DNA of 64,000 nucleotides from Candidatus Hydrogenedentota bacterium (lineage in GTDB: Bacteria; Hydrogenedentota; Hydrogenedentia; Hydrogenedentales; CAITNO01), in contig CAITNO010000046.1 of the NCBI GenBank assembly GCA_903893795.1, forward strand, positions 3,807 through 67,806, read 5' to 3'. A program made the translations under genes and the position numbers. The notes beneath the pieces were generated by a model, which had not been told where the DNA came from, did no database searches, and saw only the letters and a list, made by a program, of their open reading frames with translations. Each line of letters starts with the position of its first letter. The stretch's first letter is position 1. Positions 1 to 64,000 of the stretch are shown here, piece after piece.

Positions 1-115
1 TGGGAGCAATCCCCTAAAGGGTCCTGGTAGACCACCAGGTCGATAGGCAGGAGGTGTAAGCACCGCGAGGTGTTCAGCTGACCTGTACTAATCACCCGTG
101 AGGCTTGGTCTTATG
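1..115 (+). rRNA. rrl: 23S ribosomal RNA, 3' terminal fragment (gene begins upstream of the window)
   Basis: Window start aligns with the conserved 23S 3' end (…ggtcgataggc…gtgtaagc…gtactaat…cgtgaggctt…). The six-frame ORFs overlapping it have nonsense composition. Confidence 0.8.
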
Positions 116-257
116 CACTTATGGGACCTTCATGGTCCCCCCGAACTTGAGTAAAGTGTAGTCTGTGTTTAGTGTTCTTCCTCGCATTCTCTGTCAAAAC
201 TAAATTTGAATCTGTCCCGCCGCCCCGAAAGGGGGGGCAACGGCAGAATTCCAGTTT

Positions 258-375
258 TGCCGGCGGCTTTAGCGACAGGGCCCCACCCGTTCCCATTCCG
301 AACACGGCAGTTAAGCCTGTCTGCGCCCATGGTACTGCAGGGGCAACCTTGTGGAAGAGTAGGTCGTCGCCGGCT
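258..375 (+). rRNA. rrf: 5S ribosomal RNA
   Basis: About 118 nt carrying canonical 5S blocks (tgccggcggc…cccacccgttcccattccgaacacgg…gtactg…gagagtaggtcg…gccggc). Terminal helix pairs 5' tgccggcgg with 3' cgccggc. Lies 143 nt after the 23S end, the usual spacer position. Confidence 0.85.
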
Positions 376-385
376 CTATATTTCA

Positions 386-428
386 GCGCCCCGCGCTTCA
401 AACGAAGCGCGGGGCGTTCGTTATTGGA
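386..428 (+). terminator. Intrinsic terminator of the rRNA operon
   Basis: GC-rich hairpin gcgccccgcgcttc/gaagcgcggggcg directly after the 5S rRNA, followed by a T-containing tract. Confidence 0.55.
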
Positions 429-829
429 CCCCGTGCGACCGGCCGGGATCGGGCAGCCACGGCGGTTGCAATATGACGCCCGCAAGTCTTTGCAAGAAGC
501 GCCGGTTCTTTCCTGTGTGGGGCAGACATTCCTGTCTGCCGAATTTCCCTCCAGATTCTGGGTGCTTTGGCTGCGGCTGTGTTGCGCCAAGGAAAAGAGC
601 ATTTAACATTGGCAACGAAACCCCGTGCTGGCCTATGATGTCATCCAGATTTGACATGAAGGCAAGGAGGTTCTTCCGTGTGCTCCCAAGTTGGTGTCCT
701 GCTCAGGCGTGCCATCTTTCTATGCGTTGTCAGCATGTCCTTCACACAGGCCGTCCAGGCCTGCGGCCCGTGGTTTCCACAAGATTTCTTTGTGTATGGC
801 GGCCGCGATTACAAAAAGATGCCGCCTGC

Positions 830-2920
830 ATGGTTTCCTATGAGCTGTATCAGCTGAACGGCATTGCGGCGGCTCCCTATGTGGCGCCCCCGCCGGCAAA
901 TTCCTGTGACCTTACAGTGGACACGGAACTGGCGCAACTGGAAGCGGCGCTTCATGCGACCGGCAGGCCGGAAGCGGACCTTGCGGAAGTTCTGGAAGGT
1001 TATCGCACACTGCGCTGCGCGATGCGTGAACCGATAAGGCAACGCAAAGATTGGGAAGCACGCTTGAAGAAATATGAGGAGAACCGGCCCGATTACAGCG
1101 ACTGGCCCGGTCCCGCACCCGACGACCCACCGGTCTTCGACCTCACCCCGTACGAAACGCTTCTCACACGGCTCCCAGAGGAGTTTTCCCTCTACGCCCG
1201 CGGCGCGGCAGCGTATAGGGGCCGGGCGCATGAACAGGCGCTTCCCTTCTTTGAGGAAATCGAGTCCCTCCCCCCCGTTAACCGTTCTTACGTGGACTTG
1301 GCAGCTTCCTATATGCTCGGCATGACCTGTCTGCACCTGAAGCAGTATGATCGCGCCCTTGCCGCCTATGACCGTGTGGAGAAAATGGTCAAGGATGGGG
1401 TTCCGGATCCTGCAGGATTGGCGTCCACGGTGGCCGGATGGAAGGGAAGAGTCCATTATGAACGGGAAGAGTGGGCCGCCGCCGCAAAGTATTACCTCAA
1501 GGTGTGCGGCTCGGGAAACCGCGAGGAGCAAACGGCAGCTCTCTTATCCCTTCGGTGGACCTTCTCCAAGATTGACGCAAAGAAACATGCCGAGCAACTG
1601 GAAGTTATTCTGGCTGATGAGGACGTGCGCAAGGCACTCCTCGCTTGGTGCCTCGTGAATCCATTTGATGGACGGGAAATCAGCAGATGGCTCATTCCCC
1701 GATTGGAATTGCTGCCGGGTCCGCTGCCCTATGCCGAGCGTATTGCCTGGCTGGCATACAACGAAAACGACATGAAGGGTGCCAAACGCTGGGCGGATTT
1801 GGCCGAACCCGGGTCGGTGCTGGCATCCTGGGTGCGCGCCAAAGTGTTTCTGCATGACGGGGATATGGATGCGGCGATTAAAGCCTTATCGCAGGTAGTT
1901 GAAAAGACCAAAGCAGACAGCAGGGAAAAAGACTCAAAGGCACCTGTCTGGCAAGTTTATGCGCAAACGAATGGCGACGGAAACATAGGGCCCGTCCCGC
2001 TTGACCTTGCGGAACGCGCCCAGGCCGAATTATCTGCCTATTGGGTTGTCAAGAAGCCCAAAAACCCAGAAGAATGGATCCTCGCGTTTGAGAATCTTTC
2101 GTGGCACGACAGAATGCACCTCGCAGAACGCGTAATGAAAACTGAGGAACTGTGCAAGTATGTCCGCCTGCACTTTCCGCCAAACAAAGAGGCTAATACT
2201 CTCGACTTTCAGAATACACAACAGCTTCGGGAGGTATTGGGCCGACGTCTTGTACGCGAAGGAAGGATAGAGGAGGCCGCAGAGTTCTTCAGAGACCCCG
2301 CAAGAGAATCCGGGCTTCGTCTCGTTGAGGCCCTTCGGGAAGGGAGAAACGCATCGAACTCTCCCAGGGAGCGCGCCGCACGCCTCCTGGAGGCGGCGCG
2401 CCTTACACGTGAAGAGGTGCCCTATGAAACCTTCCTTTATCCCGACTGGGACTATGGCGCAGGCTTCTCAGCCTATTTGTATTCGTGCCGCACGGGTTCG
2501 GATATTGACAAAGACGCAGTCGTAACAGGGCCAGACAGACGTTTCAACGAGAGATTTATCGCCGCGGACCTGATGTGGGAGGCGGCCGCACTGTTGCCGG
2601 ACAACGACCCTCTGACGGCCGAGGCGCTCTACGAGGGCGGTTTTCCAATCAAATATGACGACCCTAAGGCCGCGGACAGATTCTACAAGGCGCTGGTGCG
2701 GCGTAATCCGAACCTGGCCATTGCCCAAGAGGCCAAGAGACTGCATTGGTTTCCCCGTGAGTTTAACGACCGCGTTCTGTACACGCCTCTCCCACACCGA
2801 TTCTTTACGCGAAAACGTGCCGAAATGATAGTGGCAGTGGCTGCCGCGCTGGCTGCGTTTGGCATCGCGGAAACCATTTTGGCCAAACGCAAGCGGCGCA
2901 AGCGCATTTCTCCGGAGTGA
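830..2920 (+). CDS. Hypothetical protein with C-terminal transmembrane anchor (mostly alpha-helical, TPR-like)
   Basis: Long ORF 206..2920. The first ~200 codons overlap the 5S rRNA and have non-protein-like R/C/W-rich composition. Protein-like sequence starts at ATG 830 (MVSYELYQLNG…). C-terminal hydrophobic helix followed by a KRKRRKR stop-transfer-like tail. Confidence 0.5.
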   Translation: MVSYELYQLNGIAAAPYVAPPPANSCDLTVDTELAQLEAALHATGRPEADLAEVLEGYRTLRCAMREPIRQRKDWEARLKKYEENRPDYSDWPGPAPDDPPVFDLTPYETLLTRLPEEFSLYARGAAAYRGRAHEQALPFFEEIESLPPVNRSYVDLAASYMLGMTCLHLKQYDRALAAYDRVEKMVKDGVPDPAGLASTVAGWKGRVHYEREEWAAAAKYYLKVCGSGNREEQTAALLSLRWTFSKIDAKKHAEQLEVILADEDVRKALLAWCLVNPFDGREISRWLIPRLELLPGPLPYAERIAWLAYNENDMKGAKRWADLAEPGSVLASWVRAKVFLHDGDMDAAIKALSQVVEKTKADSREKDSKAPVWQVYAQTNGDGNIGPVPLDLAERAQAELSAYWVVKKPKNPEEWILAFENLSWHDRMHLAERVMKTEELCKYVRLHFPPNKEANTLDFQNTQQLREVLGRRLVREGRIEEAAEFFRDPARESGLRLVEALREGRNASNSPRERAARLLEAARLTREEVPYETFLYPDWDYGAGFSAYLYSCRTGSDIDKDAVVTGPDRRFNERFIAADLMWEAAALLPDNDPLTAEALYEGGFPIKYDDPKAADRFYKALVRRNPNLAIAQEAKRLHWFPREFNDRVLYTPLPHRFFTRKRAEMIVAVAAALAAFGIAETILAKRKRRKRISPE

Positions 2921-2976
2921 CCGCCCCAAAATCACGACAAGTAATGCCCCTGGCGAGAAGTTTCTGGCATAGCCGC

Positions 2977-4101
2977 TCAGTTGGGGATGCCCACACATTC
3001 CAGGCCCAGCGCACGGGCAACGGGCTCGCAGCTTATCACACTGCGGTGCTGACCTTCCGGGAGGTACAGGTTGACGCCCCTGCACAGCTCGGCCGACCGG
3101 GCCGCGGCCCGGTCAAATCCCAGGGAGGCCAACTGCTGCAGCCAGGGGAGTGTGGCATGGGCGAGGGCCTGCGTGCTGGTGCGCGGCACGGCCCCGGGCA
3201 TATTGGGCACGCAGTAGTGAATCACATCGTGGACACGATAGGTGGGATGTTCGTGCGTGGTGGGCCTGCACGTGGCCACGCATCCGCCCTGGTCTACCGA
3301 GATGTCAATGACGACGGAGCCGGGCCGCATCTCGGCAATCATGTCCTCTGTCACCAACTGCGGTGCCTTTGAACCGGGAACCAGCACCGCGCCGATGACC
3401 GCATCGGCTCCCGTGACGCTCTTGTGAATGCTCTCCGGGTCGGAATAGACCGTGCTTATGCGGCCGCCGTAGACCTCGTCGATGTGGGAAAGCTTGCGGC
3501 TGTCGATGTCCAGAACGGTCACCCGCGCGCCCATTCCATGGGCCACGCGGGCCGCGTTGATGCCCGCGCACCCGCCGCCGATCACCGTCACGGTGGCCGG
3601 TTCGGCCCCGGAGGCCCCCGACAGCAGGATGCCGCGCCCGCCCGCCTCGCGTTCCAGAAGGCGCGCCGCTATCTGCACGGACATTCTTCCCGCAATCTCG
3701 CTCATGGGCACCAGGCAGGGAAGATAGCCGTCATCGGATTGAATGGTTTCCAGGGCGACGGCGTTCACGCCCGCCTCCAGCAGGCAGGCAGTGAGTTCCG
3801 GAAGGGGGGCCAGATGCAGGTAGCAGAAGAGAATCTGTCCTTTCCGCAGCAGGGGCACCTCCTCCATCAGCGGTTCCTTGACCTTGCAGATCAGTTCTGC
3901 CCGGGCATAAACCTCCCTCGCGCCGGGCACGATGCGCGCGCCAGCGTGCTGATACTCGGCGTCGGGATAGCCTGCCCCGTCGCCCGCGCCCTGTTGAATG
4001 ACCACCTCATGGCCCTGCTGAACCAGGCTGAGCACCCCGGCTGGGACCATGCCCACCCGGTGTTCCTGCGCTTTAATCTCCTTGGGTACGCCGATAATCA
4101 T
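2977..4101 (-). CDS. ald: Alanine dehydrogenase
   Basis: N-terminus MIIGVPKEIKAQEHRVGMVP and Rossmann GGG.AG motif (VTVIGGGCAGINAA) are typical of AlaDH/PNT family alanine dehydrogenase. Length 374 aa. Confidence 0.85.
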   Translation of the reverse strand: MIIGVPKEIKAQEHRVGMVPAGVLSLVQQGHEVVIQQGAGDGAGYPDAEYQHAGARIVPGAREVYARAELICKVKEPLMEEVPLLRKGQILFCYLHLAPLPELTACLLEAGVNAVALETIQSDDGYLPCLVPMSEIAGRMSVQIAARLLEREAGGRGILLSGASGAEPATVTVIGGGCAGINAARVAHGMGARVTVLDIDSRKLSHIDEVYGGRISTVYSDPESIHKSVTGADAVIGAVLVPGSKAPQLVTEDMIAEMRPGSVVIDISVDQGGCVATCRPTTHEHPTYRVHDVIHYCVPNMPGAVPRTSTQALAHATLPWLQQLASLGFDRAAARSAELCRGVNLYLPEGQHRSVISCEPVARALGLECVGIPN

Positions 4102-4110
4102 GTCTTCCTC

Positions 4111-4398
4111 CTAATTCAGGCTGCTGTCCGGTGTTGCAGTCGGTTGTTTCCTATTTGACAGAACACCGTCAAGAAACCACGATTCCCTGTGTTTACCCCG
4201 GTCTTCCCCGCCAACGAGGAAAATGCGGTTGTCCATGCGCGCCAAGCCATAGTCGATAATCCCCTTGGGCAGGGGGTTGCCGCAGAAATACCGGTTGGTG
4301 GCGGTGTCGTAAACGAGGGATTGGACGGCCCCTTTTCGACCATGTCGCCAGTCGTTTTTGCACGTATTCCTTTGGTGCGCGCTCAGGACGCCAAGCAA
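4111..4398 (-). pseudogene. Short ORF with Kelch/mutarotase-like repeat fragment; possible gene remnant upstream of ald
   Basis: Translation contains a single Kelch-like blade (VYDTATNRYFCGNPLPKGIIDYGLARMDNRIFLVGGED). At 95 aa it is too short for a propeller. Confidence 0.2.
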
Positions 4399-4533
4399 TA
4401 TGTTCTATTCACCGAACTGCCAGGACAATTGAATTAAGGAATGGAAAGGGGCGCGATGACAGTATTCGGTCTTTCGGACGCTGTCCATTGACTCTATTCT
4501 CAGCCATTGGACCACTGGCCCGGTGGGCAAGAC

Positions 4534-4568
4534 AAAACGGCACCTGACCCAAAGGACAAGTGCCGTTC
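4534..4568 (-). terminator. Hairpin downstream of the MaoC-like gene
   Basis: aacggcac…gtgccgtt inverted repeat just 3' of the minus-strand CDS ending at 4595. Confidence 0.35.
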
Positions 4569-4594
4569 GAAAAGACTGTAATTGAAACTTTTCT

Positions 4595-5518
4595 TTAGCC
4601 GAGCAGCGTGTCGTCTGCGCTGGCGGGACGCAGTGAGCCCACGATTACCGGCCGCTCATTCCCGCTGCAGTAGAGGTCAAAACGGTGCGATTCGCCCTCG
4701 GAGCGCGCCTTCATCGTGGCACGACTGCCGAGAAACACGGGGCCTTTGAACGCGGCATCGAGCTGCACGGGACGGGACGGGTCAATGGCGGGCAGATTTG
4801 CGGTGCAGCGCGCCAGCGACCACATGCCGTGCACCAGATGCCTGGGGAATCCAAAAAGTTTTGCCAGCGTCTTGCGCAGGTGAATGGGATTGTAGTCCCC
4901 GCAAACCTTGGCATAACGGCGGCCCATGTTCTCGGGCACCTCCCATGCGGCTTCGCGGTTGGGCTGTTCCAACTCGGGCAGGGCCGCAACCGGGGAGGGG
5001 CCGCCTGTTTCGCCAAAATGTTTGCCCCGTACCAGGTAGGTACTGGTGCACTCCCAGAGGTTGGCCCCATCCTTTTCCGCCCAACTGTTCACCCAGAACT
5101 CCAGTCCGGCCTTGATCACCCGCTGTCCGGCCACGGCGCAGTGCAGGTCAAATGCCTCATTTTCCGCGATGGCCCGGCGCTGCAAAATGCTGTTGCGCGC
5201 ATGCACGGCACCCAGCGGTGATATGGGAAACTGGGAAGAGGCCATGAACATCATGTGAATCCGCGACACCATCACGTAGGGATAAAGGATGGGCAGATTC
5301 TCTCCGGACGGAAGGCCGCAGACTTCGCGGTAGGCGGCGACGAGCGCACGGGTTTCCCCGGCGCCACGCCACACGGCTGAAAGTGCCGGGAGGCTTTGGC
5401 CCGCCTTGAAGCGGGTCTTTCCCTTGGTGAACACCTTTATATATACCGGCAACATGGGCGGTTTAGCGGTGAATTCAAGTTTCTGTGGTGTCTTGACGGT
5501 GTTGCAACAATCGGCCAT
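4595..5518 (-). CDS. MaoC-like (R)-specific enoyl-CoA hydratase/dehydratase, double hotdog fold
   Basis: Hotdog dehydratase signature YAKVCGDYNPIHL; ~300 aa, consistent with N-terminal and C-terminal hotdog halves. Confidence 0.7.
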   Translation of the reverse strand: MADCCNTVKTPQKLEFTAKPPMLPVYIKVFTKGKTRFKAGQSLPALSAVWRGAGETRALVAAYREVCGLPSGENLPILYPYVMVSRIHMMFMASSQFPISPLGAVHARNSILQRRAIAENEAFDLHCAVAGQRVIKAGLEFWVNSWAEKDGANLWECTSTYLVRGKHFGETGGPSPVAALPELEQPNREAAWEVPENMGRRYAKVCGDYNPIHLRKTLAKLFGFPRHLVHGMWSLARCTANLPAIDPSRPVQLDAAFKGPVFLGSRATMKARSEGESHRFDLYCSGNERPVIVGSLRPASADDTLLG

Positions 5519-5559
5519 GGGGTTACTCCTTCGAAGAGGGGGATTACGGGGATTTCACA

Positions 5560-5906
5560 GTATAATAGCAACTTTAGAGCACCTGACTCAAACGTTTGGC
5601 AACAGTCTTTTCAACAGTCAATTTTCGTGGCGACGTGTTTGCATGGAAGCCATGGCATTTGTTATAGTTGCGGCTGTTCGGAGGAAACTTCGAACGCGCG
5701 TCGAAGACAGCCGGTGGCCTTTTGAGCCTTAATATCCTGCCGAGAACGCGGACAGAGCAGACCTTTGCGGGTTTGCGCCATCGTCAAAACGGTGATGTCC
5801 CGTGCTGTCCCAACGGCACGGGATTTTTTAATTTCCGGCATCCGCCACGGCGGGGCCGGGGCCGCGTGAAAGCGCGGTACTCCACTTCGAGAGGAGGTGA
5901 ACGCAC
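5560..5906 (+). promoter_or_regulatory. rplJ leader region (L10(L12)4 autoregulatory leader) with attenuator hairpin at 5799-5834
   Basis: ~350-nt untranslated region before rplJ. Hairpin cccgtgc…gcacggg followed by attttttaattt resembles the classical rplJL leader attenuator. SD gaggagg lies 8 nt before the TTG start. Confidence 0.55.
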
Positions 5907-6431
5907 TTGCCAACCAAGGAAAAAATTGAGGCCGTTGCTGAAATGAAGGAACGGCTCGCCAACAACCAGATCGCCATTGCCACGAAGTATGTGGGAATGA
6001 ACGTCTTCCAGGCCACCAACCTGCGCACGAAGCTTCGCGAATGCGGCGTCGAGTTCAAGGTGTACAAAAACACGCTTGCCAGCCGCGCCCTGAACGAGCT
6101 GGGCATGGGAAAGGCCGCCGATTTCATGGAGGGCCCCACGGCGTGGGCGTTCTCGAAGGACCCCGTCGCACCGGCGAAGGTCCTGAAAGATTTCGGCAAA
6201 GAGGTTCCGTTTGTGGTGATGCAGGGCGGTGTGCTCGAGGGCCAGCCGGTGACGGCCGCGCAGCTTGAGGCGCTTGCCAGCCTTCCGCCGCGCGATGTGC
6301 TCATCGCGCAGGTCGTCGGCACCATTGCCATGCCGCTTCGCAATGCCGTCGGCGTGCTCGGCGCGCTGCCGCGCAACCTGGTCAACGCGCTTGACCAGAT
6401 TCGCAAACAGAAAGAGGAGCAGGCCGCGTAA
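5907..6431 (+). CDS. rplJ: 50S ribosomal protein L10
   Basis: TTG start preceded by gaggagg. Sequence PTKEKIEAVAEMKERL…FKVYKNTLA is typical L10. Confidence 0.9.
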   Translation: MPTKEKIEAVAEMKERLANNQIAIATKYVGMNVFQATNLRTKLRECGVEFKVYKNTLASRALNELGMGKAADFMEGPTAWAFSKDPVAPAKVLKDFGKEVPFVVMQGGVLEGQPVTAAQLEALASLPPRDVLIAQVVGTIAMPLRNAVGVLGALPRNLVNALDQIRKQKEEQAA

Positions 6432-6507
6432 GGCCGCGCTCGAACGAACAGTAAACTGAAATTGAAATCACACGCGCCCAAGACGGCGCACGGAGGTTAA
6501 ACAAACC

Positions 6508-6888
6508 ATGTCCGAGAAGCTTGATGCGATTATTGAAAGTGTCGCGAACCTGACCGTCCTCGAGCTCAGCGAGCTTGTGAAAGCCCTTGAAGACAAGTTC
6601 GGCGTCACCGCCGCCGCCCCGATGATGGCTGCCGCCCCGGCCGCCGCCGCCGTTGTGGAAGTGGAAGAGCCGACCGAGTTCAACGTGATCCTGAAGGACT
6701 TCGGCGCCCAGAAGATTGGCGTCATCAAGGTCGTCAAGGACGTCGCCGGCCTGGGCCTGAAGGAAGCCAAGGACCTCGTCGACAAGTCACCGGTCACCGT
6801 GAAGGAAGGCCTGTCCAAGGAAGAGGCCAACAAGTTCAAGGAAGCCCTCGAAGCCGCCGGCGCGACGGTCGAGCTGAAGGGCGTCTAA
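6508..6888 (+). CDS. rplL: 50S ribosomal protein L7/L12
   Basis: [33 protein letters not shown]…, an Ala/Pro hinge, and C-terminal [19 protein letters not shown]…ELKGV are canonical L7/L12. Confidence 0.92.
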
Positions 6889-6908
6889 TTCCCCTTTGCA
6901 TCTCTCTT

Positions 6909-6955
6909 CGCCGCGCGTTCCGGTTCAGGCCGGGACGCGCGGCGCGTTGTTTTGG
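6909..6955 (+). terminator. Intrinsic terminator after rplL
   Basis: 15-bp near-perfect stem cgccgcgcgttccgg/ccgggacgcgcggcg followed by gttgttttgg. Confidence 0.65.
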
Positions 6956-7050
6956 GGAAGGGTTTGCATGATTTTGACAAGGACAACAGGGACGAACACA
7001 GACGGGCACGGACATACACGGGCTCGGGAGACTCGAAGGGCCGTCTTCTC

Positions 7051-8151
7051 CTACGTCATCGCGACCCCTATTCCGCGTGATTCCGTTGTCTTGTGCGCGC
7101 CCACCTGGCGCTCGGGCATGGGTGACACGGCGCAGTAGAAGTGGTAAAGCTTGCCGTCCTTCACGATGACGGAGGGCTTGTGGGCGTAGAGGGAATCAAT
7201 GCTCCCCGTCGGGCCGACATCAATGAGAATCTTGCCCGACTTGCGCCAGTGGCGCAGGTCCTCGGAAAAGGAGACCGAGTCACGGGCGACACCGTCGCTG
7301 CCGAGGGTGTAGAAAAACATGGTCCAGGTGCCGTCCACCCGCACCACGCCGGGGTCGCTGCAGAAGACGTCGTCAAAGGCGCCCTTGGGACCGACGGGTA
7401 CAACCGGGTTTCCCTCAAAGCGTTTCCAGGTTTTCAGGTCGGTGGAAGCGGCCATGCCAGTCTGTTCTTTCCACGGTTCACCCGCCGTCTTGGCGTTGTA
7501 AAACATGTAGAAGGTGCCGCCCTGCTCGACAATGCTGGACTTGTACAGCCCGCCCCGTTCCCAGGAAGCCGCGTCGTTATCAGAGGCGCGTAGGCAGGGC
7601 GGGTCGAGTGACCATTGGCGCAGGTCGTCGCTCCAGCACAGGCCGATGACGGCCGCACCCGTTTCATAGCCCGGTTTGGGATAGGCGTGGTAGGTGCCCA
7701 GATAACGGCCCTGCACCTTTTTCAGCGTGCCCGGTCCGTAGAGGTCATTGTCGCGGACGATCCAAGTGAGCGCCGCATTGTATTCGGTGACCGAACCCGC
7801 CGGGCCCCGGTCGAGAATCACTCCCTCCTTCTTCCAATGGACCAGGTCGTCCGAGGTGGCCAGTCCGGTGCGGTAGCCCGTGCCGTCAAAACCAATGTGG
7901 ACGAGGTGATAGCGGTCCTCATGGAAGAATGCAAAGGGGCAGTCAATGGCCAGTGCGTCATAGGCGCCCGCCTCATAAGAGGGCGCCAGCACCAGATCGG
8001 GATGCTTCTTCGGTGTGCGCACGCGTGCCAGCAGTTTTGCGTCGGGGTTTTCCGCGGCGCGACCCGGCACCGCCATGCCCAGAAAAGAAGCACCCGCCGC
8101 GAGGAACCCACGGCGGGTGCAAATGCTGCAATCACAAGTTAAACGTTCCAT
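7051..8151 (-). CDS. Secreted glycoside hydrolase-like 5-bladed beta-propeller protein (GH43/GH32/GH130-type), Tat signal
   Basis: N-terminal twin-arginine motif TRRGFLAAGASFL. Repeated blade motifs with conserved Trp (DDLVHWKK, DLKTWKR, DLRHWRK) and FYNA motif. Family assignment is tentative. Confidence 0.5.
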   Translation of the reverse strand: MERLTCDCSICTRRGFLAAGASFLGMAVPGRAAENPDAKLLARVRTPKKHPDLVLAPSYEAGAYDALAIDCPFAFFHEDRYHLVHIGFDGTGYRTGLATSDDLVHWKKEGVILDRGPAGSVTEYNAALTWIVRDNDLYGPGTLKKVQGRYLGTYHAYPKPGYETGAAVIGLCWSDDLRQWSLDPPCLRASDNDAASWERGGLYKSSIVEQGGTFYMFYNAKTAGEPWKEQTGMAASTDLKTWKRFEGNPVVPVGPKGAFDDVFCSDPGVVRVDGTWTMFFYTLGSDGVARDSVSFSEDLRHWRKSGKILIDVGPTGSIDSLYAHKPSVIVKDGKLYHFYCAVSPMPERQVGAHKTTESRGIGVAMT

Positions 8152-8225
8152 GAAATGACTCCTGCTCTCACTCCAGTGTAAGGGCCGGGCAGGAAGCGTT
8201 CAAATCAATAGGACAAGACCCCGGC

Positions 8226-8783
8226 TCAGACGCGCTCGACGTAGCTGCCGGTGCGGGTGTCCACCTTCACATTGTCGCCCTCGTTGATAAAGAGCGGCAC
8301 CTGGATGTTGGCGCCCGTTTCGAGGGTGGCGGGCTTGGTGGCGCCGGAGGAGCGGTCACCCTGGATGCCCGGGTCGGACTTGGTGATGACGAAGACGACA
8401 TGCGCCGGTATCTTGACGCTGATCACGTTGTCGCGGTGGAACACGAGCGTGACGTTGTTGTTTTCCTTCATCCACTTCGAGGCATCGCCGATCACCTTGG
8501 GGCTGACGGCCATCTGCTCGAAGGACTCATTGTCCATGAAGTGAAACATGTCACCATCGCTGTAGAGGTACTGCCACGGGCGCTCCTCAATGCGCGCCTC
8601 CTCGAATTTTTCGCCGGAGCGGAAGGTCTGCTCGAGGACGCGGCCGGTGAGGATGTTCTTGAAGCGGGTGCGCACAAAGGCGCCGCCTTTGCCCGGCTTC
8701 ACGTGCTGGAATTCCACGATTTCCATCAGGTTGCCGTCCATTTCCACCACCACGCCGTTTCTGAAGTCTGCCGTTGAAATCAT
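8226..8783 (-). CDS. efp: Elongation factor P
   Basis: MISTADFRNGVVVEMDGNLMEIVEFQHVKPGKGGAFVRTRFKNILTG… is highly conserved EF-P. 185 aa. Confidence 0.92.
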   Translation of the reverse strand: MISTADFRNGVVVEMDGNLMEIVEFQHVKPGKGGAFVRTRFKNILTGRVLEQTFRSGEKFEEARIEERPWQYLYSDGDMFHFMDNESFEQMAVSPKVIGDASKWMKENNNVTLVFHRDNVISVKIPAHVVFVITKSDPGIQGDRSSGATKPATLETGANIQVPLFINEGDNVKVDTRTGSYVERV

Positions 8784-9859
8784 TTTCCGATCACCTGTAA
8801 GTCTTTTGAAATGCCTGCTGTCAGTATGTCACACCCGTCATCTGTCACCACCACAAGGTCCTCAATCCGCACACCGCCCTGCCCGGGCAGATAGATGCCC
8901 GGCTCAACAGTGACGGCCATTCCAGTGGCGAGCACCGCCTTGGACGGCGCGTTCAACCGGGGATTCTCATGGACCTCAATGCCCACACTATGGCCGGTGC
9001 CATGACCAAACCGGTCACCAAACCCGTTGCGCATGATGAGGTTCCGGGCTGCCGCATCCACCTCGGACGCATTGGCACCGGCGCGCAGGGCGGCCAGGGC
9101 CGCCTGTTGCGCCTGCTGGACGCAAAGATAGATTTCCTCGGCCCAAGCACCCGGAATCCTACCGAAAAAGAAGCTTCTAGTCAAGTCGGAGCAGTATCCG
9201 TCCACCACGCAGCCGCAGTCGATAAGCACAATGTCGCCCAATTCGAGAGGCTTGTCGGTCGGTTCGCCATGGGGCAGGGAACTGCGCGCGCCGAAGAGCG
9301 CGATAGTTTCAAAGGACGTGCGCTGCGCGCCGCGGCGCTTGAATTCATGTTCCAGCAGGGCCGCCGTCTCGCGTTCGGTCACGCCTGCCCGCAGCCCGTC
9401 CACCACGTCGGCCAGGGCCGATTCAGCGATATGGCAGGCGGCGCGTATGCTGGCAATCTCGCCCCCATCCTTGATTTGGCGAAGTTCCTCGACCAGTCCC
9501 GGCGCCGGGGACAGGGTGACGCGCGTCGCCGCAGCGTGCACGGCGGCGTGCTGGCTGAAGGTGATGCGTTCCGGTTCAAACAGGGCCGAGCGGCCGCCCA
9601 GTTTGGTCAGCCATTCGCCCACCCGCGCCTCCATCGCGCCCGGGATTTCCACCACCTCGCAGCCTGCCGCCTGCCGTTGGGCCTGTTCAGTGTACCGAAA
9701 ATCGCAGAGCAGCACGGCGCGGTCCGCCGTCACAAGGACGGCCGAGGTGCTGCCGCGAAATCCGGAGAGATAGGCGTTGGTGGGCGGGTCAAGGCTGAAA
9801 AAGGCGTCGGCGCCCCGTTCAGCGAGCCGCGCGCGCAATGCCTGTATGCGGGTGTCCAT
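8780..9859 (-). CDS. pepP: Xaa-Pro aminopeptidase (M24B family)
   Basis: Creatinase-like N-terminal domain plus M24 metal-ligand motifs (DIVLIDCG…, HGTGHSVGIEVHE, VTVEPGIY). 4-bp overlap with efp. Confidence 0.75.
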   Translation of the reverse strand: MDTRIQALRARLAERGADAFFSLDPPTNAYLSGFRGSTSAVLVTADRAVLLCDFRYTEQAQRQAAGCEVVEIPGAMEARVGEWLTKLGGRSALFEPERITFSQHAAVHAAATRVTLSPAPGLVEELRQIKDGGEIASIRAACHIAESALADVVDGLRAGVTERETAALLEHEFKRRGAQRTSFETIALFGARSSLPHGEPTDKPLELGDIVLIDCGCVVDGYCSDLTRSFFFGRIPGAWAEEIYLCVQQAQQAALAALRAGANASEVDAAARNLIMRNGFGDRFGHGTGHSVGIEVHENPRLNAPSKAVLATGMAVTVEPGIYLPGQGGVRIEDLVVVTDDGCDILTAGISKDLQVIGK

Positions 9860-9871
9860 GTGGGAGAGTTC

Positions 9872-12745
9872 CTAGTAGTCGAGGCCAAGCTGCCATCGGC
9901 GTGTTTGAAGATCCTGCGCCTCCTGCTTGACCTGGGCGGACTCCCGGAGCAGCGTTTCGGCCTTGCCTGCATCGCCCTCCTTCGTTTCAAGCTCGGCCAG
10001 TTTGCCGAGCGCCCAGGAGAGGTAGAACTGGTAGGTGGGCGCGGTTGGTGTGTACTTGACTGCGATCCTCGCATTTTCCACGGCGCTTTCCATGAAGGCA
10101 ACGTGGTCCTTTGCGGAATCATACAGCGCCTGGCAGGCCAGGACATCGGCGTAGAACTTGTGCAGTTCGGCGCTCTTCGGACTGCGCTCCAGCGCCTTCC
10201 CCGCCCAGGCAAAGTAGCCTGCGGCCCAGAGCTTCCTGCGCTCGTCAAAGGAGTCGGTGCCCAAGTTGCTGTTCTTCAGCATCTCGTAGAGCCGTGAAAT
10301 GTGCATGGCCAGGGCCGGGTTGTGTGGAAAACGGCTGTCCACGGCCTCCATTTCGGCCAGCCACCCGCAGAGCCCCTCGGCGGCCGCCCACTGGGCCCAG
10401 CGCGGTTTGAGCAGCAGCATGACGGCGTCCATCGGGACCGGCTCGCCCGCTTTCAGTTTTCTGTAACCCTTCGGGCTGTCCTTGTCGGGAACGAAGAAAG
10501 CGGCCGTTTTCGCCCACCGTTCCGGGTCGGGATTGATATTGAGCGCTTCACGGAAAGGCAGTTGCGGAGGGTCGCGAAACTCCTTTTTGGTGCTTCTGGC
10601 CGAGGCGTATTTGTCCAGGTCAGTCAGGAAGAACTTGGCCACGCGAACGCGCCGGTAGATTTCCTGATCGCTGGACGTGTTGGAAAAGGCCAGCCGGCTC
10701 AGGGTCAATTCCTGCACCCAGATGCGCGCCACCAGCCCGCCCGCCAGCGCGATGAGCACCAGCATGACGCCTGCCAGCAGACGGTGGGCGGTCTTCTTCG
10801 GGGCGGCCGCCTCGGCCTCCGCAAAGGCCGTTCCGCGCCAGCCAAGCCCCGCGCCTGCCATCACCATGGCGGTCATGACCAGGGAGGGATGGGAGAAGTT
10901 GATGTCCATGGCCGCATGCAGGCAGAAGGCCAGCAGTCCGCCGTGCAGGCCGAGCAGCCACAGGCGGGTTCGCCCGTCCGGCGCGCGCAGCACATTGAGC
11001 ACGCCGCCCACCACGAGGGCCGCCCAGAACAGGGTGAAGAGCACCCCGCCCGGAATTCCGGTCTCGCAGAAGGATTGAAGATAACCCGAGTGCGCCTCGC
11101 GCACATCGCCCGCGCCCAGATACTGGTAGTGCGCGTAGGCGATGGCGAAATTGCCCAGCCCGACACCCTTCAGCAAATTGTCTTTTGCCATGGACAGGGC
11201 CACGCGCCAGTAGGTCAGCCGAATCCGGAAAGAGGCCGGATCCATCAGATCTTTTGTGGAAACGGCCGTGCCTTCCTGCGTCACCTTGGTGCTGCGCGGA
11301 CCCTCATCGGCTGCCGTGGCCGCCGCTGCCGGGGCGGGCTTTGCCTGCTGTGCCCATGCAGCTTCGGTTCCCAGGGCATGGGACCCGGTGTATCCCAGCG
11401 CCGCCACCAGCGCGACAGCCGCCAGGGCGGGAAGCAGACGATGCAGGCGTGCGCGCAGGACCGGCCCGCCCCGCAGCAGAATGGCGGCCCACAGGCAGGC
11501 CGCCGCGAGCGCCATCCAGCCGCCGCGCGAATAAGTGAGGAGGAGCGAAATTACCGACATCGCCAGCGCAAAGGTCAGACCCCAGGCCGCCAGCGCGCGG
11601 CCGCACTGCACCATCCCGCGGCGCAGCGAGAGGTAATAGACCCAGATTGCCGGCGCCAGACTGAGGACCGCGGCGAACAGGAAAATCGTGGCAATCTGGA
11701 AGTACCAAGGGGTGCCTTCCGTGTCGTCCCGGTACACGGCGGGGAAGTGGCAGGCAAACATGACCAGCACCGTGGAGGCAATCCACATGCCCAGCGCCGC
11801 CAGCGAGGCGGCCCGCGGCGTGGCCGGTCGGTTTTCTGCGCCCGCTGTTTCGCGCAGCCGCTGCCAGGCCAGCCAGGCGCCCGCCGCGACAACGGGGATG
11901 CCGAGCATCAGGTAGGCGGCGAGACTGTTCGGGAAGAGCACTGAGCCAAAGGCGCGGTTGATGCTGAAGCGCCGCGCCAGCTCGGGGGTGATGGTGTCGG
12001 TGTGGAAGAATTCCTGCAGCACGCTCGGCTTGTGGATGATTTCGCGCAGGAAGGGCAGCAGGAACTCGTAATGCAGCAGGGCAAACAAGCCCTCCAGTCC
12101 CATGGCCACGCAGGCGCCGCCCAGTAGAATGCCCAGGGACACGCGGCTGGTGACACTGTTGACCGTGAGCACGAAGAGCATCAGGTAGGAGAACCAGAGC
12201 AGCAACTGGCGGCAGGTGCCGTCGAATTCCCAAGTGCTGTGCAGCCCCACTGCGGCCACCACCAGCCACAACGCCAAGGGCGCGGCAAAGCCCAGCCCGC
12301 GAATGCGGCCGCCGCGCAGCACCACGCGCACCCCCCACAGGGCGGTCAGCGCGAACACGGCGGACACGAAACAAAGATTGTCGGTGGGGAAGGTGTAGCC
12401 GTCAATCCACGGACGGAAGACCACCAGCACGGCGATGCCGATGCTCGGGTGGACAATGCCGCCAAGGATGATGGCCCCCACACCCCAGACCATGGAGGCA
12501 AGGTCAAAATTAGAGTCGGACACCATGGCGGGGTTGTACATTTTCAGCAGCGAGGCCAGGGCGACCTTCACCGGCGCCAGCCCGCCGAAAATCGCCGCGA
12601 GAAACAGCATGGCACCCAGCGCGGCGCAGCAGGCCGCCATGAGTGCCGCGGTCCGGGGTGGGGCGAAGTCGGCGGGCCATGCCAGGGGGGGCGGCGCCTC
12701 CACGGTGGCGATAGTCTTCTTTCGGTCCTCTTTCGCCTTGCTCAT
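9872..12745 (-). CDS. O-antigen ligase/polymerase family (Wzy_C) polytopic membrane protein fused to a C-terminal TPR-like soluble domain
   Basis: Many TM helices. Wzy_C motifs LTYSRGGWMAL and AHSGYLQSFCETGIPG. ~280-aa C-terminal helical repeat region. ATG at 12745 forms an ATGA overlap with the upstream gene stop; an alternative ATG lies at 12775. Confidence 0.7.
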   Translation of the reverse strand: MSKAKEDRKKTIATVEAPPPLAWPADFAPPRTAALMAACCAALGAMLFLAAIFGGLAPVKVALASLLKMYNPAMVSDSNFDLASMVWGVGAIILGGIVHPSIGIAVLVVFRPWIDGYTFPTDNLCFVSAVFALTALWGVRVVLRGGRIRGLGFAAPLALWLVVAAVGLHSTWEFDGTCRQLLLWFSYLMLFVLTVNSVTSRVSLGILLGGACVAMGLEGLFALLHYEFLLPFLREIIHKPSVLQEFFHTDTITPELARRFSINRAFGSVLFPNSLAAYLMLGIPVVAAGAWLAWQRLRETAGAENRPATPRAASLAALGMWIASTVLVMFACHFPAVYRDDTEGTPWYFQIATIFLFAAVLSLAPAIWVYYLSLRRGMVQCGRALAAWGLTFALAMSVISLLLTYSRGGWMALAAACLWAAILLRGGPVLRARLHRLLPALAAVALVAALGYTGSHALGTEAAWAQQAKPAPAAAATAADEGPRSTKVTQEGTAVSTKDLMDPASFRIRLTYWRVALSMAKDNLLKGVGLGNFAIAYAHYQYLGAGDVREAHSGYLQSFCETGIPGGVLFTLFWAALVVGGVLNVLRAPDGRTRLWLLGLHGGLLAFCLHAAMDINFSHPSLVMTAMVMAGAGLGWRGTAFAEAEAAAPKKTAHRLLAGVMLVLIALAGGLVARIWVQELTLSRLAFSNTSSDQEIYRRVRVAKFFLTDLDKYASARSTKKEFRDPPQLPFREALNINPDPERWAKTAAFFVPDKDSPKGYRKLKAGEPVPMDAVMLLLKPRWAQWAAAEGLCGWLAEMEAVDSRFPHNPALAMHISRLYEMLKNSNLGTDSFDERRKLWAAGYFAWAGKALERSPKSAELHKFYADVLACQALYDSAKDHVAFMESAVENARIAVKYTPTAPTYQFYLSWALGKLAELETKEGDAGKAETLLRESAQVKQEAQDLQTRRWQLGLDY

Positions 12746-13851
12746 GGCCGTCCCCCTCCGTTTCTGCCGACCCACATGAGCAGCACGATCAGCATGAAAA
12801 TGCCTCCGGTCTGGGTTAGCACAATCAGGGTGCCCCAGGTGTCCAGTTTGGGCAGCAGGGCGCCGTTCATACCGACCAGCGCGCCCACCAGCAGGATGAA
12901 TCCCACGGCAAGCGGCTTGGACATGCCCAGCGCCACCAGTCGGTGGGAGAAATGCCGTTTGTCACCCAGGAAAATGGAGTCGCCGTTGCGCCAGCGGATG
13001 TAGATGACGCTGAAGGTGTCGAAGAGCGGCACGCTCAGCGCCAGCAGCGGCGCCGCCACGGCGATACGCGACCCCGTGTGGGTAGCCTCGACGTGAAAAG
13101 TGCCGACCAGCGCCATGGTGGCGAGGAAGTAACCGTTGAACATGGCGCCGCAGTCGCCCATGAAGATGCGGGCGGGCGGCCGGTTGTGCCAGAGGAAACC
13201 CGCCACGGCCCCGGCGAAAATGAGCAGCAGCAGCCGCACCATTCTTTCGTCCTCCATGGGCTGGACGCAGAGGAAATAGGTGGCGGCGGCGATGATGGAC
13301 ACGCCCGCGCTCAGGCCGTCCATGTTGTCGAGCAGGTTCATGCTGTTGATGATTAGCACGAGCCACAGCATGGTTACGATGGACGAGGACCAGGGGTCGT
13401 TGAAGATGAACATTTTGGCGCGCATGCCGAAAGCTACCACCGTGCCCGCCGTGACCACTTGCCCCAGCAACTTCATCTTGGGCTTGAGCACATGCAGGTC
13501 ATCGACCACGCCCAGGGCGAAGATCATCAGCCCGCCGAGCAGGATGCCCGTCATTTTTCGTCCGCCGTAGTTCCCCAGGAATCCGAGCAGGTCCTGCTCG
13601 ACGTGCCTCATGCCCAGGGCATGGCTGAAAAAGGCGATGGAGAAGTAGCCCAGCACCATGAAGTAGAAGGTGCAGAAAATGGCCACGCCGCCCATGAGCG
13701 GCGTGGGTGCATTGTGCGCCTTTCGGCCAATGGGGTGGTCGAGCAGGTTCCAGCGCAGGGCCAGACGCCGGGCCGCCTCGGTGAGCCCCAGCGAAAGAAT
13801 CGTGGACGCGCCCAGCATCAGCGCGTACACCGCATAATCGTTAATCCGCAT
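12742..13851 (-). CDS. UDP-HexNAc:undecaprenyl-phosphate HexNAc-1-phosphate transferase (MraY/WecA family, GT4 fold)
   Basis: Motifs VVDDLHVL, NSMNLLDNMDGL and DCGAMF are typical of WecA/TagO/MraY polyprenyl-phosphate transferases. 10-11 TM helices. Confidence 0.8.
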   Translation of the reverse strand: MRINDYAVYALMLGASTILSLGLTEAARRLALRWNLLDHPIGRKAHNAPTPLMGGVAIFCTFYFMVLGYFSIAFFSHALGMRHVEQDLLGFLGNYGGRKMTGILLGGLMIFALGVVDDLHVLKPKMKLLGQVVTAGTVVAFGMRAKMFIFNDPWSSSIVTMLWLVLIINSMNLLDNMDGLSAGVSIIAAATYFLCVQPMEDERMVRLLLLIFAGAVAGFLWHNRPPARIFMGDCGAMFNGYFLATMALVGTFHVEATHTGSRIAVAAPLLALSVPLFDTFSVIYIRWRNGDSIFLGDKRHFSHRLVALGMSKPLAVGFILLVGALVGMNGALLPKLDTWGTLIVLTQTGGIFMLIVLLMWVGRNGGGRP

Positions 13852-14959
13852 TCAGACCTTTCATTAGGGCGGCTTCCCGGTACAGTTCAAACTCAGCGCG
13901 GGCCACGGCCTCCACATTGAATTCGGCACGCACGCGGTCCAGCGCCTGCCTGCCCAGCGTCTCCCGGCGGGCCGGGTCGGCCAGCAGCGCGTTCACCGCC
14001 TCCGCAAAGGCGGCCGGGTCGCGCGGCGGCACATTTATGCCTGTAACACCGTCCAGATTCGCATATTCCACACCGGTGCCCAGCTTCGTGGCCACGACCG
14101 GCCGACCGCAGGCATGGGCCTCCATGATGGAGATGCCAAAAGCCTCGCTGCGCTCCACCGACGGAAAGGCAAACACGGCACAGCCGTGCAGATGGGCCAC
14201 CAGGTCCGCCTGGCTCAGCGAGCCGGGAAACACGATGTTCACGCCCAGTTGCTTCGCCAGCGCCATCGCCGGGGCCCGCTCGGGGCCGTCCCCCGCCATC
14301 ACCACTTTGGCGCGGATCGCCTTCGCCGCCTCCACCAGCACGGGCAGTCCCTTGTAATAGCGGTGCCTGCCTGAAAAGAGCACATAGTCGGGGCCGTATG
14401 CCTCACGCAATTCCGCCACGCGCGCCGGGTCGGGCGCGTCAAACTCCTCCGTCACAATGCCCAGCGGCACCACCCGGCACAGATCGCGCAACTGCGAAAG
14501 CATCGGGGAACTGTCCACATAGGCCTGTGAAGTGGGGAGAATCATAGCACTTCGCCGCAGGAATTGCATCAGCACGGGCGCATAAAAGCGCATGGCCGAG
14601 GCCTGCCGCACCACATCGCTGTGGTAGCGCACGACGACCGCTCCGCGCGGCCGCGCCAGCAGCGCCGCCACTTCGGCCGTCGGATTCGGCGAATGCACCA
14701 CCACCACGTCCGCCTTGCTCCGCCAGATGCGCCAGGGAAAGGACGGCGCCAGGGGCGCGCCCTGCAGCCGCCCCCACTCGCCCGCCTCGGTCACCTTTGT
14801 ACCGTCCCGTTCCACCACCGCCGTCCGCCACGACCGGCTGCAGGTCAGCGCCTCCACCTCGGCCCAGTGCCGCTGAAAGCGGCACATGAGCGCCATGTGC
14901 CGTTCCACCCCGCCGTGGACCGGCGGGTCAAAGTCTTTGTATACATGAAGTATTTTCAA
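13841..14959 (-). CDS. Glycosyltransferase family 1 (GT4 clan, MshA/BshA/PimA-like)
   Basis: N-terminal KILHVYKDFDPPVHGGVERH and C-terminal E-x7-E motif region (ERSEAFGISIMEAHACGRPVVAT). Probable TTG start at 14959 (MKILHV…); the ORF extends to ATG 14998. Confidence 0.7.
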   Translation of the reverse strand: MKILHVYKDFDPPVHGGVERHMALMCRFQRHWAEVEALTCSRSWRTAVVERDGTKVTEAGEWGRLQGAPLAPSFPWRIWRSKADVVVVHSPNPTAEVAALLARPRGAVVVRYHSDVVRQASAMRFYAPVLMQFLRRSAMILPTSQAYVDSSPMLSQLRDLCRVVPLGIVTEEFDAPDPARVAELREAYGPDYVLFSGRHRYYKGLPVLVEAAKAIRAKVVMAGDGPERAPAMALAKQLGVNIVFPGSLSQADLVAHLHGCAVFAFPSVERSEAFGISIMEAHACGRPVVATKLGTGVEYANLDGVTGINVPPRDPAAFAEAVNALLADPARRETLGRQALDRVRAEFNVEAVARAEFELYREAALMKGLNAD

Positions 14960-15084
14960 AGAATCGCCTTTTTGAGTGCGGCGGCAGGACCGCCACACTC
15001 AATAATAGCGCCATCAAGGCCCTCTGTTATACTTCCCGCCATTGCCCACCGGATAAGCCGGGCGGCCCATAGGCGGACGGAATC

Positions 15085-15897
15085 ATGAAACGCAAGAAGA
15101 CGGTCCTGGTGGTTGTGGCGCATGCCGACGACATGGAATTCATGGCGGCGGGCACGGTGGCCCGCTTTGTGGACGAACTGGGCTATGACGTGTATGAATA
15201 CATCCTCACGGACAACTCGCGCGGCTCCTACCGCCTGTCGCGGGAGGAACTCATCCGTGTGTCCGCCGAGGAGGCCGTTGCGGCGGGGCATATTCTGGGT
15301 TTGCGCGAAGTGCGGCTGGAGGGCTATGCCGACGGCGAACTGGACCGGGTGGAGCCCTATGTGCTGCGCGGCCAGGTGATGGCGGTGGTCCGCGAGGTCA
15401 AGGCGGACATCGTGATGGGCTGGGACCCCTTTGCGCCCTATGAGGATCATCCCGACCACCGTGCGGTGGCGATGGCCACGCTGGAGGCGGCGGCCTTTGC
15501 GTCCAACCCGCTCTTTTATCCGGAACACGCCCATGGGCCGCAAATGGTCACCGAGGCCTATTGGTTTGCCAAGGTGCCGCACAACGCCGGGCTGTTCGTG
15601 GACATTTCTACCGTGATGGAGAAGAAGGTGGCGTCGCTGCTTGCCCACGACTGCCAGATGGTGCTGACCGTAGACGCGCTGGCGCAGGAGGCCGCCGCGC
15701 TGGGCGTGACCCTGCCCATGCTGGAGGGCGGGGACAGCGACATGCACCGGCAGGTGATCGAGATGGGCATACGGGACCACTGCGCGAAAGTGGGGCAGGC
15801 GGTGGGCATGGCTTTTGCCGAGCAGTTCCGCCATGAGAAACTGGGGATGCTGGACCTGCTGCTCGGCACCAGCTTCATCGAGCCCGATTTCGGGTGA
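15085..15897 (+). CDS. PIG-L/LmbE family N-acetylglucosaminyl deacetylase
   Basis: VVAHADDMEFMAAGT…HPDH motifs of the LmbE-like zinc deacetylase superfamily. Divergent from the GT1 gene. Confidence 0.75.
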   Translation: MKRKKTVLVVVAHADDMEFMAAGTVARFVDELGYDVYEYILTDNSRGSYRLSREELIRVSAEEAVAAGHILGLREVRLEGYADGELDRVEPYVLRGQVMAVVREVKADIVMGWDPFAPYEDHPDHRAVAMATLEAAAFASNPLFYPEHAHGPQMVTEAYWFAKVPHNAGLFVDISTVMEKKVASLLAHDCQMVLTVDALAQEAAALGVTLPMLEGGDSDMHRQVIEMGIRDHCAKVGQAVGMAFAEQFRHEKLGMLDLLLGTSFIEPDFG

Positions 15898-15903
15898 ATG
15901 TGG

Positions 15904-15930
15904 GACAGCCGCCCCCGGCTGTCTTTTTCG
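15904..15930 (+). terminator. Hairpin terminator gacagccgcccccggctgtc + T5 (one copy of a repeated motif)
   Basis: 8-bp GC stem with cccc loop, followed by ttttt, immediately after the PIG-L gene stop. An identical 21-mer recurs at 49530-49550. Confidence 0.55.
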
Positions 15931-16017
15931 TCATTCCCGCGCAGGCGGGAATCCAGTATCGCGAGGAAGCTTGGCGCAGGCATGCACGTGCCTGGATTCC
16001 CGCCTGCGCGGGAATGA
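15931..16017. repeat. 87-bp element bounded by perfect 26-bp inverted repeats (tcattcccgcgcaggcgggaatccag … ctggattcccgcctgcgcgggaatga)
   Basis: The arms are exact reverse complements. Each arm is also internally palindromic (cccgc gcag gcggg). REP/MITE-like intergenic element. Confidence 0.6.
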
Positions 16018-16052
16018 CGGTGGGTGGGGCTGTCGAGAAAGCGCCCGTCGGT

Positions 16053-17090
16053 TCAGAAATCCGGGTGAAAGAACTTAATGACGTAGAAGCACAGGGCGGC
16101 CACGCCGGCGGAGGCGGGGATGGTGACAATCCACGCCCACATGATGCGCTGGGCGACGCCCCACTTGATGCCGGAAAGCTTCTTGGTCGCGCCGACGCCG
16201 ATAATGGCGCCCGTGATGGTGTGGGTGGTGGACACCGGAATGCCCAGGGACGTGGCGAAGAACAGGGTGATCGAGCCGCCCAGTTCGGCGCTGAAGCCGC
16301 TGTAGGGGCGCAGCTTGGTGATGCGCATGGCCATGGTTTTGACGATGCGCCAACCGCCCATCGTCGTGCCCAGCGCCATCGCGGCGCCGCAGAGCAGCAC
16401 AATCCAGGCGGTGTCGAAGTGAAGCAGTGACAGTTCGGTGTCGGGCTTGACCATGCCGGCCGCGACCAGCAGCGCCAGGATGATGCCCATCGTCTTTTGC
16501 GCATCGTTGCCGCCGTGCCCGAGGGACCAGAGGGCCGCCGAGCACAATTGCAGTTTGCGGAAGACCCGGTCCACCTTTCGTGGGTGCATTTTGCAGAGAA
16601 TCCAGTACAGGGCAACCATCACCATGTAGGCCATGGCAAAGCCGATGAGCGGGGCGAGGGGGATGAATTCCAGGGTGCGGGTGACCTTGTTCCACTCGAT
16701 CACGCCCAGTCCCTTGTGCGCCATGCCCGCACCGACGAGCCCGCCGATGAGCGCATGGGAGGAACTGGTGGGCATAGCCCAGACCCAGGTGAGCAGGTCC
16801 CACACGATGGCGCCGATCAGGCCCGTAAGCACCACGTACACGAAGGCCGGATCACCGGGGTCGATGCGGACGATGCTCTTGATGGTGTGGGCCACCTGGG
16901 GCTTGAAGATGAGCACGGCGGCGAAATTGAAGAAGGCCGCCCAGATGACCGCCTGGCGCGGCGTGAGCACGCGGGTGGACACGACGGTAGCGATGGAGTT
17001 GGCGGCGTCGTGGAAGCCGTTGATGACATCAAAGGCCAGGGCCACGAGGACCGTGATTCCCACAATAATCCAGACGGAGAGGGGGATCAT
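16053..17090 (-). CDS. pit: Inorganic phosphate transporter, PiT family
   Basis: Polytopic protein with duplicated PHO4 motifs (GFHDAANSIATVV… and GHGGNDAQKTMGII…). Confidence 0.85.
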   Translation of the reverse strand: MIPLSVWIIVGITVLVALAFDVINGFHDAANSIATVVSTRVLTPRQAVIWAAFFNFAAVLIFKPQVAHTIKSIVRIDPGDPAFVYVVLTGLIGAIVWDLLTWVWAMPTSSSHALIGGLVGAGMAHKGLGVIEWNKVTRTLEFIPLAPLIGFAMAYMVMVALYWILCKMHPRKVDRVFRKLQLCSAALWSLGHGGNDAQKTMGIILALLVAAGMVKPDTELSLLHFDTAWIVLLCGAAMALGTTMGGWRIVKTMAMRITKLRPYSGFSAELGGSITLFFATSLGIPVSTTHTITGAIIGVGATKKLSGIKWGVAQRIMWAWIVTIPASAGVAALCFYVIKFFHPDF

Positions 17091-17093
17091 GGA

Positions 17094-17720
17094 TCAGGAG
17101 GCCTCGATTACGATGCTCTGGATGATGGAGGCGACGGCCTCGCAGCGGTCCGTGGCCTTTTCCAGGCGCTCATACAGCTCTTTCCACTTGATGAGCGCGA
17201 TCGGGTCCTTCTCCTCGCGGAACAGCTTTGCCAGGGCGTTGCGCATGATGTTGTCGCCCTCGTTCTCCAGCTCGTACAGCGTGCTGCAATGCTGTTTTAT
17301 GGCTTCGGCGTTCTTCATGTTGCGCAGGCCCGGCAGGGCAAGCTGGATTTCCTCGGTCGCCCGCACCAGCACCGCGGCAAGTGCCTGGGCCTCCGGACGC
17401 GTCTCCGTGATTTCGTAGAGCATGATGCGCGAGGCGGTCGACTCCACCGAGTCAACGATGTCGTCCAGACGCTGAATCAGCTTGTGGATGTCGGCCCGGT
17501 CGATGGGGGTGATGAAGGTCCGGTGCAGCGCGTCCATGCAGGCCCGCGTGATCTGGTCGGCCTCCTTCTCCAATTCCTTGATGCGCAGTGCCGGGGCCGT
17601 CATGTCACCGTCTTCGGCGAGCATGGTTTGCAGTTCCTGGCAGGCCCTGAGGCAGAGGACGGCATGGCTCTCAAAGTAGTCGAAGTATCCGACCTCCTGA
17701 GGCAGCAGCTTGCGAAACAT
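17094..17720 (-). CDS. PhoU-like/DUF47 phosphate transport regulator associated with PiT
   Basis: ~208-aa helical protein directly upstream of and co-oriented with pit, as in the conserved DUF47-PiT pair. Confidence 0.65.
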   Translation of the reverse strand: MFRKLLPQEVGYFDYFESHAVLCLRACQELQTMLAEDGDMTAPALRIKELEKEADQITRACMDALHRTFITPIDRADIHKLIQRLDDIVDSVESTASRIMLYEITETRPEAQALAAVLVRATEEIQLALPGLRNMKNAEAIKQHCSTLYELENEGDNIMRNALAKLFREEKDPIALIKWKELYERLEKATDRCEAVASIIQSIVIEAS

Positions 17721-17882
17721 AGTATCCTTCCGATCATTTTATATTTAGGGAAACTGACTCCTGTCCGCCTTGACCGGAACGGACTAATTTCAGCCCGGAG
17801 TCAATAAAACCTAGTGCGAATTTTAGCAGAAGAGCCCATCCCGTTTCACGCGGTGGGCGGCGGGGCGTTGCGAAGGCTGCAT

Positions 17883-17925
17883 TAAGACCAACATCCCCCT
17901 AAATCCCCCTTCAAAGGGGAACTTA
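17883..17925. repeat. Short repeated intergenic element, copy A (aagaccaacatccccctaaatcccccttcaaaggggaacttaa)
   Basis: ~90% identical to 52298-52340. Contains the palindromic core cccccttcaaagggg. Confidence 0.6.
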
Positions 17926-17990
17926 AAGGCATGCCGCGCAGCGGTTTATATAGTATAGAGTATTCGGTCTTGGTGTGAATGTGCTGGGAT

Positions 17991-18923
17991 TCAGGCGTGG
18001 GGGTGGGCATCCCGGTAGACCTCGCGGAGGCGTTCAATGCTGACGTGGGTGTAAATCTGGGTGCTGGACAGGCTCTCGTGGCCGAGCAGTTCCTGCACCA
18101 CGCGCAGGTCGGCCCCTGCATCGAGCATGTGGGTGGCGAAGCTGTGGCGCAGGGTGTGGGGCGACACCTCGCGGCGGAAGGGAAGCACCTGAAGGACGTA
18201 GCGCTCGACAATGCGTTGCACGCTGCGCGTGGTGAGCGGGCCGCCGCGGGCGTTGACGAAGACGATGCGGTGCTCGGGTTTGCTAAAGCCGCCGCGCACG
18301 GCGAGGTAGTCCCGCAGGGCATGGGCCGCGAGCGAGCCCAGTGGCACGAGTCGCTCCTTCTTGCGCTTTCCCAGCACGCGCAGCATGCCGCCCGCCAGGT
18401 CCATGTCCTCCATGCGCAATCCCGCCAGCTCGGCCGCGCGGATGCCGGTGGAATAGAGCGTTTCGAGCAGGGCGCGGTCGCGCAGGCCCAACGGCTCCGA
18501 GAGGTCCGGCGCCTCCACCAGGGCGGTCACCTCGGGGATGGTGAGCACCTCGGGCAGGTCGCGGGCGAGCCGGGGGGAACGCACACCCATGGCCGGGTTG
18601 GCGTCCATGCGGCCGGTGCGCGTGAAGAACTTGAAGGCCGCGCGGATGGCGGCCAGCTTGCGCGCCGAGGTGCGCGGCGAACCGCCCGCCGTCTGCACAT
18701 GGGCGAGAAAGGCGCGGACCTTTTCCCGGTCGGCCCGGCGCATCGTGTCGAGCGAGGCGGGCGGCCGTTCCGCGCCGTCCTCGCGGCGCAGCGCCACCGG
18801 CCCGTTTTCAAGAAAGTCGCAGAACTGCTGCAGGTCGAGCATGTAGGCGCGCAGCGTGTGGCGCGAAGAATTGCGCTCCACCTTGAGGTGGTTGAGAAAC
18901 TGCAGGACGTCAATGGTGGACAT
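17991..18923 (-). CDS. xerC: Tyrosine recombinase XerC/XerD family
   Basis: N-terminal SAM-like domain and C-terminal catalytic motifs ([27 protein letters not shown]). ~310 aa. Confidence 0.8.
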
Positions 18924-18953
18924 GATGGGTGACGATCCGTGGAATTGGACGGG

Positions 18954-19841
18954 TCAGGCGAGCCCGGATGTGGTGTCTTCCGGGGCTTTCTCGGGCGGCG
19001 TGGCCACGGCGAGCGGCAGATGCTCAAAGCTGAACGCATCGGCCGCCGGGGGGGCCGATACGGCTTCCTTCGGCGCTTCCGCGACAAAGAAGGATCGTGA
19101 CGGCCGTTCCACCACCACCGGTTCCGGGACCACCTCCTGCGGTGTTTCCATGGCAACCGGGGCAACGACCTGGGGCGCTTCCACGATCACGGGGGAGGCG
19201 GCCGGTGGGGCTTTCACGACAGCCGCTTCGGGGGCGCTCTTGTCCATGCGCGTCTCCACCTCTTCCCGCAGCCGCTTCGCGGCCGCCTTGGCGTCCACCT
19301 GCGCCCCCTTGATCACCAGTTGCACCGTGGCGCGGTCTTCAAAGCCGACCGCCTTGCCCACCGCCTCGGTGACGCAGGCCGACACAAGCTTCGACGTCTT
19401 GTGCAGTCCCTGCTCGGCGCAGTCTTTCAAGATGACTTCGGCAATAACCTGAACCCGCTGGCGGTCCCGGGAGGGCTTGACGCGCACGCGCGCGCTGCGC
19501 ACCTCGGGCAGGGCCCGGATCACCTTTTCAAGATTGTTCTGGATGGGGGGGAGGGCAAGGATCATCTCCCCGCGGTCGGTGCGGAAGGACACCTTGTCGT
19601 TACGCGCAAGTTTTCGGAAGAAGAGACCATTAATTCCCGCGAGGACCAAAAGGGTGGCCGCAACCTGGCCCACCCGTTGCCAGTCGACAGAGCCCCCTTC
19701 GGCGAAGTAGGGCACGGTCAGCTCGGGGACTTTGTTCAGCAGTGCGGTGATGGTGCCGGAATGGTCAAACACCGCCATGTACAGCAGCATGCCCAGCAGC
19801 AGGATGACAAGGCTCAACAGTTTGTATACGAGCGTTCTCAT
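18954..19841 (-). CDS. Hypothetical membrane-anchored protein with Pro/Ala/Val-rich C-terminal region
   Basis: N-terminal TM helix, central Asp23/Gls24-like region, low-complexity PEAAVVKAPPAASPV tail. No confident family. Confidence 0.4.
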   Translation of the reverse strand: MRTLVYKLLSLVILLLGMLLYMAVFDHSGTITALLNKVPELTVPYFAEGGSVDWQRVGQVAATLLVLAGINGLFFRKLARNDKVSFRTDRGEMILALPPIQNNLEKVIRALPEVRSARVRVKPSRDRQRVQVIAEVILKDCAEQGLHKTSKLVSACVTEAVGKAVGFEDRATVQLVIKGAQVDAKAAAKRLREEVETRMDKSAPEAAVVKAPPAASPVIVEAPQVVAPVAMETPQEVVPEPVVVERPSRSFFVAEAPKEAVSAPPAADAFSFEHLPLAVATPPEKAPEDTTSGLA

Positions 19842-20026
19842 GGTTCTTCCTTTCGCAGTCCTGTTTATGACGGACTATAGGCATAATTCAGTGTAGCAGG
19901 TAATGGTTCCCGGTCCAACGGACATTTCTTGCGACCGTCCCGCGGAAATCGCCCCGAATTCCCCTGGGAAGGGGGAGTGTTATACTGGGCAGCAGGCTTG
20001 TACCGGGAAAAAGGAATGCAGACGCC

Positions 20027-21181
20027 ATGTATCGGCTGACAATAGTGTTGGGGGTGTGCGCGGTGGCCTTTGCCTTCGCCACCGCGGTGCAGAGTTTCCG
20101 CCTTTGGAAAGCGCAGGACGAGGCCGCGGCACTGCGCGGCGCCGCCGGGAAAACACAGCGGGAGGCGCACAAGGCGGAGACGAACGGCAAACGCGGGGGG
20201 CATGATTTGGACGAGGACTTTGCGAATACGGTGTCAAGCCCGACCGCGAAGGAAAAAGACGGCCGGGCATCAGATACGGCCGGGGAGGCGGCTTTCGGTG
20301 AAGGGGGAACCGAATGGAAACCGGGCACCTCCCTTGAAAACAAAAAGAAGCCGACCGCCGACCGGGACAAATCCGCCCCGGCCATGGACCCGGCCCGGGC
20401 CGGAGAACTGGTCCGGTCCGCCCAGGAACTCATGAAGAGCGGCAATGTCGACCCGGCCCGGGCGGCCCTGCAGCAAAGTCTGCGGGCGGACCCCAAGAAC
20501 GGCACCGCCTGGCATCAATTGGCGCAGATCGAACGGCAGAGCGGCAATGCCGAGGCCGAACTGAACACCTACAAGCAGTGGGCCGAGGCCCAGCCCGGCG
20601 AAAAGCTTGCGCGCTACCTGGCGGCGGAGGCGTGCATCCGCAACGGCATGAATGACCAGGCATTGAAATACCTGACCGACTTTCAGGAACTGGGCCGCGA
20701 CGACCCCCAGTCCAGCGCGATGGTCGCGGGCCTGTACGAGCAAATGCACATGCCAGCCGAACAGGGCGAGGTGCTTCGCCAGTGGGCCTCCACCGCGCCC
20801 GATTCCCCCGACGCGCACCGGGTGCTGGGCGACTATTACAGGCAGGCGGGGCAGTCCGACCTGGCCGTGGCCGAATTCCAGCAGATGGTCGCGCTGCAGC
20901 CCAACGACCCCAATCCCTACATGCAGTTGGGTAGCACCTACATGCAAATGGGGAAGACCGACGAGGCGCTGACGCAGTTTCTGACGGCGGTGAGCCTCCG
21001 TCCGAACAGCACCGAGGCGCTGACCCGTCTGGCGGGTGCCCAGCGCCAGTCGGGCGACACGCAGGGTGCCGTGGCAAACTACCAGCGGATTGTGGACCTG
21101 GAACCGGGCTCTCCGGTCGGCGTCGATGCCGCCCAGACCATTCAGAGCATCCAGGCCGAAGCGGCACCACAACGAAAATAG
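20027..21181 (+). CDS. TPR-repeat protein with N-terminal signal anchor
   Basis: Hydrophobic N-terminus. Multiple TPR-like repeats (…AWHQLAQIERQSGNAEAE…, …YMQLGSTYMQMGKTDEAL…). Confidence 0.6.
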   Translation: MYRLTIVLGVCAVAFAFATAVQSFRLWKAQDEAAALRGAAGKTQREAHKAETNGKRGGHDLDEDFANTVSSPTAKEKDGRASDTAGEAAFGEGGTEWKPGTSLENKKKPTADRDKSAPAMDPARAGELVRSAQELMKSGNVDPARAALQQSLRADPKNGTAWHQLAQIERQSGNAEAELNTYKQWAEAQPGEKLARYLAAEACIRNGMNDQALKYLTDFQELGRDDPQSSAMVAGLYEQMHMPAEQGEVLRQWASTAPDSPDAHRVLGDYYRQAGQSDLAVAEFQQMVALQPNDPNPYMQLGSTYMQMGKTDEALTQFLTAVSLRPNSTEALTRLAGAQRQSGDTQGAVANYQRIVDLEPGSPVGVDAAQTIQSIQAEAAPQRK

Positions 21182-21374
21182 GGGCAACCCCAAGTTTCGG
21201 GTGGCCGCGGCATGCCATCCCTCTTGGCCCCGAAGGGGTCACCCAATAGTAGCCACGGGCGTAGCGAAGCGGAACCCGTGGTCAACCGGAAAGAATGTCC
21301 CCGTCCCCAACGGGGGCGAACAGCGCCGGGCCAAACGCCAGCACGCCTTTTCGCGCCCTTTTCGTCGGCCCCTC

Positions 21375-22880
21375 TTACTTGCCCTCTTCAAAGGGCGCGA
21401 TGGGAACGGGACCAAAACTGCAGGGGGCCATGTCGTCGCCGTCGGTGATGTTGAGGATGGGATTCAGTCCCTGGCCGTAGGAAAGCTTGGCGGCTGGATC
21501 GATGGCCGCACCGCGGCACAGCACCACGCGGTTCGGATGCTCCGCCTCAAATTCGATCTTGAAGAAAAGGTCCCGCGCGGGCTGGTCTGGCAGGGTGAGC
21601 GTGAATCCGCTGGGGAGTCCCCCGGCGTGCAGCTTTCCCGCCACGTAGTTGAAGTCGACCTTGATCGTGGTCCGGTCGGCATTCCCGAAGCGCACCGCGG
21701 CCAAGTCGATGCCGGGCCGGTCGCCGTCGTTGAGAACATGGGGCAGGGCGACGCGGGCCATGCGCACGCCGAGAATCTTGTGGCCCTCCCAGCCGACGTG
21801 GATGCCGTCGCTCAGCGCCAGGTCGGCGGCGGGCACCATGTGCACACCCGGCACCTCGGCGGCGACGCGGCGCTGCTGCTCGCGCAGCCCGTCCCAGCGC
21901 GGCTCGGCCTCCCAGGGCATGATGACCACGCGGCCCAACTGGGCCGTGATGAAGATCATGTCCGGATTGTTGGAGTCGCGGCGGGAGCATTCGACAAAGC
22001 GCTTGAACCGGTCGTAGTAGGTGTCATAAATCTTGGGGTCGCCGTTCATGGCGTCCGACTCGCCCTGGTACCAAAGCATGCCGCGCACATGGCCGCCTGC
22101 GCGGACGATGCTGCGAATCATGTTGCCGTAGAGGCTGGCATCGCCCTTGGACAGCAGGTCGGGACTCCACTCCTCCAGCGAGGTGCCGCCGAAGGCCGTG
22201 GGGATGAGCCCCTGCGGGATGCCGGTCTCCTTGGCGAGCCAGGTGGCAAAGAAGGTGTCACAGCTTGCCCCGCCCCAGGGATTCTCCCCGGTGAGACTCT
22301 GCTTGGCCGCCTCGGCAAGTTGCTCTTCCGACTTCACGCCGCCGCGGCCCAGCAGCAGGTCTTTGATGGCCCGCGAATCGGACTCCACCAGCCGGTGTGT
22401 GGGCGGAACGCCCGGCTTCCACAGGCCGTCCATGCCGAGCGCATTGACCAGCGGGTCGGGGGCAAGCTTTTCCTTGATGGGCGCGGCGCCGGCCATGTTG
22501 GACTGCCCGGCAAGCACCCAGAGATCGCCGACGAGGATGCCGTCGTACTTGGCTCGCGCGAAGGTGGCGCCGTCGGCGTTCGTAGCCGTGACGCTAATGG
22601 TGTAGGGGCCGCCCGGTTTGAGATCGGCAATGTCGGCGCCCGCCTGGTCCTTGTTAAGGGCCGCATCGGCCTTCTTTTCGCCCGAGACCACGGGACGGCC
22701 GTAGCGGGTCACGCTGAAGGTGACGGTGGCGCCAGCGGGCACGTCCATGCCCAGGGGGGCAAAGCACGCGCCCATGTTGTCCGCGCCGCGCTGTATGACC
22801 TGGTAATCGCCGGCCAGCGGCACCGCCTCGGCCGCGCCAAAGCTGGCCAGCGCCAGCACCACTGCCATCATGGTTGCCAT
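21375..22880 (-). CDS. Sialate O-acetylesterase-like carbohydrate esterase (SASA/DUF303 family), secreted
   Basis: Signal peptide MATMMAVVLALASFGAAEA. SGNH-like GDLWVLAGQSNMAG motif characteristic of sialic-acid-specific 9-O-acetylesterases. The ORF-track start at 22967 adds an implausible 29-aa extension. Confidence 0.7.
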   Translation of the reverse strand: MATMMAVVLALASFGAAEAVPLAGDYQVIQRGADNMGACFAPLGMDVPAGATVTFSVTRYGRPVVSGEKKADAALNKDQAGADIADLKPGGPYTISVTATNADGATFARAKYDGILVGDLWVLAGQSNMAGAAPIKEKLAPDPLVNALGMDGLWKPGVPPTHRLVESDSRAIKDLLLGRGGVKSEEQLAEAAKQSLTGENPWGGASCDTFFATWLAKETGIPQGLIPTAFGGTSLEEWSPDLLSKGDASLYGNMIRSIVRAGGHVRGMLWYQGESDAMNGDPKIYDTYYDRFKRFVECSRRDSNNPDMIFITAQLGRVVIMPWEAEPRWDGLREQQRRVAAEVPGVHMVPAADLALSDGIHVGWEGHKILGVRMARVALPHVLNDGDRPGIDLAAVRFGNADRTTIKVDFNYVAGKLHAGGLPSGFTLTLPDQPARDLFFKIEFEAEHPNRVVLCRGAAIDPAAKLSYGQGLNPILNITDGDDMAPCSFGPVPIAPFEEGK

Positions 22881-23173
22881 AACGGTCCTTCCCTGTTCGT
22901 GCCACACCTGTGGTGCTGGTTCGTGCAAACCGGTAAGCAAGCCGGAGGTTCGGCCGCGCCCGGCCAAAATGTCTCGTCAAGAAAATGGGTGTTCAGTATA
23001 CACTTTCACGCTCCATGCGGTCCGGTGAACGACAACACCCAGTGACCAACAACTCCCAGACAGCACGGTTGTCGTTACGCATTTTCACTCATGATTTCAG
23101 TGCTGTGCCGAGTCTTCAAGTTATTTGATAATCCTCGTGCGGAAAGTGCACGATAGAAGTGGAGGTTTCAATC

Positions 23174-23797
23174 ATGCTGGTCGCATTGCTGATTTTTCTC
23201 GGAGCGTACGTTTCAGGATCACCCGTTGTTCAAATGCACCTGTCGGTGGATGCCGACCTGGCCGACCTGGACAAGGTGGCCGGGCTCTATCCGCCCAACA
23301 TCCATTCCGAGCAGGAAAGAAAGGAGGCGGAGCAGAAATACGACGCAGCCCTGGCTGCCGTAAATGTGGAACTGCAAAAGAAACCGCTGGATGCTGCGCT
23401 GTTGTTGAAACGGGCGCGAATTGAACGCATGGGGCACAATCTGGATCGGAAAGACGCCTTCAAGACGGCAGAGAAGGATCTGTTGTCTGTGCTTCAGCGG
23501 GAACCCAAGAATGTGGATGCGCTTGTGGAATTGGGCTCGCTTTACGTCAATAGCGACCCGAATCTCGCCCCAAAGGCTGAAACGCTTTTCAAACAGGCGC
23601 AGGAGGCGCACGGAAAGCAACCGTTCGAACCCGCCGTGTGCGGACTGTATTTCGCGTACTACTATCAGGGCCGCATGCAAGAAGCGGAGGATCAGGCGGA
23701 ATTAGTGGTCAAGACCTGGCCCACAGAGAAAGAGTACGAGCGGATACGCGAAATGATTAAAGGCGTGCGGGAACGCCTGAAGAAGGGCGAAAAATAG
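23174..23797 (+). CDS. Hypothetical secreted helical (TPR-like) protein
   Basis: ATG at 23174 lies 8 nt after ggagg. Signal peptide LVALLIFLGAYVSGS. No family recognised. Confidence 0.5.
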   Translation: MLVALLIFLGAYVSGSPVVQMHLSVDADLADLDKVAGLYPPNIHSEQERKEAEQKYDAALAAVNVELQKKPLDAALLLKRARIERMGHNLDRKDAFKTAEKDLLSVLQREPKNVDALVELGSLYVNSDPNLAPKAETLFKQAQEAHGKQPFEPAVCGLYFAYYYQGRMQEAEDQAELVVKTWPTEKEYERIREMIKGVRERLKKGEK

Positions 23798-23899
23798 ATC
23801 CCCTCGAAACGCGCGACGGATACAAGACGGCCGTCCCCCGGGCCACAATCAAGAATGCGGGATGACCGATCCCGGCCGTCCCGCATCGCATGCTCTATA

Positions 23900-24856
23900 T
23901 CAGTTGCACTCGGGCTCAAGCGGTCCGGCCAGTTCTTTCAGGAAGAATAGGCGGCCCGGCATGGTCGGCATGAAGGTGCTGGGAATCCACTGGGTGGGCT
24001 GGTGGTGCAGCGAGGCCCAGAGGGACATGCCCTGCCACATCATGCCGCGGCCCAGCGCGCCGTCGGCGCCGCCGATGCAGCGGTCGGACTGGAGGAAGAG
24101 GCCCGGGCCGACGGTGTTGGCGCGGGTCGGCACGAGCGTGGTGCGGCTCTTGAAACTGGTGATGGCGTTCTGCTCCACCGTCATCGGGCAAAGCTGCGCG
24201 CCGAGCCGGTGCGTGTCGGCTTTCCACGCGGCGAGGGTGGTGTATTCCTCGGCGAAGTGGGGCTCCCAGAAGGCAATGTGGCAGGCCCGGCCAATGCCGT
24301 AGACCGTGACCAGTTTGGCGCCCTTTTCTTTCAGCAGCTTGATCTGGGAGGCGTACTTGGGCAGCGCGTCGGGGGTGGCGAAATGGCGTTGCTTGGCCGG
24401 GACGGTGAGCTTGCCAAGCGGACCGTAGAAGGCCTGCTCCATGGCGTTCTGGAACGCGCCCGGGTCGTCGGCCGGAAGCGTGTTGCCCTCGGCGTCGCTC
24501 CACTCGTCCATGTTGAACCCGTGCACATGCTTGCAGTCCACATTCCACGCCTTGAGGAAATAGACGGCCCAGCGGTACATGCCCATCGGGCCGACGGGAA
24601 GAATGAAGGCAATCTGCTTCTTCTCGGCCTTGGCGTGGGCAATTTCCAGCGCGATTTCATGGCCCATCATGGTGTCGAAATCGGCCAGTGTTTCGCAGGC
24701 CACGGCCTCGAACTTCTTGCTCCACCACTCCTCGGGCTCGGCAATGGTCTCGGGCTTGCGCGCGCAGACCTCGTCCAGCTTGGCAAGATCCCACCCTTTG
24801 GGGAAGAAGGTTTCCAGCAGGGAGCCGGCGATGGTGGTCATGAGATTGATGGGCAT
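23900..24856 (-). CDS. Glucosamine-6-phosphate deaminase/6-phosphogluconolactonase-like protein (NagB superfamily)
   Basis: ATG at 24856 preceded by ggagga. Motifs [13 protein letters not shown] and [13 protein letters not shown] resemble the NagB/RpiA/CoA-transferase fold. Confidence 0.55.
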
Positions 24857-24953
24857 GGAAAGGTCCTCCGGGTTACGCGCGGGGCGCGGTTGGGCACGCA
24901 ATGGCGCGGTGTTTTCGGGTTTTGACGCATGGAATTCGCAAGGAACATCAAGC

Positions 24954-25250
24954 TTACAGTTTTTCACGCACACTGCGCACCTTGTCGTCCATGGTCTGTA
25001 GACGGTCGGTGCGGGTGCCCAGTTTCAAAATTGTGGAAATGCGCGGCGCGCCCATTTCGTGGACCACCTCGTGGCAGCGTTTCACGGCCGCCATGACGTC
25101 GTCCCACTCGCCCTCGACGTTTGTGCCGTAGGCGTGCAGTTCGGTCTTCAGGCCAGCGTCCAGCAGCACCTTCTCGCAGGCGGCCACGTAGGGGGACAGC
25201 GAGGTTCCCGCATTGAGCGGGACGATGCACAAATCAGCGATAACACGCAT
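24954..25250 (-). CDS. MTH1187/YkoF family protein (DUF77, thiamine/HMP-binding-like)
   Basis: [13 protein letters not shown]…[12 protein letters not shown]…[12 protein letters not shown] pattern of YkoF/MTH1187. ATG at 25250 with ggag RBS; the longer ORF to 25328 is unlikely. Confidence 0.6.
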
Positions 25251-25486
25251 GCCACAATCTCCAGTGCGCAATCCTCTGCGCGGCGACCATCTTACTCCGG
25301 TGCGCAAAACATGTCCAGCGCGGGGCAAAAGTAGACGCGGCGTCCTGCCGCGTTCCGGCGATGACTGGCGAGACGAAGCAGAAAGAGGCTGGAAGCCTCT
25401 TCTACGGGCTGCGCGGATTTTGCGTCCCCTGAGTGTGCTACGATGTCGCGGACAAAGGGACGAAAAGAACGGAGCGTAGGGCTATT

Positions 25487-26392
25487 ATGTCGAACAAGAG
25501 CGTGTTGATCACCGGTGCGAGCGGGTTTGTTGCGGGTGGCGTTCTCTTGCAGGCGCCGGAGGACTGGACGACCCATGCCGTATCGCGCGGTCCCGCGCCG
25601 GTGTCGCGGCCGGGGCTCCTGTGGCACACCGAGGCGGCGGACACGCCGGGCCGGCTGGCCGCGGTCATTCGCGAACTGCGGCCCGACGCTGTGATTCACA
25701 CGATTGCCAACGCAAACATCGATTACTGCGAAACCCACCGGGATGAAGTGGTCGGTATCAATGTCGATTTGTCACGCGAGGTGGCCGAGGCGGCGCAGTC
25801 CGTCGGGGCCAAACTGGTGCACTGCTCGACGGACAACGTGTTTGACGGCGCGCGGGGCCTGTACCGCGAGAACGAGGCGACGGGCCCGGTGAACTTCTAC
25901 GGCGTGACCAAGCTTCGCGCCGAGGAGGCGGTGCTGGCCGCCTGTCCGGGCGCGGTCATCGCCCGTGTGGCCATTGTCATGGGCCTGCCGCTGCTCGGCA
26001 AAGGCACCCCTTTCCTCGTGCGCATGGCCAACGCCGTGGCCGAGGGGCGCAAAATTGTCACGCCCCCCAACGAGGTGCGCACGCCCGTCGATGTCATTTC
26101 GCTGGGCCGGGCGCTGATCGAACTGGCGGAGAACGATTTCGCGGGTGTGATCCATCTCAGCGGCAGCCAGCGCATTGAGCGCGTCGAGATGATGCGGCTT
26201 CTCGCGCCGCGCATGGGGATAGACCCGGCGCTGGTGGAGCCCGGTCCCGCCGACAATCTGCCTGCACCTCGCCCGCCGGACTGCTCGCTCGACAATGCCC
26301 TAGCCCAAAGGGTGCTCAAGACCACCCTGCCGGGCATTCTTGAAGGGCTGGAACGCATACTCGCGTTTCGCGACGGGCGGCCGGTCGTTTAG
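25487..26392 (+). CDS. dTDP-4-dehydrorhamnose reductase-like NAD(P)-dependent epimerase/reductase
   Basis: N-terminal LITGASGFVAG Rossmann motif and YGVTK catalytic motif, typical of RmlD-like short-chain reductases. Confidence 0.7.
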   Translation: MSNKSVLITGASGFVAGGVLLQAPEDWTTHAVSRGPAPVSRPGLLWHTEAADTPGRLAAVIRELRPDAVIHTIANANIDYCETHRDEVVGINVDLSREVAEAAQSVGAKLVHCSTDNVFDGARGLYRENEATGPVNFYGVTKLRAEEAVLAACPGAVIARVAIVMGLPLLGKGTPFLVRMANAVAEGRKIVTPPNEVRTPVDVISLGRALIELAENDFAGVIHLSGSQRIERVEMMRLLAPRMGIDPALVEPGPADNLPAPRPPDCSLDNALAQRVLKTTLPGILEGLERILAFRDGRPVV

Positions 26393-26412
26393 GCGGATTC
26401 AGCAAAGGCCTG

Positions 26413-28677
26413 TCAGCCGACGATAAAGCGCAGGCCCCGGCAGTTTGTCTCGTTGTAGGCCTTGGCAACGAAATCGGCCACGGAGCGTTCCGAGGCATTT
26501 CCACCGGGCAGGGGCAGCCTGCTGATGGCGCCGCCGTCGAGCCACACATGCACCGCGCCTTCGGCGCGCACCCGTTCAAAGGCATTCCATGAGGCGGCGG
26601 GCAGGGCCGCGCCGGGGGTGTATTCCGCCGCCTGGGTGGCGGGATCGAAGTGGGCCGTCGCCGCGGCGCGGGGATGGCCGGCAAGGTCGAGCGACGCGAA
26701 GCGGCGGGCCGTGTCGGGGTCGCTGTTGGCCGTCAGGGAAAGTGGGATGCGGCGCTGCCGCGCCGTTTCCCGGCAGGCGAAGTGCAGCCGTTCCGCAATG
26801 CGCCGGGCCGTTTCGGCGCGTGCGTTGTCCCCCTGCGCAAGCAGGCCCGCGCACTCCCACAATCCGTCAACGGCAATCTCAAAGACCATGTCATCGGCCG
26901 CCACATAGGGCAGCCCGTTGTGTTCCGCGGCGAGCAGTCGGAGCGGACCATTGTTTCCGCGCAGCAGCAGTTCCTCGATGAACACGCGCTTTTCCACATG
27001 GGCCGCGGCGGCCAGGTTGACCAACCGGTCCAGTTCGGCGAGGAGGCCCGCCTCGTCCTTTGCGTGGCATGCCGCGCGGGGGAGATTGAGCGACACACGC
27101 TGGGCCACCACCCGCCGGGGCCGCCACGCCGGCGCGGCGGCTTCCCTTCCGGGTGTCCGGTCGAGCACGAAATCAAAGCTGCCGCGCACGCAGGCCAGAC
27201 CTGCGGCGTGGCGCAGAAAGTCGCCCGAGCCCGCCGCACTGAAGAAGGACCCGTCTATGGGAATGGTGACGGCCGGCTCGGGGAACACCAGCCCCTCCTC
27301 CTCGCCGTTGCGCAGGGTTTCCACCAGCGCCCAGGCGAAGCGCTGGGCGTCATGGGCAAAGCTGCCCCAGGTGCGCGCCGTCACCTCGCCGCCGGGACCG
27401 ACGGCATCGGCATTGCGCAGCGCGCCGGGCACGGACCAGCAAAGCTCGATTTGCGTTTCCGGCGTGGGGTTGCTGCGGGTGGCCGCCCGGTAGGCGGCCT
27501 CATAGGCCATCATCTGGGCCAGTTGCACCACTTCGTCGTCGGGCCGCTCGTCGACAAAGGGCGCGGCGAAAACGTTGAAGGCCCGCCAGCCCACCCGGGC
27601 CGAGAAGAAGGCGTCGAGCTGCGCGTCAAAGCGGGTCCACTGCGCGAGCAGGGTGTCGGGATAGGCGGGCGGCGCGGCAAAGGCCGTGCCGTCGGGGCGC
27701 TGCACGCCGTAACGGACGAGGTATTCGAGCGAATGGTCGGCGCCGTGGAGCCGGTCCACGCACTCCGCGCCGTGCAGGTGAATCGCGCCCGACAGGTGCG
27801 CGTCGGCCACGGCGGAGGAAAACACCTCGGCCAGCGCGTATTCCTTCTTGAGCGCCCGCGCGAGCGCGCGGTCCGTGGCGTCGGGGTCGGCCCCGGCGCT
27901 TTCAGGCGCGAGGCCGCGCAGGATGCGCGCCGTGTCATAGAGCGGCACGCCCAGGCGGCGGTGCCGGTCGCGCTCGCCGATGAGTCCGTGCTCGATGAGC
28001 CGCGCGCCGACCATTTCGCGCACGAGGGACGAAGTGAGCGTTTGAATGCCCGCGCCCGCGATTTGGCTTTCCACCTCCGCCGCCACCAGCTCGGCCATGT
28101 CGCGGTTCATTCCCGTTTCAAGGGCCAGCGCGTCCACGATTCGGTCGCGGTCCCACGCCGCAATGCGGTCGCCGGTCATGCGCACCCGCAGAAGCGCCCG
28201 GTCCAGCGGTCCAGGAGTGCCCCCGCTGCGCGCCTCCTTCAGTTCGCCCAGCATCGCGTCCAGATCGCCGTCGCGCAGGCGGCGTATGCGCGCGCGCCGG
28301 TCGCGGTGGCGCACATAGGCCAGCGCCGCCGGGATGTGACCCATCGTCAGCAGCACCCGTTCCACCGAGTCATGCACTTGGTCCACCGTGGGCGGACTGG
28401 CGCCGTGGATTTTGGCGAGAAAGATGGTGACGGCCGCAGCAAGCCCGTCGGCCTGGCCGCGATCATCCACGCCCGCCGCGCGGGACGCCTTGAAAATGGC
28501 GTCGGCGATCTTGCGCCGGTCGAACGGCTCGGTGCGGCCGTCCCGCTTGATGACGGCCTGAAAGGGCGCCCCGGCCTCGGCCGCAGGAAGTGGCAGGCTC
28601 ATCTGGGGGTCAAATACCCCCTCGCCCGAGTGTGCCTCGGGCAGCAGGGGCTGCTCGTTGTTTTCCGCGGGAATCAT
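26413..28677 (-). CDS. ATP-cone domain protein with large uncharacterised C-terminal region (~754 aa)
   Basis: N-terminal VIKRDGRTEPFDRRKIADAIFKASRAAGV matches the ATP-cone consensus of NrdR/NrdD/NrdA. The remaining ~650 aa show no glycyl-radical motif or other recognisable RNR motifs. ATG at 28677 preceded by gaagaggg. Confidence 0.55.
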   Translation of the reverse strand: MIPAENNEQPLLPEAHSGEGVFDPQMSLPLPAAEAGAPFQAVIKRDGRTEPFDRRKIADAIFKASRAAGVDDRGQADGLAAAVTIFLAKIHGASPPTVDQVHDSVERVLLTMGHIPAALAYVRHRDRRARIRRLRDGDLDAMLGELKEARSGGTPGPLDRALLRVRMTGDRIAAWDRDRIVDALALETGMNRDMAELVAAEVESQIAGAGIQTLTSSLVREMVGARLIEHGLIGERDRHRRLGVPLYDTARILRGLAPESAGADPDATDRALARALKKEYALAEVFSSAVADAHLSGAIHLHGAECVDRLHGADHSLEYLVRYGVQRPDGTAFAAPPAYPDTLLAQWTRFDAQLDAFFSARVGWRAFNVFAAPFVDERPDDEVVQLAQMMAYEAAYRAATRSNPTPETQIELCWSVPGALRNADAVGPGGEVTARTWGSFAHDAQRFAWALVETLRNGEEEGLVFPEPAVTIPIDGSFFSAAGSGDFLRHAAGLACVRGSFDFVLDRTPGREAAAPAWRPRRVVAQRVSLNLPRAACHAKDEAGLLAELDRLVNLAAAAHVEKRVFIEELLLRGNNGPLRLLAAEHNGLPYVAADDMVFEIAVDGLWECAGLLAQGDNARAETARRIAERLHFACRETARQRRIPLSLTANSDPDTARRFASLDLAGHPRAAATAHFDPATQAAEYTPGAALPAASWNAFERVRAEGAVHVWLDGGAISRLPLPGGNASERSVADFVAKAYNETNCRGLRFIVG

Positions 28678-28834
28678 GCTCTTTATGCCCTCTTCGGTCC
28701 CATTGGGGACCGGTCGGACAGTGTAGCAAATGACCTGGGGGCAAGCGAAGTTCAATGCCTGGAGGGGTGAATGGGGGTGGGAGGCGGTGCGCTCCGTTTT
28801 GCGTTGCAAAACTGCGGGCACCCTGCCTTTTCGG

Positions 28835-30610
28835 CTATTCGCAGTAGGGTGGGCAGGAACCGTAGTGGCGGCGCAGGGCGTCGATGTAGGCTTCGGCGAA
28901 GGCCTGGCGCCATTTCGGGTCGGCGAGATTGGCCCGGTCTTCGGCGTTGTTCGTGTTGCCCGTCTCAATCAACACTTTCGTGGGCACGCAGGCGTTGCGC
29001 AGCACGCAGGGAAGGTAGGCCTTGCCGCCCCGCTGGCGAATGACGTTGCGGATGGGGTCGCCCGACTGATGCACCCTAATCACCGGCTTGTGCGCGCCCA
29101 GCGCGCCCACCAGCGTCTGCGCGAAGACCCGCGACATGGCCTCGTCGCGCAGGGCCTGCGCGTCGGTGCAGGAGGCGGCCCGCGCGCCGCGCGCCTCGGC
29201 GTACTGGTTGTAGTCGTGGCCGTTGGGCGTTTCCGTTTCGCGGCGGTGCGCCGCGCCGGGCACGTAGATCATGGCGCCCTTCATTTCGCGGTGCAGCGCG
29301 TCGCAGTGGATGGAGGTGAACAGCACGTTGCGCTCGGTCACGCCCGCGGCGCGCTCGTGCCGGTAGATGTCGTTGGCCAGGTACCACCGCAGGTTGGCCG
29401 ACACTTTGGCGTCGTCGTTGTAATAGGGCGGGGTGGTCTGCACCACCTTGTTGCCGTCCTCCCCAAACTTGTGCGCGTTGCTGACGGCAAAGCCGTGGTC
29501 CACGTCCCTCATGGTCATGAACACCTTGGCCCGTGTCTTCGTCTCCAGCAGACTCTTGATGCGGCAGGCGATGTCGTAGTTCACCGCGTACTCATACACG
29601 CCGTCCACCGGCGGCGCTCCCGAGTCCCGGCCGCCGTGGCCGGGGTCGAGGATGACCACCACCCCCTCCAGGTCCTTGGTGCGGTTCTTGTCGCCCGACA
29701 GGCGCTGCGCCTCGGCCTGCACCTCGTCGTATTCCTTGCGCTCCTCCGTGCCCTGCGGCTGGTAGCGGTCGGCCAGCATTTCCAGCGGGATGCGGATGCG
29801 CTGGCCCGCGCCGACCTTCCGGTCATCCTTGATGCCGCTGCGCTGCATGATCACCTCGCAGGCGCCCTGCACTTCGGTGTGGCCGCTGTAGTCCGTGAAG
29901 CGGCCCACCACGCCCGAGTAGATCGTCTCGCCCTTGCGCATGTGGTATTCGGCGTACTTGCCTTCCTTGTCCGAACCGTAGCTCAGGCCCGACACCTCGG
30001 GACTGACGCTTTCATGGCCGGTGCCTGCCTTGGCATCGCCCTTGGGCTCCGTGGGCTCCGACGGGGCGGGGCGCGGGGTCAGTGCCTGCATCGCAGGCAG
30101 GAGCAGGCGCATGGGCACCAGCAGGCGCAGTCCCTTTTCGAGCGGCTCGGCAGGCGGACCCTGGGCGCCTTCGACGCGTATTTGGTTGCTGTACCCGGGG
30201 GTTCCCGTCAGCCATTCGGCCAGCAGCAGGGTGGATTCGCTGCCGTCTGTGCCGTAAAAACTGACCGTGTGCCACCAACCGGAGGCGTCCACGTAGTCCT
30301 GGGGAAACACCGCCTCCAGCGCGGCGCGCTGCGCCTTGGGGTTAAGCTTGCTGAAAGGGACGGCCACGGCCTGGCGGTCCTTGTAGAGTTTGCAGTCCTC
30401 TGCCGAGGCCAGGTATTTGGATAGGAGCTGTTGCGCGGCTTTGCCCAGGGGCAGCTGTGCCTCAAGAAAGAGGATGCGGCCCCCGCGCAGCACGGCGGAA
30501 ACACCGGGTTCCAAATCGCGCCGTATGCCGCCCTGGGCCCCCGCCGCCTGTGCCAGCCCGAGGACCGCCAGTGCCAGAACCCAGATATGCCTTCTCAACC
30601 AACCCGCCAA
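28835..30610 (-). CDS. N-acetylmuramoyl-L-alanine amidase (Amidase_3 family) with large N-terminal extension
   Basis: Signal peptide. C-terminal Amidase_3 motifs VVILDPGHGGRDSGA, SIHCDA and KVLIETGNTNN. N-terminal ~300 aa uncharacterised. Confidence 0.75.
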   Translation of the reverse strand: MAGWLRRHIWVLALAVLGLAQAAGAQGGIRRDLEPGVSAVLRGGRILFLEAQLPLGKAAQQLLSKYLASAEDCKLYKDRQAVAVPFSKLNPKAQRAALEAVFPQDYVDASGWWHTVSFYGTDGSESTLLLAEWLTGTPGYSNQIRVEGAQGPPAEPLEKGLRLLVPMRLLLPAMQALTPRPAPSEPTEPKGDAKAGTGHESVSPEVSGLSYGSDKEGKYAEYHMRKGETIYSGVVGRFTDYSGHTEVQGACEVIMQRSGIKDDRKVGAGQRIRIPLEMLADRYQPQGTEERKEYDEVQAEAQRLSGDKNRTKDLEGVVVILDPGHGGRDSGAPPVDGVYEYAVNYDIACRIKSLLETKTRAKVFMTMRDVDHGFAVSNAHKFGEDGNKVVQTTPPYYNDDAKVSANLRWYLANDIYRHERAAGVTERNVLFTSIHCDALHREMKGAMIYVPGAAHRRETETPNGHDYNQYAEARGARAASCTDAQALRDEAMSRVFAQTLVGALGAHKPVIRVHQSGDPIRNVIRQRGGKAYLPCVLRNACVPTKVLIETGNTNNAEDRANLADPKWRQAFAEAYIDALRRHYGSCPPYCE

Positions 30611-30630
30611 TGCCCAACTCCTTGGTTGGT

Positions 30631-30652
30631 GCCCACACTACATAGTGTGGGC
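30631..30652. promoter_or_regulatory. Hairpin gcccacact-acat-agtgtgggc in the amidase/flotillin divergent control region
   Basis: Perfect 9-bp arms. Confidence 0.3.
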
Positions 30653-30697
30653 CATATTCTCGCTTCGTCAACATACTGTAGCATAGGGTTTGGAAAA

Positions 30698-30715
30698 AAC
30701 ACAATATATTGTGTT
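30698..30715. promoter_or_regulatory. Perfect 18-bp palindrome AACACAATATATTGTGTT (candidate dimeric regulator operator)
   Basis: The sequence is its own reverse complement. It sits in the 390-bp divergent intergenic region. Confidence 0.4.
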
Positions 30716-31001
30716 CTAAATCTGCGATCGCACTGACGGGCTCTATCTGTTGTGTTTTCTGATGCGCTCCGCGTACCGCAGGCGTCCCGCCTGCTCTGGT
30801 CCTGGGGCAGAGGGACGCCTGCGGTGCCTATCCGGCTCGCGGCGCCGATATTTCATGCCAAGCCTGCTCCATGAAGACCCGTGACATATTTTGACAACGC
30901 CGGTCCGCAGTTCTATCATTGAACGCGCTCTTCGCATTGCGCCTGGGGCAAACAGTCCGGGGACCGGCCGGTTTACCGGCACCATTTTGGAGGGAACTTT
31001 G

Positions 31002-32999
31002 ATGGGAATCGTGGCTGTCAGTGCATCGTGGCTCTTTGTCATTTTCGTGTTACTGGTGGCGGCCGTGCTGGTGCTGCCGTCCATCCGGCGCATCGGTCCG
31101 ACGGAGGTGGGGCTGGTCATGAAGCGCTTTTCCTGGAACAAGCTGCCCAGCGACAACCCCATCGGATTCCACGGCGAGGCGGGCTACCAGGCCCAGCTCC
31201 TCATGCCGGGACTGCGCTTCAAGTTCTGGGTGGTCTACCGCGTTGAAAAGCACCCCTGGGTGCAGGTTCCGGCCGGCGAGATCGGCGTGGTTATCGCGCA
31301 GGTGGGCAGCGGGCTGCCCATCGGCGCCAAGTCGGCCGTGTACAAGCCCATTTTCGGCAACTTCTCCGACCTGGCCGTGTTCATGGGGAACGGCGGACAG
31401 AAGGGCGTGCAGCGGCCCGTGCTGCCGCCGGGCACGCTCATGCCGATCCATCCCGTGGCCTTCCTGGTGATCACCAAGAACCGCGTCTACGGTGTGCCCA
31501 TTTCACCGGAGCTGCAGTCGATAAAGGAGTCCAAGGGCGGGCTCATGCCGCAGACCTTTGGTCTCGAGCTGTGGCAGTTGGACATCCTGCGCATCGCGCC
31601 GCGCGCCCGGGGCGACCATGGCGAGATCGAGGATGTTGTCGGCATCGTGACCACCCTCGAGGGCGACCCGCTGCCCTCCGGCGCCATTGCCAGCCGCCTC
31701 GGCGGCTTTGCCGACATCGGGCAGTTGGAAAGGGGCGGCGCGAGCGATGCAGACCTGATCGAGTGCATCCTGGGCAGCAAGAACAACGTGCACAACAACT
31801 ACCAGGATTTCCAGGCCTTCCTCGACGGCGGCGGCACCATCGGACTGCAGCACGACCCGCTGCTCTACGGCGCCTACACGCTCAACCCCTTCCTGGTCCG
31901 CGTGGAAGCCATGCCCATGCTGGTTGTCCGCCAGGGCGAGGTGGCCGTGATGAAGGCCTACGTCGGCCTTTCCATGGAGGACACCTCGGGCAAGGAGTTC
32001 AAGTTCGGCTCGCTCGTGCGGCCGGGCCACCGGGGCATCTGGCAGGAGCCGTTGCGCACCGGCAAATATCCGCTCAACCCGCGCTGCTACCAGGCGGAGG
32101 TCGTGCTGACCAGCATCCTCACGCTCAACTGGGCCAACGCCGTGTCGCAGGCCCACAGCCTCGACCGCCAGCTCAGCCAGATCACGGCGAAGAGCTGCGA
32201 GGGCTTCGAGTTCAAGATCGACCTGCAGGTCCAGATCCATGTCGCCGACACCAAGGCGCCTTGGGTGATTTCCATGGTCGGCACGCAGCAGAACCTGGTG
32301 AACGAGGTTTTGCAGGCCGTCATCGGAAACCATTTCCGCGACAAGCTCCAGAGCATGCCGGCCATCACCTTCATTGAGACGCGCCAGCATGTGCAGGAGG
32401 AGGCGCTGGCGCACATCAGGTCCTTTGTGGAGCAGTACCAGGTGGAGACCAAGGGCGTGTACATCCAGGACGTGATCCTGCCCACCGAACTGGTCGCCGT
32501 GCTGACCGAGCGCGAAATTGCCAACCAGGAGGTGGAGACCTTCAAGAAGCAGAAAGCCGCGCAGGACGTGCGCCTCGACATGGAGCAGGCCAAGGGCCAG
32601 GCCGACATGCAGGCCGAACTGGCCAAGTCGGCCGTCGGCGTCAACATCAAGGAAAATAACGCCCGCGCCCGCACGGCCGAGGCCGAGGGCGACGCGGCCT
32701 ACATCGAAAAGACCGGCTTCGCGCAGGGCGCCAGCGTCAAGGCCATCGGCCTTGCCCGCGCCGAAGGCTACCGCGCCCAGGTCGAGGCTTTGGGCCAGAC
32801 CTCCACAACGCTCGTCAACGTCATCACCTCGCTCTCCGAGGGCAAGGTGCAGTTCGTGCCCAACATTTTGGTTGCGGGCGGCGGTGGTTCCGGCGCGCTT
32901 GAAGGCTTGGCCGCGACGCTCATGCAGCATATCAGCAAGCTGGATGAGAAGAAGGATGTGGCGGCGGTGGTGGAGACACCCGAATCGAAGCAACGGTGA
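31002..32999 (+). CDS. Flotillin-like SPFH/band-7 protein (YqiK/FloA-like)
   Basis: ATG at 31002 with ggaggg RBS. N-terminal TM helix, SPFH core, long coiled-coil with EA repeats (…EQAKGQADMQAELAKSAVG…). Confidence 0.75.
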   Translation: MGIVAVSASWLFVIFVLLVAAVLVLPSIRRIGPTEVGLVMKRFSWNKLPSDNPIGFHGEAGYQAQLLMPGLRFKFWVVYRVEKHPWVQVPAGEIGVVIAQVGSGLPIGAKSAVYKPIFGNFSDLAVFMGNGGQKGVQRPVLPPGTLMPIHPVAFLVITKNRVYGVPISPELQSIKESKGGLMPQTFGLELWQLDILRIAPRARGDHGEIEDVVGIVTTLEGDPLPSGAIASRLGGFADIGQLERGGASDADLIECILGSKNNVHNNYQDFQAFLDGGGTIGLQHDPLLYGAYTLNPFLVRVEAMPMLVVRQGEVAVMKAYVGLSMEDTSGKEFKFGSLVRPGHRGIWQEPLRTGKYPLNPRCYQAEVVLTSILTLNWANAVSQAHSLDRQLSQITAKSCEGFEFKIDLQVQIHVADTKAPWVISMVGTQQNLVNEVLQAVIGNHFRDKLQSMPAITFIETRQHVQEEALAHIRSFVEQYQVETKGVYIQDVILPTELVAVLTEREIANQEVETFKKQKAAQDVRLDMEQAKGQADMQAELAKSAVGVNIKENNARARTAEAEGDAAYIEKTGFAQGASVKAIGLARAEGYRAQVEALGQTSTTLVNVITSLSEGKVQFVPNILVAGGGGSGALEGLAATLMQHISKLDEKKDVAAVVETPESKQR

Positions 33000-33059
33000 C
33001 AGATCGTTTGCACAGTGTAAAATATAACCATTTACAATATTATCTTTGAAAGAAATATC

Positions 33060-34037
33060 ATGGGCGATAATCACGAAGAACTCAAGAAGCTCATAGGTGT
33101 ACAAAAGGCAGTTCTTTGGAACGCCTGTGATTACGCTCGGTCTTCTGCTGATGAATTCACCAAATCAGAGCAACAACCAGAGCGGCTGAAGTATGCGGTA
33201 CTACACCTTTGGAGCGCCATACAACTCATCTTGAAGAGCCGTGTCATCGCCACACACTGGCAAGCTGTCGTTGTCCTTCGCAATAAGGAGAAGCCCCCCC
33301 CTTGCTTGGACACGTTCTCAAAGGGTCATTATAGAACGCTTTACTATGAACCCCTGATAGATTGCCTTGCAAGGATACTCGAGGATAGTACGGACCCAAA
33401 TGACAGCGAATTGCTGTCTCTTCTTCATGATCACAAAGTTGATCTAGAAACGATGCAGGATTTAAGGAATAAGCTCGAACATTTCAAAGATGATGTCTGT
33501 CCGGAAAAATACGAGCCAATCCTCGCGACTGTATGGCAGTTCACCCTTCAGGCGACGACGACCGTCATTGAGTATATCGCTTCAAATGTTGCAGAAGGTG
33601 AAATTGGATACCATAATTCATGGTTGCGATTCCGTGATGACTGGGTAGAGACAAAGCTACGGATGATCGAAAGCAATCGGTTTTTTGATCATTACCTTGG
33701 CAACCTTCAGCCGCAAATAGATGCGTACCACAGGAGCGGAAGCATACTCATTAAGTGCCGGGAATGTGGAAAGTTTACGGTTCCCATAAACGGAAACTAT
33801 GAAGCCTGTATTTCCTGCAGGCAACCTCATCCAGGAGAATACTTCTTTACCATCTGGTGGGAAGATGAAACTGGCTTGAGTCTTCCACAGAATGGCGTTC
33901 CCACTGGACATCCCTGGAATGCTGGAACCTGCCCTAAGTGTGAAAACAGAGGCTATTTCGTAATGACCGACGAAACCAAGAGCGTACCTGCGGGTGTATT
34001 TGCCCTCTGCTTTTGGTGTGGATATGCAGCGCGGTGA
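33060..34037 (+). CDS. Hypothetical protein, low-GC island gene 1: helical N-domain + C-terminal double zinc-ribbon (4x CxxC)
   Basis: GC content drops sharply here. C-terminal CRECGKF…CISCRQ…CPKCENRG…CFWCGY motifs. No recognisable family for the N-terminal 200 aa. Confidence 0.6.
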   Translation: MGDNHEELKKLIGVQKAVLWNACDYARSSADEFTKSEQQPERLKYAVLHLWSAIQLILKSRVIATHWQAVVVLRNKEKPPPCLDTFSKGHYRTLYYEPLIDCLARILEDSTDPNDSELLSLLHDHKVDLETMQDLRNKLEHFKDDVCPEKYEPILATVWQFTLQATTTVIEYIASNVAEGEIGYHNSWLRFRDDWVETKLRMIESNRFFDHYLGNLQPQIDAYHRSGSILIKCRECGKFTVPINGNYEACISCRQPHPGEYFFTIWWEDETGLSLPQNGVPTGHPWNAGTCPKCENRGYFVMTDETKSVPAGVFALCFWCGYAAR

Positions 34038-34129
34038 CTTGCACAATCGAAAGAACGAATTGTACAGTGAGACACAAGAGGCTTTCTTTGGAAGCATCTC
34101 TTCTGGTACAGATCTAAGAGTGGAGGCTG

Positions 34130-34984
34130 ATGATGGGCGCGAGAATTGTCGGTGAGGCTACCCCTTGCAAAAAAAACGTCAAGAGAAGTGGGTTAGACCT
34201 AATGCAGTGGGATTCAAGAAACACCGTATATTTGACTTCATTGAGGGCAATTGGTCTACAGGAGAGGGAGCCAATCAGGCTCGGAGACTACACCCATTCT
34301 CTTAGTCTCAGTAAAGACGATTCCGTTTCCCGGTGGAGAACAGAGTATTACAGTAGTTACAACGATATTGGGTCAAGGCAACGCTACGACTGGAAACAGG
34401 CGTTCTGTTCAGGATTTAACAGAGACCAAGCGGAAAGGTTAATGGATGACTTGGAACGAAAAGAGCAGGCGAAAGAGAAGAAGAAATTCATGGAGCGGCA
34501 GAGAGCGAATAGAGAGTATAGTAATCGATTTAGGCAGAGGGGGGATCCCGCATATAGGATGGGGATGTATGTGCCTGCTCCCCCCGAATTTGACAATAAG
34601 ATATTCAAGAAGGACAAGTCCAAGTACAAACGTTGGCTTTACCGCCGCTACATCGTAGACATTGACGATGGTCTTGGCGCGGACGAAAAGGTAAAACTGT
34701 TGGTGCGGGAAGTTGTATGGAAACACGAGAAGAAGTTCAACAAACTCTCGCTACTTTCTGACGTTGACGTGAAGGTCTCTAAGGCAGATCGGCGCAAAGG
34801 CTTACCGGAGGATGTGAGGATGTTTGTCTGGCGACGCGACGAAGGCAAATGTGTTCAGTGTGGTTCGAAGGAAAACCTAGAGTTTGACCACATAATTCCT
34901 GTTTCCAAAGGGGGCAGTAACACTGCAAGAAACCTCCAGATTCTCTGCGAAAAATGCAACCGAAGCAAAGGCGCCAACATCTGA
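34130..34984 (+). CDS. HNH endonuclease domain protein, low-GC island gene 2
   Basis: C-terminal CVQCGSKENLEFDHIIPVSKGGSNTARNLQILCEKCNRSKG is a classic HNH motif (Cys4 + DH…N…H/N). Lys/Arg-rich N-terminal domain of unknown function. Start uncertain: ATG at 34130, 34133 or 34202. Confidence 0.65.
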   Translation: MMGARIVGEATPCKKNVKRSGLDLMQWDSRNTVYLTSLRAIGLQEREPIRLGDYTHSLSLSKDDSVSRWRTEYYSSYNDIGSRQRYDWKQAFCSGFNRDQAERLMDDLERKEQAKEKKKFMERQRANREYSNRFRQRGDPAYRMGMYVPAPPEFDNKIFKKDKSKYKRWLYRRYIVDIDDGLGADEKVKLLVREVVWKHEKKFNKLSLLSDVDVKVSKADRRKGLPEDVRMFVWRRDEGKCVQCGSKENLEFDHIIPVSKGGSNTARNLQILCEKCNRSKGANI

Positions 34985-35012
34985 GCAACCTTCCGATGAG
35001 GGAGAATCCCCT

Positions 35013-35126
35013 CGTTCCCAAGTTGCACTTGGGAACGCACTTGTCCGCGAAGTTGCACTTCGCTTCCCCCGGCGAAGCTCAGTTTCAAAGAATAACCCCG
35101 TTCCCAAGCGCAACTTGAGAACGGGG
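35013..35126. repeat. Cluster of related hairpins at the island boundary (cgttcccaag-ttgcac-ttgggaacg; gcgaagt-tgc-acttcgc; ccccgttcccaag…cttgagaacgggg)
   Basis: Shared sub-motifs gttcccaag and agttgcactt recur. Probably a bidirectional terminator between convergent genes, possibly with a repeat or att-like role. Confidence 0.5.
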
Positions 35127-35205
35127 CTGAAAAGCGGTCTCACTGTCTTGCCTGCCGTCATCCACCAGAGAGCTTCCGGTGGGCGGTCAGGCGCTGAATC
35201 TGCTG

Positions 35206-35541
35206 CTACTTCGCGGCGGCTTTCTTGGCTGCCGGCTTTTTCGCTGCTGCGGGCTTCTTCACGGCGGCCTTCTTCACCGCCGGCTTCTTCGCCGCGGCGG
35301 GCTTCGCGGCAGCGGCCTTCTTCACAGCAGGCTTCTTCGCGGCGGCCGGTTTCGCGGCAGCGGCCTTCTTCACGGCGGGTTTCTTCGCGGCGGCCGGTTT
35401 CTTGGCAACGGCCTTCTTGGGGGCCGGCTTCTCCGCGGCGACCACCTTCGCGGCCGGGGCCTTCACAACGGCCTTGTCAGCTTTGCACTTGCACGCCATC
35501 TCTCCATCCTCCATTGCTGTTCGGGCATATGGCCTATCCAT
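35206..35541 (-). CDS. Histone H1-like Lys/Ala-rich nucleoid protein (Hc1/AlgP-like KPAAKK repeats)
   Basis: Tandem AAKKPAVKKAAAAKPA repeats. High-GC composition, so it belongs to the host rather than the island. Start uncertain (35541 or internal Met). Confidence 0.6.
   Translation of the reverse strand: MDRPYARTAMEDGEMACKCKADKAVVKAPAAKVVAAEKPAPKKAVAKKPAAAKKPAVKKAAAAKPAAAKKPAVKKAAAAKPAAAKKPAVKKAAVKKPAAAKKPAAKKAAAK
35277..35420. repeat. 48-bp tandem DNA repeat (~3 copies) encoding the KPAAKK repeats
   Basis: gcggcagcggccttcttcac(a/g)gc(a/g)ggcttcttcgcggcggccggtttc repeated head-to-tail. Confidence 0.6.
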
Positions 35542-35866
35542 ACACCCTGGGAATCGGGGCTTCTATAAGGGCCTGAACACTAGACCATAGAGGAGACCCC
35601 ATGCAGGTCCCTGGTCAGAGGGCGGGATTCAAATCGTCCTGCCACCATTCATATAGCAAAATGCGGCCTGTCTGTCAAGGAAAATTCTGGGCCTTTTCGC
35701 AATTTTCTCCCGGTCCCAGGGGATGCGTCGTGAAGAGAAACACTCAGAGGTTTATCCCGCCCGTTTGCGCCATGCGGCGCGGGTGCTATATATTTGCCGC
35801 CACTCAACAGTCTCTGGCCGCATCGCGTTTCTTTGGCGCGGTTTCGGAAAGAAGAAGGGTATCAAC

Positions 35867-37273
35867 ATGAACACATTTGGCCGTGGGTGGATGCTTACCG
35901 GACTCAGCGTCGTTGCCGTGACCGGTCTCGCGCTGACGGGGTGCAGTTATAAGATAGAGAACGCCGTGCCCGGGTATTCGGCGCCTTACCTGCTGGATTA
36001 CACCTTCGCTCTGCGAGACAACTCCGACCATGCCGTTGTTGCCACACCGGCGTCCTTTGAATTGACCGCCAAGGAAAACGACAACACCATCAGTCCAAGT
36101 GAAACGGCTTTCTTGCTGGCGCCCGCCGCGAACAAGCAGTCCAAATGTTTTCTCGTGCTCGATTACACCAACAGCATGGCCGACCCGGTGCGCAACGGTG
36201 ACTCAAACGGGGACGGCAAGTCGGACGCCGTCGATATGATGGAAACGTCGGCCAAGGAGTTCATCGACGGAATGACCTCCGATGCGCAGGTCGGCATCCT
36301 TGAATTTCACCGTGAAGACCCGGCCCATCCGCCCGCGGTGGTGGCCGATTTCACGACGAACAAGGAGTACCTGAAGTCGCGCATCGACGCCATCTGGGGT
36401 GAGTACGTGCAGGGTTTCCCCGCATCGTCGCGCTGCTGGGATGCGGTGTACGCCGCCGTCAACATGTTTCCCGGCGACCAGGGCGCCGATGAGGAGCGCT
36501 ACCTGCTCTTTCTTTCCGACGGCGTGGATGAATCCAGCACGACCGCGACCCCCGACAGCATCATCACTGCGGCCAAAGACCGGGCCGTCAATGTGTACTG
36601 CATAGGCTTCGGCGATGAACTGGCGCCCGACACCCTTCAGCAAATCACCTCCAACACCGGCGGGGCCTATTACAAGGCAGGCAGCGTGGAGGAACTGGGC
36701 CAGCGCTTCGACGACATCTGGCAGGACTTGGGCGGGCGCTACACCTTCCGCTGGTCCACCCTGCGGCGCGACGGTGCGAGTTTCACCCCCTCCTTTGAAA
36801 TCAAACTCAACGGGGTGTCGGGCTCTTATACGGGGCCGGACTACACGCCCACCGACCATGTGGGCGACGTGCTCCGCGGCGTCCTGCGCGTTCCCGAATA
36901 CACGATTGTCGACGGGCACGCCTCCGTTTTCATCCGGGCCAGCTACGTGCCCCGCTATATCACCCGGCTCTCGTTGTACATCCAGTCCCCCTACACCTTT
37001 ACCGCGGCACTTGTGGGTGCCGATGATGGCGGGCTGTGCCAGAGTTGGAGCGTTCCCGTGCTCACCCCCGACGCCAGCGGCGCCACCGTCGCCCTCCAAA
37101 GCCCGACCCCCACAAACATCTACACCGCCATCACCTATGGTGGCTTCGGCCCCATCCTGCGCCTCGACTTCGCCAATCTGCCCGAGAATCCGGGGCCGTT
37201 GGTCACCGCGGTCAGCGCCGACAACAGCCTCTACGCCAACGGCCAGTCTTTCGTGGTCGAGAGCCTTCCCTAG
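35867..37273 (+). CDS. Lipoprotein with von Willebrand factor type A (vWA) domain
   Basis: Lipobox LALTGCSY. vWA MIDAS motif (LVLDYTNSM…). ATG at 35867 with gaagaaggg RBS; the ORF-track start at 35723 is unlikely. Confidence 0.65.
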   Translation: MNTFGRGWMLTGLSVVAVTGLALTGCSYKIENAVPGYSAPYLLDYTFALRDNSDHAVVATPASFELTAKENDNTISPSETAFLLAPAANKQSKCFLVLDYTNSMADPVRNGDSNGDGKSDAVDMMETSAKEFIDGMTSDAQVGILEFHREDPAHPPAVVADFTTNKEYLKSRIDAIWGEYVQGFPASSRCWDAVYAAVNMFPGDQGADEERYLLFLSDGVDESSTTATPDSIITAAKDRAVNVYCIGFGDELAPDTLQQITSNTGGAYYKAGSVEELGQRFDDIWQDLGGRYTFRWSTLRRDGASFTPSFEIKLNGVSGSYTGPDYTPTDHVGDVLRGVLRVPEYTIVDGHASVFIRASYVPRYITRLSLYIQSPYTFTAALVGADDGGLCQSWSVPVLTPDASGATVALQSPTPTNIYTAITYGGFGPILRLDFANLPENPGPLVTAVSADNSLYANGQSFVVESLP

Positions 37274-37347
37274 AACGATCTCTTGATAGCGGAACCCGTG
37301 AATAACGGACAAACGTCGGACGTCCCCGAAGACCTCTGTTACTGAAA

Positions 37348-37372
37348 AAAGAAGCGCCCGCCACGAGGGCGG
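37348..37372. terminator. Bidirectional intrinsic terminator gcgcccgcc-acgag-ggcgggcgc flanked by A6/T-run
   Basis: Perfect 9-bp GC stem. A-run upstream on the + strand gives a T-run after the hairpin on the minus strand, downstream of the gene ending at 37423. Confidence 0.6.
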
Positions 37373-37422
37373 GCGCAACAGACAGGAGGTTTCGGGGACT
37401 ACGGGCAAGGCTGCCTGTTTGA

Positions 37423-38784
37423 CTACGCGCTGATCTCCGGCAATTCCCAGCCCTTGCGGAAGTGGGGCTTTAGGAATTCAGTGGCAGCATCGCTGTTGCT
37501 GAAGCGCAGCTTGTCGCCGTCCCACTTCAGTTCTTCCTCGGGGAAGCGCCAGCAGACGGCGGCGAGCAGAATCCATTCGGCGTAGGGACCGGCGATGCTG
37601 AAGTTGGAGACGGCGGGCTTGCCGCCCTTGACGGCCTGGATCCAGTTCTCATAGTGCCCGTCGGTCACGCGCTCGATGACGGGCTTGGGCAGTTCGTAGT
37701 CTTTCATTTTGGCGGCGGGCAGCAGGCTGACTTCCTCGCCGCGGCCCTTGGTGCCGATGAAGCCCTTGGTGCCGACGAAGATCTCGTTCCAGTCCTTGCA
37801 GTCCTCGGCGGTCAAGCCCTCGGGCGGCTGGAACTTCGCCGCCGATGCGCCCTCGTACCAGTATACTTTGACCGGCGGCATTTTGCCCGCCGGGACGTGG
37901 GGGTTGGGCCGTTCGGGGAACTGCATGACGCAGGAGTAGCTGGGATAGGTGACGGGGTTCACGCCGGACACTTCCAGGCAGCGCACCGTGTCGGGCCGGC
38001 CGAGTTGGAGCGCCCAGTTGGCCGGGCCGAACTGGTGGATGCCCCAGTCGCCGACCATCTGGGAACCGTAATCGAGGAAACCGCGCCAGTTGATCGGGTG
38101 AATCTTGGAACTGTAGGGCTGCTCTTTGGTGTGCCCCATCCACAGGTCCCATTCCACCGTGGCCGGGATGTCCTCTTTCGGGGGCCATGCGGTGATGTCG
38201 CGGGCAAAGCCGCCGCCGCTCATGGAATGCACTTCCAGCACATCGCCGATGACGCCGCTCCAGATCATCTCGCAGGCGACGCGGGTCGCGTCGCAGGAGT
38301 AGCCCTGGTTGCCCATCTGCGTGGGCACCTTGTATTTCTTCTCCGCGTTGGTGATGAGCCGCGCCTCCCAGACGCTCTGGGTCAGCGGCTTCTGGCAGTG
38401 CACGGCCAGGCCGCGCTCCATGGCTGCCAGCGAGATGCTCGCGTGCATGTGGTCCGGCGTGGTCACCGTGATGGCGTCCAGGTTCTTGTATTCCTTGTCC
38501 AGCATCTCGCGAAAGTCGCGGTATTGTTTCGCGGCGGGAAAGCGCGGGACCATCTTGCCGAGCTGGTCGGCATCGATGTCGCAAAGCGCGTAAATGTTGT
38601 TCCCTTCCGACACGTTCTGCACGTCGTTGCCGCCCATCATGCCGCCCACGCCGACGCAGCCGATGTTCAGCTTCTCGCTCGGTGGCACGCCCCCCTCCCG
38701 CGCCAGCACGTGGGACGGGACGATGCTGAACAGGGAGGCGGCCGCGCTGGTGGCCAGGAAATCACGCCTTGAGATCTTGCTCAT
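37423..38784 (-). CDS. Gfo/Idh/MocA family oxidoreductase with Tat signal
   Basis: MSKISRRDFLATSAAASL twin-arginine signal. Rossmann GCVGVGGMMGG. Family-typical length and C-terminal alpha/beta domain. Confidence 0.75.
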   Translation of the reverse strand: MSKISRRDFLATSAAASLFSIVPSHVLAREGGVPPSEKLNIGCVGVGGMMGGNDVQNVSEGNNIYALCDIDADQLGKMVPRFPAAKQYRDFREMLDKEYKNLDAITVTTPDHMHASISLAAMERGLAVHCQKPLTQSVWEARLITNAEKKYKVPTQMGNQGYSCDATRVACEMIWSGVIGDVLEVHSMSGGGFARDITAWPPKEDIPATVEWDLWMGHTKEQPYSSKIHPINWRGFLDYGSQMVGDWGIHQFGPANWALQLGRPDTVRCLEVSGVNPVTYPSYSCVMQFPERPNPHVPAGKMPPVKVYWYEGASAAKFQPPEGLTAEDCKDWNEIFVGTKGFIGTKGRGEEVSLLPAAKMKDYELPKPVIERVTDGHYENWIQAVKGGKPAVSNFSIAGPYAEWILLAAVCWRFPEEELKWDGDKLRFSNSDAATEFLKPHFRKGWELPEISA

Positions 38785-38928
38785 GAGAATAATCGCCTTA
38801 TGCGTTGGTTGCGGACAGTGCGGCAAGTGTCGCAAAGGTGCGCGGGACTTTTCAAACGCGATTAAGCAGATTTATCAATTCTCATCCTCCATTTCGAGGA
38901 GGGCGCAACCCCGGGCGGCGCCCTCGTT

Positions 38929-39174
38929 GTGAAGATGGCCCGAAATCTGGGCGAAATGGGCAAGTTGGCCCGTCGGGGTTGTCTAACAGGCGGTGTGTTC
39001 ATAGTAGCACTACGACTTGAATTCAAGCGTTCGACTGTCTCACTATCATTGACAGCGAATAATCGGGAGTATCACGACAGCAGTTTGGACAAGGCAGGCA
39101 GGTTCTCACGTCGCTCCCGAGATTTGGCCAAGTATGGGTGTTTTTTCGCACGAGTCTTTTTTCTGACCGAATAG
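38929..39174 (+). CDS. Small hypothetical ORF (81 aa), questionable
   Basis: Lies in a lower-GC 400-bp intergenic stretch. No RBS or family recognised. Confidence 0.15.
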   Translation: MKMARNLGEMGKLARRGCLTGGVFIVALRLEFKRSTVSLSLTANNREYHDSSLDKAGRFSRRSRDLAKYGCFFARVFFLTE

Positions 39175-39206
39175 GTGCATCATTGCATCATTGAAAGGGC
39201 CAACGA

Positions 39207-39968
39207 ATGGTTAATTCCTTCTACCTGGGTCTTGCAGGTGCCGTCATTCTTGTGGTTGTGGGGGTTGTCCTTGTGGTGGTTGGCCGCAGGCGGCGCGAAC
39301 TCAGGGCGCAGATTGTGCAAACACCTGTCGTGCCGATCGCGCAACTGGGCACAGGCCAATATGCGGCGCTATGCGGTGTGGCCGCGGCGACGGATGTGGC
39401 ACTGACGGCGCCGTTTGCCAATATTCCCTGCGTGTGCTACAGCTACAGTGTTGAGGAGCGCGTTCGCGAAGTGAAAGAGGGGCGCGAATCCGACAGTTGG
39501 CGAACGGTCGACCAGGGGAGCGAACGCACCGCGTTCACTGTCACGGACGCGACCGGCAGCGCCAGAATCAACGTGACTGGCGCCAAGCTGGACATGATTC
39601 TTGTAAAGTCGGGTTACCTCCCCCAATGGGCGCCATCGGCGGGCGGTATCATGGGCCACGTATCGGAATTGCTGACCGATATCGCTATGCTCTCCGGAGA
39701 GATGGCGAATGTGAAGGTCAGTGTCTCCGCGATTCCCCTGAACAGCGAGGTCTACATTCTTGGCGAGGTACACTCCGACCAAGCCGGTCAGCCGGTGGTT
39801 GCTGTGGCGAACAAGACGCTTTTTGTAAGCGCGCGTTCCAAGGAACAGGTCGTGCGCAGCATGGGAATTTCCTCACTGATCTTCCTTGCGCTCGGTCCCA
39901 TCGCCGCCGCAGCCGGCTTTGTTTTGGGCTGGTATGCGCTGACAGGACGGCTGGCCGGGCATCATTAA
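39207..39968 (+). CDS. Hypothetical membrane protein with N- and C-terminal TM helices (possibly GIDE-like)
   Basis: N-terminal TM followed by an RRRR stop-transfer, beta-rich middle, C-terminal TM. This topology resembles bacterial GIDE/DUF proteins. Low certainty. Confidence 0.45.
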   Translation: MVNSFYLGLAGAVILVVVGVVLVVVGRRRRELRAQIVQTPVVPIAQLGTGQYAALCGVAAATDVALTAPFANIPCVCYSYSVEERVREVKEGRESDSWRTVDQGSERTAFTVTDATGSARINVTGAKLDMILVKSGYLPQWAPSAGGIMGHVSELLTDIAMLSGEMANVKVSVSAIPLNSEVYILGEVHSDQAGQPVVAVANKTLFVSARSKEQVVRSMGISSLIFLALGPIAAAAGFVLGWYALTGRLAGHH

Positions 39969-40042
39969 GAGGTCGGCACAAGGACAGTGGGAGTGTTCCT
40001 GTGGCGTGCTCCGTCGTCCCAATGACGACTTGCGGGGGGGCT

Positions 40043-41023
40043 CTACGCCGGGCCGAAGTGGTCGAAGCCGCGCTGACCCGGTTCCTGACCGTCGAGGCGG
40101 ATGCCCTGCCAGCCAGAACCGACCTCGCCGACCACGGTGAGGGGACGGCCGAATTCGGCGGCAAAGTCGCGGCAGATTTGGCTGGCCTGCTTCGGGTCGA
40201 GGGCGATGGCGAGTTCGTAGTCCTCTCCGCCGGAAAGGGCAAAACATTCCAGCGGTTCGCAGAGGATGCTGTCGAAGCCGTTGAGCGCCGGGGCGAGGGG
40301 CACGAGGTCGGAATCGACGTTGATGCCCACTTTGCTGCGCTCGGCGATATGGCCGAGGTCCTGAAGCAGTCCGTCGCTCAGGTCGATCATGGCATGCACA
40401 TCGGGATGGCCCAGCAGCCACCGGCCCTCGGCAAGGCGCGGCACAGGCCGCAGAAAGGCCTGAAGCAACAGCGGCGCGTCGATGCCGCGCTGGAGCACGA
40501 GCAGTCCCGCGGCGGCTTGGCCGGGAAATCCGGTGACGGCGACCACATCGCCGGGCCGCGCCCCGGCGCGGGTGAGGTAGCGCCCGTCCACTGCCTCACC
40601 CAGGACCGAGATGTCGATGCCTATGACGGACTTGGAGCCGGTCATGTCGCCGCCGACGAGGGCCGCGCCGCAGGACTCCACCATGTCGGCAATGCCCCCG
40701 CAGATTTCCTCGACCAGGGTGCTGTCGGACTCGGCGGGGCAGGCGACTGCGGAGAGCACGTAGCGCACGTCACCGCCCATGGCGGCAATATCGCTGATGG
40801 CACCCGCCGCGGCTTTCCAGCCAATGTCGTGCGGTGATGCCCAGTCGCGGCGGAAGTGGATGCCCTCGATGGAGGCGTCGCAGGTGGCCAGCAGCAGCGC
40901 ATTGCCGAAACGCAGCACGGCGCAGTCATCGCCAATCCCCTCGACGACGCCGGGGGTGCGCTTTAGCGCGCCCGTAATGCGTTCAATCAGTCCGAATTCG
41001 CCGATCTCGCGCAGGTTGGCCAT
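40043..41023 (-). CDS. thiL: Thiamine-monophosphate kinase
   Basis: AIR-synthase-related fold with LREIGEFGLIERI…GIGDDCAVL N-terminus typical of ThiL. ATG at 41023 has the best ggaggg spacing; alternatives at 41029 and 41047. Confidence 0.8.
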   Translation of the reverse strand: MANLREIGEFGLIERITGALKRTPGVVEGIGDDCAVLRFGNALLLATCDASIEGIHFRRDWASPHDIGWKAAAGAISDIAAMGGDVRYVLSAVACPAESDSTLVEEICGGIADMVESCGAALVGGDMTGSKSVIGIDISVLGEAVDGRYLTRAGARPGDVVAVTGFPGQAAAGLLVLQRGIDAPLLLQAFLRPVPRLAEGRWLLGHPDVHAMIDLSDGLLQDLGHIAERSKVGINVDSDLVPLAPALNGFDSILCEPLECFALSGGEDYELAIALDPKQASQICRDFAAEFGRPLTVVGEVGSGWQGIRLDGQEPGQRGFDHFGPA

Positions 41024-41025
41024 GC

Positions 41026-41913
41026 TCATCCCTCCAGTTCGCGCCATGCCTCGGGCAGCGCGTCGATGATGTCTCCCGCAACCATGGCTCTTGACGTCAT
41101 GCGGCGGGCGGCGATGTCTCCCGCAAGACCGTGGGCGTACACGCCGAGGCGCGCCGCGTCAAAGGCCTCCGCGCCCTGGGCCAGCAGCGATGCGATGATG
41201 CCCGTGAGCACGTCGCCCGAGCCGCCCGTGGCGAGTCCGGAATTGCCCGAGGGACAGCGGACGGCGCGGCCGTCGGGCGCGGCCACGAGGGTGCCGTGCC
41301 CCTTGAGCACCATGACCACGTTCCACTCCGCGGCGGCGGCAACTGCGATTTCCGCACGCGCCTGGTTGATGTCCGCAGCGGACTTTCCCGTGAGCCGGGC
41401 CATTTCGCCCGGGTGGGGGGTGAACACGCGCGGCCCGGCGGGGCTGTCCCCGCCGAAGCCCTCGAAGGTGCCTTCAATGGACAGCGCGTTGAGCCCGTCG
41501 GCGTCCACCACCATCGGGGCGGGGCATTCCGACGCCATGTCGCGGGCAAACTGGGCCGTTTCCGGATAGAGCGACAGGCCCGGCCCGAGCGCCACGGCGC
41601 TCTTTCCCCGCGCAAAGGCCAGGGCGTGGGCCAGTCCGGCGTGGGCGAAACTTTCCGCGTCGGTGGCGGGCAGCGGCAGTGTCATGGTCTCGCGCAACGA
41701 GACGGCGAAAATGTCGGCGAGCGGCCGGGGCACGCCCAGCGTGACCAGCCCCACGCCGGAGCGGTAGGCCGCCTCGCACACGAAGCGCGCCGCGCCGGTG
41801 AAACCGCGCGAGCCCGCCAGCACAAAGAGGTGGCCAAAGGTGCCCTTGTGCCCGTCGGCGGGACGTGGCGGCAGCAGCGCCGCAATCTCGACAGGATTCA
41901 TATCTTCCAGCAT
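41026..41913 (-). CDS. nnrD: ADP-dependent (S)-NAD(P)H-hydrate dehydratase (YjeF C-terminal domain)
   Basis: GHKGTFGHLFVLAGS…GPG…VVDADGL…GGSGDVLTGII motifs of the carbohydrate-kinase-like Nnr dehydratase domain. Confidence 0.8.
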   Translation of the reverse strand: MLEDMNPVEIAALLPPRPADGHKGTFGHLFVLAGSRGFTGAARFVCEAAYRSGVGLVTLGVPRPLADIFAVSLRETMTLPLPATDAESFAHAGLAHALAFARGKSAVALGPGLSLYPETAQFARDMASECPAPMVVDADGLNALSIEGTFEGFGGDSPAGPRVFTPHPGEMARLTGKSAADINQARAEIAVAAAAEWNVVMVLKGHGTLVAAPDGRAVRCPSGNSGLATGGSGDVLTGIIASLLAQGAEAFDAARLGVYAHGLAGDIAARRMTSRAMVAGDIIDALPEAWRELEG

Positions 41914-41925
41914 GACGGCTCCGTT

Positions 41926-43467
41926 CTAGAAGTAGAGCACCGTTGACACGTACAAAGCGTGCTGGTCCACATCGGCAGAGGTGCGGTACATGCCAAAACT
42001 GTCCTGCCGGACATGGTTGCCCCAACGGTACACATAGGCCAGGTCCAGGTTGACCCGGTCCTTGATGAGGACGCCCGCGCCGAGCGACACACCGAAGTAG
42101 TCGTCGGGCCTGCCGTCGCCGCGGCTCAGGCCGAAGGGGGTGCTCGGACGGTGGCTGGCCGGTTCGGGATCATAGAACAGGCCCGCCCGCAGGCTGGGCA
42201 GATAGTCCTGCTTCGGCTTGGCCGCGTTCACGAACACGTACTCGGCGCCCATGCGCACCGTCCAGGTGGCGTCGATGGGATTGTCGCCGTTTGGCAGACC
42301 AGTGACGCCCGAAATGACCTGGCGGCGCATGCTCCGGTTGTGCGGGTCGCGGATGACGAAGTCGTTCCAGTCGCGGCGCGTCACGTCCAGCGAGAGGGTC
42401 AGCTTGTCGTCTGCAAAGCGGTAGGCCGCACCCGCGCCGATGGCGTCGGGAAAGGTGATTTCCTGCGGACGGCGGGCGGTGGTCATGCCGAAGCCGGCGG
42501 CGCTGACGGTGGTGCGCACGGTCTGTGTGTACTCGGCGTCGGCGCACAGGCGGGTGTGATACACCATGCCGAGGCTGAGCCGGTCGTTGGGTTTGTAGAG
42601 CGTGCCAAGGGTGAAGTTCACCCCCTGAAAATCGCGGTACTTCTCCTCCATCTGAAAATGCACCCACGAGGAGGGAAGCGTCGCGCCGTTGATCATGAAG
42701 CGCCGCCGCTCGTCGGTGGTGATGGTCCATTCATTGTCCGGCAGCAGCGCGTGCTGGTAGAAATTGGCCACCACGCCCAGGGACCACTGGTCGGTGATTT
42801 CAAAACCGAAGGCGGGCGAAAGCGCGGCCAGTTGGCCGCGCTGTTTGTAGTCGATGTTGCTGAAGAGACTGGCGATGTTTCCGCCTGCAAGGGCGGTGCC
42901 GCTGCCGTAGTTCAGGCGCAGGTTTCGGTCGAAATCATACTTGCGCTGGTAGTTGAGGCTGAGCACAAAATTGCGCCCGGCCAGGGTCCACGGCACGGGC
43001 CATACGGCGCTCATGTAATTGATACCGTTGAGCGAGACGCTCTGCCCGCCGTCCAGTTCGGGATGGGCCAGGGACCGGAAATCCTCGCTGTGCCAGGCAA
43101 AGTCGTAGACGAGGGAGAATTCGGGGCGTTCAAGCTGGGTCAGTCCGCCGGGGTTCCACGATGCGGCGGTGGCGTCGTCCGCCACGGCGACGAAGGCGCC
43201 GCCCATGCCTATGGCACGCGCGCCGCTGCCCACGACGTTGGGCGACGACGTGATGTTGACCGACTGCCCCCACGCGGCCGACGCCGCGACGAGGAGCAGC
43301 GCGGCCAGGCTACATGGTAACGGCCGGCATGCCCTTTTCAATGGCAACGCCCTCCTGCTTTGTCTCCACGGTCTTGGCGCGGGTGCCCGTGTCGCCCGCG
43401 CTTTCGACGCGCGCGCGGCCCACCGGCACAAATTCGGCCGGGGCGAGCACCTCGCCCGTTTTCTCAC
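41926..43467 (-). CDS. Outer membrane transport protein, OMPP1/FadL/TodX family
   Basis: Signal peptide LAALLLVAASAAWGQS. GMGGAFVAVADDATAASWNPGGL N-terminal hatch motif. C-terminal Phe. The true start is unclear because no ATG precedes the signal peptide; the ORF-track start at 43467 gives an implausible Arg-rich extension overlapping the upstream gene. Confidence 0.6.
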   Translation of the reverse strand: MRKRARCSPRPNLCRWAARASKARATRAPAPRPWRQSRRALPLKRACRPLPCSLAALLLVAASAAWGQSVNITSSPNVVGSGARAIGMGGAFVAVADDATAASWNPGGLTQLERPEFSLVYDFAWHSEDFRSLAHPELDGGQSVSLNGINYMSAVWPVPWTLAGRNFVLSLNYQRKYDFDRNLRLNYGSGTALAGGNIASLFSNIDYKQRGQLAALSPAFGFEITDQWSLGVVANFYQHALLPDNEWTITTDERRRFMINGATLPSSWVHFQMEEKYRDFQGVNFTLGTLYKPNDRLSLGMVYHTRLCADAEYTQTVRTTVSAAGFGMTTARRPQEITFPDAIGAGAAYRFADDKLTLSLDVTRRDWNDFVIRDPHNRSMRRQVISGVTGLPNGDNPIDATWTVRMGAEYVFVNAAKPKQDYLPSLRAGLFYDPEPASHRPSTPFGLSRGDGRPDDYFGVSLGAGVLIKDRVNLDLAYVYRWGNHVRQDSFGMYRTSADVDQHALYVSTVLYF

Positions 43468-45418
43468 CCAGCCACGGCGGCGACTCGGTCACCACGAGCA
43501 GATAGGCGCCGGGGCGCACCCCGTCCTCGCGGGTCCAGTTGAGCAGCAGTTCGGAGGCCCCAGCCGCGCCGCGCACCGCCGTCACCTCGCCCGATAGCCG
43601 GGGATAGGCCTGCGTGAGCTGCGCCGCAAGCGATGCGCAGCACTGGTCCACCGCCGCGGCGTCGCCGCGGTCCGGCGCGAAGGCGTCGATGACGGTCACG
43701 ATTTCGGAGCTTTCCGTGCTGATGACGCGGACCTTGACCTCCACGCCCTTGTCATCGCGGGGAAAAACCTCGCCCACGAGAAAGATCTGCGCGTTGGTCA
43801 GCCGGCCGAGCGCGATGGCCTGGTCGGGGTCGGCCAGCGCGGCGGCAAGTTGCTGCTCGGTGAGCACGGCCTGAAGATTGGCGCGGTCCAGCAGGCGGAA
43901 ACGTCCGCCCGCGGCCAGCCGCGACTCCGTTTCGGCGCGCAGCCGCGCCACCAGGGCATCGTCCAGTCCCGCGCCCGAAAAGGCCAGCACGGCCACGGGC
44001 ATGCGCGACTCGGGCGCGTCGAGCCGCACCGGGCGCACCTCCACGTCGACCGCCTTGTCGATCGCATGGCCGGCACCGTCCTCGGCATGCACGGCCACGG
44101 CCACACGGCCCACGCCGTCCTTCAGCGTGGACTCGTCGATGGGGATGCGGCGGTTGAAGCTTTCCCTGGGCGCGCCGGTCAAGGGGTCAAAGGGCTCGCC
44201 GTTGATTTGCAGCGACTTCACCGGGCTGGCCGAGACCACCTCGCCGGAAACGGTAAGCGTGCGGCTGTGCCGGTAGGGCTTGTCGGTCTGGGGCGATTTG
44301 AGCCGGATTTCACCGCCTGCGGCGGGGGCGGGCGGCGCGTCCTGTGCGAGCATCTGAAGGGCCGACGCGCCATCGTCGGCGGAGGCAAACACCAGCGCCT
44401 GCCCGTCGCGGTGCTGGCGGTTGAGCCACAGCTTTGCCTCGCGCGAGGCCGGGTCGCCCTGGAACACCTTGATGGCGGTGCGCGTCTCGTTGCCGGCCGT
44501 GTCGCGCGCGGCCACGACGAAAAGGTTCTCGCCCTTGGCCAGCGGCAGTTTCGTGTTGAACTCCAGGCGCGGCACGCCGGGCGACTCGGCCAGGATGCGC
44601 TTGTCGCAGTCCACCCGCGTGACACCGTTCTTGTCGGCCGAGGCCCCTTCGAGCATGATCATGTTGTCCGGCGTGACCGTCGGCTCGATGGGGGTGAAGA
44701 TGCCGAGCGTGGGGCCCGTGAGATCCACCGTGACCTCCACCTTGGTGGTGGTTTCCTTGCCTGCGAGGTTCTTTGCCGTCAGGGTGACGGTGTTCTTTCC
44801 CTCGGTCAGTGCCACCTTCTCCTTCGCCTTCACTTCGGGCCTGCTTCCCCGCTGGGGAAGCACCCGGTTGTTGACGCGCACTTCCGCCACGCCCACCGCG
44901 TCCCTCGCGCTCAGTTCAAGCGGCAGGTCGCGTTCGGCGATAATGTGTTCGGCCGGGGCAACGATGCCCGGTGCGGCATCGTCTTTCAGCGTGCCCTGCG
45001 CAATGCGCGCCTTCTTCACCTCGTCGAGATAGAAATGGGCGCGGTCCGTGTCCACCGCCGCGAGCGAGGCGTTCAGCAGTTGTTCCGCCTCGTCGAGTTT
45101 GCCCCCATGAAAACAGCACACCCCCAGTTCGCGGCTGGGAAAGTACTCCACAAAATGCAGGCCGTAGGTGCGCGCGCGCCAGGTGTCGGTGGAACGGCCG
45201 TGCAGCGCCTGCCGAAAATCGGCCTCGGCCTGGGCGTACAGGTTGCCGGAAAGGTAGGAAGATCCGCGTTCGTAGTAGTTCCACCAGCGGCCGTGGAAAA
45301 TACCCTTCGTCACCCCGAATTGGGCACCGTCGCGCGGGCGGAGCGACGCCTCATCAGAGACGCAACCCGCCAAAGCGAGGACGCCGAGAAGAAATCCTGC
45401 CGTTGCCCGTCTGCCCAT
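43310..45418 (-). CDS. Lipoprotein with Ig-like/TPR-like regions and CsgG/LpoB-like C-terminal domain
   Basis: Lipobox LALAGC. LDRANLQAVLTEQQL motif as in CsgG/LpoB-type proteins. ATG at 45418. Confidence 0.5.
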   Translation of the reverse strand: MGRRATAGFLLGVLALAGCVSDEASLRPRDGAQFGVTKGIFHGRWWNYYERGSSYLSGNLYAQAEADFRQALHGRSTDTWRARTYGLHFVEYFPSRELGVCCFHGGKLDEAEQLLNASLAAVDTDRAHFYLDEVKKARIAQGTLKDDAAPGIVAPAEHIIAERDLPLELSARDAVGVAEVRVNNRVLPQRGSRPEVKAKEKVALTEGKNTVTLTAKNLAGKETTTKVEVTVDLTGPTLGIFTPIEPTVTPDNMIMLEGASADKNGVTRVDCDKRILAESPGVPRLEFNTKLPLAKGENLFVVAARDTAGNETRTAIKVFQGDPASREAKLWLNRQHRDGQALVFASADDGASALQMLAQDAPPAPAAGGEIRLKSPQTDKPYRHSRTLTVSGEVVSASPVKSLQINGEPFDPLTGAPRESFNRRIPIDESTLKDGVGRVAVAVHAEDGAGHAIDKAVDVEVRPVRLDAPESRMPVAVLAFSGAGLDDALVARLRAETESRLAAGGRFRLLDRANLQAVLTEQQLAAALADPDQAIALGRLTNAQIFLVGEVFPRDDKGVEVKVRVISTESSEIVTVIDAFAPDRGDAAAVDQCCASLAAQLTQAYPRLSGEVTAVRGAAGASELLLNWTREDGVRPGAYLLVVTESPPWLGEKTGEVLAPAEFVPVGRARVESAGDTGTRAKTVETKQEGVAIEKGMPAVTM

Positions 45419-45509
45419 GCCGCACCGTCCCTTGTTCAGGCCTTCCCTAAATATATCATCTGGCTGGATTTTTGTAAACCAAAGACCCCGGGGCAACCTC
45501 TCCGACGTC

Positions 45510-46520
45510 CTATCCCTCCAGCAATTTCAACACCTGTTGGAAGGGCAGCAGCGCGGCGGCCAGCGGGTCGGTTTTGGGCGCGGACAGTTCCGGCAGGGTG
45601 GTGACCCCGTGCAGACGGAGCGTAAGGGCGTCGGCGATGGCCTGGGCCTGGCTCTCGGCCAAAAGTGGGTCGGCCTCGTCGCGGGCCAGCGCGTCGAGCG
45701 CGCTCCATGCCTGGTCGAGCGCGCCGAGCACGCGCGGCCAGTTGACCCATTCGGGCGCTGCCCCCTTGTCGAGCAGGGTCTTGGCCAGTTCGCGGGTTTC
45801 CAGGCGGCAGAGCCGCTCGCGTTTGCCCTTGATGGCGCGGATAAAGCCGGAAAGGGCCATGTCGTCCAGGGCGTCATGGATGGTTTTCTGGGCGTAATGG
45901 GTTTCGGTCGCGATGCGGCGCGGATAGCCGAAGGGATGGGTCATGAGGAACAGGAGAATCTCACAACGCGCATTTACGCCGAGCAGGGCGCGCAAGCGGG
46001 TAAGCGCCACTCCTTTGCCGGCGGTGCGGAAACCGGAATGGCCGCGCAGCAGCGCGGGACCGCGCAGCAGCCCTGCATGGAGAAAGTCGGGGTCCGGTTC
46101 GGTCAGCACCGGCAGTGGACGGCCGTCACGGCCCAGAAAGAGCGGCACCGGCTCGGCTGTGGACGCTTTGGGGGAGGATAGGCTTTCCCAGCGGCGCTGC
46201 TTGGTGCGTTTGGCCAGAAAGCGCGCCACGCCGGACAGCACCGCCGCGCCCGTGCAGGGTTCTTGGCCGATCATCGTGCGTAGGCGCTGCACATTGACAA
46301 ATCGCTCGTACTTTACCAGCCAGTCCAGCGCCTCGTCGAAGAGCCGCGCATCGTAGCGCCCGCAGGCGCATAGCAGCATGAGGGCCGCTTCGGGATCGGC
46401 ATAGTGGCGGTGCGACTGGCCGCCATAGCCGGCCACGCCCAGCGCTGACCATTGACGCCAGAGAAAACCCAGCATGCCGTCGAGGACGGTGCCGTTATAG
46501 TCTTTCAGCGATGTTGCCAT
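45510..46520 (-). CDS. Hypothetical protein with putative winged-helix region, partner of the NTase-like gene
   Basis: ATG at 46520 (MATSLKDYNG…). wHTH-like segment (…ARCEILLFLMTHPFGYPRRIATETHYAQKTIHDALDDMALSGFI…). 26-bp overlap with the upstream NTase-like gene. Confidence 0.45.
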   Translation of the reverse strand: MATSLKDYNGTVLDGMLGFLWRQWSALGVAGYGGQSHRHYADPEAALMLLCACGRYDARLFDEALDWLVKYERFVNVQRLRTMIGQEPCTGAAVLSGVARFLAKRTKQRRWESLSSPKASTAEPVPLFLGRDGRPLPVLTEPDPDFLHAGLLRGPALLRGHSGFRTAGKGVALTRLRALLGVNARCEILLFLMTHPFGYPRRIATETHYAQKTIHDALDDMALSGFIRAIKGKRERLCRLETRELAKTLLDKGAAPEWVNWPRVLGALDQAWSALDALARDEADPLLAESQAQAIADALTLRLHGVTTLPELSAPKTDPLAAALLPFQQVLKLLEG

Positions 46521-47103
46521 AACCGAGATACCCCAGCAGGCCGGACAGCGATTGTACAAAGACGGGATCAGGCTTTCGCGCAACGGCCCAACGGGCCGCC
46601 TGTTCAAGTTCATCGACGTTGGGCGCCAGTGCAAGCAGGTCATCGAGATGGCGGCCGCCCGCGTTGACTGCGGCCAGCAGCTTAAAGTGAATCTGGTCGA
46701 GCCGCCCGACAAAAAACACCCGCAAATGACTGCCATACTCGCGGCAAATCATGCGGTGCTCAATGCCCTCGGGCAGGCCCTGCTGAAACAGGCCATTGTC
46801 CCGCGCGCTGGGCTCATTGTTGAGCCAGTTCTCCGGCAAACCCAGCGTTTTCGCAGCACGATCGGCCGCCTCAATCAGGTTGTCCGGCAGGGGAACGGGC
46901 GCCACAAGCTCCCTGTCCGCATTCATAAAGGCCAGTATGTCAACGTCTTGGGTGGTCCTGGTCTGAAGTCCCCGGACCAGCAGGGCCGCACCGCCGCACA
47001 CGACAAGGTCCATGGGTACGGCCTGCTGCAAACGCAGATGGCCGCCCAGCAATCGTAACGCCTTTTCGAGTTCTTCAGAGCCGATATTCATGCCTTTATC
47101 CAC
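46495..47103 (-). CDS. Nucleotidyltransferase-fold protein, AbiEii/DUF1814-like (putative toxin or defence NTase)
   Basis: N-terminal VVCGGAALLVRGLQTRTTQDVDIL fits the GGxAL…R.T.D.D pattern of AbiEii-type Pol-beta superfamily NTases. Confidence 0.45.
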   Translation of the reverse strand: MDKGMNIGSEELEKALRLLGGHLRLQQAVPMDLVVCGGAALLVRGLQTRTTQDVDILAFMNADRELVAPVPLPDNLIEAADRAAKTLGLPENWLNNEPSARDNGLFQQGLPEGIEHRMICREYGSHLRVFFVGRLDQIHFKLLAAVNAGGRHLDDLLALAPNVDELEQAARWAVARKPDPVFVQSLSGLLGYLGYGNIAERL

Positions 47104-47120
47104 TTGGACTGAGTGGTTAA

Positions 47121-47149
47121 AGTATACTGAACTACGGGGTAAAGGTCAA
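47121..47149 (-). promoter_or_regulatory. Sigma70-like promoter (TTGACC-17 bp-TATACT) for the NTase-like operon
   Basis: On the minus strand: ttgacc tttaccccgtagttcag tatact, ~20-30 nt upstream of the start codon. Confidence 0.4.
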
Positions 47150-47218
47150 TAAGATTTATGGTGCGGGGTATGAACGCGCCATGAATTGGGAGGAATCGTT
47201 TACGAAAAGAGCGTGATC

Positions 47219-47641
47219 TCAGTGTGCGACCACCCCACCCCGCAGGGGCCAGGGGGCAAGTTGCAGGCCGATTTGCATCTTTTCGGACACTTTTCCATTT
47301 CGGAAGGAAATCAGCACGCGGGACATGGGCTGGTCCCCGGGCCAACTGTAGTCCACCATGTCCGCGTTGGGAACGGCCCCGGCGGCACCGCCCTGGTGGG
47401 TGCTGGTGTTCATGCCGTAGGTGCCGAAAATGGTCGCAACGGCCGCCAGCGTCATGCCTGTTTGCACCTGCCGAAACTGCTCGAAGGTCACCCCCGGATT
47501 CATCTGCACGGTTCCAATCTGCGAGGAATTAAAGGTCTGCCGCACGCCAATCCGAATGCCCGAGACGACCCTCGCCGCCACATAGAGCACCACGAGCATG
47601 ACCACCACACCGGCAACTGTCCGAAGCACTACCCCGAACAT
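47219..47641 (-). CDS. Hypothetical membrane-anchored small protein
   Basis: ATG at 47641 with aaagggga RBS. N-terminal TM (VAGVVVMLVVLYVAA). No family recognised. Confidence 0.45.
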   Translation of the reverse strand: MFGVVLRTVAGVVVMLVVLYVAARVVSGIRIGVRQTFNSSQIGTVQMNPGVTFEQFRQVQTGMTLAAVATIFGTYGMNTSTHQGGAAGAVPNADMVDYSWPGDQPMSRVLISFRNGKVSEKMQIGLQLAPWPLRGGVVAH

Positions 47642-47808
47642 GGATTCCCCTTTCTTCTGTTCGAGCAACCGGTATTGACTATACACCGGGAATGCCCCAA
47701 CCGCAATCCCCCAAGATGATGCGGGAATCATCGCGTTCATGGCGGCAGAGGGATTCGGGAATTGACGGAATCAGGCCTTCCCGTGTCGGACAGCATGCAG
47801 AAAAAGCC

Positions 47809-48711
47809 CTATTTGTTGGTCTTTTTATCTTCCGGACCATTGGGAAACATGCAGCATGGGAGGGAGGTCACCCGTTCGCAGGTGTCGACGGGGCAGGTGC
47901 AGGGCGGGGGACAGGCCGCCGACTCGCCGATTTCCTGGTTCATTTCGAGCGCCGGTTCGGCGGCGGTTTCCATGCCGACGCGCCGTGCGGGCACGCCCGC
48001 CACGGTGACGTGGGGCGGCACGGACTTGAGCACCACGGCGCCCGCGGCCACCTTGGCGCCCTCGCCAATCTCGATATTGCCCAGAATCTTGGCGCCTGCG
48101 GCGATGAGCACGCCGTGGCGCACCTTGGGGTGGCGGTCGCCCCATTCCTTGCCGGTGCCGCCCAGGGTCACGGCGTGCAGCATGGACACATTATCCTCCA
48201 CCACGGCTGTTTCACCGATCACCACTCCGGTGGCATGGTCGATGAACACGCCGCGCCCGATCTGGGCCGCCGGGTGGATGTCCACGGCAAAACGTTCGGA
48301 GATGCGGCTTTGCAGGAAGAGCGCCAGATGGATGCGGTCCTGGGTCCAGTAATGGTGGGCGATGCGGTAGGCCTGGAGCGACAGGTAGCCCTTGAAGTAC
48401 AGCAGGGGCTGGGAATACATGCGGCAGGCGGGGTCGCGCTGGCGCACGGCCTCAATGTCCGCCCGGGCGCAGGCCCCCAACTCGGCGTCGACCTGGTGGG
48501 CCTCCTCCATCAGGTCGCGCAGGGACAGCGCCGGCAGTGTGACACTTTCCAGTTTGTGCGCCAGGACGAAACAGAGGGCGTCTTCGAGCGTTTTGTGGCT
48601 CAGGATGGAGGAATGGAGGAAACTCGAAAGCATCGGTTCGCGCCAGACACCTTCGGCCGCCTCGCTTCGAATCGTCTCCCAAATGATGTCCCGGGAAATC
48701 TCGTTTGCCAT
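47809..48711 (-). CDS. cysE: Serine O-acetyltransferase with Cys-rich C-terminal extension
   Basis: SATase N-domain plus hexapeptide-repeat left-handed beta-helix (…GVVIGETAVVEDNVSMLHAVTLGGTG…). An extra ~35-aa tail ACPPPCTCPVDTCERVTSLPCCMF. Confidence 0.8.
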   Translation of the reverse strand: MANEISRDIIWETIRSEAAEGVWREPMLSSFLHSSILSHKTLEDALCFVLAHKLESVTLPALSLRDLMEEAHQVDAELGACARADIEAVRQRDPACRMYSQPLLYFKGYLSLQAYRIAHHYWTQDRIHLALFLQSRISERFAVDIHPAAQIGRGVFIDHATGVVIGETAVVEDNVSMLHAVTLGGTGKEWGDRHPKVRHGVLIAAGAKILGNIEIGEGAKVAAGAVVLKSVPPHVTVAGVPARRVGMETAAEPALEMNQEIGESAACPPPCTCPVDTCERVTSLPCCMFPNGPEDKKTNK

Positions 48712-48814
48712 GAAAGGAATGCTCCCATTCCGGCAGGAAAAACACTGACCAACCACGTTCCCAAACGCCGGAATCCATATAGGATACCACGGGGAACAAG
48801 CGTTGGGGAAAAAA

Positions 48815-48896
48815 GGGTCTTGGGTCTGGGGTCCAGGGTCTGGTGAGCGACAGGGCTGAATTTACTTTTCTTACTAGACCCCAGACCCAAGACCCC
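48815..48896. repeat. Long hairpin: 19-20-bp near-perfect inverted repeat (agggtcttgggtctggggtc … gaccccagacccaagacccc) with 43-nt loop
   Basis: Arms are exact reverse complements over 19 nt. Located between divergent cysE and pgsA. Confidence 0.6.
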
Positions 48897-48936
48897 AAGG
48901 ATGCGACATTTCATTCCAAAATGGTACTATGGGGGC

Positions 48937-49515
48937 ATGAACCTGCCAAATCAACTCACAATGGCCCGATGTGTGCTCGCGCTGTTCTTCGTGGTGTTCA
49001 TGTCTTTTGACCACACGGGATCCTATGCGCTGGCCTATGTACTGTTTGCGGCGGCGGCAATCACCGACTATTACGACGGCAAGATTGCCCGCGAGCGCAA
49101 CCTCATCAGCAACTTCGGCAAACTCATGGACCCCGTTGCCGACAAGGTGCTGATGGTGGCGGCGTTTGTGATGATGATGCGCATGCAGGAGCTGCACCTG
49201 CCCGGCTGGACCGTGGTGGCAATTCTGGGTCGGGAGTTTCTGATTACGGGTGCGCGGTCGCTGGCCGCAGCAGAGGGACTGGTGCTTCCCGCCAACGCTT
49301 ACGGCAAGGCGAAGACGGTCATCCAGATGGTCTTTGTGTTTGTGTTTCTGGCACTGGCCATTCTCAACCGCCTCTTTTTTGGCGCTGAGCATCTTGGCTG
49401 GCTGCGGTTCTGCTCGATGTGCGGTATTATCGCCGTCGCGGTGTACACGGTCTGGTCGGGAGCTCAGTTTGGCTGGGCGAACTGGAAGGCGCTCAAGCTG
49501 AGCGAGTCCGCCTGA
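48937..49515 (+). CDS. pgsA: CDP-diacylglycerol--glycerol-3-phosphate 3-phosphatidyltransferase
   Basis: CDP-alcohol phosphatidyltransferase motif DGKIARERNLISNFGKLMDPVADK. Start chosen at MNLPNQLT. Confidence 0.8.
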   Translation: MNLPNQLTMARCVLALFFVVFMSFDHTGSYALAYVLFAAAAITDYYDGKIARERNLISNFGKLMDPVADKVLMVAAFVMMMRMQELHLPGWTVVAILGREFLITGARSLAAAEGLVLPANAYGKAKTVIQMVFVFVFLALAILNRLFFGAEHLGWLRFCSMCGIIAVAVYTVWSGAQFGWANWKALKLSESA

Positions 49516-49529
49516 GTACCTTAAATGCA

Positions 49530-49550
49530 GGACAGCCGCCCCCGGCTGTC
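49530..49550 (+). terminator. Second copy of hairpin ggacagccgcccccggctgtc
   Basis: 21-mer identical to 15903-15923, immediately after the pgsA stop. No T-run here. Confidence 0.45.
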
Positions 49551-49643
49551 GAATTGTGGCTAAGCTTCCGGGAGTGACAGATGAGGGTGCCTGACCCACA
49601 TTTTGTGCCCTGGACTTTTAATGAAAACACGAGGTAGTTTCCG

Positions 49644-50777
49644 ATGAAGTGCGAAGGCCCCTCGCGGGCCATTATTGACCTTGACGCCTATGCCCACAAC
49701 ATGGGTGTTATCCGTAATTTTGCCGGCCCGAAGCGCGGCGTCATCGCCGTCATCAAGGCGGACGCCTATGGTCACGGTGCCGTGCCCCTGAGCCGCGCGG
49801 CCCTGCGCGGCGGCGCGATCCTGCTGGGGGTGGCCACGGTGCATGAGGCGGTGGTCCTGCGCCAGGCAGGCATCGACGCCCCCATACTGGTCATGGTGAA
49901 CCCCCACGAGGACGAACTGGGCCTGATTGTCGAACACCGGCTGACGCTGATGGTCTCCGACATTGAAACGGCGCAACGGCTGGGCGAACTGGCGCGCGAG
50001 GCCGGACGGATAAGCACGATCCACTGCAAGGTGGACACAGGCATGGGCCGCCAGGGTTTTCCCGTAGACGAGGCGCCCGAGGCGCTCCAGGCCATTTCGC
50101 GCATCACCCACATCGACATTGAGGGAATCGCCACGCATTTCCCCTCGGCGGACAGGCCCGACGACCCCTTCACGCTCAGCCAGATCAAGTCGTTCCGCCA
50201 GGTGGTCCGACGGATCGAAAAACTCGGCGTCCCCTTCGAGTTTGCCCACGCGGCCAACAGCGCCGCCATCATCAACTATGCCGACAGCCTTTTCGACGCC
50301 GTGCGGCCCGGACTGATCAGCTACGGCCTGTGGCCCATGCCCGAGAGTTCCGAACGTTCCCCGCTGCGCCGCGTACTGCGCTGGGAAACCCACGTGGTGC
50401 AGGTGCGCGACCTGCCCGACGGGGCCACCATCGGCTACAACCGCACCTTTACGGCCAACGGGCCCATCCGCACCGCCGTGCTGCCCGTCGGCTATGCCGA
50501 CGGCTACCGCCGCCATCTGTCCAACAACGCCGATGTGCTCATCCGCGGCAGGCGCTGTCCCGTGCGCGGAATCATCAGCATGGACCAGACCGTTGTGGAC
50601 GTGAGCGCGCTGCCTGAAGTGCGCTGCGGCGACACGGCCGTGCTGATCGGGTCCGACGGCGACGAGACCGTCACCGCCGAAGAACTGGCGCGCCGCGCGG
50701 GCACCATTTCCTACGACATCCTCACCGGCATCGGAAAGCGGGTTGTCCGCGAGTACACCGGCGGGGAGGCGGGATAG
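49644..50777 (+). CDS. alr: Alanine racemase
   Basis: PLP-lysine motif AVIKADAYGHGA. TIM-barrel plus C-terminal beta domain (…VSMDQTVVDVS…). Confidence 0.85.
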   Translation: MKCEGPSRAIIDLDAYAHNMGVIRNFAGPKRGVIAVIKADAYGHGAVPLSRAALRGGAILLGVATVHEAVVLRQAGIDAPILVMVNPHEDELGLIVEHRLTLMVSDIETAQRLGELAREAGRISTIHCKVDTGMGRQGFPVDEAPEALQAISRITHIDIEGIATHFPSADRPDDPFTLSQIKSFRQVVRRIEKLGVPFEFAHAANSAAIINYADSLFDAVRPGLISYGLWPMPESSERSPLRRVLRWETHVVQVRDLPDGATIGYNRTFTANGPIRTAVLPVGYADGYRRHLSNNADVLIRGRRCPVRGIISMDQTVVDVSALPEVRCGDTAVLIGSDGDETVTAEELARRAGTISYDILTGIGKRVVREYTGGEAG

Positions 50778-50785
50778 GCCGCGCC

Positions 50786-51331
50786 ATGGCCGAACACTAC
50801 CTGGTCGACGGGTACAACGTGGTCCACCACTCCTCGGTGCTGCGCCCGCTGGCGATGAAGAATTTTGAGGCGGCCCGCGAGGCCTTTGTGGAGAAGCTGG
50901 TCGGGTTCTGCCTCGCCACGCGCAACCGCGTCACCGTCGTCTTTGACGGGCGCGACGAATATGCGCGCATCCACGACAGCCAAAGCGCCCGCGGCGTGCC
51001 CGGACTGGAGATCGTCTACTCGCCCGGCCATCTTTCCGCCGACGCGGTTATCGAGCGCACGGTCTACAACACGCCCAAGCGCCTGGAGTGCATCGTCGTC
51101 AGCAACGACAACAGCCTGCGCAACCTCTGCCGCGGTCTTGGCTCGCTGTCCATGGACGCCGACCACTTCATCAAGACCGTCCGCGACCATCAGGGCCAGT
51201 TGCGCGAGGGGCTTTCCCTTCACAGCCGCAACGCCGCCCAGCCCAACTTCCTAGAAGACCGCCTCGACGCATCCACCATGGAAGGCCTCAAGGCGCTGCG
51301 CGATTCGCTCGACAAGAAGAAGAAAGGTTAG
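50786..51331 (+). CDS. NYN-domain RNA-binding/ribonuclease protein (YacP/Rae1-like)
   Basis: HYLVDGYNVVH N-terminus and length match the YacP-like NYN family. Confidence 0.65.
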   Translation: MAEHYLVDGYNVVHHSSVLRPLAMKNFEAAREAFVEKLVGFCLATRNRVTVVFDGRDEYARIHDSQSARGVPGLEIVYSPGHLSADAVIERTVYNTPKRLECIVVSNDNSLRNLCRGLGSLSMDADHFIKTVRDHQGQLREGLSLHSRNAAQPNFLEDRLDASTMEGLKALRDSLDKKKKG

Positions 51332-51444
51332 GGTCGCAAGTAAGACCGACTCATTGTGGCACGGGCGTTCCATACCTTCTTGGGACTGTCTATACACGCT
51401 AGGACCATGGGCAGGATGCCCATGCCACAAAGCAGTCCAAAGGA

Positions 51445-52035
51445 CTACAGCAGCCGTTCCAATTCCTCATTCGGAATATCCAGCGGGCGGATGTAGCGAA
51501 TTTCGCCGGCCTTCATGTCGTAGATTTCCATCATCGGACCATCGGGCAGACCCGCTTCCGTGATGTGACGGCCCAGCTTTGGATAGACCCGCATGGCGCC
51601 GACCATGATCGACATGCGTCCGCGGAATGGAAAGCGCGCCACCACCGCACGGCCGCCCGGCAGTTGGGCGATGCGGAAGGGAAGCGTCTTTCCCGCAAAT
51701 TCCTGTGCCCTGTCCGCCGGGATGATACAGCCGCCCAGACTGCGGAGCTGGTTCTTGGCCACCTTGCGCGGGTTGTCGTAATACAGGCCGAAGCCAAGGT
51801 CAGCATCGGTGCCGCCGGTTTCGTGCCATGCGCGGCACACGCTGTCGCAGACGGGGCCGATCAACTGGTAGGGGCCGGAATGGGTGTTGTAGGCAATCCA
51901 CATCGGCTCAATGGTCACCGTTTCCGGTTTGACCGGGGCAAAGGCGCCAAAGCGCCGCGCGAAGTAGTAGAGCCCGGCGATGTCCCCCGAAATCACCCCA
52001 ATCACAACGACAATGATTACCACACTCGTGGACAT
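51445..52035 (-). CDS. GyrI-like small-molecule-binding domain protein with N-terminal TM anchor
   Basis: Hydrophobic N-terminus. GyrI/SbmC-like beta-rich domain (…YDNPRKV…GGCIIP…). Confidence 0.5.
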   Translation of the reverse strand: MSTSVVIIVVVIGVISGDIAGLYYFARRFGAFAPVKPETVTIEPMWIAYNTHSGPYQLIGPVCDSVCRAWHETGGTDADLGFGLYYDNPRKVAKNQLRSLGGCIIPADRAQEFAGKTLPFRIAQLPGGRAVVARFPFRGRMSIMVGAMRVYPKLGRHITEAGLPDGPMMEIYDMKAGEIRYIRPLDIPNEELERLL

Positions 52036-52241
52036 GGGCCACCTCCTGTGTCGAAACGCACACGTGCGTTTCTTTCAAGAAAATACCCCATCATCGGCAT
52101 GAACCGCAAAGAGAGGCGTTGCAATCGCATCAAAACTTCGGTGCGCCTGGACGCAGGCTGTTGGGGTCGATGGGGTGTGCGGCGCGGAAGAAGTGCAAAT
52201 ACGTGCATTTTATATATGATGTCAAATTTATGTCTGTTATT

Positions 52242-52340
52242 AGTCCCCCTTTGAAGGGGGCAGCCGCGAAGCGGCGGGGGGATGTGGAGCCCGAAGCAAG
52301 ACCAACATCCCCCTAAATCCCCTTTCGAAGGGGGACTTAA
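52242..52340. repeat. Composite repeat: inverted pair of the cccctt(c/t)(g/a)aagggg hairpin core (52242-52260 and 52316-52335) enclosing copy B of the aagaccaacatccccctaaatcccc element
   Basis: 52298-52340 is ~90% identical to 17883-17925. The upstream arm agtccccctttgaaggggg is the inverted partner. MITE-like. Confidence 0.55.
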
Positions 52341-52437
52341 GACAATATCATGCTAGAGGTTATGAACGTTTCCTGGGTTTGGAATAATGTCCGTTTTGAC
52401 GCGATAACCCTGCAAAAAGGAGCCCGGTCGATTCGGC

Positions 52438-53361
52438 TCACCCGCCGCGCCGGTGGGCCTTGAAGAAGTTCCATATGACCCGCGTGGCGTCGGGTTCGGG
52501 AGCCGTCGGGCCGACGATGAAGCTGGGATACCAGTTCTTGTGTCCCGCCCAGGTGTGTCCGCCGCCGCCTATCTCGTAGAACAGCACCTCCCGCGCCGGG
52601 TCGCAGGACCAGGTCCATTTCTTGACGTGGAATTCATCCCCCGAAGCGGCATCTGGCACTATCTCGGCCGTGGGCGTGTCACCGCACCCGTTCCGTTTTG
52701 CCCAGAAGGCCGCGTTTTCCTGTGCCGACAGGAAATGAACGTTCCGCCCCGGTCCGGCATTGGTGTCGCCGCCGTTGAAGGGGATGACCGGGTCCTTCGT
52801 GCCGTGCAGGAAGAGCACGGGTATGGGTGGTTGGACGGGCCAGTTCGCCGCCCAGTCCGTGGTCATGCTGCCCATGACCGGGGCGATGGCCGCGAGGCGG
52901 TCGCTCATGCAGGCGAAATATTGCGTCATCATGCCTCCGGCTGACGCGCCGGTGGCATAGATACGGTCGGGGTCAATCTTGCAGCGCGCGGAGACACTGT
53001 CTATCAGCGCGTTCAGGAAAGCGACATCGTCCGGGCTCTTGTTGCCCCAGACGTTCCACACGCGCCACTGCCCCTGCGGATAAACCACCACGAAGCCCTC
53101 GCTGTCGGCCAGCGCGTCGAAACCGGTCACGGTCTGCATGCCCTTGTCCGTGTCGCTGAACTGGTGCAGCGCCAGTACAAGCGGCACGGCGCCCTTGTCC
53201 GCAATGTTTGCGGGAACGTGCATCCGGTAGTGCCGTGTCACGCCGTTCACCTGGATGGATTCATCCAGACGAATGCATCCCGCCGTCACCGACACCGCCG
53301 CCGCCAGCACGGCCAACCCGGCCAGCGTGCCCAATCCCGCCCAACGCAAAGATTTTTTCAT
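52438..53361 (-). CDS. Secreted PHB-depolymerase-like alpha/beta-hydrolase esterase (LpqC family)
   Basis: ATG at 53361 with aggaga RBS. Signal peptide. GASAGG nucleophile elbow. LpqC/esterase_PHB-like pattern. Confidence 0.65.
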   Translation of the reverse strand: MKKSLRWAGLGTLAGLAVLAAAVSVTAGCIRLDESIQVNGVTRHYRMHVPANIADKGAVPLVLALHQFSDTDKGMQTVTGFDALADSEGFVVVYPQGQWRVWNVWGNKSPDDVAFLNALIDSVSARCKIDPDRIYATGASAGGMMTQYFACMSDRLAAIAPVMGSMTTDWAANWPVQPPIPVLFLHGTKDPVIPFNGGDTNAGPGRNVHFLSAQENAAFWAKRNGCGDTPTAEIVPDAASGDEFHVKKWTWSCDPAREVLFYEIGGGGHTWAGHKNWYPSFIVGPTAPEPDATRVIWNFFKAHRRGG

Positions 53362-53488
53362 GGATTTTCTCCTGTCGCAACAACCCCGCGCCCCGCTTCG
53401 GCATTCCATCGGCGTCCCGACAAGAACCCTCCTGCCTTTGTGATGACAAAGATACGCCAAGCCATGCTACAGTGTCGCCTTCAGGAGC

Positions 53489-54745
53489 ATGATCATGGCA
53501 GGCAATGACCTTCCCATACTATCCGATTTGGAGCGCACCGTGCTGCGCGACCTTGCACTGCGCGTGGCGGAACAGGCCGCAAGGCCCGTCGAGGACGAAA
53601 AGCGCCGCGAGTGGTACCGTCACAACGCGCTGCAACCGGGCCGCCCGCTGGTCTTTTGCGACCCCGAGAACGGTTGGCACGAAATCTTTCCCCCCGAATC
53701 CCTGCAATGCAACTCCGAGTTGGCGCGGCAGTGGGAGTTTGAACTGCGCATTAAGGATTTCTATGGCGCGCGCATGCGCGATGACCGGGTGATTGATGCC
53801 CGCTTCACGCTGCGGCCCGTGGCGCAGGAGACGGGCTGGGGACTTCAGACGCCGATCATCGGCAGGGGAGAGGGCAAGGCCTTCACCTGGGACCCGCCGC
53901 TCAAAGACCTGAACGACCTCTCGGGTTTGCGCGTCCCTGCTGCGACGGTGGATGGGGAGGCCACTGACCGGTTGAAGGCCTTTGCCGAGGAGCTGTTTGA
54001 CGATGTCTTGTCGGTGGACGTCAAAGGGGTGTGGTGGTGATCGCTGGGCATGACCCAGCGACTGGTATACCTGCGGGGGCTGGAGCAGATGATGTTCGAC
54101 ATGCTGGAGAACCCGGAGGGGTTTCACCGGCTGATGGCCTTCATGCGCGACGCGCAACTGGCGCGGCTAGACCAACTGGAGGCGGACGGCCTGCTCTGCC
54201 TGAACAACGGCAACGACTACGTGGGGTCGGGCGGATTCGGTTTTACCGATGAACTGCCAGCGACCGGTCACCACGGGCTGGTGCGCACACGGGACATGTG
54301 GGGCTTCTGCGAGAGCCAGGAGACGCTGGGCGTTGCCCCGGAGATGTTCGAGGAATTCGTGTTCCAGTACCAGTTGCCCATCCTGGAGCGCTTCGGGCTC
54401 AACTGCTATGGCTGCTGCGAGCCGCTCGACGGGCGCTGGGCAGTGGTGAAGAAGACGCCGCGTCTGCGGCGGGTGTCCGTGTCGGCCTGGGCCGCGCCGG
54501 AGCGGATGGCCGAATATCTGGGCAACCGGTTCATCTTCTCGGCCAAGCCGAACCCGGCCCATCTGGCTGTGCCGGTGTTTGACGAGGCACCGGTTCGCCG
54601 CGACCTGCGCAGGATTGTTGAGGCGGCGAGGGGTTGTCCGCTGGAACTCATCATGAAAGACAACCAAACGATTGCGAAGGACCCGGCGCGGGTATGCCGC
54701 TGGGTGGAGATTGCCCGCGAGGAAATGGAACGGGTGGCGGGGTGA
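53489..54745 (+). pseudogene. Hypothetical protein gene interrupted by an in-frame TGA at 54038-54040 (two same-frame ORFs 53489..54040 and 54050..54745)
   Basis: Both ORFs are in the same frame, separated by a single stop (gtg tgg tgg TGA tcg ctg ggc atg). Together they would give one ~417-aa protein. Family not confidently assigned. Confidence 0.5.
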
Positions 54746-54829
54746 GGCCGGGCCGGGCTTAGTGGAGCGTGGGATTTACTGGGAGCGCCGGCATCCCTGC
54801 CGGCTCTTGGGCCAAAACGATGACCCAGT

Positions 54830-55288
54830 TTAGTGGAGTGTGGGACCGAAGCCTTCGAAGGTGTTGTACATCGCGTTCTGGGCCTCCACGTTGCGCATGG
54901 TCCCGAACACCGACGACAGCAGATAATCCAGCGCGTCCATGTCGACTTCCCCGTCGTACTGGAGCAGGCGCTCGATAATCATCTCCCGCTCCATGGGGTC
55001 GAGCAGGTCATTCAATTCCAGCCGCGTGAGGGCACTGCGCGCATCTGAGGACAGCCGGGCGTGCTCGTACAGTGCGAACTGCCGCAACCCGCGCGGACGC
55101 GCCTCCTCCACGGAATCGGGCATGGTGAGCCGCATCGCGACCAGTTTAAGGGCCGCGTCGATGTCCCGTTTGTTGTACCCTTGGTTGGCCAGCCACGAGC
55201 GCACATTGCTCTCGGTGCACAGAACATCCGGGGTTTCCTCCATCTGACGGAGGATGGCGTTGACCGCCTTTACTACCGACTGCTTCAT
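54830..55288 (-). CDS. smg: Smg-like protein (DUF494)
   Basis: C-terminal …REMIIERLLQYD…NAMYNTFEGFGPTLH parallels E. coli Smg (…REMVIERVLALD…LFEVNEGMLH). ~150 aa. Confidence 0.45.
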   Translation of the reverse strand: MKQSVVKAVNAILRQMEETPDVLCTESNVRSWLANQGYNKRDIDAALKLVAMRLTMPDSVEEARPRGLRQFALYEHARLSSDARSALTRLELNDLLDPMEREMIIERLLQYDGEVDMDALDYLLSSVFGTMRNVEAQNAMYNTFEGFGPTLH

Positions 55289-55418
55289 TCAGATCTCCGC
55301 AGAAATGGACATATCCATTTCTTGGGCGTATTTTAGGCTGGGTCACAGGAAGGTGTCAAAAAGTTCCGGAATAATTTGTTCCGTGCGCTGGACTTTGGAC
55401 ATGCTCGCGTCGGGGCGT

Positions 55419-55619
55419 CTATTGATTCCCGCGCGATGCCGCTCCAAGAGAATTCTGTGCGGCATTCTCACCGCGCTTCAACAGCCAGCGGGTCATTTCC
55501 TGGTTTCGGCTGCGCCAGTATTCAACCTGCTCCCCGTGGGTCTTTCCCTGCAGCGCCACCACAATCTTCTCGGCGCCCTTTCGCTTCATCTCCACACAAT
55601 CAAGGGACTTGTGGCTCAT
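55419..55619 (-). CDS. Small ORF overlapping the 3' end of the PIN gene (possible cognate partner)
   Basis: 66-aa ORF from ATG 55619, 20-bp overlap with the PIN gene stop. No family recognised. Confidence 0.25.
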   Translation of the reverse strand: MSHKSLDCVEMKRKGAEKIVVALQGKTHGEQVEYWRSRNQEMTRWLLKRGENAAQNSLGAASRGNQ

Positions 55620-56070
55620 CTGACACCACCTCCAAGGGTGAGTGAATTGCAATCTCCGCATATCCACGCATCCGGTTAACTGCATTGTACAATGGAATCT
55701 TCTGGAAATGCACGATGTGGCGAAAATTCCAGCTTACGATCATGCGGCATCGAAGGACCGTAGCCAGGGCCACATGCAGTGCGTCGGTCATGCAGCTCTC
55801 CCCGACGATACCGGCGGCCATATAGGCCTCTTGCAGGGCAATAGCATCCTCATGCACTTCATAGAATTCGATGCAGTCGGCCAGGTCGCCAAAGAAATCC
55901 TGCACTTTTTTCGGGGCGCCAAGAAGTTCATCCCGGACCAGTGTCGAACTCACGAGTTCAAAACGCGTTCCGCGCACCTGATCAAAGAAGATCCGACTTG
56001 ACGGCGCAAATCCCTCGTCAAACACCCCTCCGAAGACGGAGGTGTCTGCATAGACGCGAAAAGCGTTCAT
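55600..56070 (-). CDS. PIN-domain protein (VapC-like toxin nuclease)
   Basis: MNAFRVYADTSVFGG…D…SWNFRHIV carries the acidic residues and fold pattern of PIN domains. ATG at 56070. Confidence 0.6.
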   Translation of the reverse strand: MNAFRVYADTSVFGGVFDEGFAPSSRIFFDQVRGTRFELVSSTLVRDELLGAPKKVQDFFGDLADCIEFYEVHEDAIALQEAYMAAGIVGESCMTDALHVALATVLRCRMIVSWNFRHIVHFQKIPLYNAVNRMRGYAEIAIHSPLEVVSDEPQVP

Positions 56071-56240
56071 CGGCGCCACTCCCACGGATTGTTCGCTTTC
56101 CCTGACGGCCTCGTCTTTACGGCCTTGAATTCCCAGAATTCCCAGAAATCCTCATGCAGACACCCTCTGGTTGGGGACCATCCCCGGCCGCGACTCCATG
56201 GCCGCGGCCGGGAAACCCCTGGGGAATATGCTGTCTTGGG

Positions 56241-56609
56241 TCAGTGCTTTCCGGTTCTTTGCCGGGCCGGTGGGTCCGCGCCCAGGCGATAGATCTTGAC
56301 TGGAAGCAGTCCTTTGGTGGCGTGAAGTTGGCGGATGGCGGCGCGGGAAAGGTCAATAACCCTGCCTGCCACGAAGGGACCCCGGTCATTGAGCCGGCAA
56401 ACCACCGACCGGCCGTTTTCGGCCACAACCAGGTAATAGTCGCCAAAATTACCGCCACGCATTGCGCAAGAGTAGATTTCGTCCCGCAACGGTTCTCCGG
56501 ATGCGGTGATGGGGAGGCTCTCTCTGGCGGAGTAGTAGGATGCCATGCCTTCGGCCACCGGCACGAAAGGCTGTTGAGAGAGCAACACCAGCGCCATGAT
56601 TTCAAACAT
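56241..56609 (-). CDS. rlpA: RlpA-like double-psi beta-barrel (DPBB) lipoprotein/lytic transglycosylase-like protein
   Basis: GMASYYS…GEPL…YSCAMR…GDYYLVV…NGRSVVCRLNDRGPF…RVIDLSRAA matches the RlpA DPBB domain. Short signal peptide. Confidence 0.7.
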   Translation of the reverse strand: MFEIMALVLLSQQPFVPVAEGMASYYSARESLPITASGEPLRDEIYSCAMRGGNFGDYYLVVAENGRSVVCRLNDRGPFVAGRVIDLSRAAIRQLHATKGLLPVKIYRLGADPPARQRTGKH

Positions 56610-56727
56610 GCGTTCTGGTTATCCTTGTGTTGCGTCCGGTCAACTCAGAGAGAAGGTTACAGCCAGCTCTCAGTGGGTCCGGTCCGTACCCGGCGAATCG
56701 CCGGGCTAGCCCGCGTTCCGTTCCCAC

Positions 56728-56793
56728 CCAATTGCACCTGCTGTCCCTCACACGAGGGACTTTCGAAGTTTTGTCAAAAAACCGTGCAATTGG
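56728..56793. promoter_or_regulatory. Inverted repeat ccaattgcac…gtgcaattgg enclosing hairpin gtccctc-acacg-agggac, upstream of rlpA
   Basis: 10-bp perfect arms 46 nt apart, with an inner 7-bp-stem hairpin. Confidence 0.35.
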
Positions 56794-56895
56794 AAAGTCA
56801 ATTCAGACGTTTCGGGTTACCAATACCCGCGGCGTGTCTCAGGTTCCTTGGGGCGACCTCCTTTCCACCGTTTGAAACACTCCACAGATTCTACT

Positions 56896-58116
56896 TTAGA
56901 CCTCGTCCGGCAGTCCCATGAGGAACCGCCGAACCTGCTCCAGCGCGGCCACGCTTAGCCGCAACTGGCTCAGGGCGCCGTCCCCGTAATGGCCCAAAAC
57001 GAACTGCCGCATGCCGGCCGGACACAAAAAAGCGCCGACCGTGCGGCCTGCTCCAGGGTCAAAAACCAAGGCAAGCGCACAGGTAACTGAAAAGTCTAGC
57101 AACAGACGGCGTCCCATGTCAACCCCCTGCCGTCCAACAGAGCCCCCTCCCGGAGCGTCGTCATCGTCCGGTCCGGCGGGGATCCAGCGGGCCGTTTCGT
57201 CGGGCGCCAGCACGTAGCCACCCGCAAAGGAGACGGCGGGGAGGCAAAGCATGCGCTGGGCGATGGTGCCGCCGGTGGAGGTTTCGGCCACGGCCATGCG
57301 CCAGCCGCGCGCCTGAAGCAGTCCGTCCACCACGGACTCAATGGTGTCATTGTCGCGACCGAAGGCGATGCCGCCGAGCCGTTCTTGCACCTCCGCCTCG
57401 ACCGGGTCCATCAGTGCCTCGGCTGCCTCCGCCGTGTCGGCGCGGGCCGCGATGCGCACCACCACCCCGTCCGGCCCGGCCAGCAGGCCGACTGTTGGAT
57501 TGGCGCCGGACAGGATGAGGTCGCCCATCAGGGCGTCCACCCGCGACTCGCCGATGCCGCACACTTTGAGTGACCGGTACCGGAGCACCCCGGCAATGCC
57601 GAAGCGGTGCTTGAGCCAGGGGATGATCCGCTCGTCCAGCATGGGCTTCAATTCGTGGGGCACGCCGGGCATGCAGATGATGACGCCCCGCTCCGACGCG
57701 GCAATGAGACCGGGCGCCGTGCCGTGGGGGTTCTCGATGGCCTCGGCACCCCGCGGCAGCATGGCCTGGCGCTTGTTGTTCTCCGTGATGTTTCGGCCCA
57801 GACGGGAAAACCGGGCGAGGAGAATCTCGTAGAGTTCCGGATGGTACTCCAAAGGCCAGCCCAGCGCTTCGGCCACGCACTCGCGGGTAATGTCGTCCTC
57901 CGTTGGCCCCAGGCCGCCGCTGCATAGCACCACGTCCGCCCGGGCCAGCGCATCATTCAGCGCTCCCACAATCCGGGCCGGATTGTCGCCGACCGTCACC
58001 TTCTGATACAGGTTGATGCCGTTCTCGGCCAATTGCCGGCCCATGTAGGCGGCATTCGAGTCCGTTATCTGGCCCAGCAACAATTCCGTGCCTATCATGA
58101 GCAGTTCGCACCGCAT
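56896..58116 (-). CDS. cinA: CinA family protein (competence/damage-inducible protein A; MoCF-binding + PncC-like nicotinamide-nucleotide amidohydrolase domains)
   Basis: MRCELLMIGTELLLGQITDSNAAYM N-terminus and C-terminal CinA_C domain. ATG at 58116. Confidence 0.8.
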   Translation of the reverse strand: MRCELLMIGTELLLGQITDSNAAYMGRQLAENGINLYQKVTVGDNPARIVGALNDALARADVVLCSGGLGPTEDDITRECVAEALGWPLEYHPELYEILLARFSRLGRNITENNKRQAMLPRGAEAIENPHGTAPGLIAASERGVIICMPGVPHELKPMLDERIIPWLKHRFGIAGVLRYRSLKVCGIGESRVDALMGDLILSGANPTVGLLAGPDGVVVRIAARADTAEAAEALMDPVEAEVQERLGGIAFGRDNDTIESVVDGLLQARGWRMAVAETSTGGTIAQRMLCLPAVSFAGGYVLAPDETARWIPAGPDDDDAPGGGSVGRQGVDMGRRLLLDFSVTCALALVFDPGAGRTVGAFLCPAGMRQFVLGHYGDGALSQLRLSVAALEQVRRFLMGLPDEV

Positions 58117-58677
58117 GGGAGGATTCCTTTCCGTTCTGCTGATGAGTGAATATAGCAGGAATCCGCCGGGCGCAGCCACCGCCGGTCACCGGGAACGCAG
58201 GGCGGGAAGGGGGCTTTTGGCCGCAATCGACGGGGTTCCCCCGGCGTCAGAAATATTTTTCCGCAGGTTGAAATAAAACCCCGGGCACCGTCGTTTATTA
58301 CATCATGCGACGACGGAGAACAGAGACTCCGGAGACGACGGGAAAGTTAGAAGAAGAAGCCGAAACGAACTGCACGGCGGATGTCATCCAGGAAAAGCTC
58401 CCGGATCGTTATCCAAACGGAAGCAGAAAAAGTTTAAGAACGAACCAACCGCGTGGGACAGAACACGCGATACTAAAGTTTGACCTCCCCCTCCCCCTTG
58501 ACCGAGTCTGGTCCGTGCACCCTCCTACCCCCTACCCAGCACGGGCCAGACAATTTTTTTGTCTAGACATAATTTCTGTGCTCTTGCACCCGTGGTGTCC
58601 ACGAAAAGCCCAAATTATAGGTGGACAGAACTGTGAGGGCGGTTAAAAGTGCGCAAGGTGCAAGTAAAAACCGGCAA

Positions 58678-59769
58678 TTACGCTCGGTCCAGGGGCTGGA
58701 CGGGTTCCTCAAAATAGCGCTGCAGGGCCGGGGGCAGATCGTGCCAATCGGCACCTGCACCCAATGCGGCGGTGTCGCGACTGTTGTGGGTGTTCCAGAA
58801 AAGGATTCGTTTCCCACGCAGAGTTCCCGCCGCGGCGTCATGGAGCAACGCGGCGAAGGTCTTGCCGGTGTAAGTGCCTTCCAGGTGAACGCCGACTGCC
58901 TTTGCGCGGCGCACCGCGTCCACGGACGCTTCGGTGTGCAGCGCATACTCGCCCCCGAAGAATTCCTCCCGAATCCGGAAGCGGTCCTCGGGGAAAGGGT
59001 ATTCGGGGAAAGTGGGGTCGGCTTCCCGCAGAAGCCGGTTGCAGGTTTGGAAGAGGGCGCGGGCGTGGGCCATGCCGGTGTAGGGGTCGGTGGTCACCCG
59101 CACCGCCTCGACGCGGGTGGACAGGCCCGCCGCAACCAGTCCCAGCGCCAGCCCGACGCAGGTGCCCATGGTCCCGGACGCGACATATATATAATGGGGT
59201 TCCTGCACGATTCCCGCCAGGACTTGGTCCCGCAGCTCGAAAGCGGCGTCCACAAATCCCACCGCACCCAGGGGCGAAGACCCGCCCGGCGGAATGACAG
59301 ACGGGAAGACACCGTCCTCGTCCGCCGCTGCCAGGAAGCACCGGCGCGTTTCGCGCGCCGTGTCGCGCCAGGCGCTGGGACAGAGGATGGCCCCTGCGTT
59401 CAGCGCCGCCAGCAGGTTGCGGCGGACCGAGTGGGCATTGTGCTGCGGACCCAGTATGCTTCTGCAGCGCATGCCCAACGGGGCTGCGAAAAGGGCTGTG
59501 GCCAGGGCATGATTCGACCCGGCCCCGCCGAAGGTGATAACCGACCGCGCGCCGCGCGCCCGGGCGGCGCCCAGCAGCAGGGACAGCTTGCGCACCTTGT
59601 TCCCGCCATAGACCGGGGAGGTCAGGTCGTCGCGCTTCACATGAATCGATTCGGCCCCTGACTCCGCGCGGAAGGATTCCAGCGGGTCCACAGGCGTGGG
59701 GACTTCGGCGATATCAACGCAGGGCAATGCGCCGCGCAATGCCGGGTATGCTGTAAAGAGGCTGTTCAT
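58678..59769 (-). CDS. 1-aminocyclopropane-1-carboxylate deaminase/D-cysteine desulfhydrase family PLP enzyme
   Basis: PLP-lysine region KRDDLTSPVYGGNKVRKL and fold-type II beta-family motifs (GGAGSNH). Confidence 0.7.
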   Translation of the reverse strand: MNSLFTAYPALRGALPCVDIAEVPTPVDPLESFRAESGAESIHVKRDDLTSPVYGGNKVRKLSLLLGAARARGARSVITFGGAGSNHALATALFAAPLGMRCRSILGPQHNAHSVRRNLLAALNAGAILCPSAWRDTARETRRCFLAAADEDGVFPSVIPPGGSSPLGAVGFVDAAFELRDQVLAGIVQEPHYIYVASGTMGTCVGLALGLVAAGLSTRVEAVRVTTDPYTGMAHARALFQTCNRLLREADPTFPEYPFPEDRFRIREEFFGGEYALHTEASVDAVRRAKAVGVHLEGTYTGKTFAALLHDAAAGTLRGKRILFWNTHNSRDTAALGAGADWHDLPPALQRYFEEPVQPLDRA

Positions 59770-59883
59770 AGGATGCTCCCAACTGCGCCATTCTACACGA
59801 TTAGGCTCAGCGGAAGTGCGGATTCATCCGGGTGGGCATGCCCTGAAGTGGGGGAAAGGCAACTTGCCTTGCACGGCACCCCG

Positions 59884-60306
59884 TCATTTTAGGTTGAGCA
59901 TTTTTTCCCGGCACCTGCCCAGGATACGGTCCAGGGAGACCGGATTGTCCTTGGCGGAAAGGTATATGCCGACCACGGCCATCAGCACGTAGGTCAGGTT
60001 GGTGCCGACCACCGCGTGCTGCTGCTGCACCATCATGCCAAAGGCCAATGAGACGAGCAGCAGTCCGCTGCCAAAGAACGCCCAACGCGTACACAGGCCC
60101 AGAAGTAGCAGGGCGCCCACGGTGATTTCGACAAAGGGAAGCACATGCACATAGGGTCCCACCATGCAGGCCGGGAGCCAAGTGTTGGCGAAGCTCTCCT
60201 GCATCTTTTGCGCGACACCGCTGACTCCGCCGGGGGCCAGAAACTTGCCCAGCCCGGCAACAAAAAACAGTATCCCGAGGGAAAGCCGCATCAGCAGGGC
60301 ACCCAT
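59884..60306 (-). CDS. DoxX family membrane protein
   Basis: Four TM helices with DoxX-like pattern (LMRLSLGILFFVAGLGKF…). Start at 60306 or 60348. Confidence 0.55.
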   Translation of the reverse strand: MGALLMRLSLGILFFVAGLGKFLAPGGVSGVAQKMQESFANTWLPACMVGPYVHVLPFVEITVGALLLLGLCTRWAFFGSGLLLVSLAFGMMVQQQHAVVGTNLTYVLMAVVGIYLSAKDNPVSLDRILGRCREKMLNLK

Positions 60307-60533
60307 GCCTTCCGGGGAAAGGGTGCAGCATTCACAGTTCGTCTTCATCGAAAATCTCCGCTTGTTTCAAATGTTTCTTCATAAGTCACTGTCCTGTAAA
60401 CCCCCGTTGGATGGTGTCTTATGCCCCTGGGGCCATATTTGGTTGTCTGCACTGAAAACGGGTTCCCTGAAAGCGCCGCGCCGGAAGGTTCCGCGGCTTT
60501 GGCGGAATGCAGGGAAATTGGGTAGAATGAGCC

Positions 60534-63527
60534 ATGTTTACCGACAAGCATTGCATCAGCAGGGTGTGTTTCGCGGTTTCCGCCGTTGTCGTACTTGCGC
60601 TTCTGCCTGCCCGCAGCGCGCCCGGTGCGTCCAACGTCCCGGATCTTTCCCTGCCGGTCACGGCTTCTTCGGTGTTCGGCGAGCCGAACCTCCCCGAATA
60701 TGCCTTCGACGATAACCCCAAGACCCGCTGGGCCAGCGAATACAATGTTTCGGAAGTCTGGCTTCAGGCCGACTTGGGCAAGAAGACCCGCATCAGGAAC
60801 CTGACCATTATCTGGGAGGCAGCCTTCGCCCTGGACTACGAGGTGTTGGTTTCCAATGACGGTGCCAAGTGGACGTCCATACACCACCAGACCGAGGGCA
60901 AGGGGGGCGAGGAAAGGCTCAGCGGCCTTTCCGGCAAGGGCCGCTATCTGAGAATCCTGTGCCACCGGCCCGGCCCGCACCCGCTCTATTCCATTTGGGA
61001 GATACGCTCGGACGACAAAAAGCTTACCGAAGCCTTTGACGGGGTGCGCGGCCGAATCAAGGCCGCCCGCGAGGAGGCTGTCCGTGCGGCCCGCGAACAG
61101 CTTCGGCGCAGTCTGGGCGAGGCAGGCGCAAACGAGATCGTTTTTGCCACCCGACCGCTCTATCCGGACGGCCACTGGTACGCCAACATCAGCTACTATG
61201 CGCAGGACGAAAACGCCAAGACCTACGTGAAGGGTGGCGGCCTATACAAACTCAATGCGGCGACAGGGGCGGTGACGCCGCTCGTGGAAGACGCCGAAGG
61301 CACCCTGCGCGACCCGGCCGTCCACTATGACGGACACACCATCCTGTTTTCCTGGCGCAAAGGCGGCACCGAATCTTTCCATTTGTACACCATTGACGCG
61401 GACGGCTTGGGGTTGAAACAGCTCACTTTCGGCGAATATGACGACATCGAGCCTGCCTGGCTGCCCGACGGCGGCATTGCGTTTGTGTCGAGCCGCTGCC
61501 GGCGCTGGGTGAACTGCTGGCTCACGCAGGTGGCCATTGTGCACCGGTGTAATGCGGACGGGACCGGCATCACGCCCATTTCGGCCAATCTGGAGCAGGA
61601 CAACACGCCCTGGCCCATGAACGACGGGCGCATTTTGTACACCCGCTGGGAGTATGTGGATCGCAGCCAGGTGGACTATCACCATTTGTGGGCCATGAAC
61701 CCCGACGGCACGGGGCAGATGGTCCACTTTGGCAACATGCACCCCGGCGGCGTGTTCATCGACGCCAAGTCGGTGCCGGGCACAGACGAGGTGCTGTTCA
61801 TCAACTCGCCCGGCCACGGCGCAAAAGAGCATGCCGGCATGGTGGCGCTGGTCAACGTGAAGCGGGGACCGGATGAATTGCCCGCGATTCACAATCTCAC
61901 TGAAGCCGGTTACCGCGACCCTTATCCCGTTTCCCGGGACGTGTTTCTTGCCGCGCGGGGCAGGGAGATCCGTCTGCTCGATCGCATGGGCACCGACACC
62001 TGCGTGTACACCCTGCCCAATTCTCCGGCCAAGCTGGAGGTGCACGAACCGCGTCCGCTGGTGCCCCACCCCCTGGAACCGGTCATCCCGACGCATGTGG
62101 ACCGCACCCGGAGCACCGGAAGACTGGTGCTCTCCGACGTGAACACCGGGCGGAACATGGGCGGCGTCGCACCGGGCGACATCAAGAAACTTCTGGTGGT
62201 CGAATCGCTGCCCAAACCGATCAACTACACGGGCGGCATGGACCCGCTGAGCTATGGCGGGACCTTTACGCTGGAACGGGTGCTCGGCACGGTGCCCGTG
62301 GAGGCGGACGGTTCAGCCTATCTGGAGGTGCCCGCCAACCGGGAGCTGTTCTTTGTGGCGCTGGACGGCCAGGACAACTCGGTGAAGCGCATGCAGAGTT
62401 TCCTTAGCGTCATGCCCGGTGAAACGCTGAGCTGTGTCGGCTGCCATGAACCGCGCACCACGGCGGGGCGCAGTGCCAAAGGGGCGCAGTTGAAGGCCCT
62501 TGGCCGGGAGGCCAGCCCCATTGAGCCGATTGCGGACATGCCTGAAGTGTTCGATTTCCCCCGGGACATTCAGCCCATCCTGGACAAGCACTGCCTGTCC
62601 TGCCATGACTACGAATCGCACAAAGGGGCGGCTTTCGGTCCCCGGGCGGGCGGCATCATCCTCAGCGGCGACCACGGCCCCATGTTCTCGCACAGCTATG
62701 CGGCGCTTACGGCGCACCACCAGATTGTGGACGGCCGCGACCTGGCCAAGAGCAACCTTTCCCCCCGCAGCATCGGGGCGACGGCCAGTCCGCTGATGCA
62801 GAAAATCGGCGGGCAGCATCACGGCGTCAAGCTTTCACTGCGGGAAACGGCCATGATCCGGTACTGGATTGAGACCGGGGCAACCTATCCGGGCACCTAT
62901 GCCGCGCTGGGCTCGGGGTGCGTCGGCGGCTACGCGGCAAACCAGGTCACCGGCAACGATGCCGACTGGCCCGAAACCAAGGCGGCGGCGGAGGTGATGG
63001 ACACCCGTTGTGCCGCCTGCCACCAGGACACGAAGAGCCTGCCCAAGGCAATCTCTGATGAAAACGGCCTTTCCTTCTGGCGTCCCGACGACTGGAACGA
63101 CCCGCGCCTGCTGCGCAGCCGTCATCTTATGTTCAACCTAACCCGGCCTGAACGGTCGATGATTCTGCTGGCGCCGCTGTCTGAAAAGGTTGGCGGCTAC
63201 GGCATCTGCCGCTACAAGGACCCTTCGGGAAACGAATTGCCTTTTTTCCAGTCCAAGGATGACCCGGACTACCAGAAGCTGCTGGCCCTGTGCGCCGCGG
63301 GAAAGAGACAACTGGACGAATTGAAGCGTTTCGACATGAAGGGATTTCAGCCACCCCTGCCCTATATCCGGGAAATGAAGCGGTACAAAGTCCTTCCAGA
63401 CAGCTTCGATCCTGCCGCTCCGCTTGATTTCTACCAGACAGACCGGGACTACTGGCGTTCATTCGAGACGCAGCATGCCTTGGAACACCCGGCCTATGCT
63501 TCGGGTCCCAATCAACCCAAACCCTAA
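60534..63527 (+). CDS. Large secreted protein: F5/8 type C (discoidin) domain + TolB-like beta-propeller + C-terminal region with three CxxCH motifs (PSCyt-like)
   Basis: Signal peptide. Discoidin signature (NPKTRWAS…VWLQADLG). Propeller-like blades (HYDGHTILFSW, FHLYTIDADG). CVGCH, CLSCH and CAACH motifs. Confidence 0.6.
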   Translation: MFTDKHCISRVCFAVSAVVVLALLPARSAPGASNVPDLSLPVTASSVFGEPNLPEYAFDDNPKTRWASEYNVSEVWLQADLGKKTRIRNLTIIWEAAFALDYEVLVSNDGAKWTSIHHQTEGKGGEERLSGLSGKGRYLRILCHRPGPHPLYSIWEIRSDDKKLTEAFDGVRGRIKAAREEAVRAAREQLRRSLGEAGANEIVFATRPLYPDGHWYANISYYAQDENAKTYVKGGGLYKLNAATGAVTPLVEDAEGTLRDPAVHYDGHTILFSWRKGGTESFHLYTIDADGLGLKQLTFGEYDDIEPAWLPDGGIAFVSSRCRRWVNCWLTQVAIVHRCNADGTGITPISANLEQDNTPWPMNDGRILYTRWEYVDRSQVDYHHLWAMNPDGTGQMVHFGNMHPGGVFIDAKSVPGTDEVLFINSPGHGAKEHAGMVALVNVKRGPDELPAIHNLTEAGYRDPYPVSRDVFLAARGREIRLLDRMGTDTCVYTLPNSPAKLEVHEPRPLVPHPLEPVIPTHVDRTRSTGRLVLSDVNTGRNMGGVAPGDIKKLLVVESLPKPINYTGGMDPLSYGGTFTLERVLGTVPVEADGSAYLEVPANRELFFVALDGQDNSVKRMQSFLSVMPGETLSCVGCHEPRTTAGRSAKGAQLKALGREASPIEPIADMPEVFDFPRDIQPILDKHCLSCHDYESHKGAAFGPRAGGIILSGDHGPMFSHSYAALTAHHQIVDGRDLAKSNLSPRSIGATASPLMQKIGGQHHGVKLSLRETAMIRYWIETGATYPGTYAALGSGCVGGYAANQVTGNDADWPETKAAAEVMDTRCAACHQDTKSLPKAISDENGLSFWRPDDWNDPRLLRSRHLMFNLTRPERSMILLAPLSEKVGGYGICRYKDPSGNELPFFQSKDDPDYQKLLALCAAGKRQLDELKRFDMKGFQPPLPYIREMKRYKVLPDSFDPAAPLDFYQTDRDYWRSFETQHALEHPAYASGPNQPKP

Positions 63528-63552
63528 CAGGCGTGTCGGGATTTTGTTCTCC

Positions 63553-64000
63553 TCAGTCGCAGTCCAGCACCTCCCGGACCTTCTCGGCAACCTGCCTTGT
63601 GGAGAAGGGTTTCTGGATATAATGCACCCCCTCGTCTAGTATGCCGTGGTGGGCGATGACATCGGCGGTGTAGCCGGACATAAACAGCACCTTCAACTTG
63701 GGATGGCGGGCGAGCAGTGTCTCGGCCAGTTCCCGGCCGTTCATATCGGGCATGACCACATCGGTCATGAGGAGGTCAATCCGGGCGGCATGGGTTTCGG
63801 CCAGGTGGAGTGCCTCGCCGGCCGCTGCGGCCGCCAGGACGGTGTAGCCCCGACGCTCAAGCATCACGGCGGCCATTTTCAGTATGCCCGGTTCGTCCTC
63901 CACCAGCAGAATGGTTTCGCAGCCCGGTGCGGGCGGCTTTGGTGAAACCACTTTTTGGACCTGTTCCGGCCCGCCCGTGTATTCTGGCAGGTAAATCTTG
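63553..64000 (-). CDS. Response-regulator receiver (REC) domain, C-terminal end of a hybrid sensor kinase continuing beyond the window
   Basis: ILLVEDEPG…D…LMTDVVMPDMNG…K REC motifs. The reading frame stays open upstream of the annotated GTG to the window edge. Confidence 0.6.
   Translation of the reverse strand, partial: KIYLPEYTGGPEQVQKVVSPKPPAPGCETILLVEDEPGILKMAAVMLERRGYTVLAAAAAGEALHLAETHAARIDLLMTDVVMPDMNGRELAETLLARHPKLKVLFMSGYTADVIAHHGILDEGVHYIQKPFSTRQVAEKVREVLDCD

Follow-up and report, generated by a model that had tools for sequence, protein, structure and literature searches.

The 64,000-nt stretch of DNA analysed here (the window) carries on its minus strand a gene for a shortened homologue of NrdD, the class III ribonucleotide reductase (RNR), which has kept the ATP-cone and the barrel fold and has lost the catalytic elements, and which is best regarded, with somewhat more confidence than doubt, as an RNR-derived, catalytically dead pseudoenzyme that would sense ATP/dATP. 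The role of nucleotide-sensing regulator, put forward in the original prediction together with that of an enzyme of undescribed function, remains the best reading, but the protein does not stand outside the RNR families, since its core is that of NrdD. The open reading frame runs from an ATG at 28677 to a stop at 26413 and encodes 754 aa; it is real, as first called, with its start and length shared by orthologues L003–L006 (82–84% identity), which use the same Met and have 754 codons each (identical length in 4–5 orthologues), and a protein identical to that of the window (P0001) is present in public MAG data. An alternative TTG start at 28968 would give a longer frame overlapping the amidase gene upstream. 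The features of the locus, in window positions, are:

28835-30610 (-), Amidase_3 gene (E=7.7e-21), upstream of the NrdD homologue and co-oriented with it
28720..28727 (-), -10-like element GCTACACT, 50 nt upstream of the ATG, within a conserved promoter-like signal TTG[TC]-N~18-GCTA[CG]ACT
26413..28677 (-), CDS of the 754-aa short-form NrdD homologue, predicted to be catalytically dead; ORF with start and length kept in orthologues
28585..28623 (-), N-terminal short linear motif, residues 19-31, EGVFDPQMSLPLP, core QMSLPL, defined by family conservation
28273..28557 (-), ATP-cone 1, residues 41-135, with the Arg-rich last helix YVRHRDRRARIRRLR (PF03477, E=2.7e-21)
27958..28191 (-), second, degenerate ATP-cone-like domain, residues ~163-240 (sub-threshold PF03477 match)
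27892..27909 (-), position of the NxN substrate flap, residues 257-262 (APESAG in the window protein, NKENAN in canonical NrdD)
26440..27873 (-), NrdD-type alpha/beta-barrel core, residues 269-746 (Pfam NRDD, Foldseek and a profile search of PDB sequences)
27742..27744 (-), Gly312 at the position of the beta-A active-site cysteine (RLHGADHS versus canonical RPYCSGQS, from the alignment)
27112..27165 (-), short linker replacing the finger loop, residues 505-522, with ~17 residues lost, the ECCR radical-cysteine motif among them
26611..26622 (-), Y686-T-P-G689, in place of the canonical YYTNS strand motif (family alignment)

The NrdD-type barrel and its missing catalytic elements

The protein had been described as having no recognisable RNR catalytic domain, and this is wrong, given both a Pfam NRDD (PF13597) match over residues 269–746 (E=2.2e-38, profile positions 13–499 of 562) and the fold matches to class III RNRs; sequence and fold alike make the C-terminal 480 residues an NrdD core, so that the C-terminal region does align to class III RNR. 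For the AlphaFold2 model, which has a mean pLDDT of 82 and values above 90 over most of the barrel, the top 36 Foldseek matches in the PDB are all class III RNRs, 8p2c, 9d3x, 4coj, 1h79 and 1h78 among them, with E-values from 1e-19 to 5e-12, 556–822 aligned columns and TM-scores normalised to the target of 0.54–0.73. A search of PDB sequences with the single 754-aa protein retrieved ATP-cones only and no NrdD core; the family-profile search, unlike the single-sequence query, reached the NrdD cores. Scores against the NCBIfam NrdD equivalogs TIGR02487 and PRK08270 are far below the cutoffs (101 bits versus 326, and 126 versus 548, respectively).

The loss of catalytic elements was scored in 102 aligned short-form members against 12 canonical relatives, with the hallmarks taken from PMC11226230 and PMC9669993. 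Finger loops of class III enzymes carry MGCR or MCCR motifs across 1,375 sequences (Burnim et al., PMC9669993), SCCR being a further motif of this type; the canonical finger-loop sequence GETAKISECCRLSFKLEESD corresponds to a gap in 101 of the 102 short-form sequences, that of the window included. The beta-A cysteine, which 92.6% of class III sequences share (PMC9669993), is present in all 12 canonical relatives, with the P. copri Cys in the same column, and the short form carries Ser (43), Ala (15), Gly (12), Arg (12) or Gln (11) at this position. In the NxN flap, which contacts the substrate and whose role is described in PMC11226230, both Asn are found in 12/12 canonical relatives; the commonest short-form residues are T/E/A/G/S at the first Asn position and G/P/A/C/S at the second, Asn not being among them. 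The C-terminal domain with its Zn-ribbon (4 Cys) and glycyl-radical motif (R-x-x-G-Y) is absent in all 102 relatives; the window protein terminates in ...ETNCRGLRFIVG, ~55 residues before the canonical CxxC...CxxC...ITR[IV]TGYF, in agreement with the earlier statement that neither a glycyl-radical motif nor a Zn-ribbon is present. The Pfam scan of the window protein gave no NrdR-type N-terminal Zn-ribbon DNA-binding domain (PF22811) either. All five markers are missing from 164 of the 166 cluster representatives of the short form. With its finger loop deleted, its beta-A Cys and NxN flap replaced by other residues and its glycyl-radical domain missing, the protein cannot be an RNR, and we infer that the short form cannot reduce ribonucleotides.

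The remaining barrel is under purifying selection (dN/dS 0.16–0.25) and contains a set of invariant or near-invariant polar residues (H294, H300, D308, R309, N368, N531, R534, E608, R659, D664 and Y686). Both Y686 and G689 are found in 102/102 short-form sequences, and position 689 is Ser in 12/12 canonical relatives. The HxHD triphosphate motif reads HLHG in the window protein, and the family keeps H300 in 96/102, H302 in 78/102 and D303 in 37/102 members; in the A-T-P-A-E loop, T-P-A is not kept, and an Asp or Glu lies at or beside the equivalent of P. copri Glu581 in ~65/102 members, two alignments differing by one residue at this point. Given the largely kept HxH and the acidic residue, the barrel may contain a vestigial or new nucleotide site.

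ATP-cones and the N-terminal motif

The N-terminal ATP-cone, originally recognised from a peptide that corresponds to residues 42–70, is bona fide, as judged by a PF03477 score of 76.4 bits over residues 41–129 (cutoff 25.8; 60.6 bits when scanned alone). The equivalents of the P. copri NrdD ligands K7/R8/Y83/R87/R91 are K44/R45/H124/R128/R132, of which K44, R45, R128 and R132 are at least 90% conserved in the family, and position 124 is Tyr in most members and His in the window. This cone, with a dN/dS of 0.14–0.18, is among the best-conserved regions of the short-form protein and, from its conserved ligand residues, appears to be of the two-nucleotide type, with ATP/dATP binding predicted. 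The second cone scores 23.0 bits against PF03477 (cutoff 25.8, E=1.2e-4) and has its KR nucleotide ligands replaced; it is modelled by AlphaFold2 as a beta-hairpin plus four helices, is also found in canonical NrdD relatives, and shows the lowest dN/dS of any region (0.05–0.12). ATP-cones drive cone–cone and cone–core oligomerisation in P. copri NrdD, P. aeruginosa NrdA and NrdR (PMC11226230).

Ahead of the cone, 16–19 residues before its 'roof' hairpin, lies a short linear motif with the family pattern EGxFDxQ[LM]x[LF]P, in which the window has QMSLPL and the family consensus is QLSLPL. Conservation (n=102) is 99 for E19, 102 for G20, 99 for F/Y22, 101 for D23, 102 for Q25, 102 for L/M26, 102 for L/F/I/M28 and 85 for P29, between variable flanks. 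The tail is docked nowhere in the AlphaFold2 model, and the region is predicted to be disordered because of a pLDDT of ~30 over residues 1–34. The motif is absent from canonical NrdD relatives; its background frequency is 0.03 per 1000 aa, with a position near the N-terminus in 2 of 604 ORFs. A six-frame survey of ~1.1 Mb from related loci gave it in the short-form family only, so that these loci afford no independent view of the clamp-motif consensus of the phylum.

The hexapeptide resembles those that bind the beta sliding clamp. E. coli Hda carries the clamp-binding 6-QLSLPL-11 (PMC5397184), and clamp-binding motifs (CBMs) are defined as Q-phi-x-[L/M]-x-[F/L] or Q-phi-x-[L/M]-[F/L], typically within flexible or disordered segments with acidic flanks (PMC11139829). 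The window Q25-M-S-L-P-L30 fits this definition if Met counts as phi, and it lies, as described for CBMs, in a disordered segment with near-invariant acidic residues (E19 and D23). In the MutS clamp motif, QMSLL, Met occupies the phi position. The strict hexamer Q-phi-x-[LM]-x-[FL] is found in 66/157 family members, and a large subgroup carries the non-canonical QLSFP[AT]PF. The candidate clamp-binding peptide of the window protein would be EGVFDPQMSLPLPA, and QLSFPAPF that of the family variant. The invariant EG.FD upstream of the Gln is not part of known clamp motifs, so that the partner could be something other than the clamp; no dnaN is found in the 64-kb window. Tethering to the beta sliding clamp through the N-terminal motif is proposed only tentatively, as a possibility rather than an expectation.

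Phylogenetic spread and gene neighbourhood

Intact copies of the short form occur in 70 or more species-representative genomes, practically all of them with a Hydrogenedentota label, and the gene is fixed across this phylum. The 166 cluster representatives form one clade in a neighbour-joining tree, a crude and midpoint-rooted one, and the whole gene is under purifying selection in orthologues (dN/dS 0.11–0.24). The nearest canonical relatives, at 35–38% identity, are NrdDs of the WOR-3/Latescibacteria/Edwardsbacteria type (P0100 group). Identity within the phylum is ~40% for the short form versus 65–90% within the canonical clade, and the barrel evolves ~2x faster than the neighbouring nrdR (median identity of 40% versus 80% in the same genomes). 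The nearest canonical NrdD has none labelled Hydrogenedentota among its 120 closest relatives, of which those with names are WOR-3 or Latescibacteria; organism names are sparse in this set, and absence of canonical NrdD from Hydrogenedentota is hence not proven. Several short-form members are named 'anaerobic ribonucleoside-triphosphate reductase' by JGI and NCBI. An NrdD that is split in nature, its Gly-radical part lying in an ORF of its own, occurs in Ca. Edwardsbacteria. The same catalytic decay is seen at incomplete stages in related lineages.

The Amidase_3 gene does adjoin the NrdD homologue upstream in the same orientation, with a gap of 157 nt, but a link between the two is not supported, as no amidase lies beside the gene even in the orthologue loci of 82–84% identity. 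A functional link was rejected after tblastn of the amidase against 69 family loci gave no match. When neighbouring ORFs were clustered, no partner recurred in over 9 of 64 loci, and the downstream rmlD-like, 124-aa and 357-aa genes are common to the window and L003 only. The promoter-like signal recurs 40–160 nt upstream of the gene in 25/66 loci, versus a background of 0.02 per kb, which suggests a promoter of the gene's own rather than mere read-through from the amidase gene. Involvement in anti-phage defence was discarded, with no PADLOC match for the protein or its neighbours, as was a riboswitch or other RNA element, with no Rfam family at gathering score in the window from 20 to 36 kb.

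In canonical loci (L034, L044, L080 and L083) nrdG lies downstream of nrdD; no nrdG activase is found within 10 kb in ~64 short-form loci or in the 64-kb window, and the Pfam scan of the 24 larger ORFs of the window gave no further RNR or activase. A glycyl-radical piece supplied in trans was sought by tblastn with the stand-alone Gly-radical ORF of Edwardsbacteria and NrdG, and none was found in the ~64 short-form loci (flanks of up to 10 kb). In 6–7 short-form loci nrdR, which in related loci is a separate gene encoding a genuine NrdR of 149 aa, is directly upstream and co-oriented (124–242 nt), in the order rsmD-nrdR-nrdD of canonical loci, which places the short-form gene in the ancestral nrdD slot, still linked to dNTP regulation in those genomes. 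This adjacency is missing from ~90% of short-form loci, the window included, and is present in the canonical L034 and L083. The NrdR-box consensus is acaCwAtATaTwGtgt; matching palindromes in 66 upstream regions score as in shuffled sequences, although the box of this phylum may differ from that consensus.

Alternative roles, known systems and implications

A partnership in RNR regulation, in which the pseudoenzyme would sense nucleotides and form hetero-oligomers through its cone, either with NrdR as co-repressor or anti-repressor or with a real RNR whose activity it would regulate in trans, is unlikely. It is consistent with the cone being among the most conserved parts, with the oligomerisation mediated by cones in P. 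copri NrdD, P. aeruginosa NrdA and NrdR (PMC11226230) and with the nrdR-adjacent loci; nevertheless, that adjacency fails in most of the family and, being found in canonical loci too, is explained by ancestry, no Hydrogenedentota-labelled canonical NrdD appears among the 120 relatives, the upstream palindromes do not exceed shuffled expectation, and the new N-terminal motif would be left unexplained. Less probable still is a neofunctionalised enzyme, regulated by the ATP-cone, in which the barrel without its finger loop would form a new pocket for other catalysis or binding. The purifying selection on the barrel (dN/dS 0.16–0.25), its near-invariant polar residues with G689 as a family-specific invariant, and the high confidence of its model would suit such an enzyme, but most of the invariant polar residues are common to canonical NrdD and may thus be structural or vestigial, the barrel evolves ~2x faster than nrdR, and there is no conserved cysteine, new cofactor motif or conserved operon partner.

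The two extremes are highly improbable. A working class III RNR, as publicly annotated, whose absent parts would be provided in trans or have dropped out through assembly or annotation error, could appeal to the JGI and NCBI names and to the split enzyme of Ca. Edwardsbacteria; it is already contradicted, since the losses of finger loop, beta-A Cys and NxN are internal and recur in 101–102 of 102 independent assemblies, neither nrdG nor a Gly-radical ORF lies within 10 kb in ~64 loci, and the scores fall far under the NCBIfam equivalog cutoffs. A decaying, functionless remnant of nrdD would agree with the lost catalytic elements and with evolution faster than that of nrdR, and is likewise contradicted by the selection and conservation data, namely intact frames of conserved length (~750 aa) in at least 70 species, a dN/dS of 0.11–0.24, the gain of a new invariant motif and the conserved promoter-like element upstream.

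For the preferred RNR-derived pseudoenzyme, a mechanism can be outlined in which the cone would sense ATP/dATP, as it does in real NrdDs and in NrdR, and nucleotide binding would shift the cone position and the oligomeric state of a dimeric scaffold, the output being a protein–protein interaction instead of catalysis. Through the N-terminal motif the dimer could attach to both clefts of the beta sliding clamp, and the ATP/dATP state of the neighbouring cone would control how accessible the motif is; the status of the dNTP pool would thereby be coupled to the replisome. That the phylum has in this way turned its anaerobic RNR into a replisome-tethered dATP/ATP sensor, whose cone gates clamp access or signals to replication, is a speculative proposal, slightly less likely still than the clamp tether by itself.

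The nearest known system is the class III RNR NrdD of the ECCR double-cysteine type that bears an ATP-cone at its N-terminus (WOR-3, Latescibacteria and Edwardsbacteria); solved NrdD examples are those of P. copri (8P23), T. maritima (4COI), T4 (1H79) and S. thermophilus (9D3X). The short form shares with canonical NrdD the fold, the domain order (ATP-cone, degenerate cone, 10-stranded barrel) and the motifs RLGVPLYD, AH..G.H.H, NLPR and R659/D664; it differs in the absence of the catalytic elements and of an adjacent nrdG, in the gain of EGxFDxQLxLP and in its much faster evolution. With NrdR it would have in common an ATP-cone acting as ATP/dATP sensor for a non-catalytic output, and the two genes are adjacent in some genomes; NrdR, however, is a protein of ~150 aa with a DNA-binding Zn-ribbon, whereas the short form lacks a Zn-ribbon and includes a dead RNR barrel of 480 aa. 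The likeness to Hda/HdaA would be that of a nucleotide-binding regulator with a clamp-type hexapeptide in a flexible N-terminal tail, although Hda has an AAA+ fold instead of ATP-cone and RNR barrel and no EG.FD residues, and clamp binding is here putative. The M45/UL45 proteins of beta-herpesviruses are inactive homologues of the class I RNR large subunit, which have kept the fold and have been repurposed for protein–protein interaction. The short form similarly retains the fold of an RNR catalytic subunit after loss of the catalytic residues; it differs from these viral, class I proteins, in which no functional allosteric cone is known to be implicated, in being class III, bacterial, chromosomal and phylum-wide, with a well-conserved cone.

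Literature searches on NrdD in Hydrogenedentes, on anaerobic-RNR pseudoenzymes and on clamp-binding motifs in RNRs found no relevant description. To our knowledge, neither an RNR-derived pseudoenzyme in bacteria nor a mechanism that links nucleotide-pool sensing directly and physically to the bacterial replisome has a precedent. Metabolic reconstructions of Hydrogenedentota that credit these proteins with anaerobic dNTP synthesis are probably wrong. For protein evolution, the family represents a radical enzyme stripped of its catalytic parts, in which the allosteric sensor domain is among the best-conserved regions. If the N-terminal motif binds the clamp, the protein would be a new class of clamp client and would provide a testable mechanism coupling dNTP pools to bacterial replication.

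The gene and its fold

The target lies on the reverse strand. An alternative TTG start further upstream, at 28968, would run into the amidase gene; because four orthologues (loci L003-L006, 82-84% identity) have exactly 754 codons and the same starting Met, the gene is 26413-28677, and the ORF of the original prediction is real.

26413-28677, reverse strand: coding sequence of the 754-aa NrdD homologue (ORF ending at 26413, ATG at 28677)

The predicted N-terminal ATP-cone was recovered by Pfam at residues 41-129 (76 bits), but the view that no recognisable ribonucleotide-reductase (RNR) catalytic domain follows it does not stand, since the Pfam NRDD family matches residues 269-746 (E=2.2e-38), covering only positions 13-499 of the 562 in the profile. 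The NCBIfam NrdD equivalog models give 126 bits against a cutoff of 548, and 101 against 326. The AlphaFold2 model has a mean pLDDT of 82 and a pTM of 0.68, with the barrel mostly above 90, and its top 36 PDB matches are class III RNR structures (TM normalised to the target, 0.54-0.73); the HMM search of the C-terminal part and the structure comparison that had been proposed as checks both lead to this family, and the model indicates that the protein still folds as an NrdD core. The Zn-ribbon and glycyl-radical motif are missing, as originally noted, and the protein and all its short-form relatives end about 55 residues before their canonical relatives do. In summary, the protein has the NrdD fold and the ATP-cone and lacks what defines an NrdD enzyme.

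Loss of catalytic parts and distribution of the short form

An alignment of 102 short-form proteins and 12 canonical relatives was scored for the hallmarks that Burnim et al. 2022 (PMC9669993) and Bimai et al. 2024 (PMC11226230) define for NrdD; motifs were mapped through MAFFT and HMMER alignments at 13-38% identity.

NrdD hallmarks in canonical relatives and in the short form
Finger loop with radical cysteine: canonical ...GETAKISECCRLSFKLEESD...; short form, gap in 101 of 102
Beta-A cysteine: canonical RPYCSGQS; window protein RLHGADHS; family S, A, G, R or Q
NxN flap: canonical NKENAN; window protein APESAG; short form rarely Asn at either position
Beta-strand motif: canonical YYTNS; short form Y[TS]xG, with Y686 and G689 invariant
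Zn-ribbon and glycyl-radical domain: present in canonical relatives; missing in 102 of 102 short-form proteins

At the finger-loop position the window protein has a linker (505-522) that is 17 residues shorter than the canonical one, and the short-form family has no invariant cysteine; the beta-A cysteine of P. copri NrdD falls in the same alignment column as the canonical Cys. The HxHD motif is partly lost (H300 in 96, H302 in 78 and D303 in 37 of the 102; HLHG in the window protein), and the A-T-P-A-E phosphate loop has lost T-P-A, while about two thirds of the family have an acidic residue at or beside the Glu581 position, where MAFFT and HMMER differ by one residue. Lacking the radical-cysteine loop, the beta-A cysteine, the substrate flap and the glycyl-radical domain, the short-form protein would be unable to reduce nucleotides. 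Finger-loop motifs have been given for 1,375 class III sequences in large RNR phylogenies (PMC9669993), and the passages retrieved from these make no mention of members devoid of the loop or of the glycyl-radical domain.

Among 5.8 billion proteins searched, the identical protein turned up together with about 100 relatives, 730-800 aa long, and those with a name come from Candidatus Hydrogenedentes/Hydrogenedentota MAGs; the weakest matches of this search (35-38% identity) are full-length NrdDs with the C-terminal Zn-ribbon and the ...ITR[IV]TGYF... glycyl-radical motif. When 1.84 billion cluster representatives were searched exhaustively with HMMER, 312 matches fell below 1e-30, and 176 of the 224 near-full-length sequences lack all five scored catalytic markers; in a crude, midpoint-rooted NJ tree, a single clade holds 166 of these sequences, including the window protein, and 164 of the 166 lack all five. 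Scanning one genome per GTDB species yielded 123 confirmed matches, and among the best 80 of them, about 70 are full-length short-form genes and nearly all are titled Hydrogenedentota, Hydrogenedentes or Hydrogenedentales; the few titled 'uncultured Nitrospirales' or 'Bathyarchaeia' are probably mislabelled bins.

In other long-branch NrdD-like lineages (proteins P0180, P0191, P0216, P0225, P0203, P0207, P0215 and others) the Zn-ribbon survives, but another residue stands in place of the radical Gly (RVTDAY, RVTTYY, RVTDYY) and neither the finger-loop nor the beta-A cysteines are present; such lineages, which lie outside the main short-form clade, may represent separate cases of NrdD inactivation or steps on the way to it. 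On the canonical side, the NrdDs of L034 (9890-12724) and L044 (1309-4164), of 944-951 aa, have a C-terminal extension of about 130 aa past the glycyl-radical motif, with a CxxC (CARC) inside, that looks like a fused thioredoxin/glutaredoxin-type reductant domain; such a domain would suit a clade whose finger loop is of the ECCR (thioredoxin) type. The Ca. Edwardsbacteria contig L083 encodes P0099, an NrdD that is otherwise canonical, with its finger-loop CC, its beta-A Cys, its NxN flap and its Zn-ribbon, but ends at ...CPHCSGRKISGIERIK, immediately short of the glycyl-radical motif. The sequence ...NHITRVTGYFTIVEGWNKGK... is encoded by a separate ORF that lies 1.1 kb downstream and is itself followed by nrdG.

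Possibly split nrdD locus of L083
3001-5430: P0099 gene
6577-6864: 95-aa ORF with the glycyl-radical motif
7535-8233: nrdG

The gap after the P0099 gene contains a hydrophobic ORF of 141 aa, and Rfam shows no intron there; the 21 members of the P0099 cluster are mostly 809-810 aa. NrdD may be split naturally in this lineage, its glycyl-radical subunit being a protein of its own, or an intervening element that has gone unrecognised may interrupt the gene.

Genomic neighbourhood and selection

The co-oriented Amidase_3 gene directly upstream was confirmed by Pfam (28835-30610, reverse strand), but its proposed association with the target was not conserved: no amidase occurs in the flanks of 69 family loci, even those of the 82-84% orthologues, and a functional link was rejected on this ground. 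Of the clusters of neighbouring ORFs, none is shared by more than 9 of the 64 loci compared. The N-terminal 300 or so residues of the amidase have no Pfam match, and its divergent neighbour (30891-32999, forward strand) is a 702-aa SPFH/Band_7 protein, far longer than typical members. A TPR/Big_13/Glucodextran_B/CsgG-like protein of about 700 aa is encoded 15 kb from the target (43310-45496, reverse strand) and 2 kb upstream of it in L001 (6122-8212, reverse strand), probably a coincidental synteny within the phylum. The 997-aa protein encoded at 60534-63527 (forward strand) has an F5/8 type C (discoidin) domain together with a hydrazine-synthase-alpha middle domain (PF18582, E=2e-19) and weak matches to cytochrome c motifs, an architecture unusual for a non-anammox organism.

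Six short-form loci have a co-oriented gene for a 149-aa NrdR (Zn_ribbon_NrdR plus ATP-cone) 124-242 nt upstream, and a seventh has one at a distance of 1.8 kb; a gene for an rsmD-like methyltransferase usually comes before nrdR.

nrdR upstream of the NrdD-like gene
L010: 9857-10306
L013: 9428-9877
Also in L041, L058, L070, L071 and L034

Since the canonical-type L034 shares the rsmD-nrdR-nrdD order, the short-form gene occupies the ancestral nrdD position; rsmD also lies upstream of the canonical nrdD of L044, and nrdR directly upstream of the split nrdD of L083. Downstream of nrdD, nrdG is present in all canonical loci retrieved (L034, L044, L080, L083) and in none of about 64 short-form loci, where a separate glycyl-radical ORF was likewise not found. 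Neither an RNR nor a radical-SAM activase occurs among the 24 ORFs scanned in the window. Palindromes resembling the NrdR box (consensus acaCwAtATaTwGtgt) are not enriched upstream of short-form genes; PADLOC gave no match for the target and its neighbours, and Rfam no element near the target.

In 25 of 66 loci the short-form gene is preceded, at a distance of 40-160 nt, by a conserved promoter-like element, TTG[TC]-N~18-GCTA[CG]ACT (background 0.02 per kb, about 60-fold excess), which suggests a promoter of its own for the gene. Beyond this element, the 5' leader of close orthologues contains a small conserved hairpin, GGTCCC-N4-GGGACC.

28720-28727, reverse strand: GCTA[CG]ACT part of the promoter-like element, upstream of the target
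19890-19897, reverse strand: second copy in the window, 56 nt upstream of a 295-aa ORF (18954-19841, reverse strand) with no Pfam match

Pairwise dN/dS among five close orthologues is 0.11-0.24 for the whole gene; values are lowest in the second cone-like domain (0.05-0.12), with 0.14-0.18 for the ATP-cone and 0.16-0.25 for the barrel. Protein length is conserved across the phylum. The short form does evolve more quickly than the adjacent NrdR: for the same genome pairs, median identity is 40% versus 80%; sister-clade canonical NrdDs share 65-90%. Judged from these sequences, the gene is maintained and not decaying.

ATP-cone, N-terminal motif and proposed role

The best-conserved stretches include ATP-cone 1, the Arg-rich last helix RyRDRRaRiRrLR, a family-specific N-terminal motif, and the degenerate second cone with its adjoining RLGVPLYD segment, the last two elements being common to canonical relatives. 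The equivalents of the P. copri ligands K7, R8, R87 and R91 (K44, R45, R128, R132) are each kept in at least 90% of the family, and ATP-cone 1 is therefore assigned, by residue correspondence, to the two-nucleotide type; where P. copri has Y83, most of the family also have Tyr, and the window protein has His. The short-form cone would still bind ATP or dATP.

Residues 19-31, window protein: N-terminal motif EGVFDPQMSLPLP

Among 102 proteins, E19 is kept in 99, G20 in 102, F/Y22 in 99, D23 in 101, Q25, L/M26 and L/F/I/M28 in 102 each, P29 in 85 and P31 in 86, between variable flanks; AlphaFold treats the segment as disordered (pLDDT ~30). It lies 16-19 residues (median 19) ahead of the KRDG 'roof' hairpin of the cone and was not found in canonical ATP-cone-bearing relatives. 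In neighbouring ORFs the strict motif occurs 0.03 times per 1000 aa, and only 2 of 604 have it among their first 60 residues; when all loci are translated in six frames, it is confined to the short-form family. Beta-sliding-clamp-binding motifs (CBMs) are defined as Q-phi-x-[L/M]-[F/L] or Q-phi-x-[L/M]-x-[F/L], usually with acidic flanks, and the E. coli Hda peptide binds the clamp with a KD of 0.38 uM (PMC11139829), L7, L9, P10 and L11 of its QLSLPL filling the cleft (PMC5397184). The consensus of the motif core in the short-form family, QLSLPL, is identical to that Hda hexapeptide, and the window protein has QMSLPL. The strict CBM hexamer is matched by only 66 of the 157 family members; a second variant, QLSFP[AT]PF, co-varies, with F4 and F8 together replacing L4 and L6. 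Known CBMs, however, lack the EG.FD residues that are invariant in the short-form motif.

A functional RNR and a pseudogene are both contradicted, and the protein is very probably a non-catalytic NrdD derivative that more likely than not senses ATP/dATP; binding to the sliding clamp through the N-terminal motif is a tentative proposal. That the protein instead partners or modulates NrdR or the organism's real RNR is unlikely, and a neofunctionalised enzyme on a remodelled barrel, with its HxH kept, is less likely still. Nothing relevant turned up in full-text literature searches on NrdD in Hydrogenedentes, Hydrogenedent* RNR, anaerobic RNR pseudoenzymes, 'NrdD-like', or RNR with a clamp-binding motif and DnaN.

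In P. copri NrdD, ATP or dATP moves the cone and the dimer-tetramer equilibrium, and the cone roof of real NrdDs mediates cone-cone and cone-core contacts (PMC11226230). For a non-catalytic derivative, ATP or dATP bound at the cone would similarly alter protein assembly, the adjacent roof would gate the accessibility of the motif, and clamp binding would be the output, the two motifs of a dimer, one on each monomer, pairing with the clamp's two clefts. The short form is best classed as a non-catalytic, phylum-restricted clade of class III RNRs.
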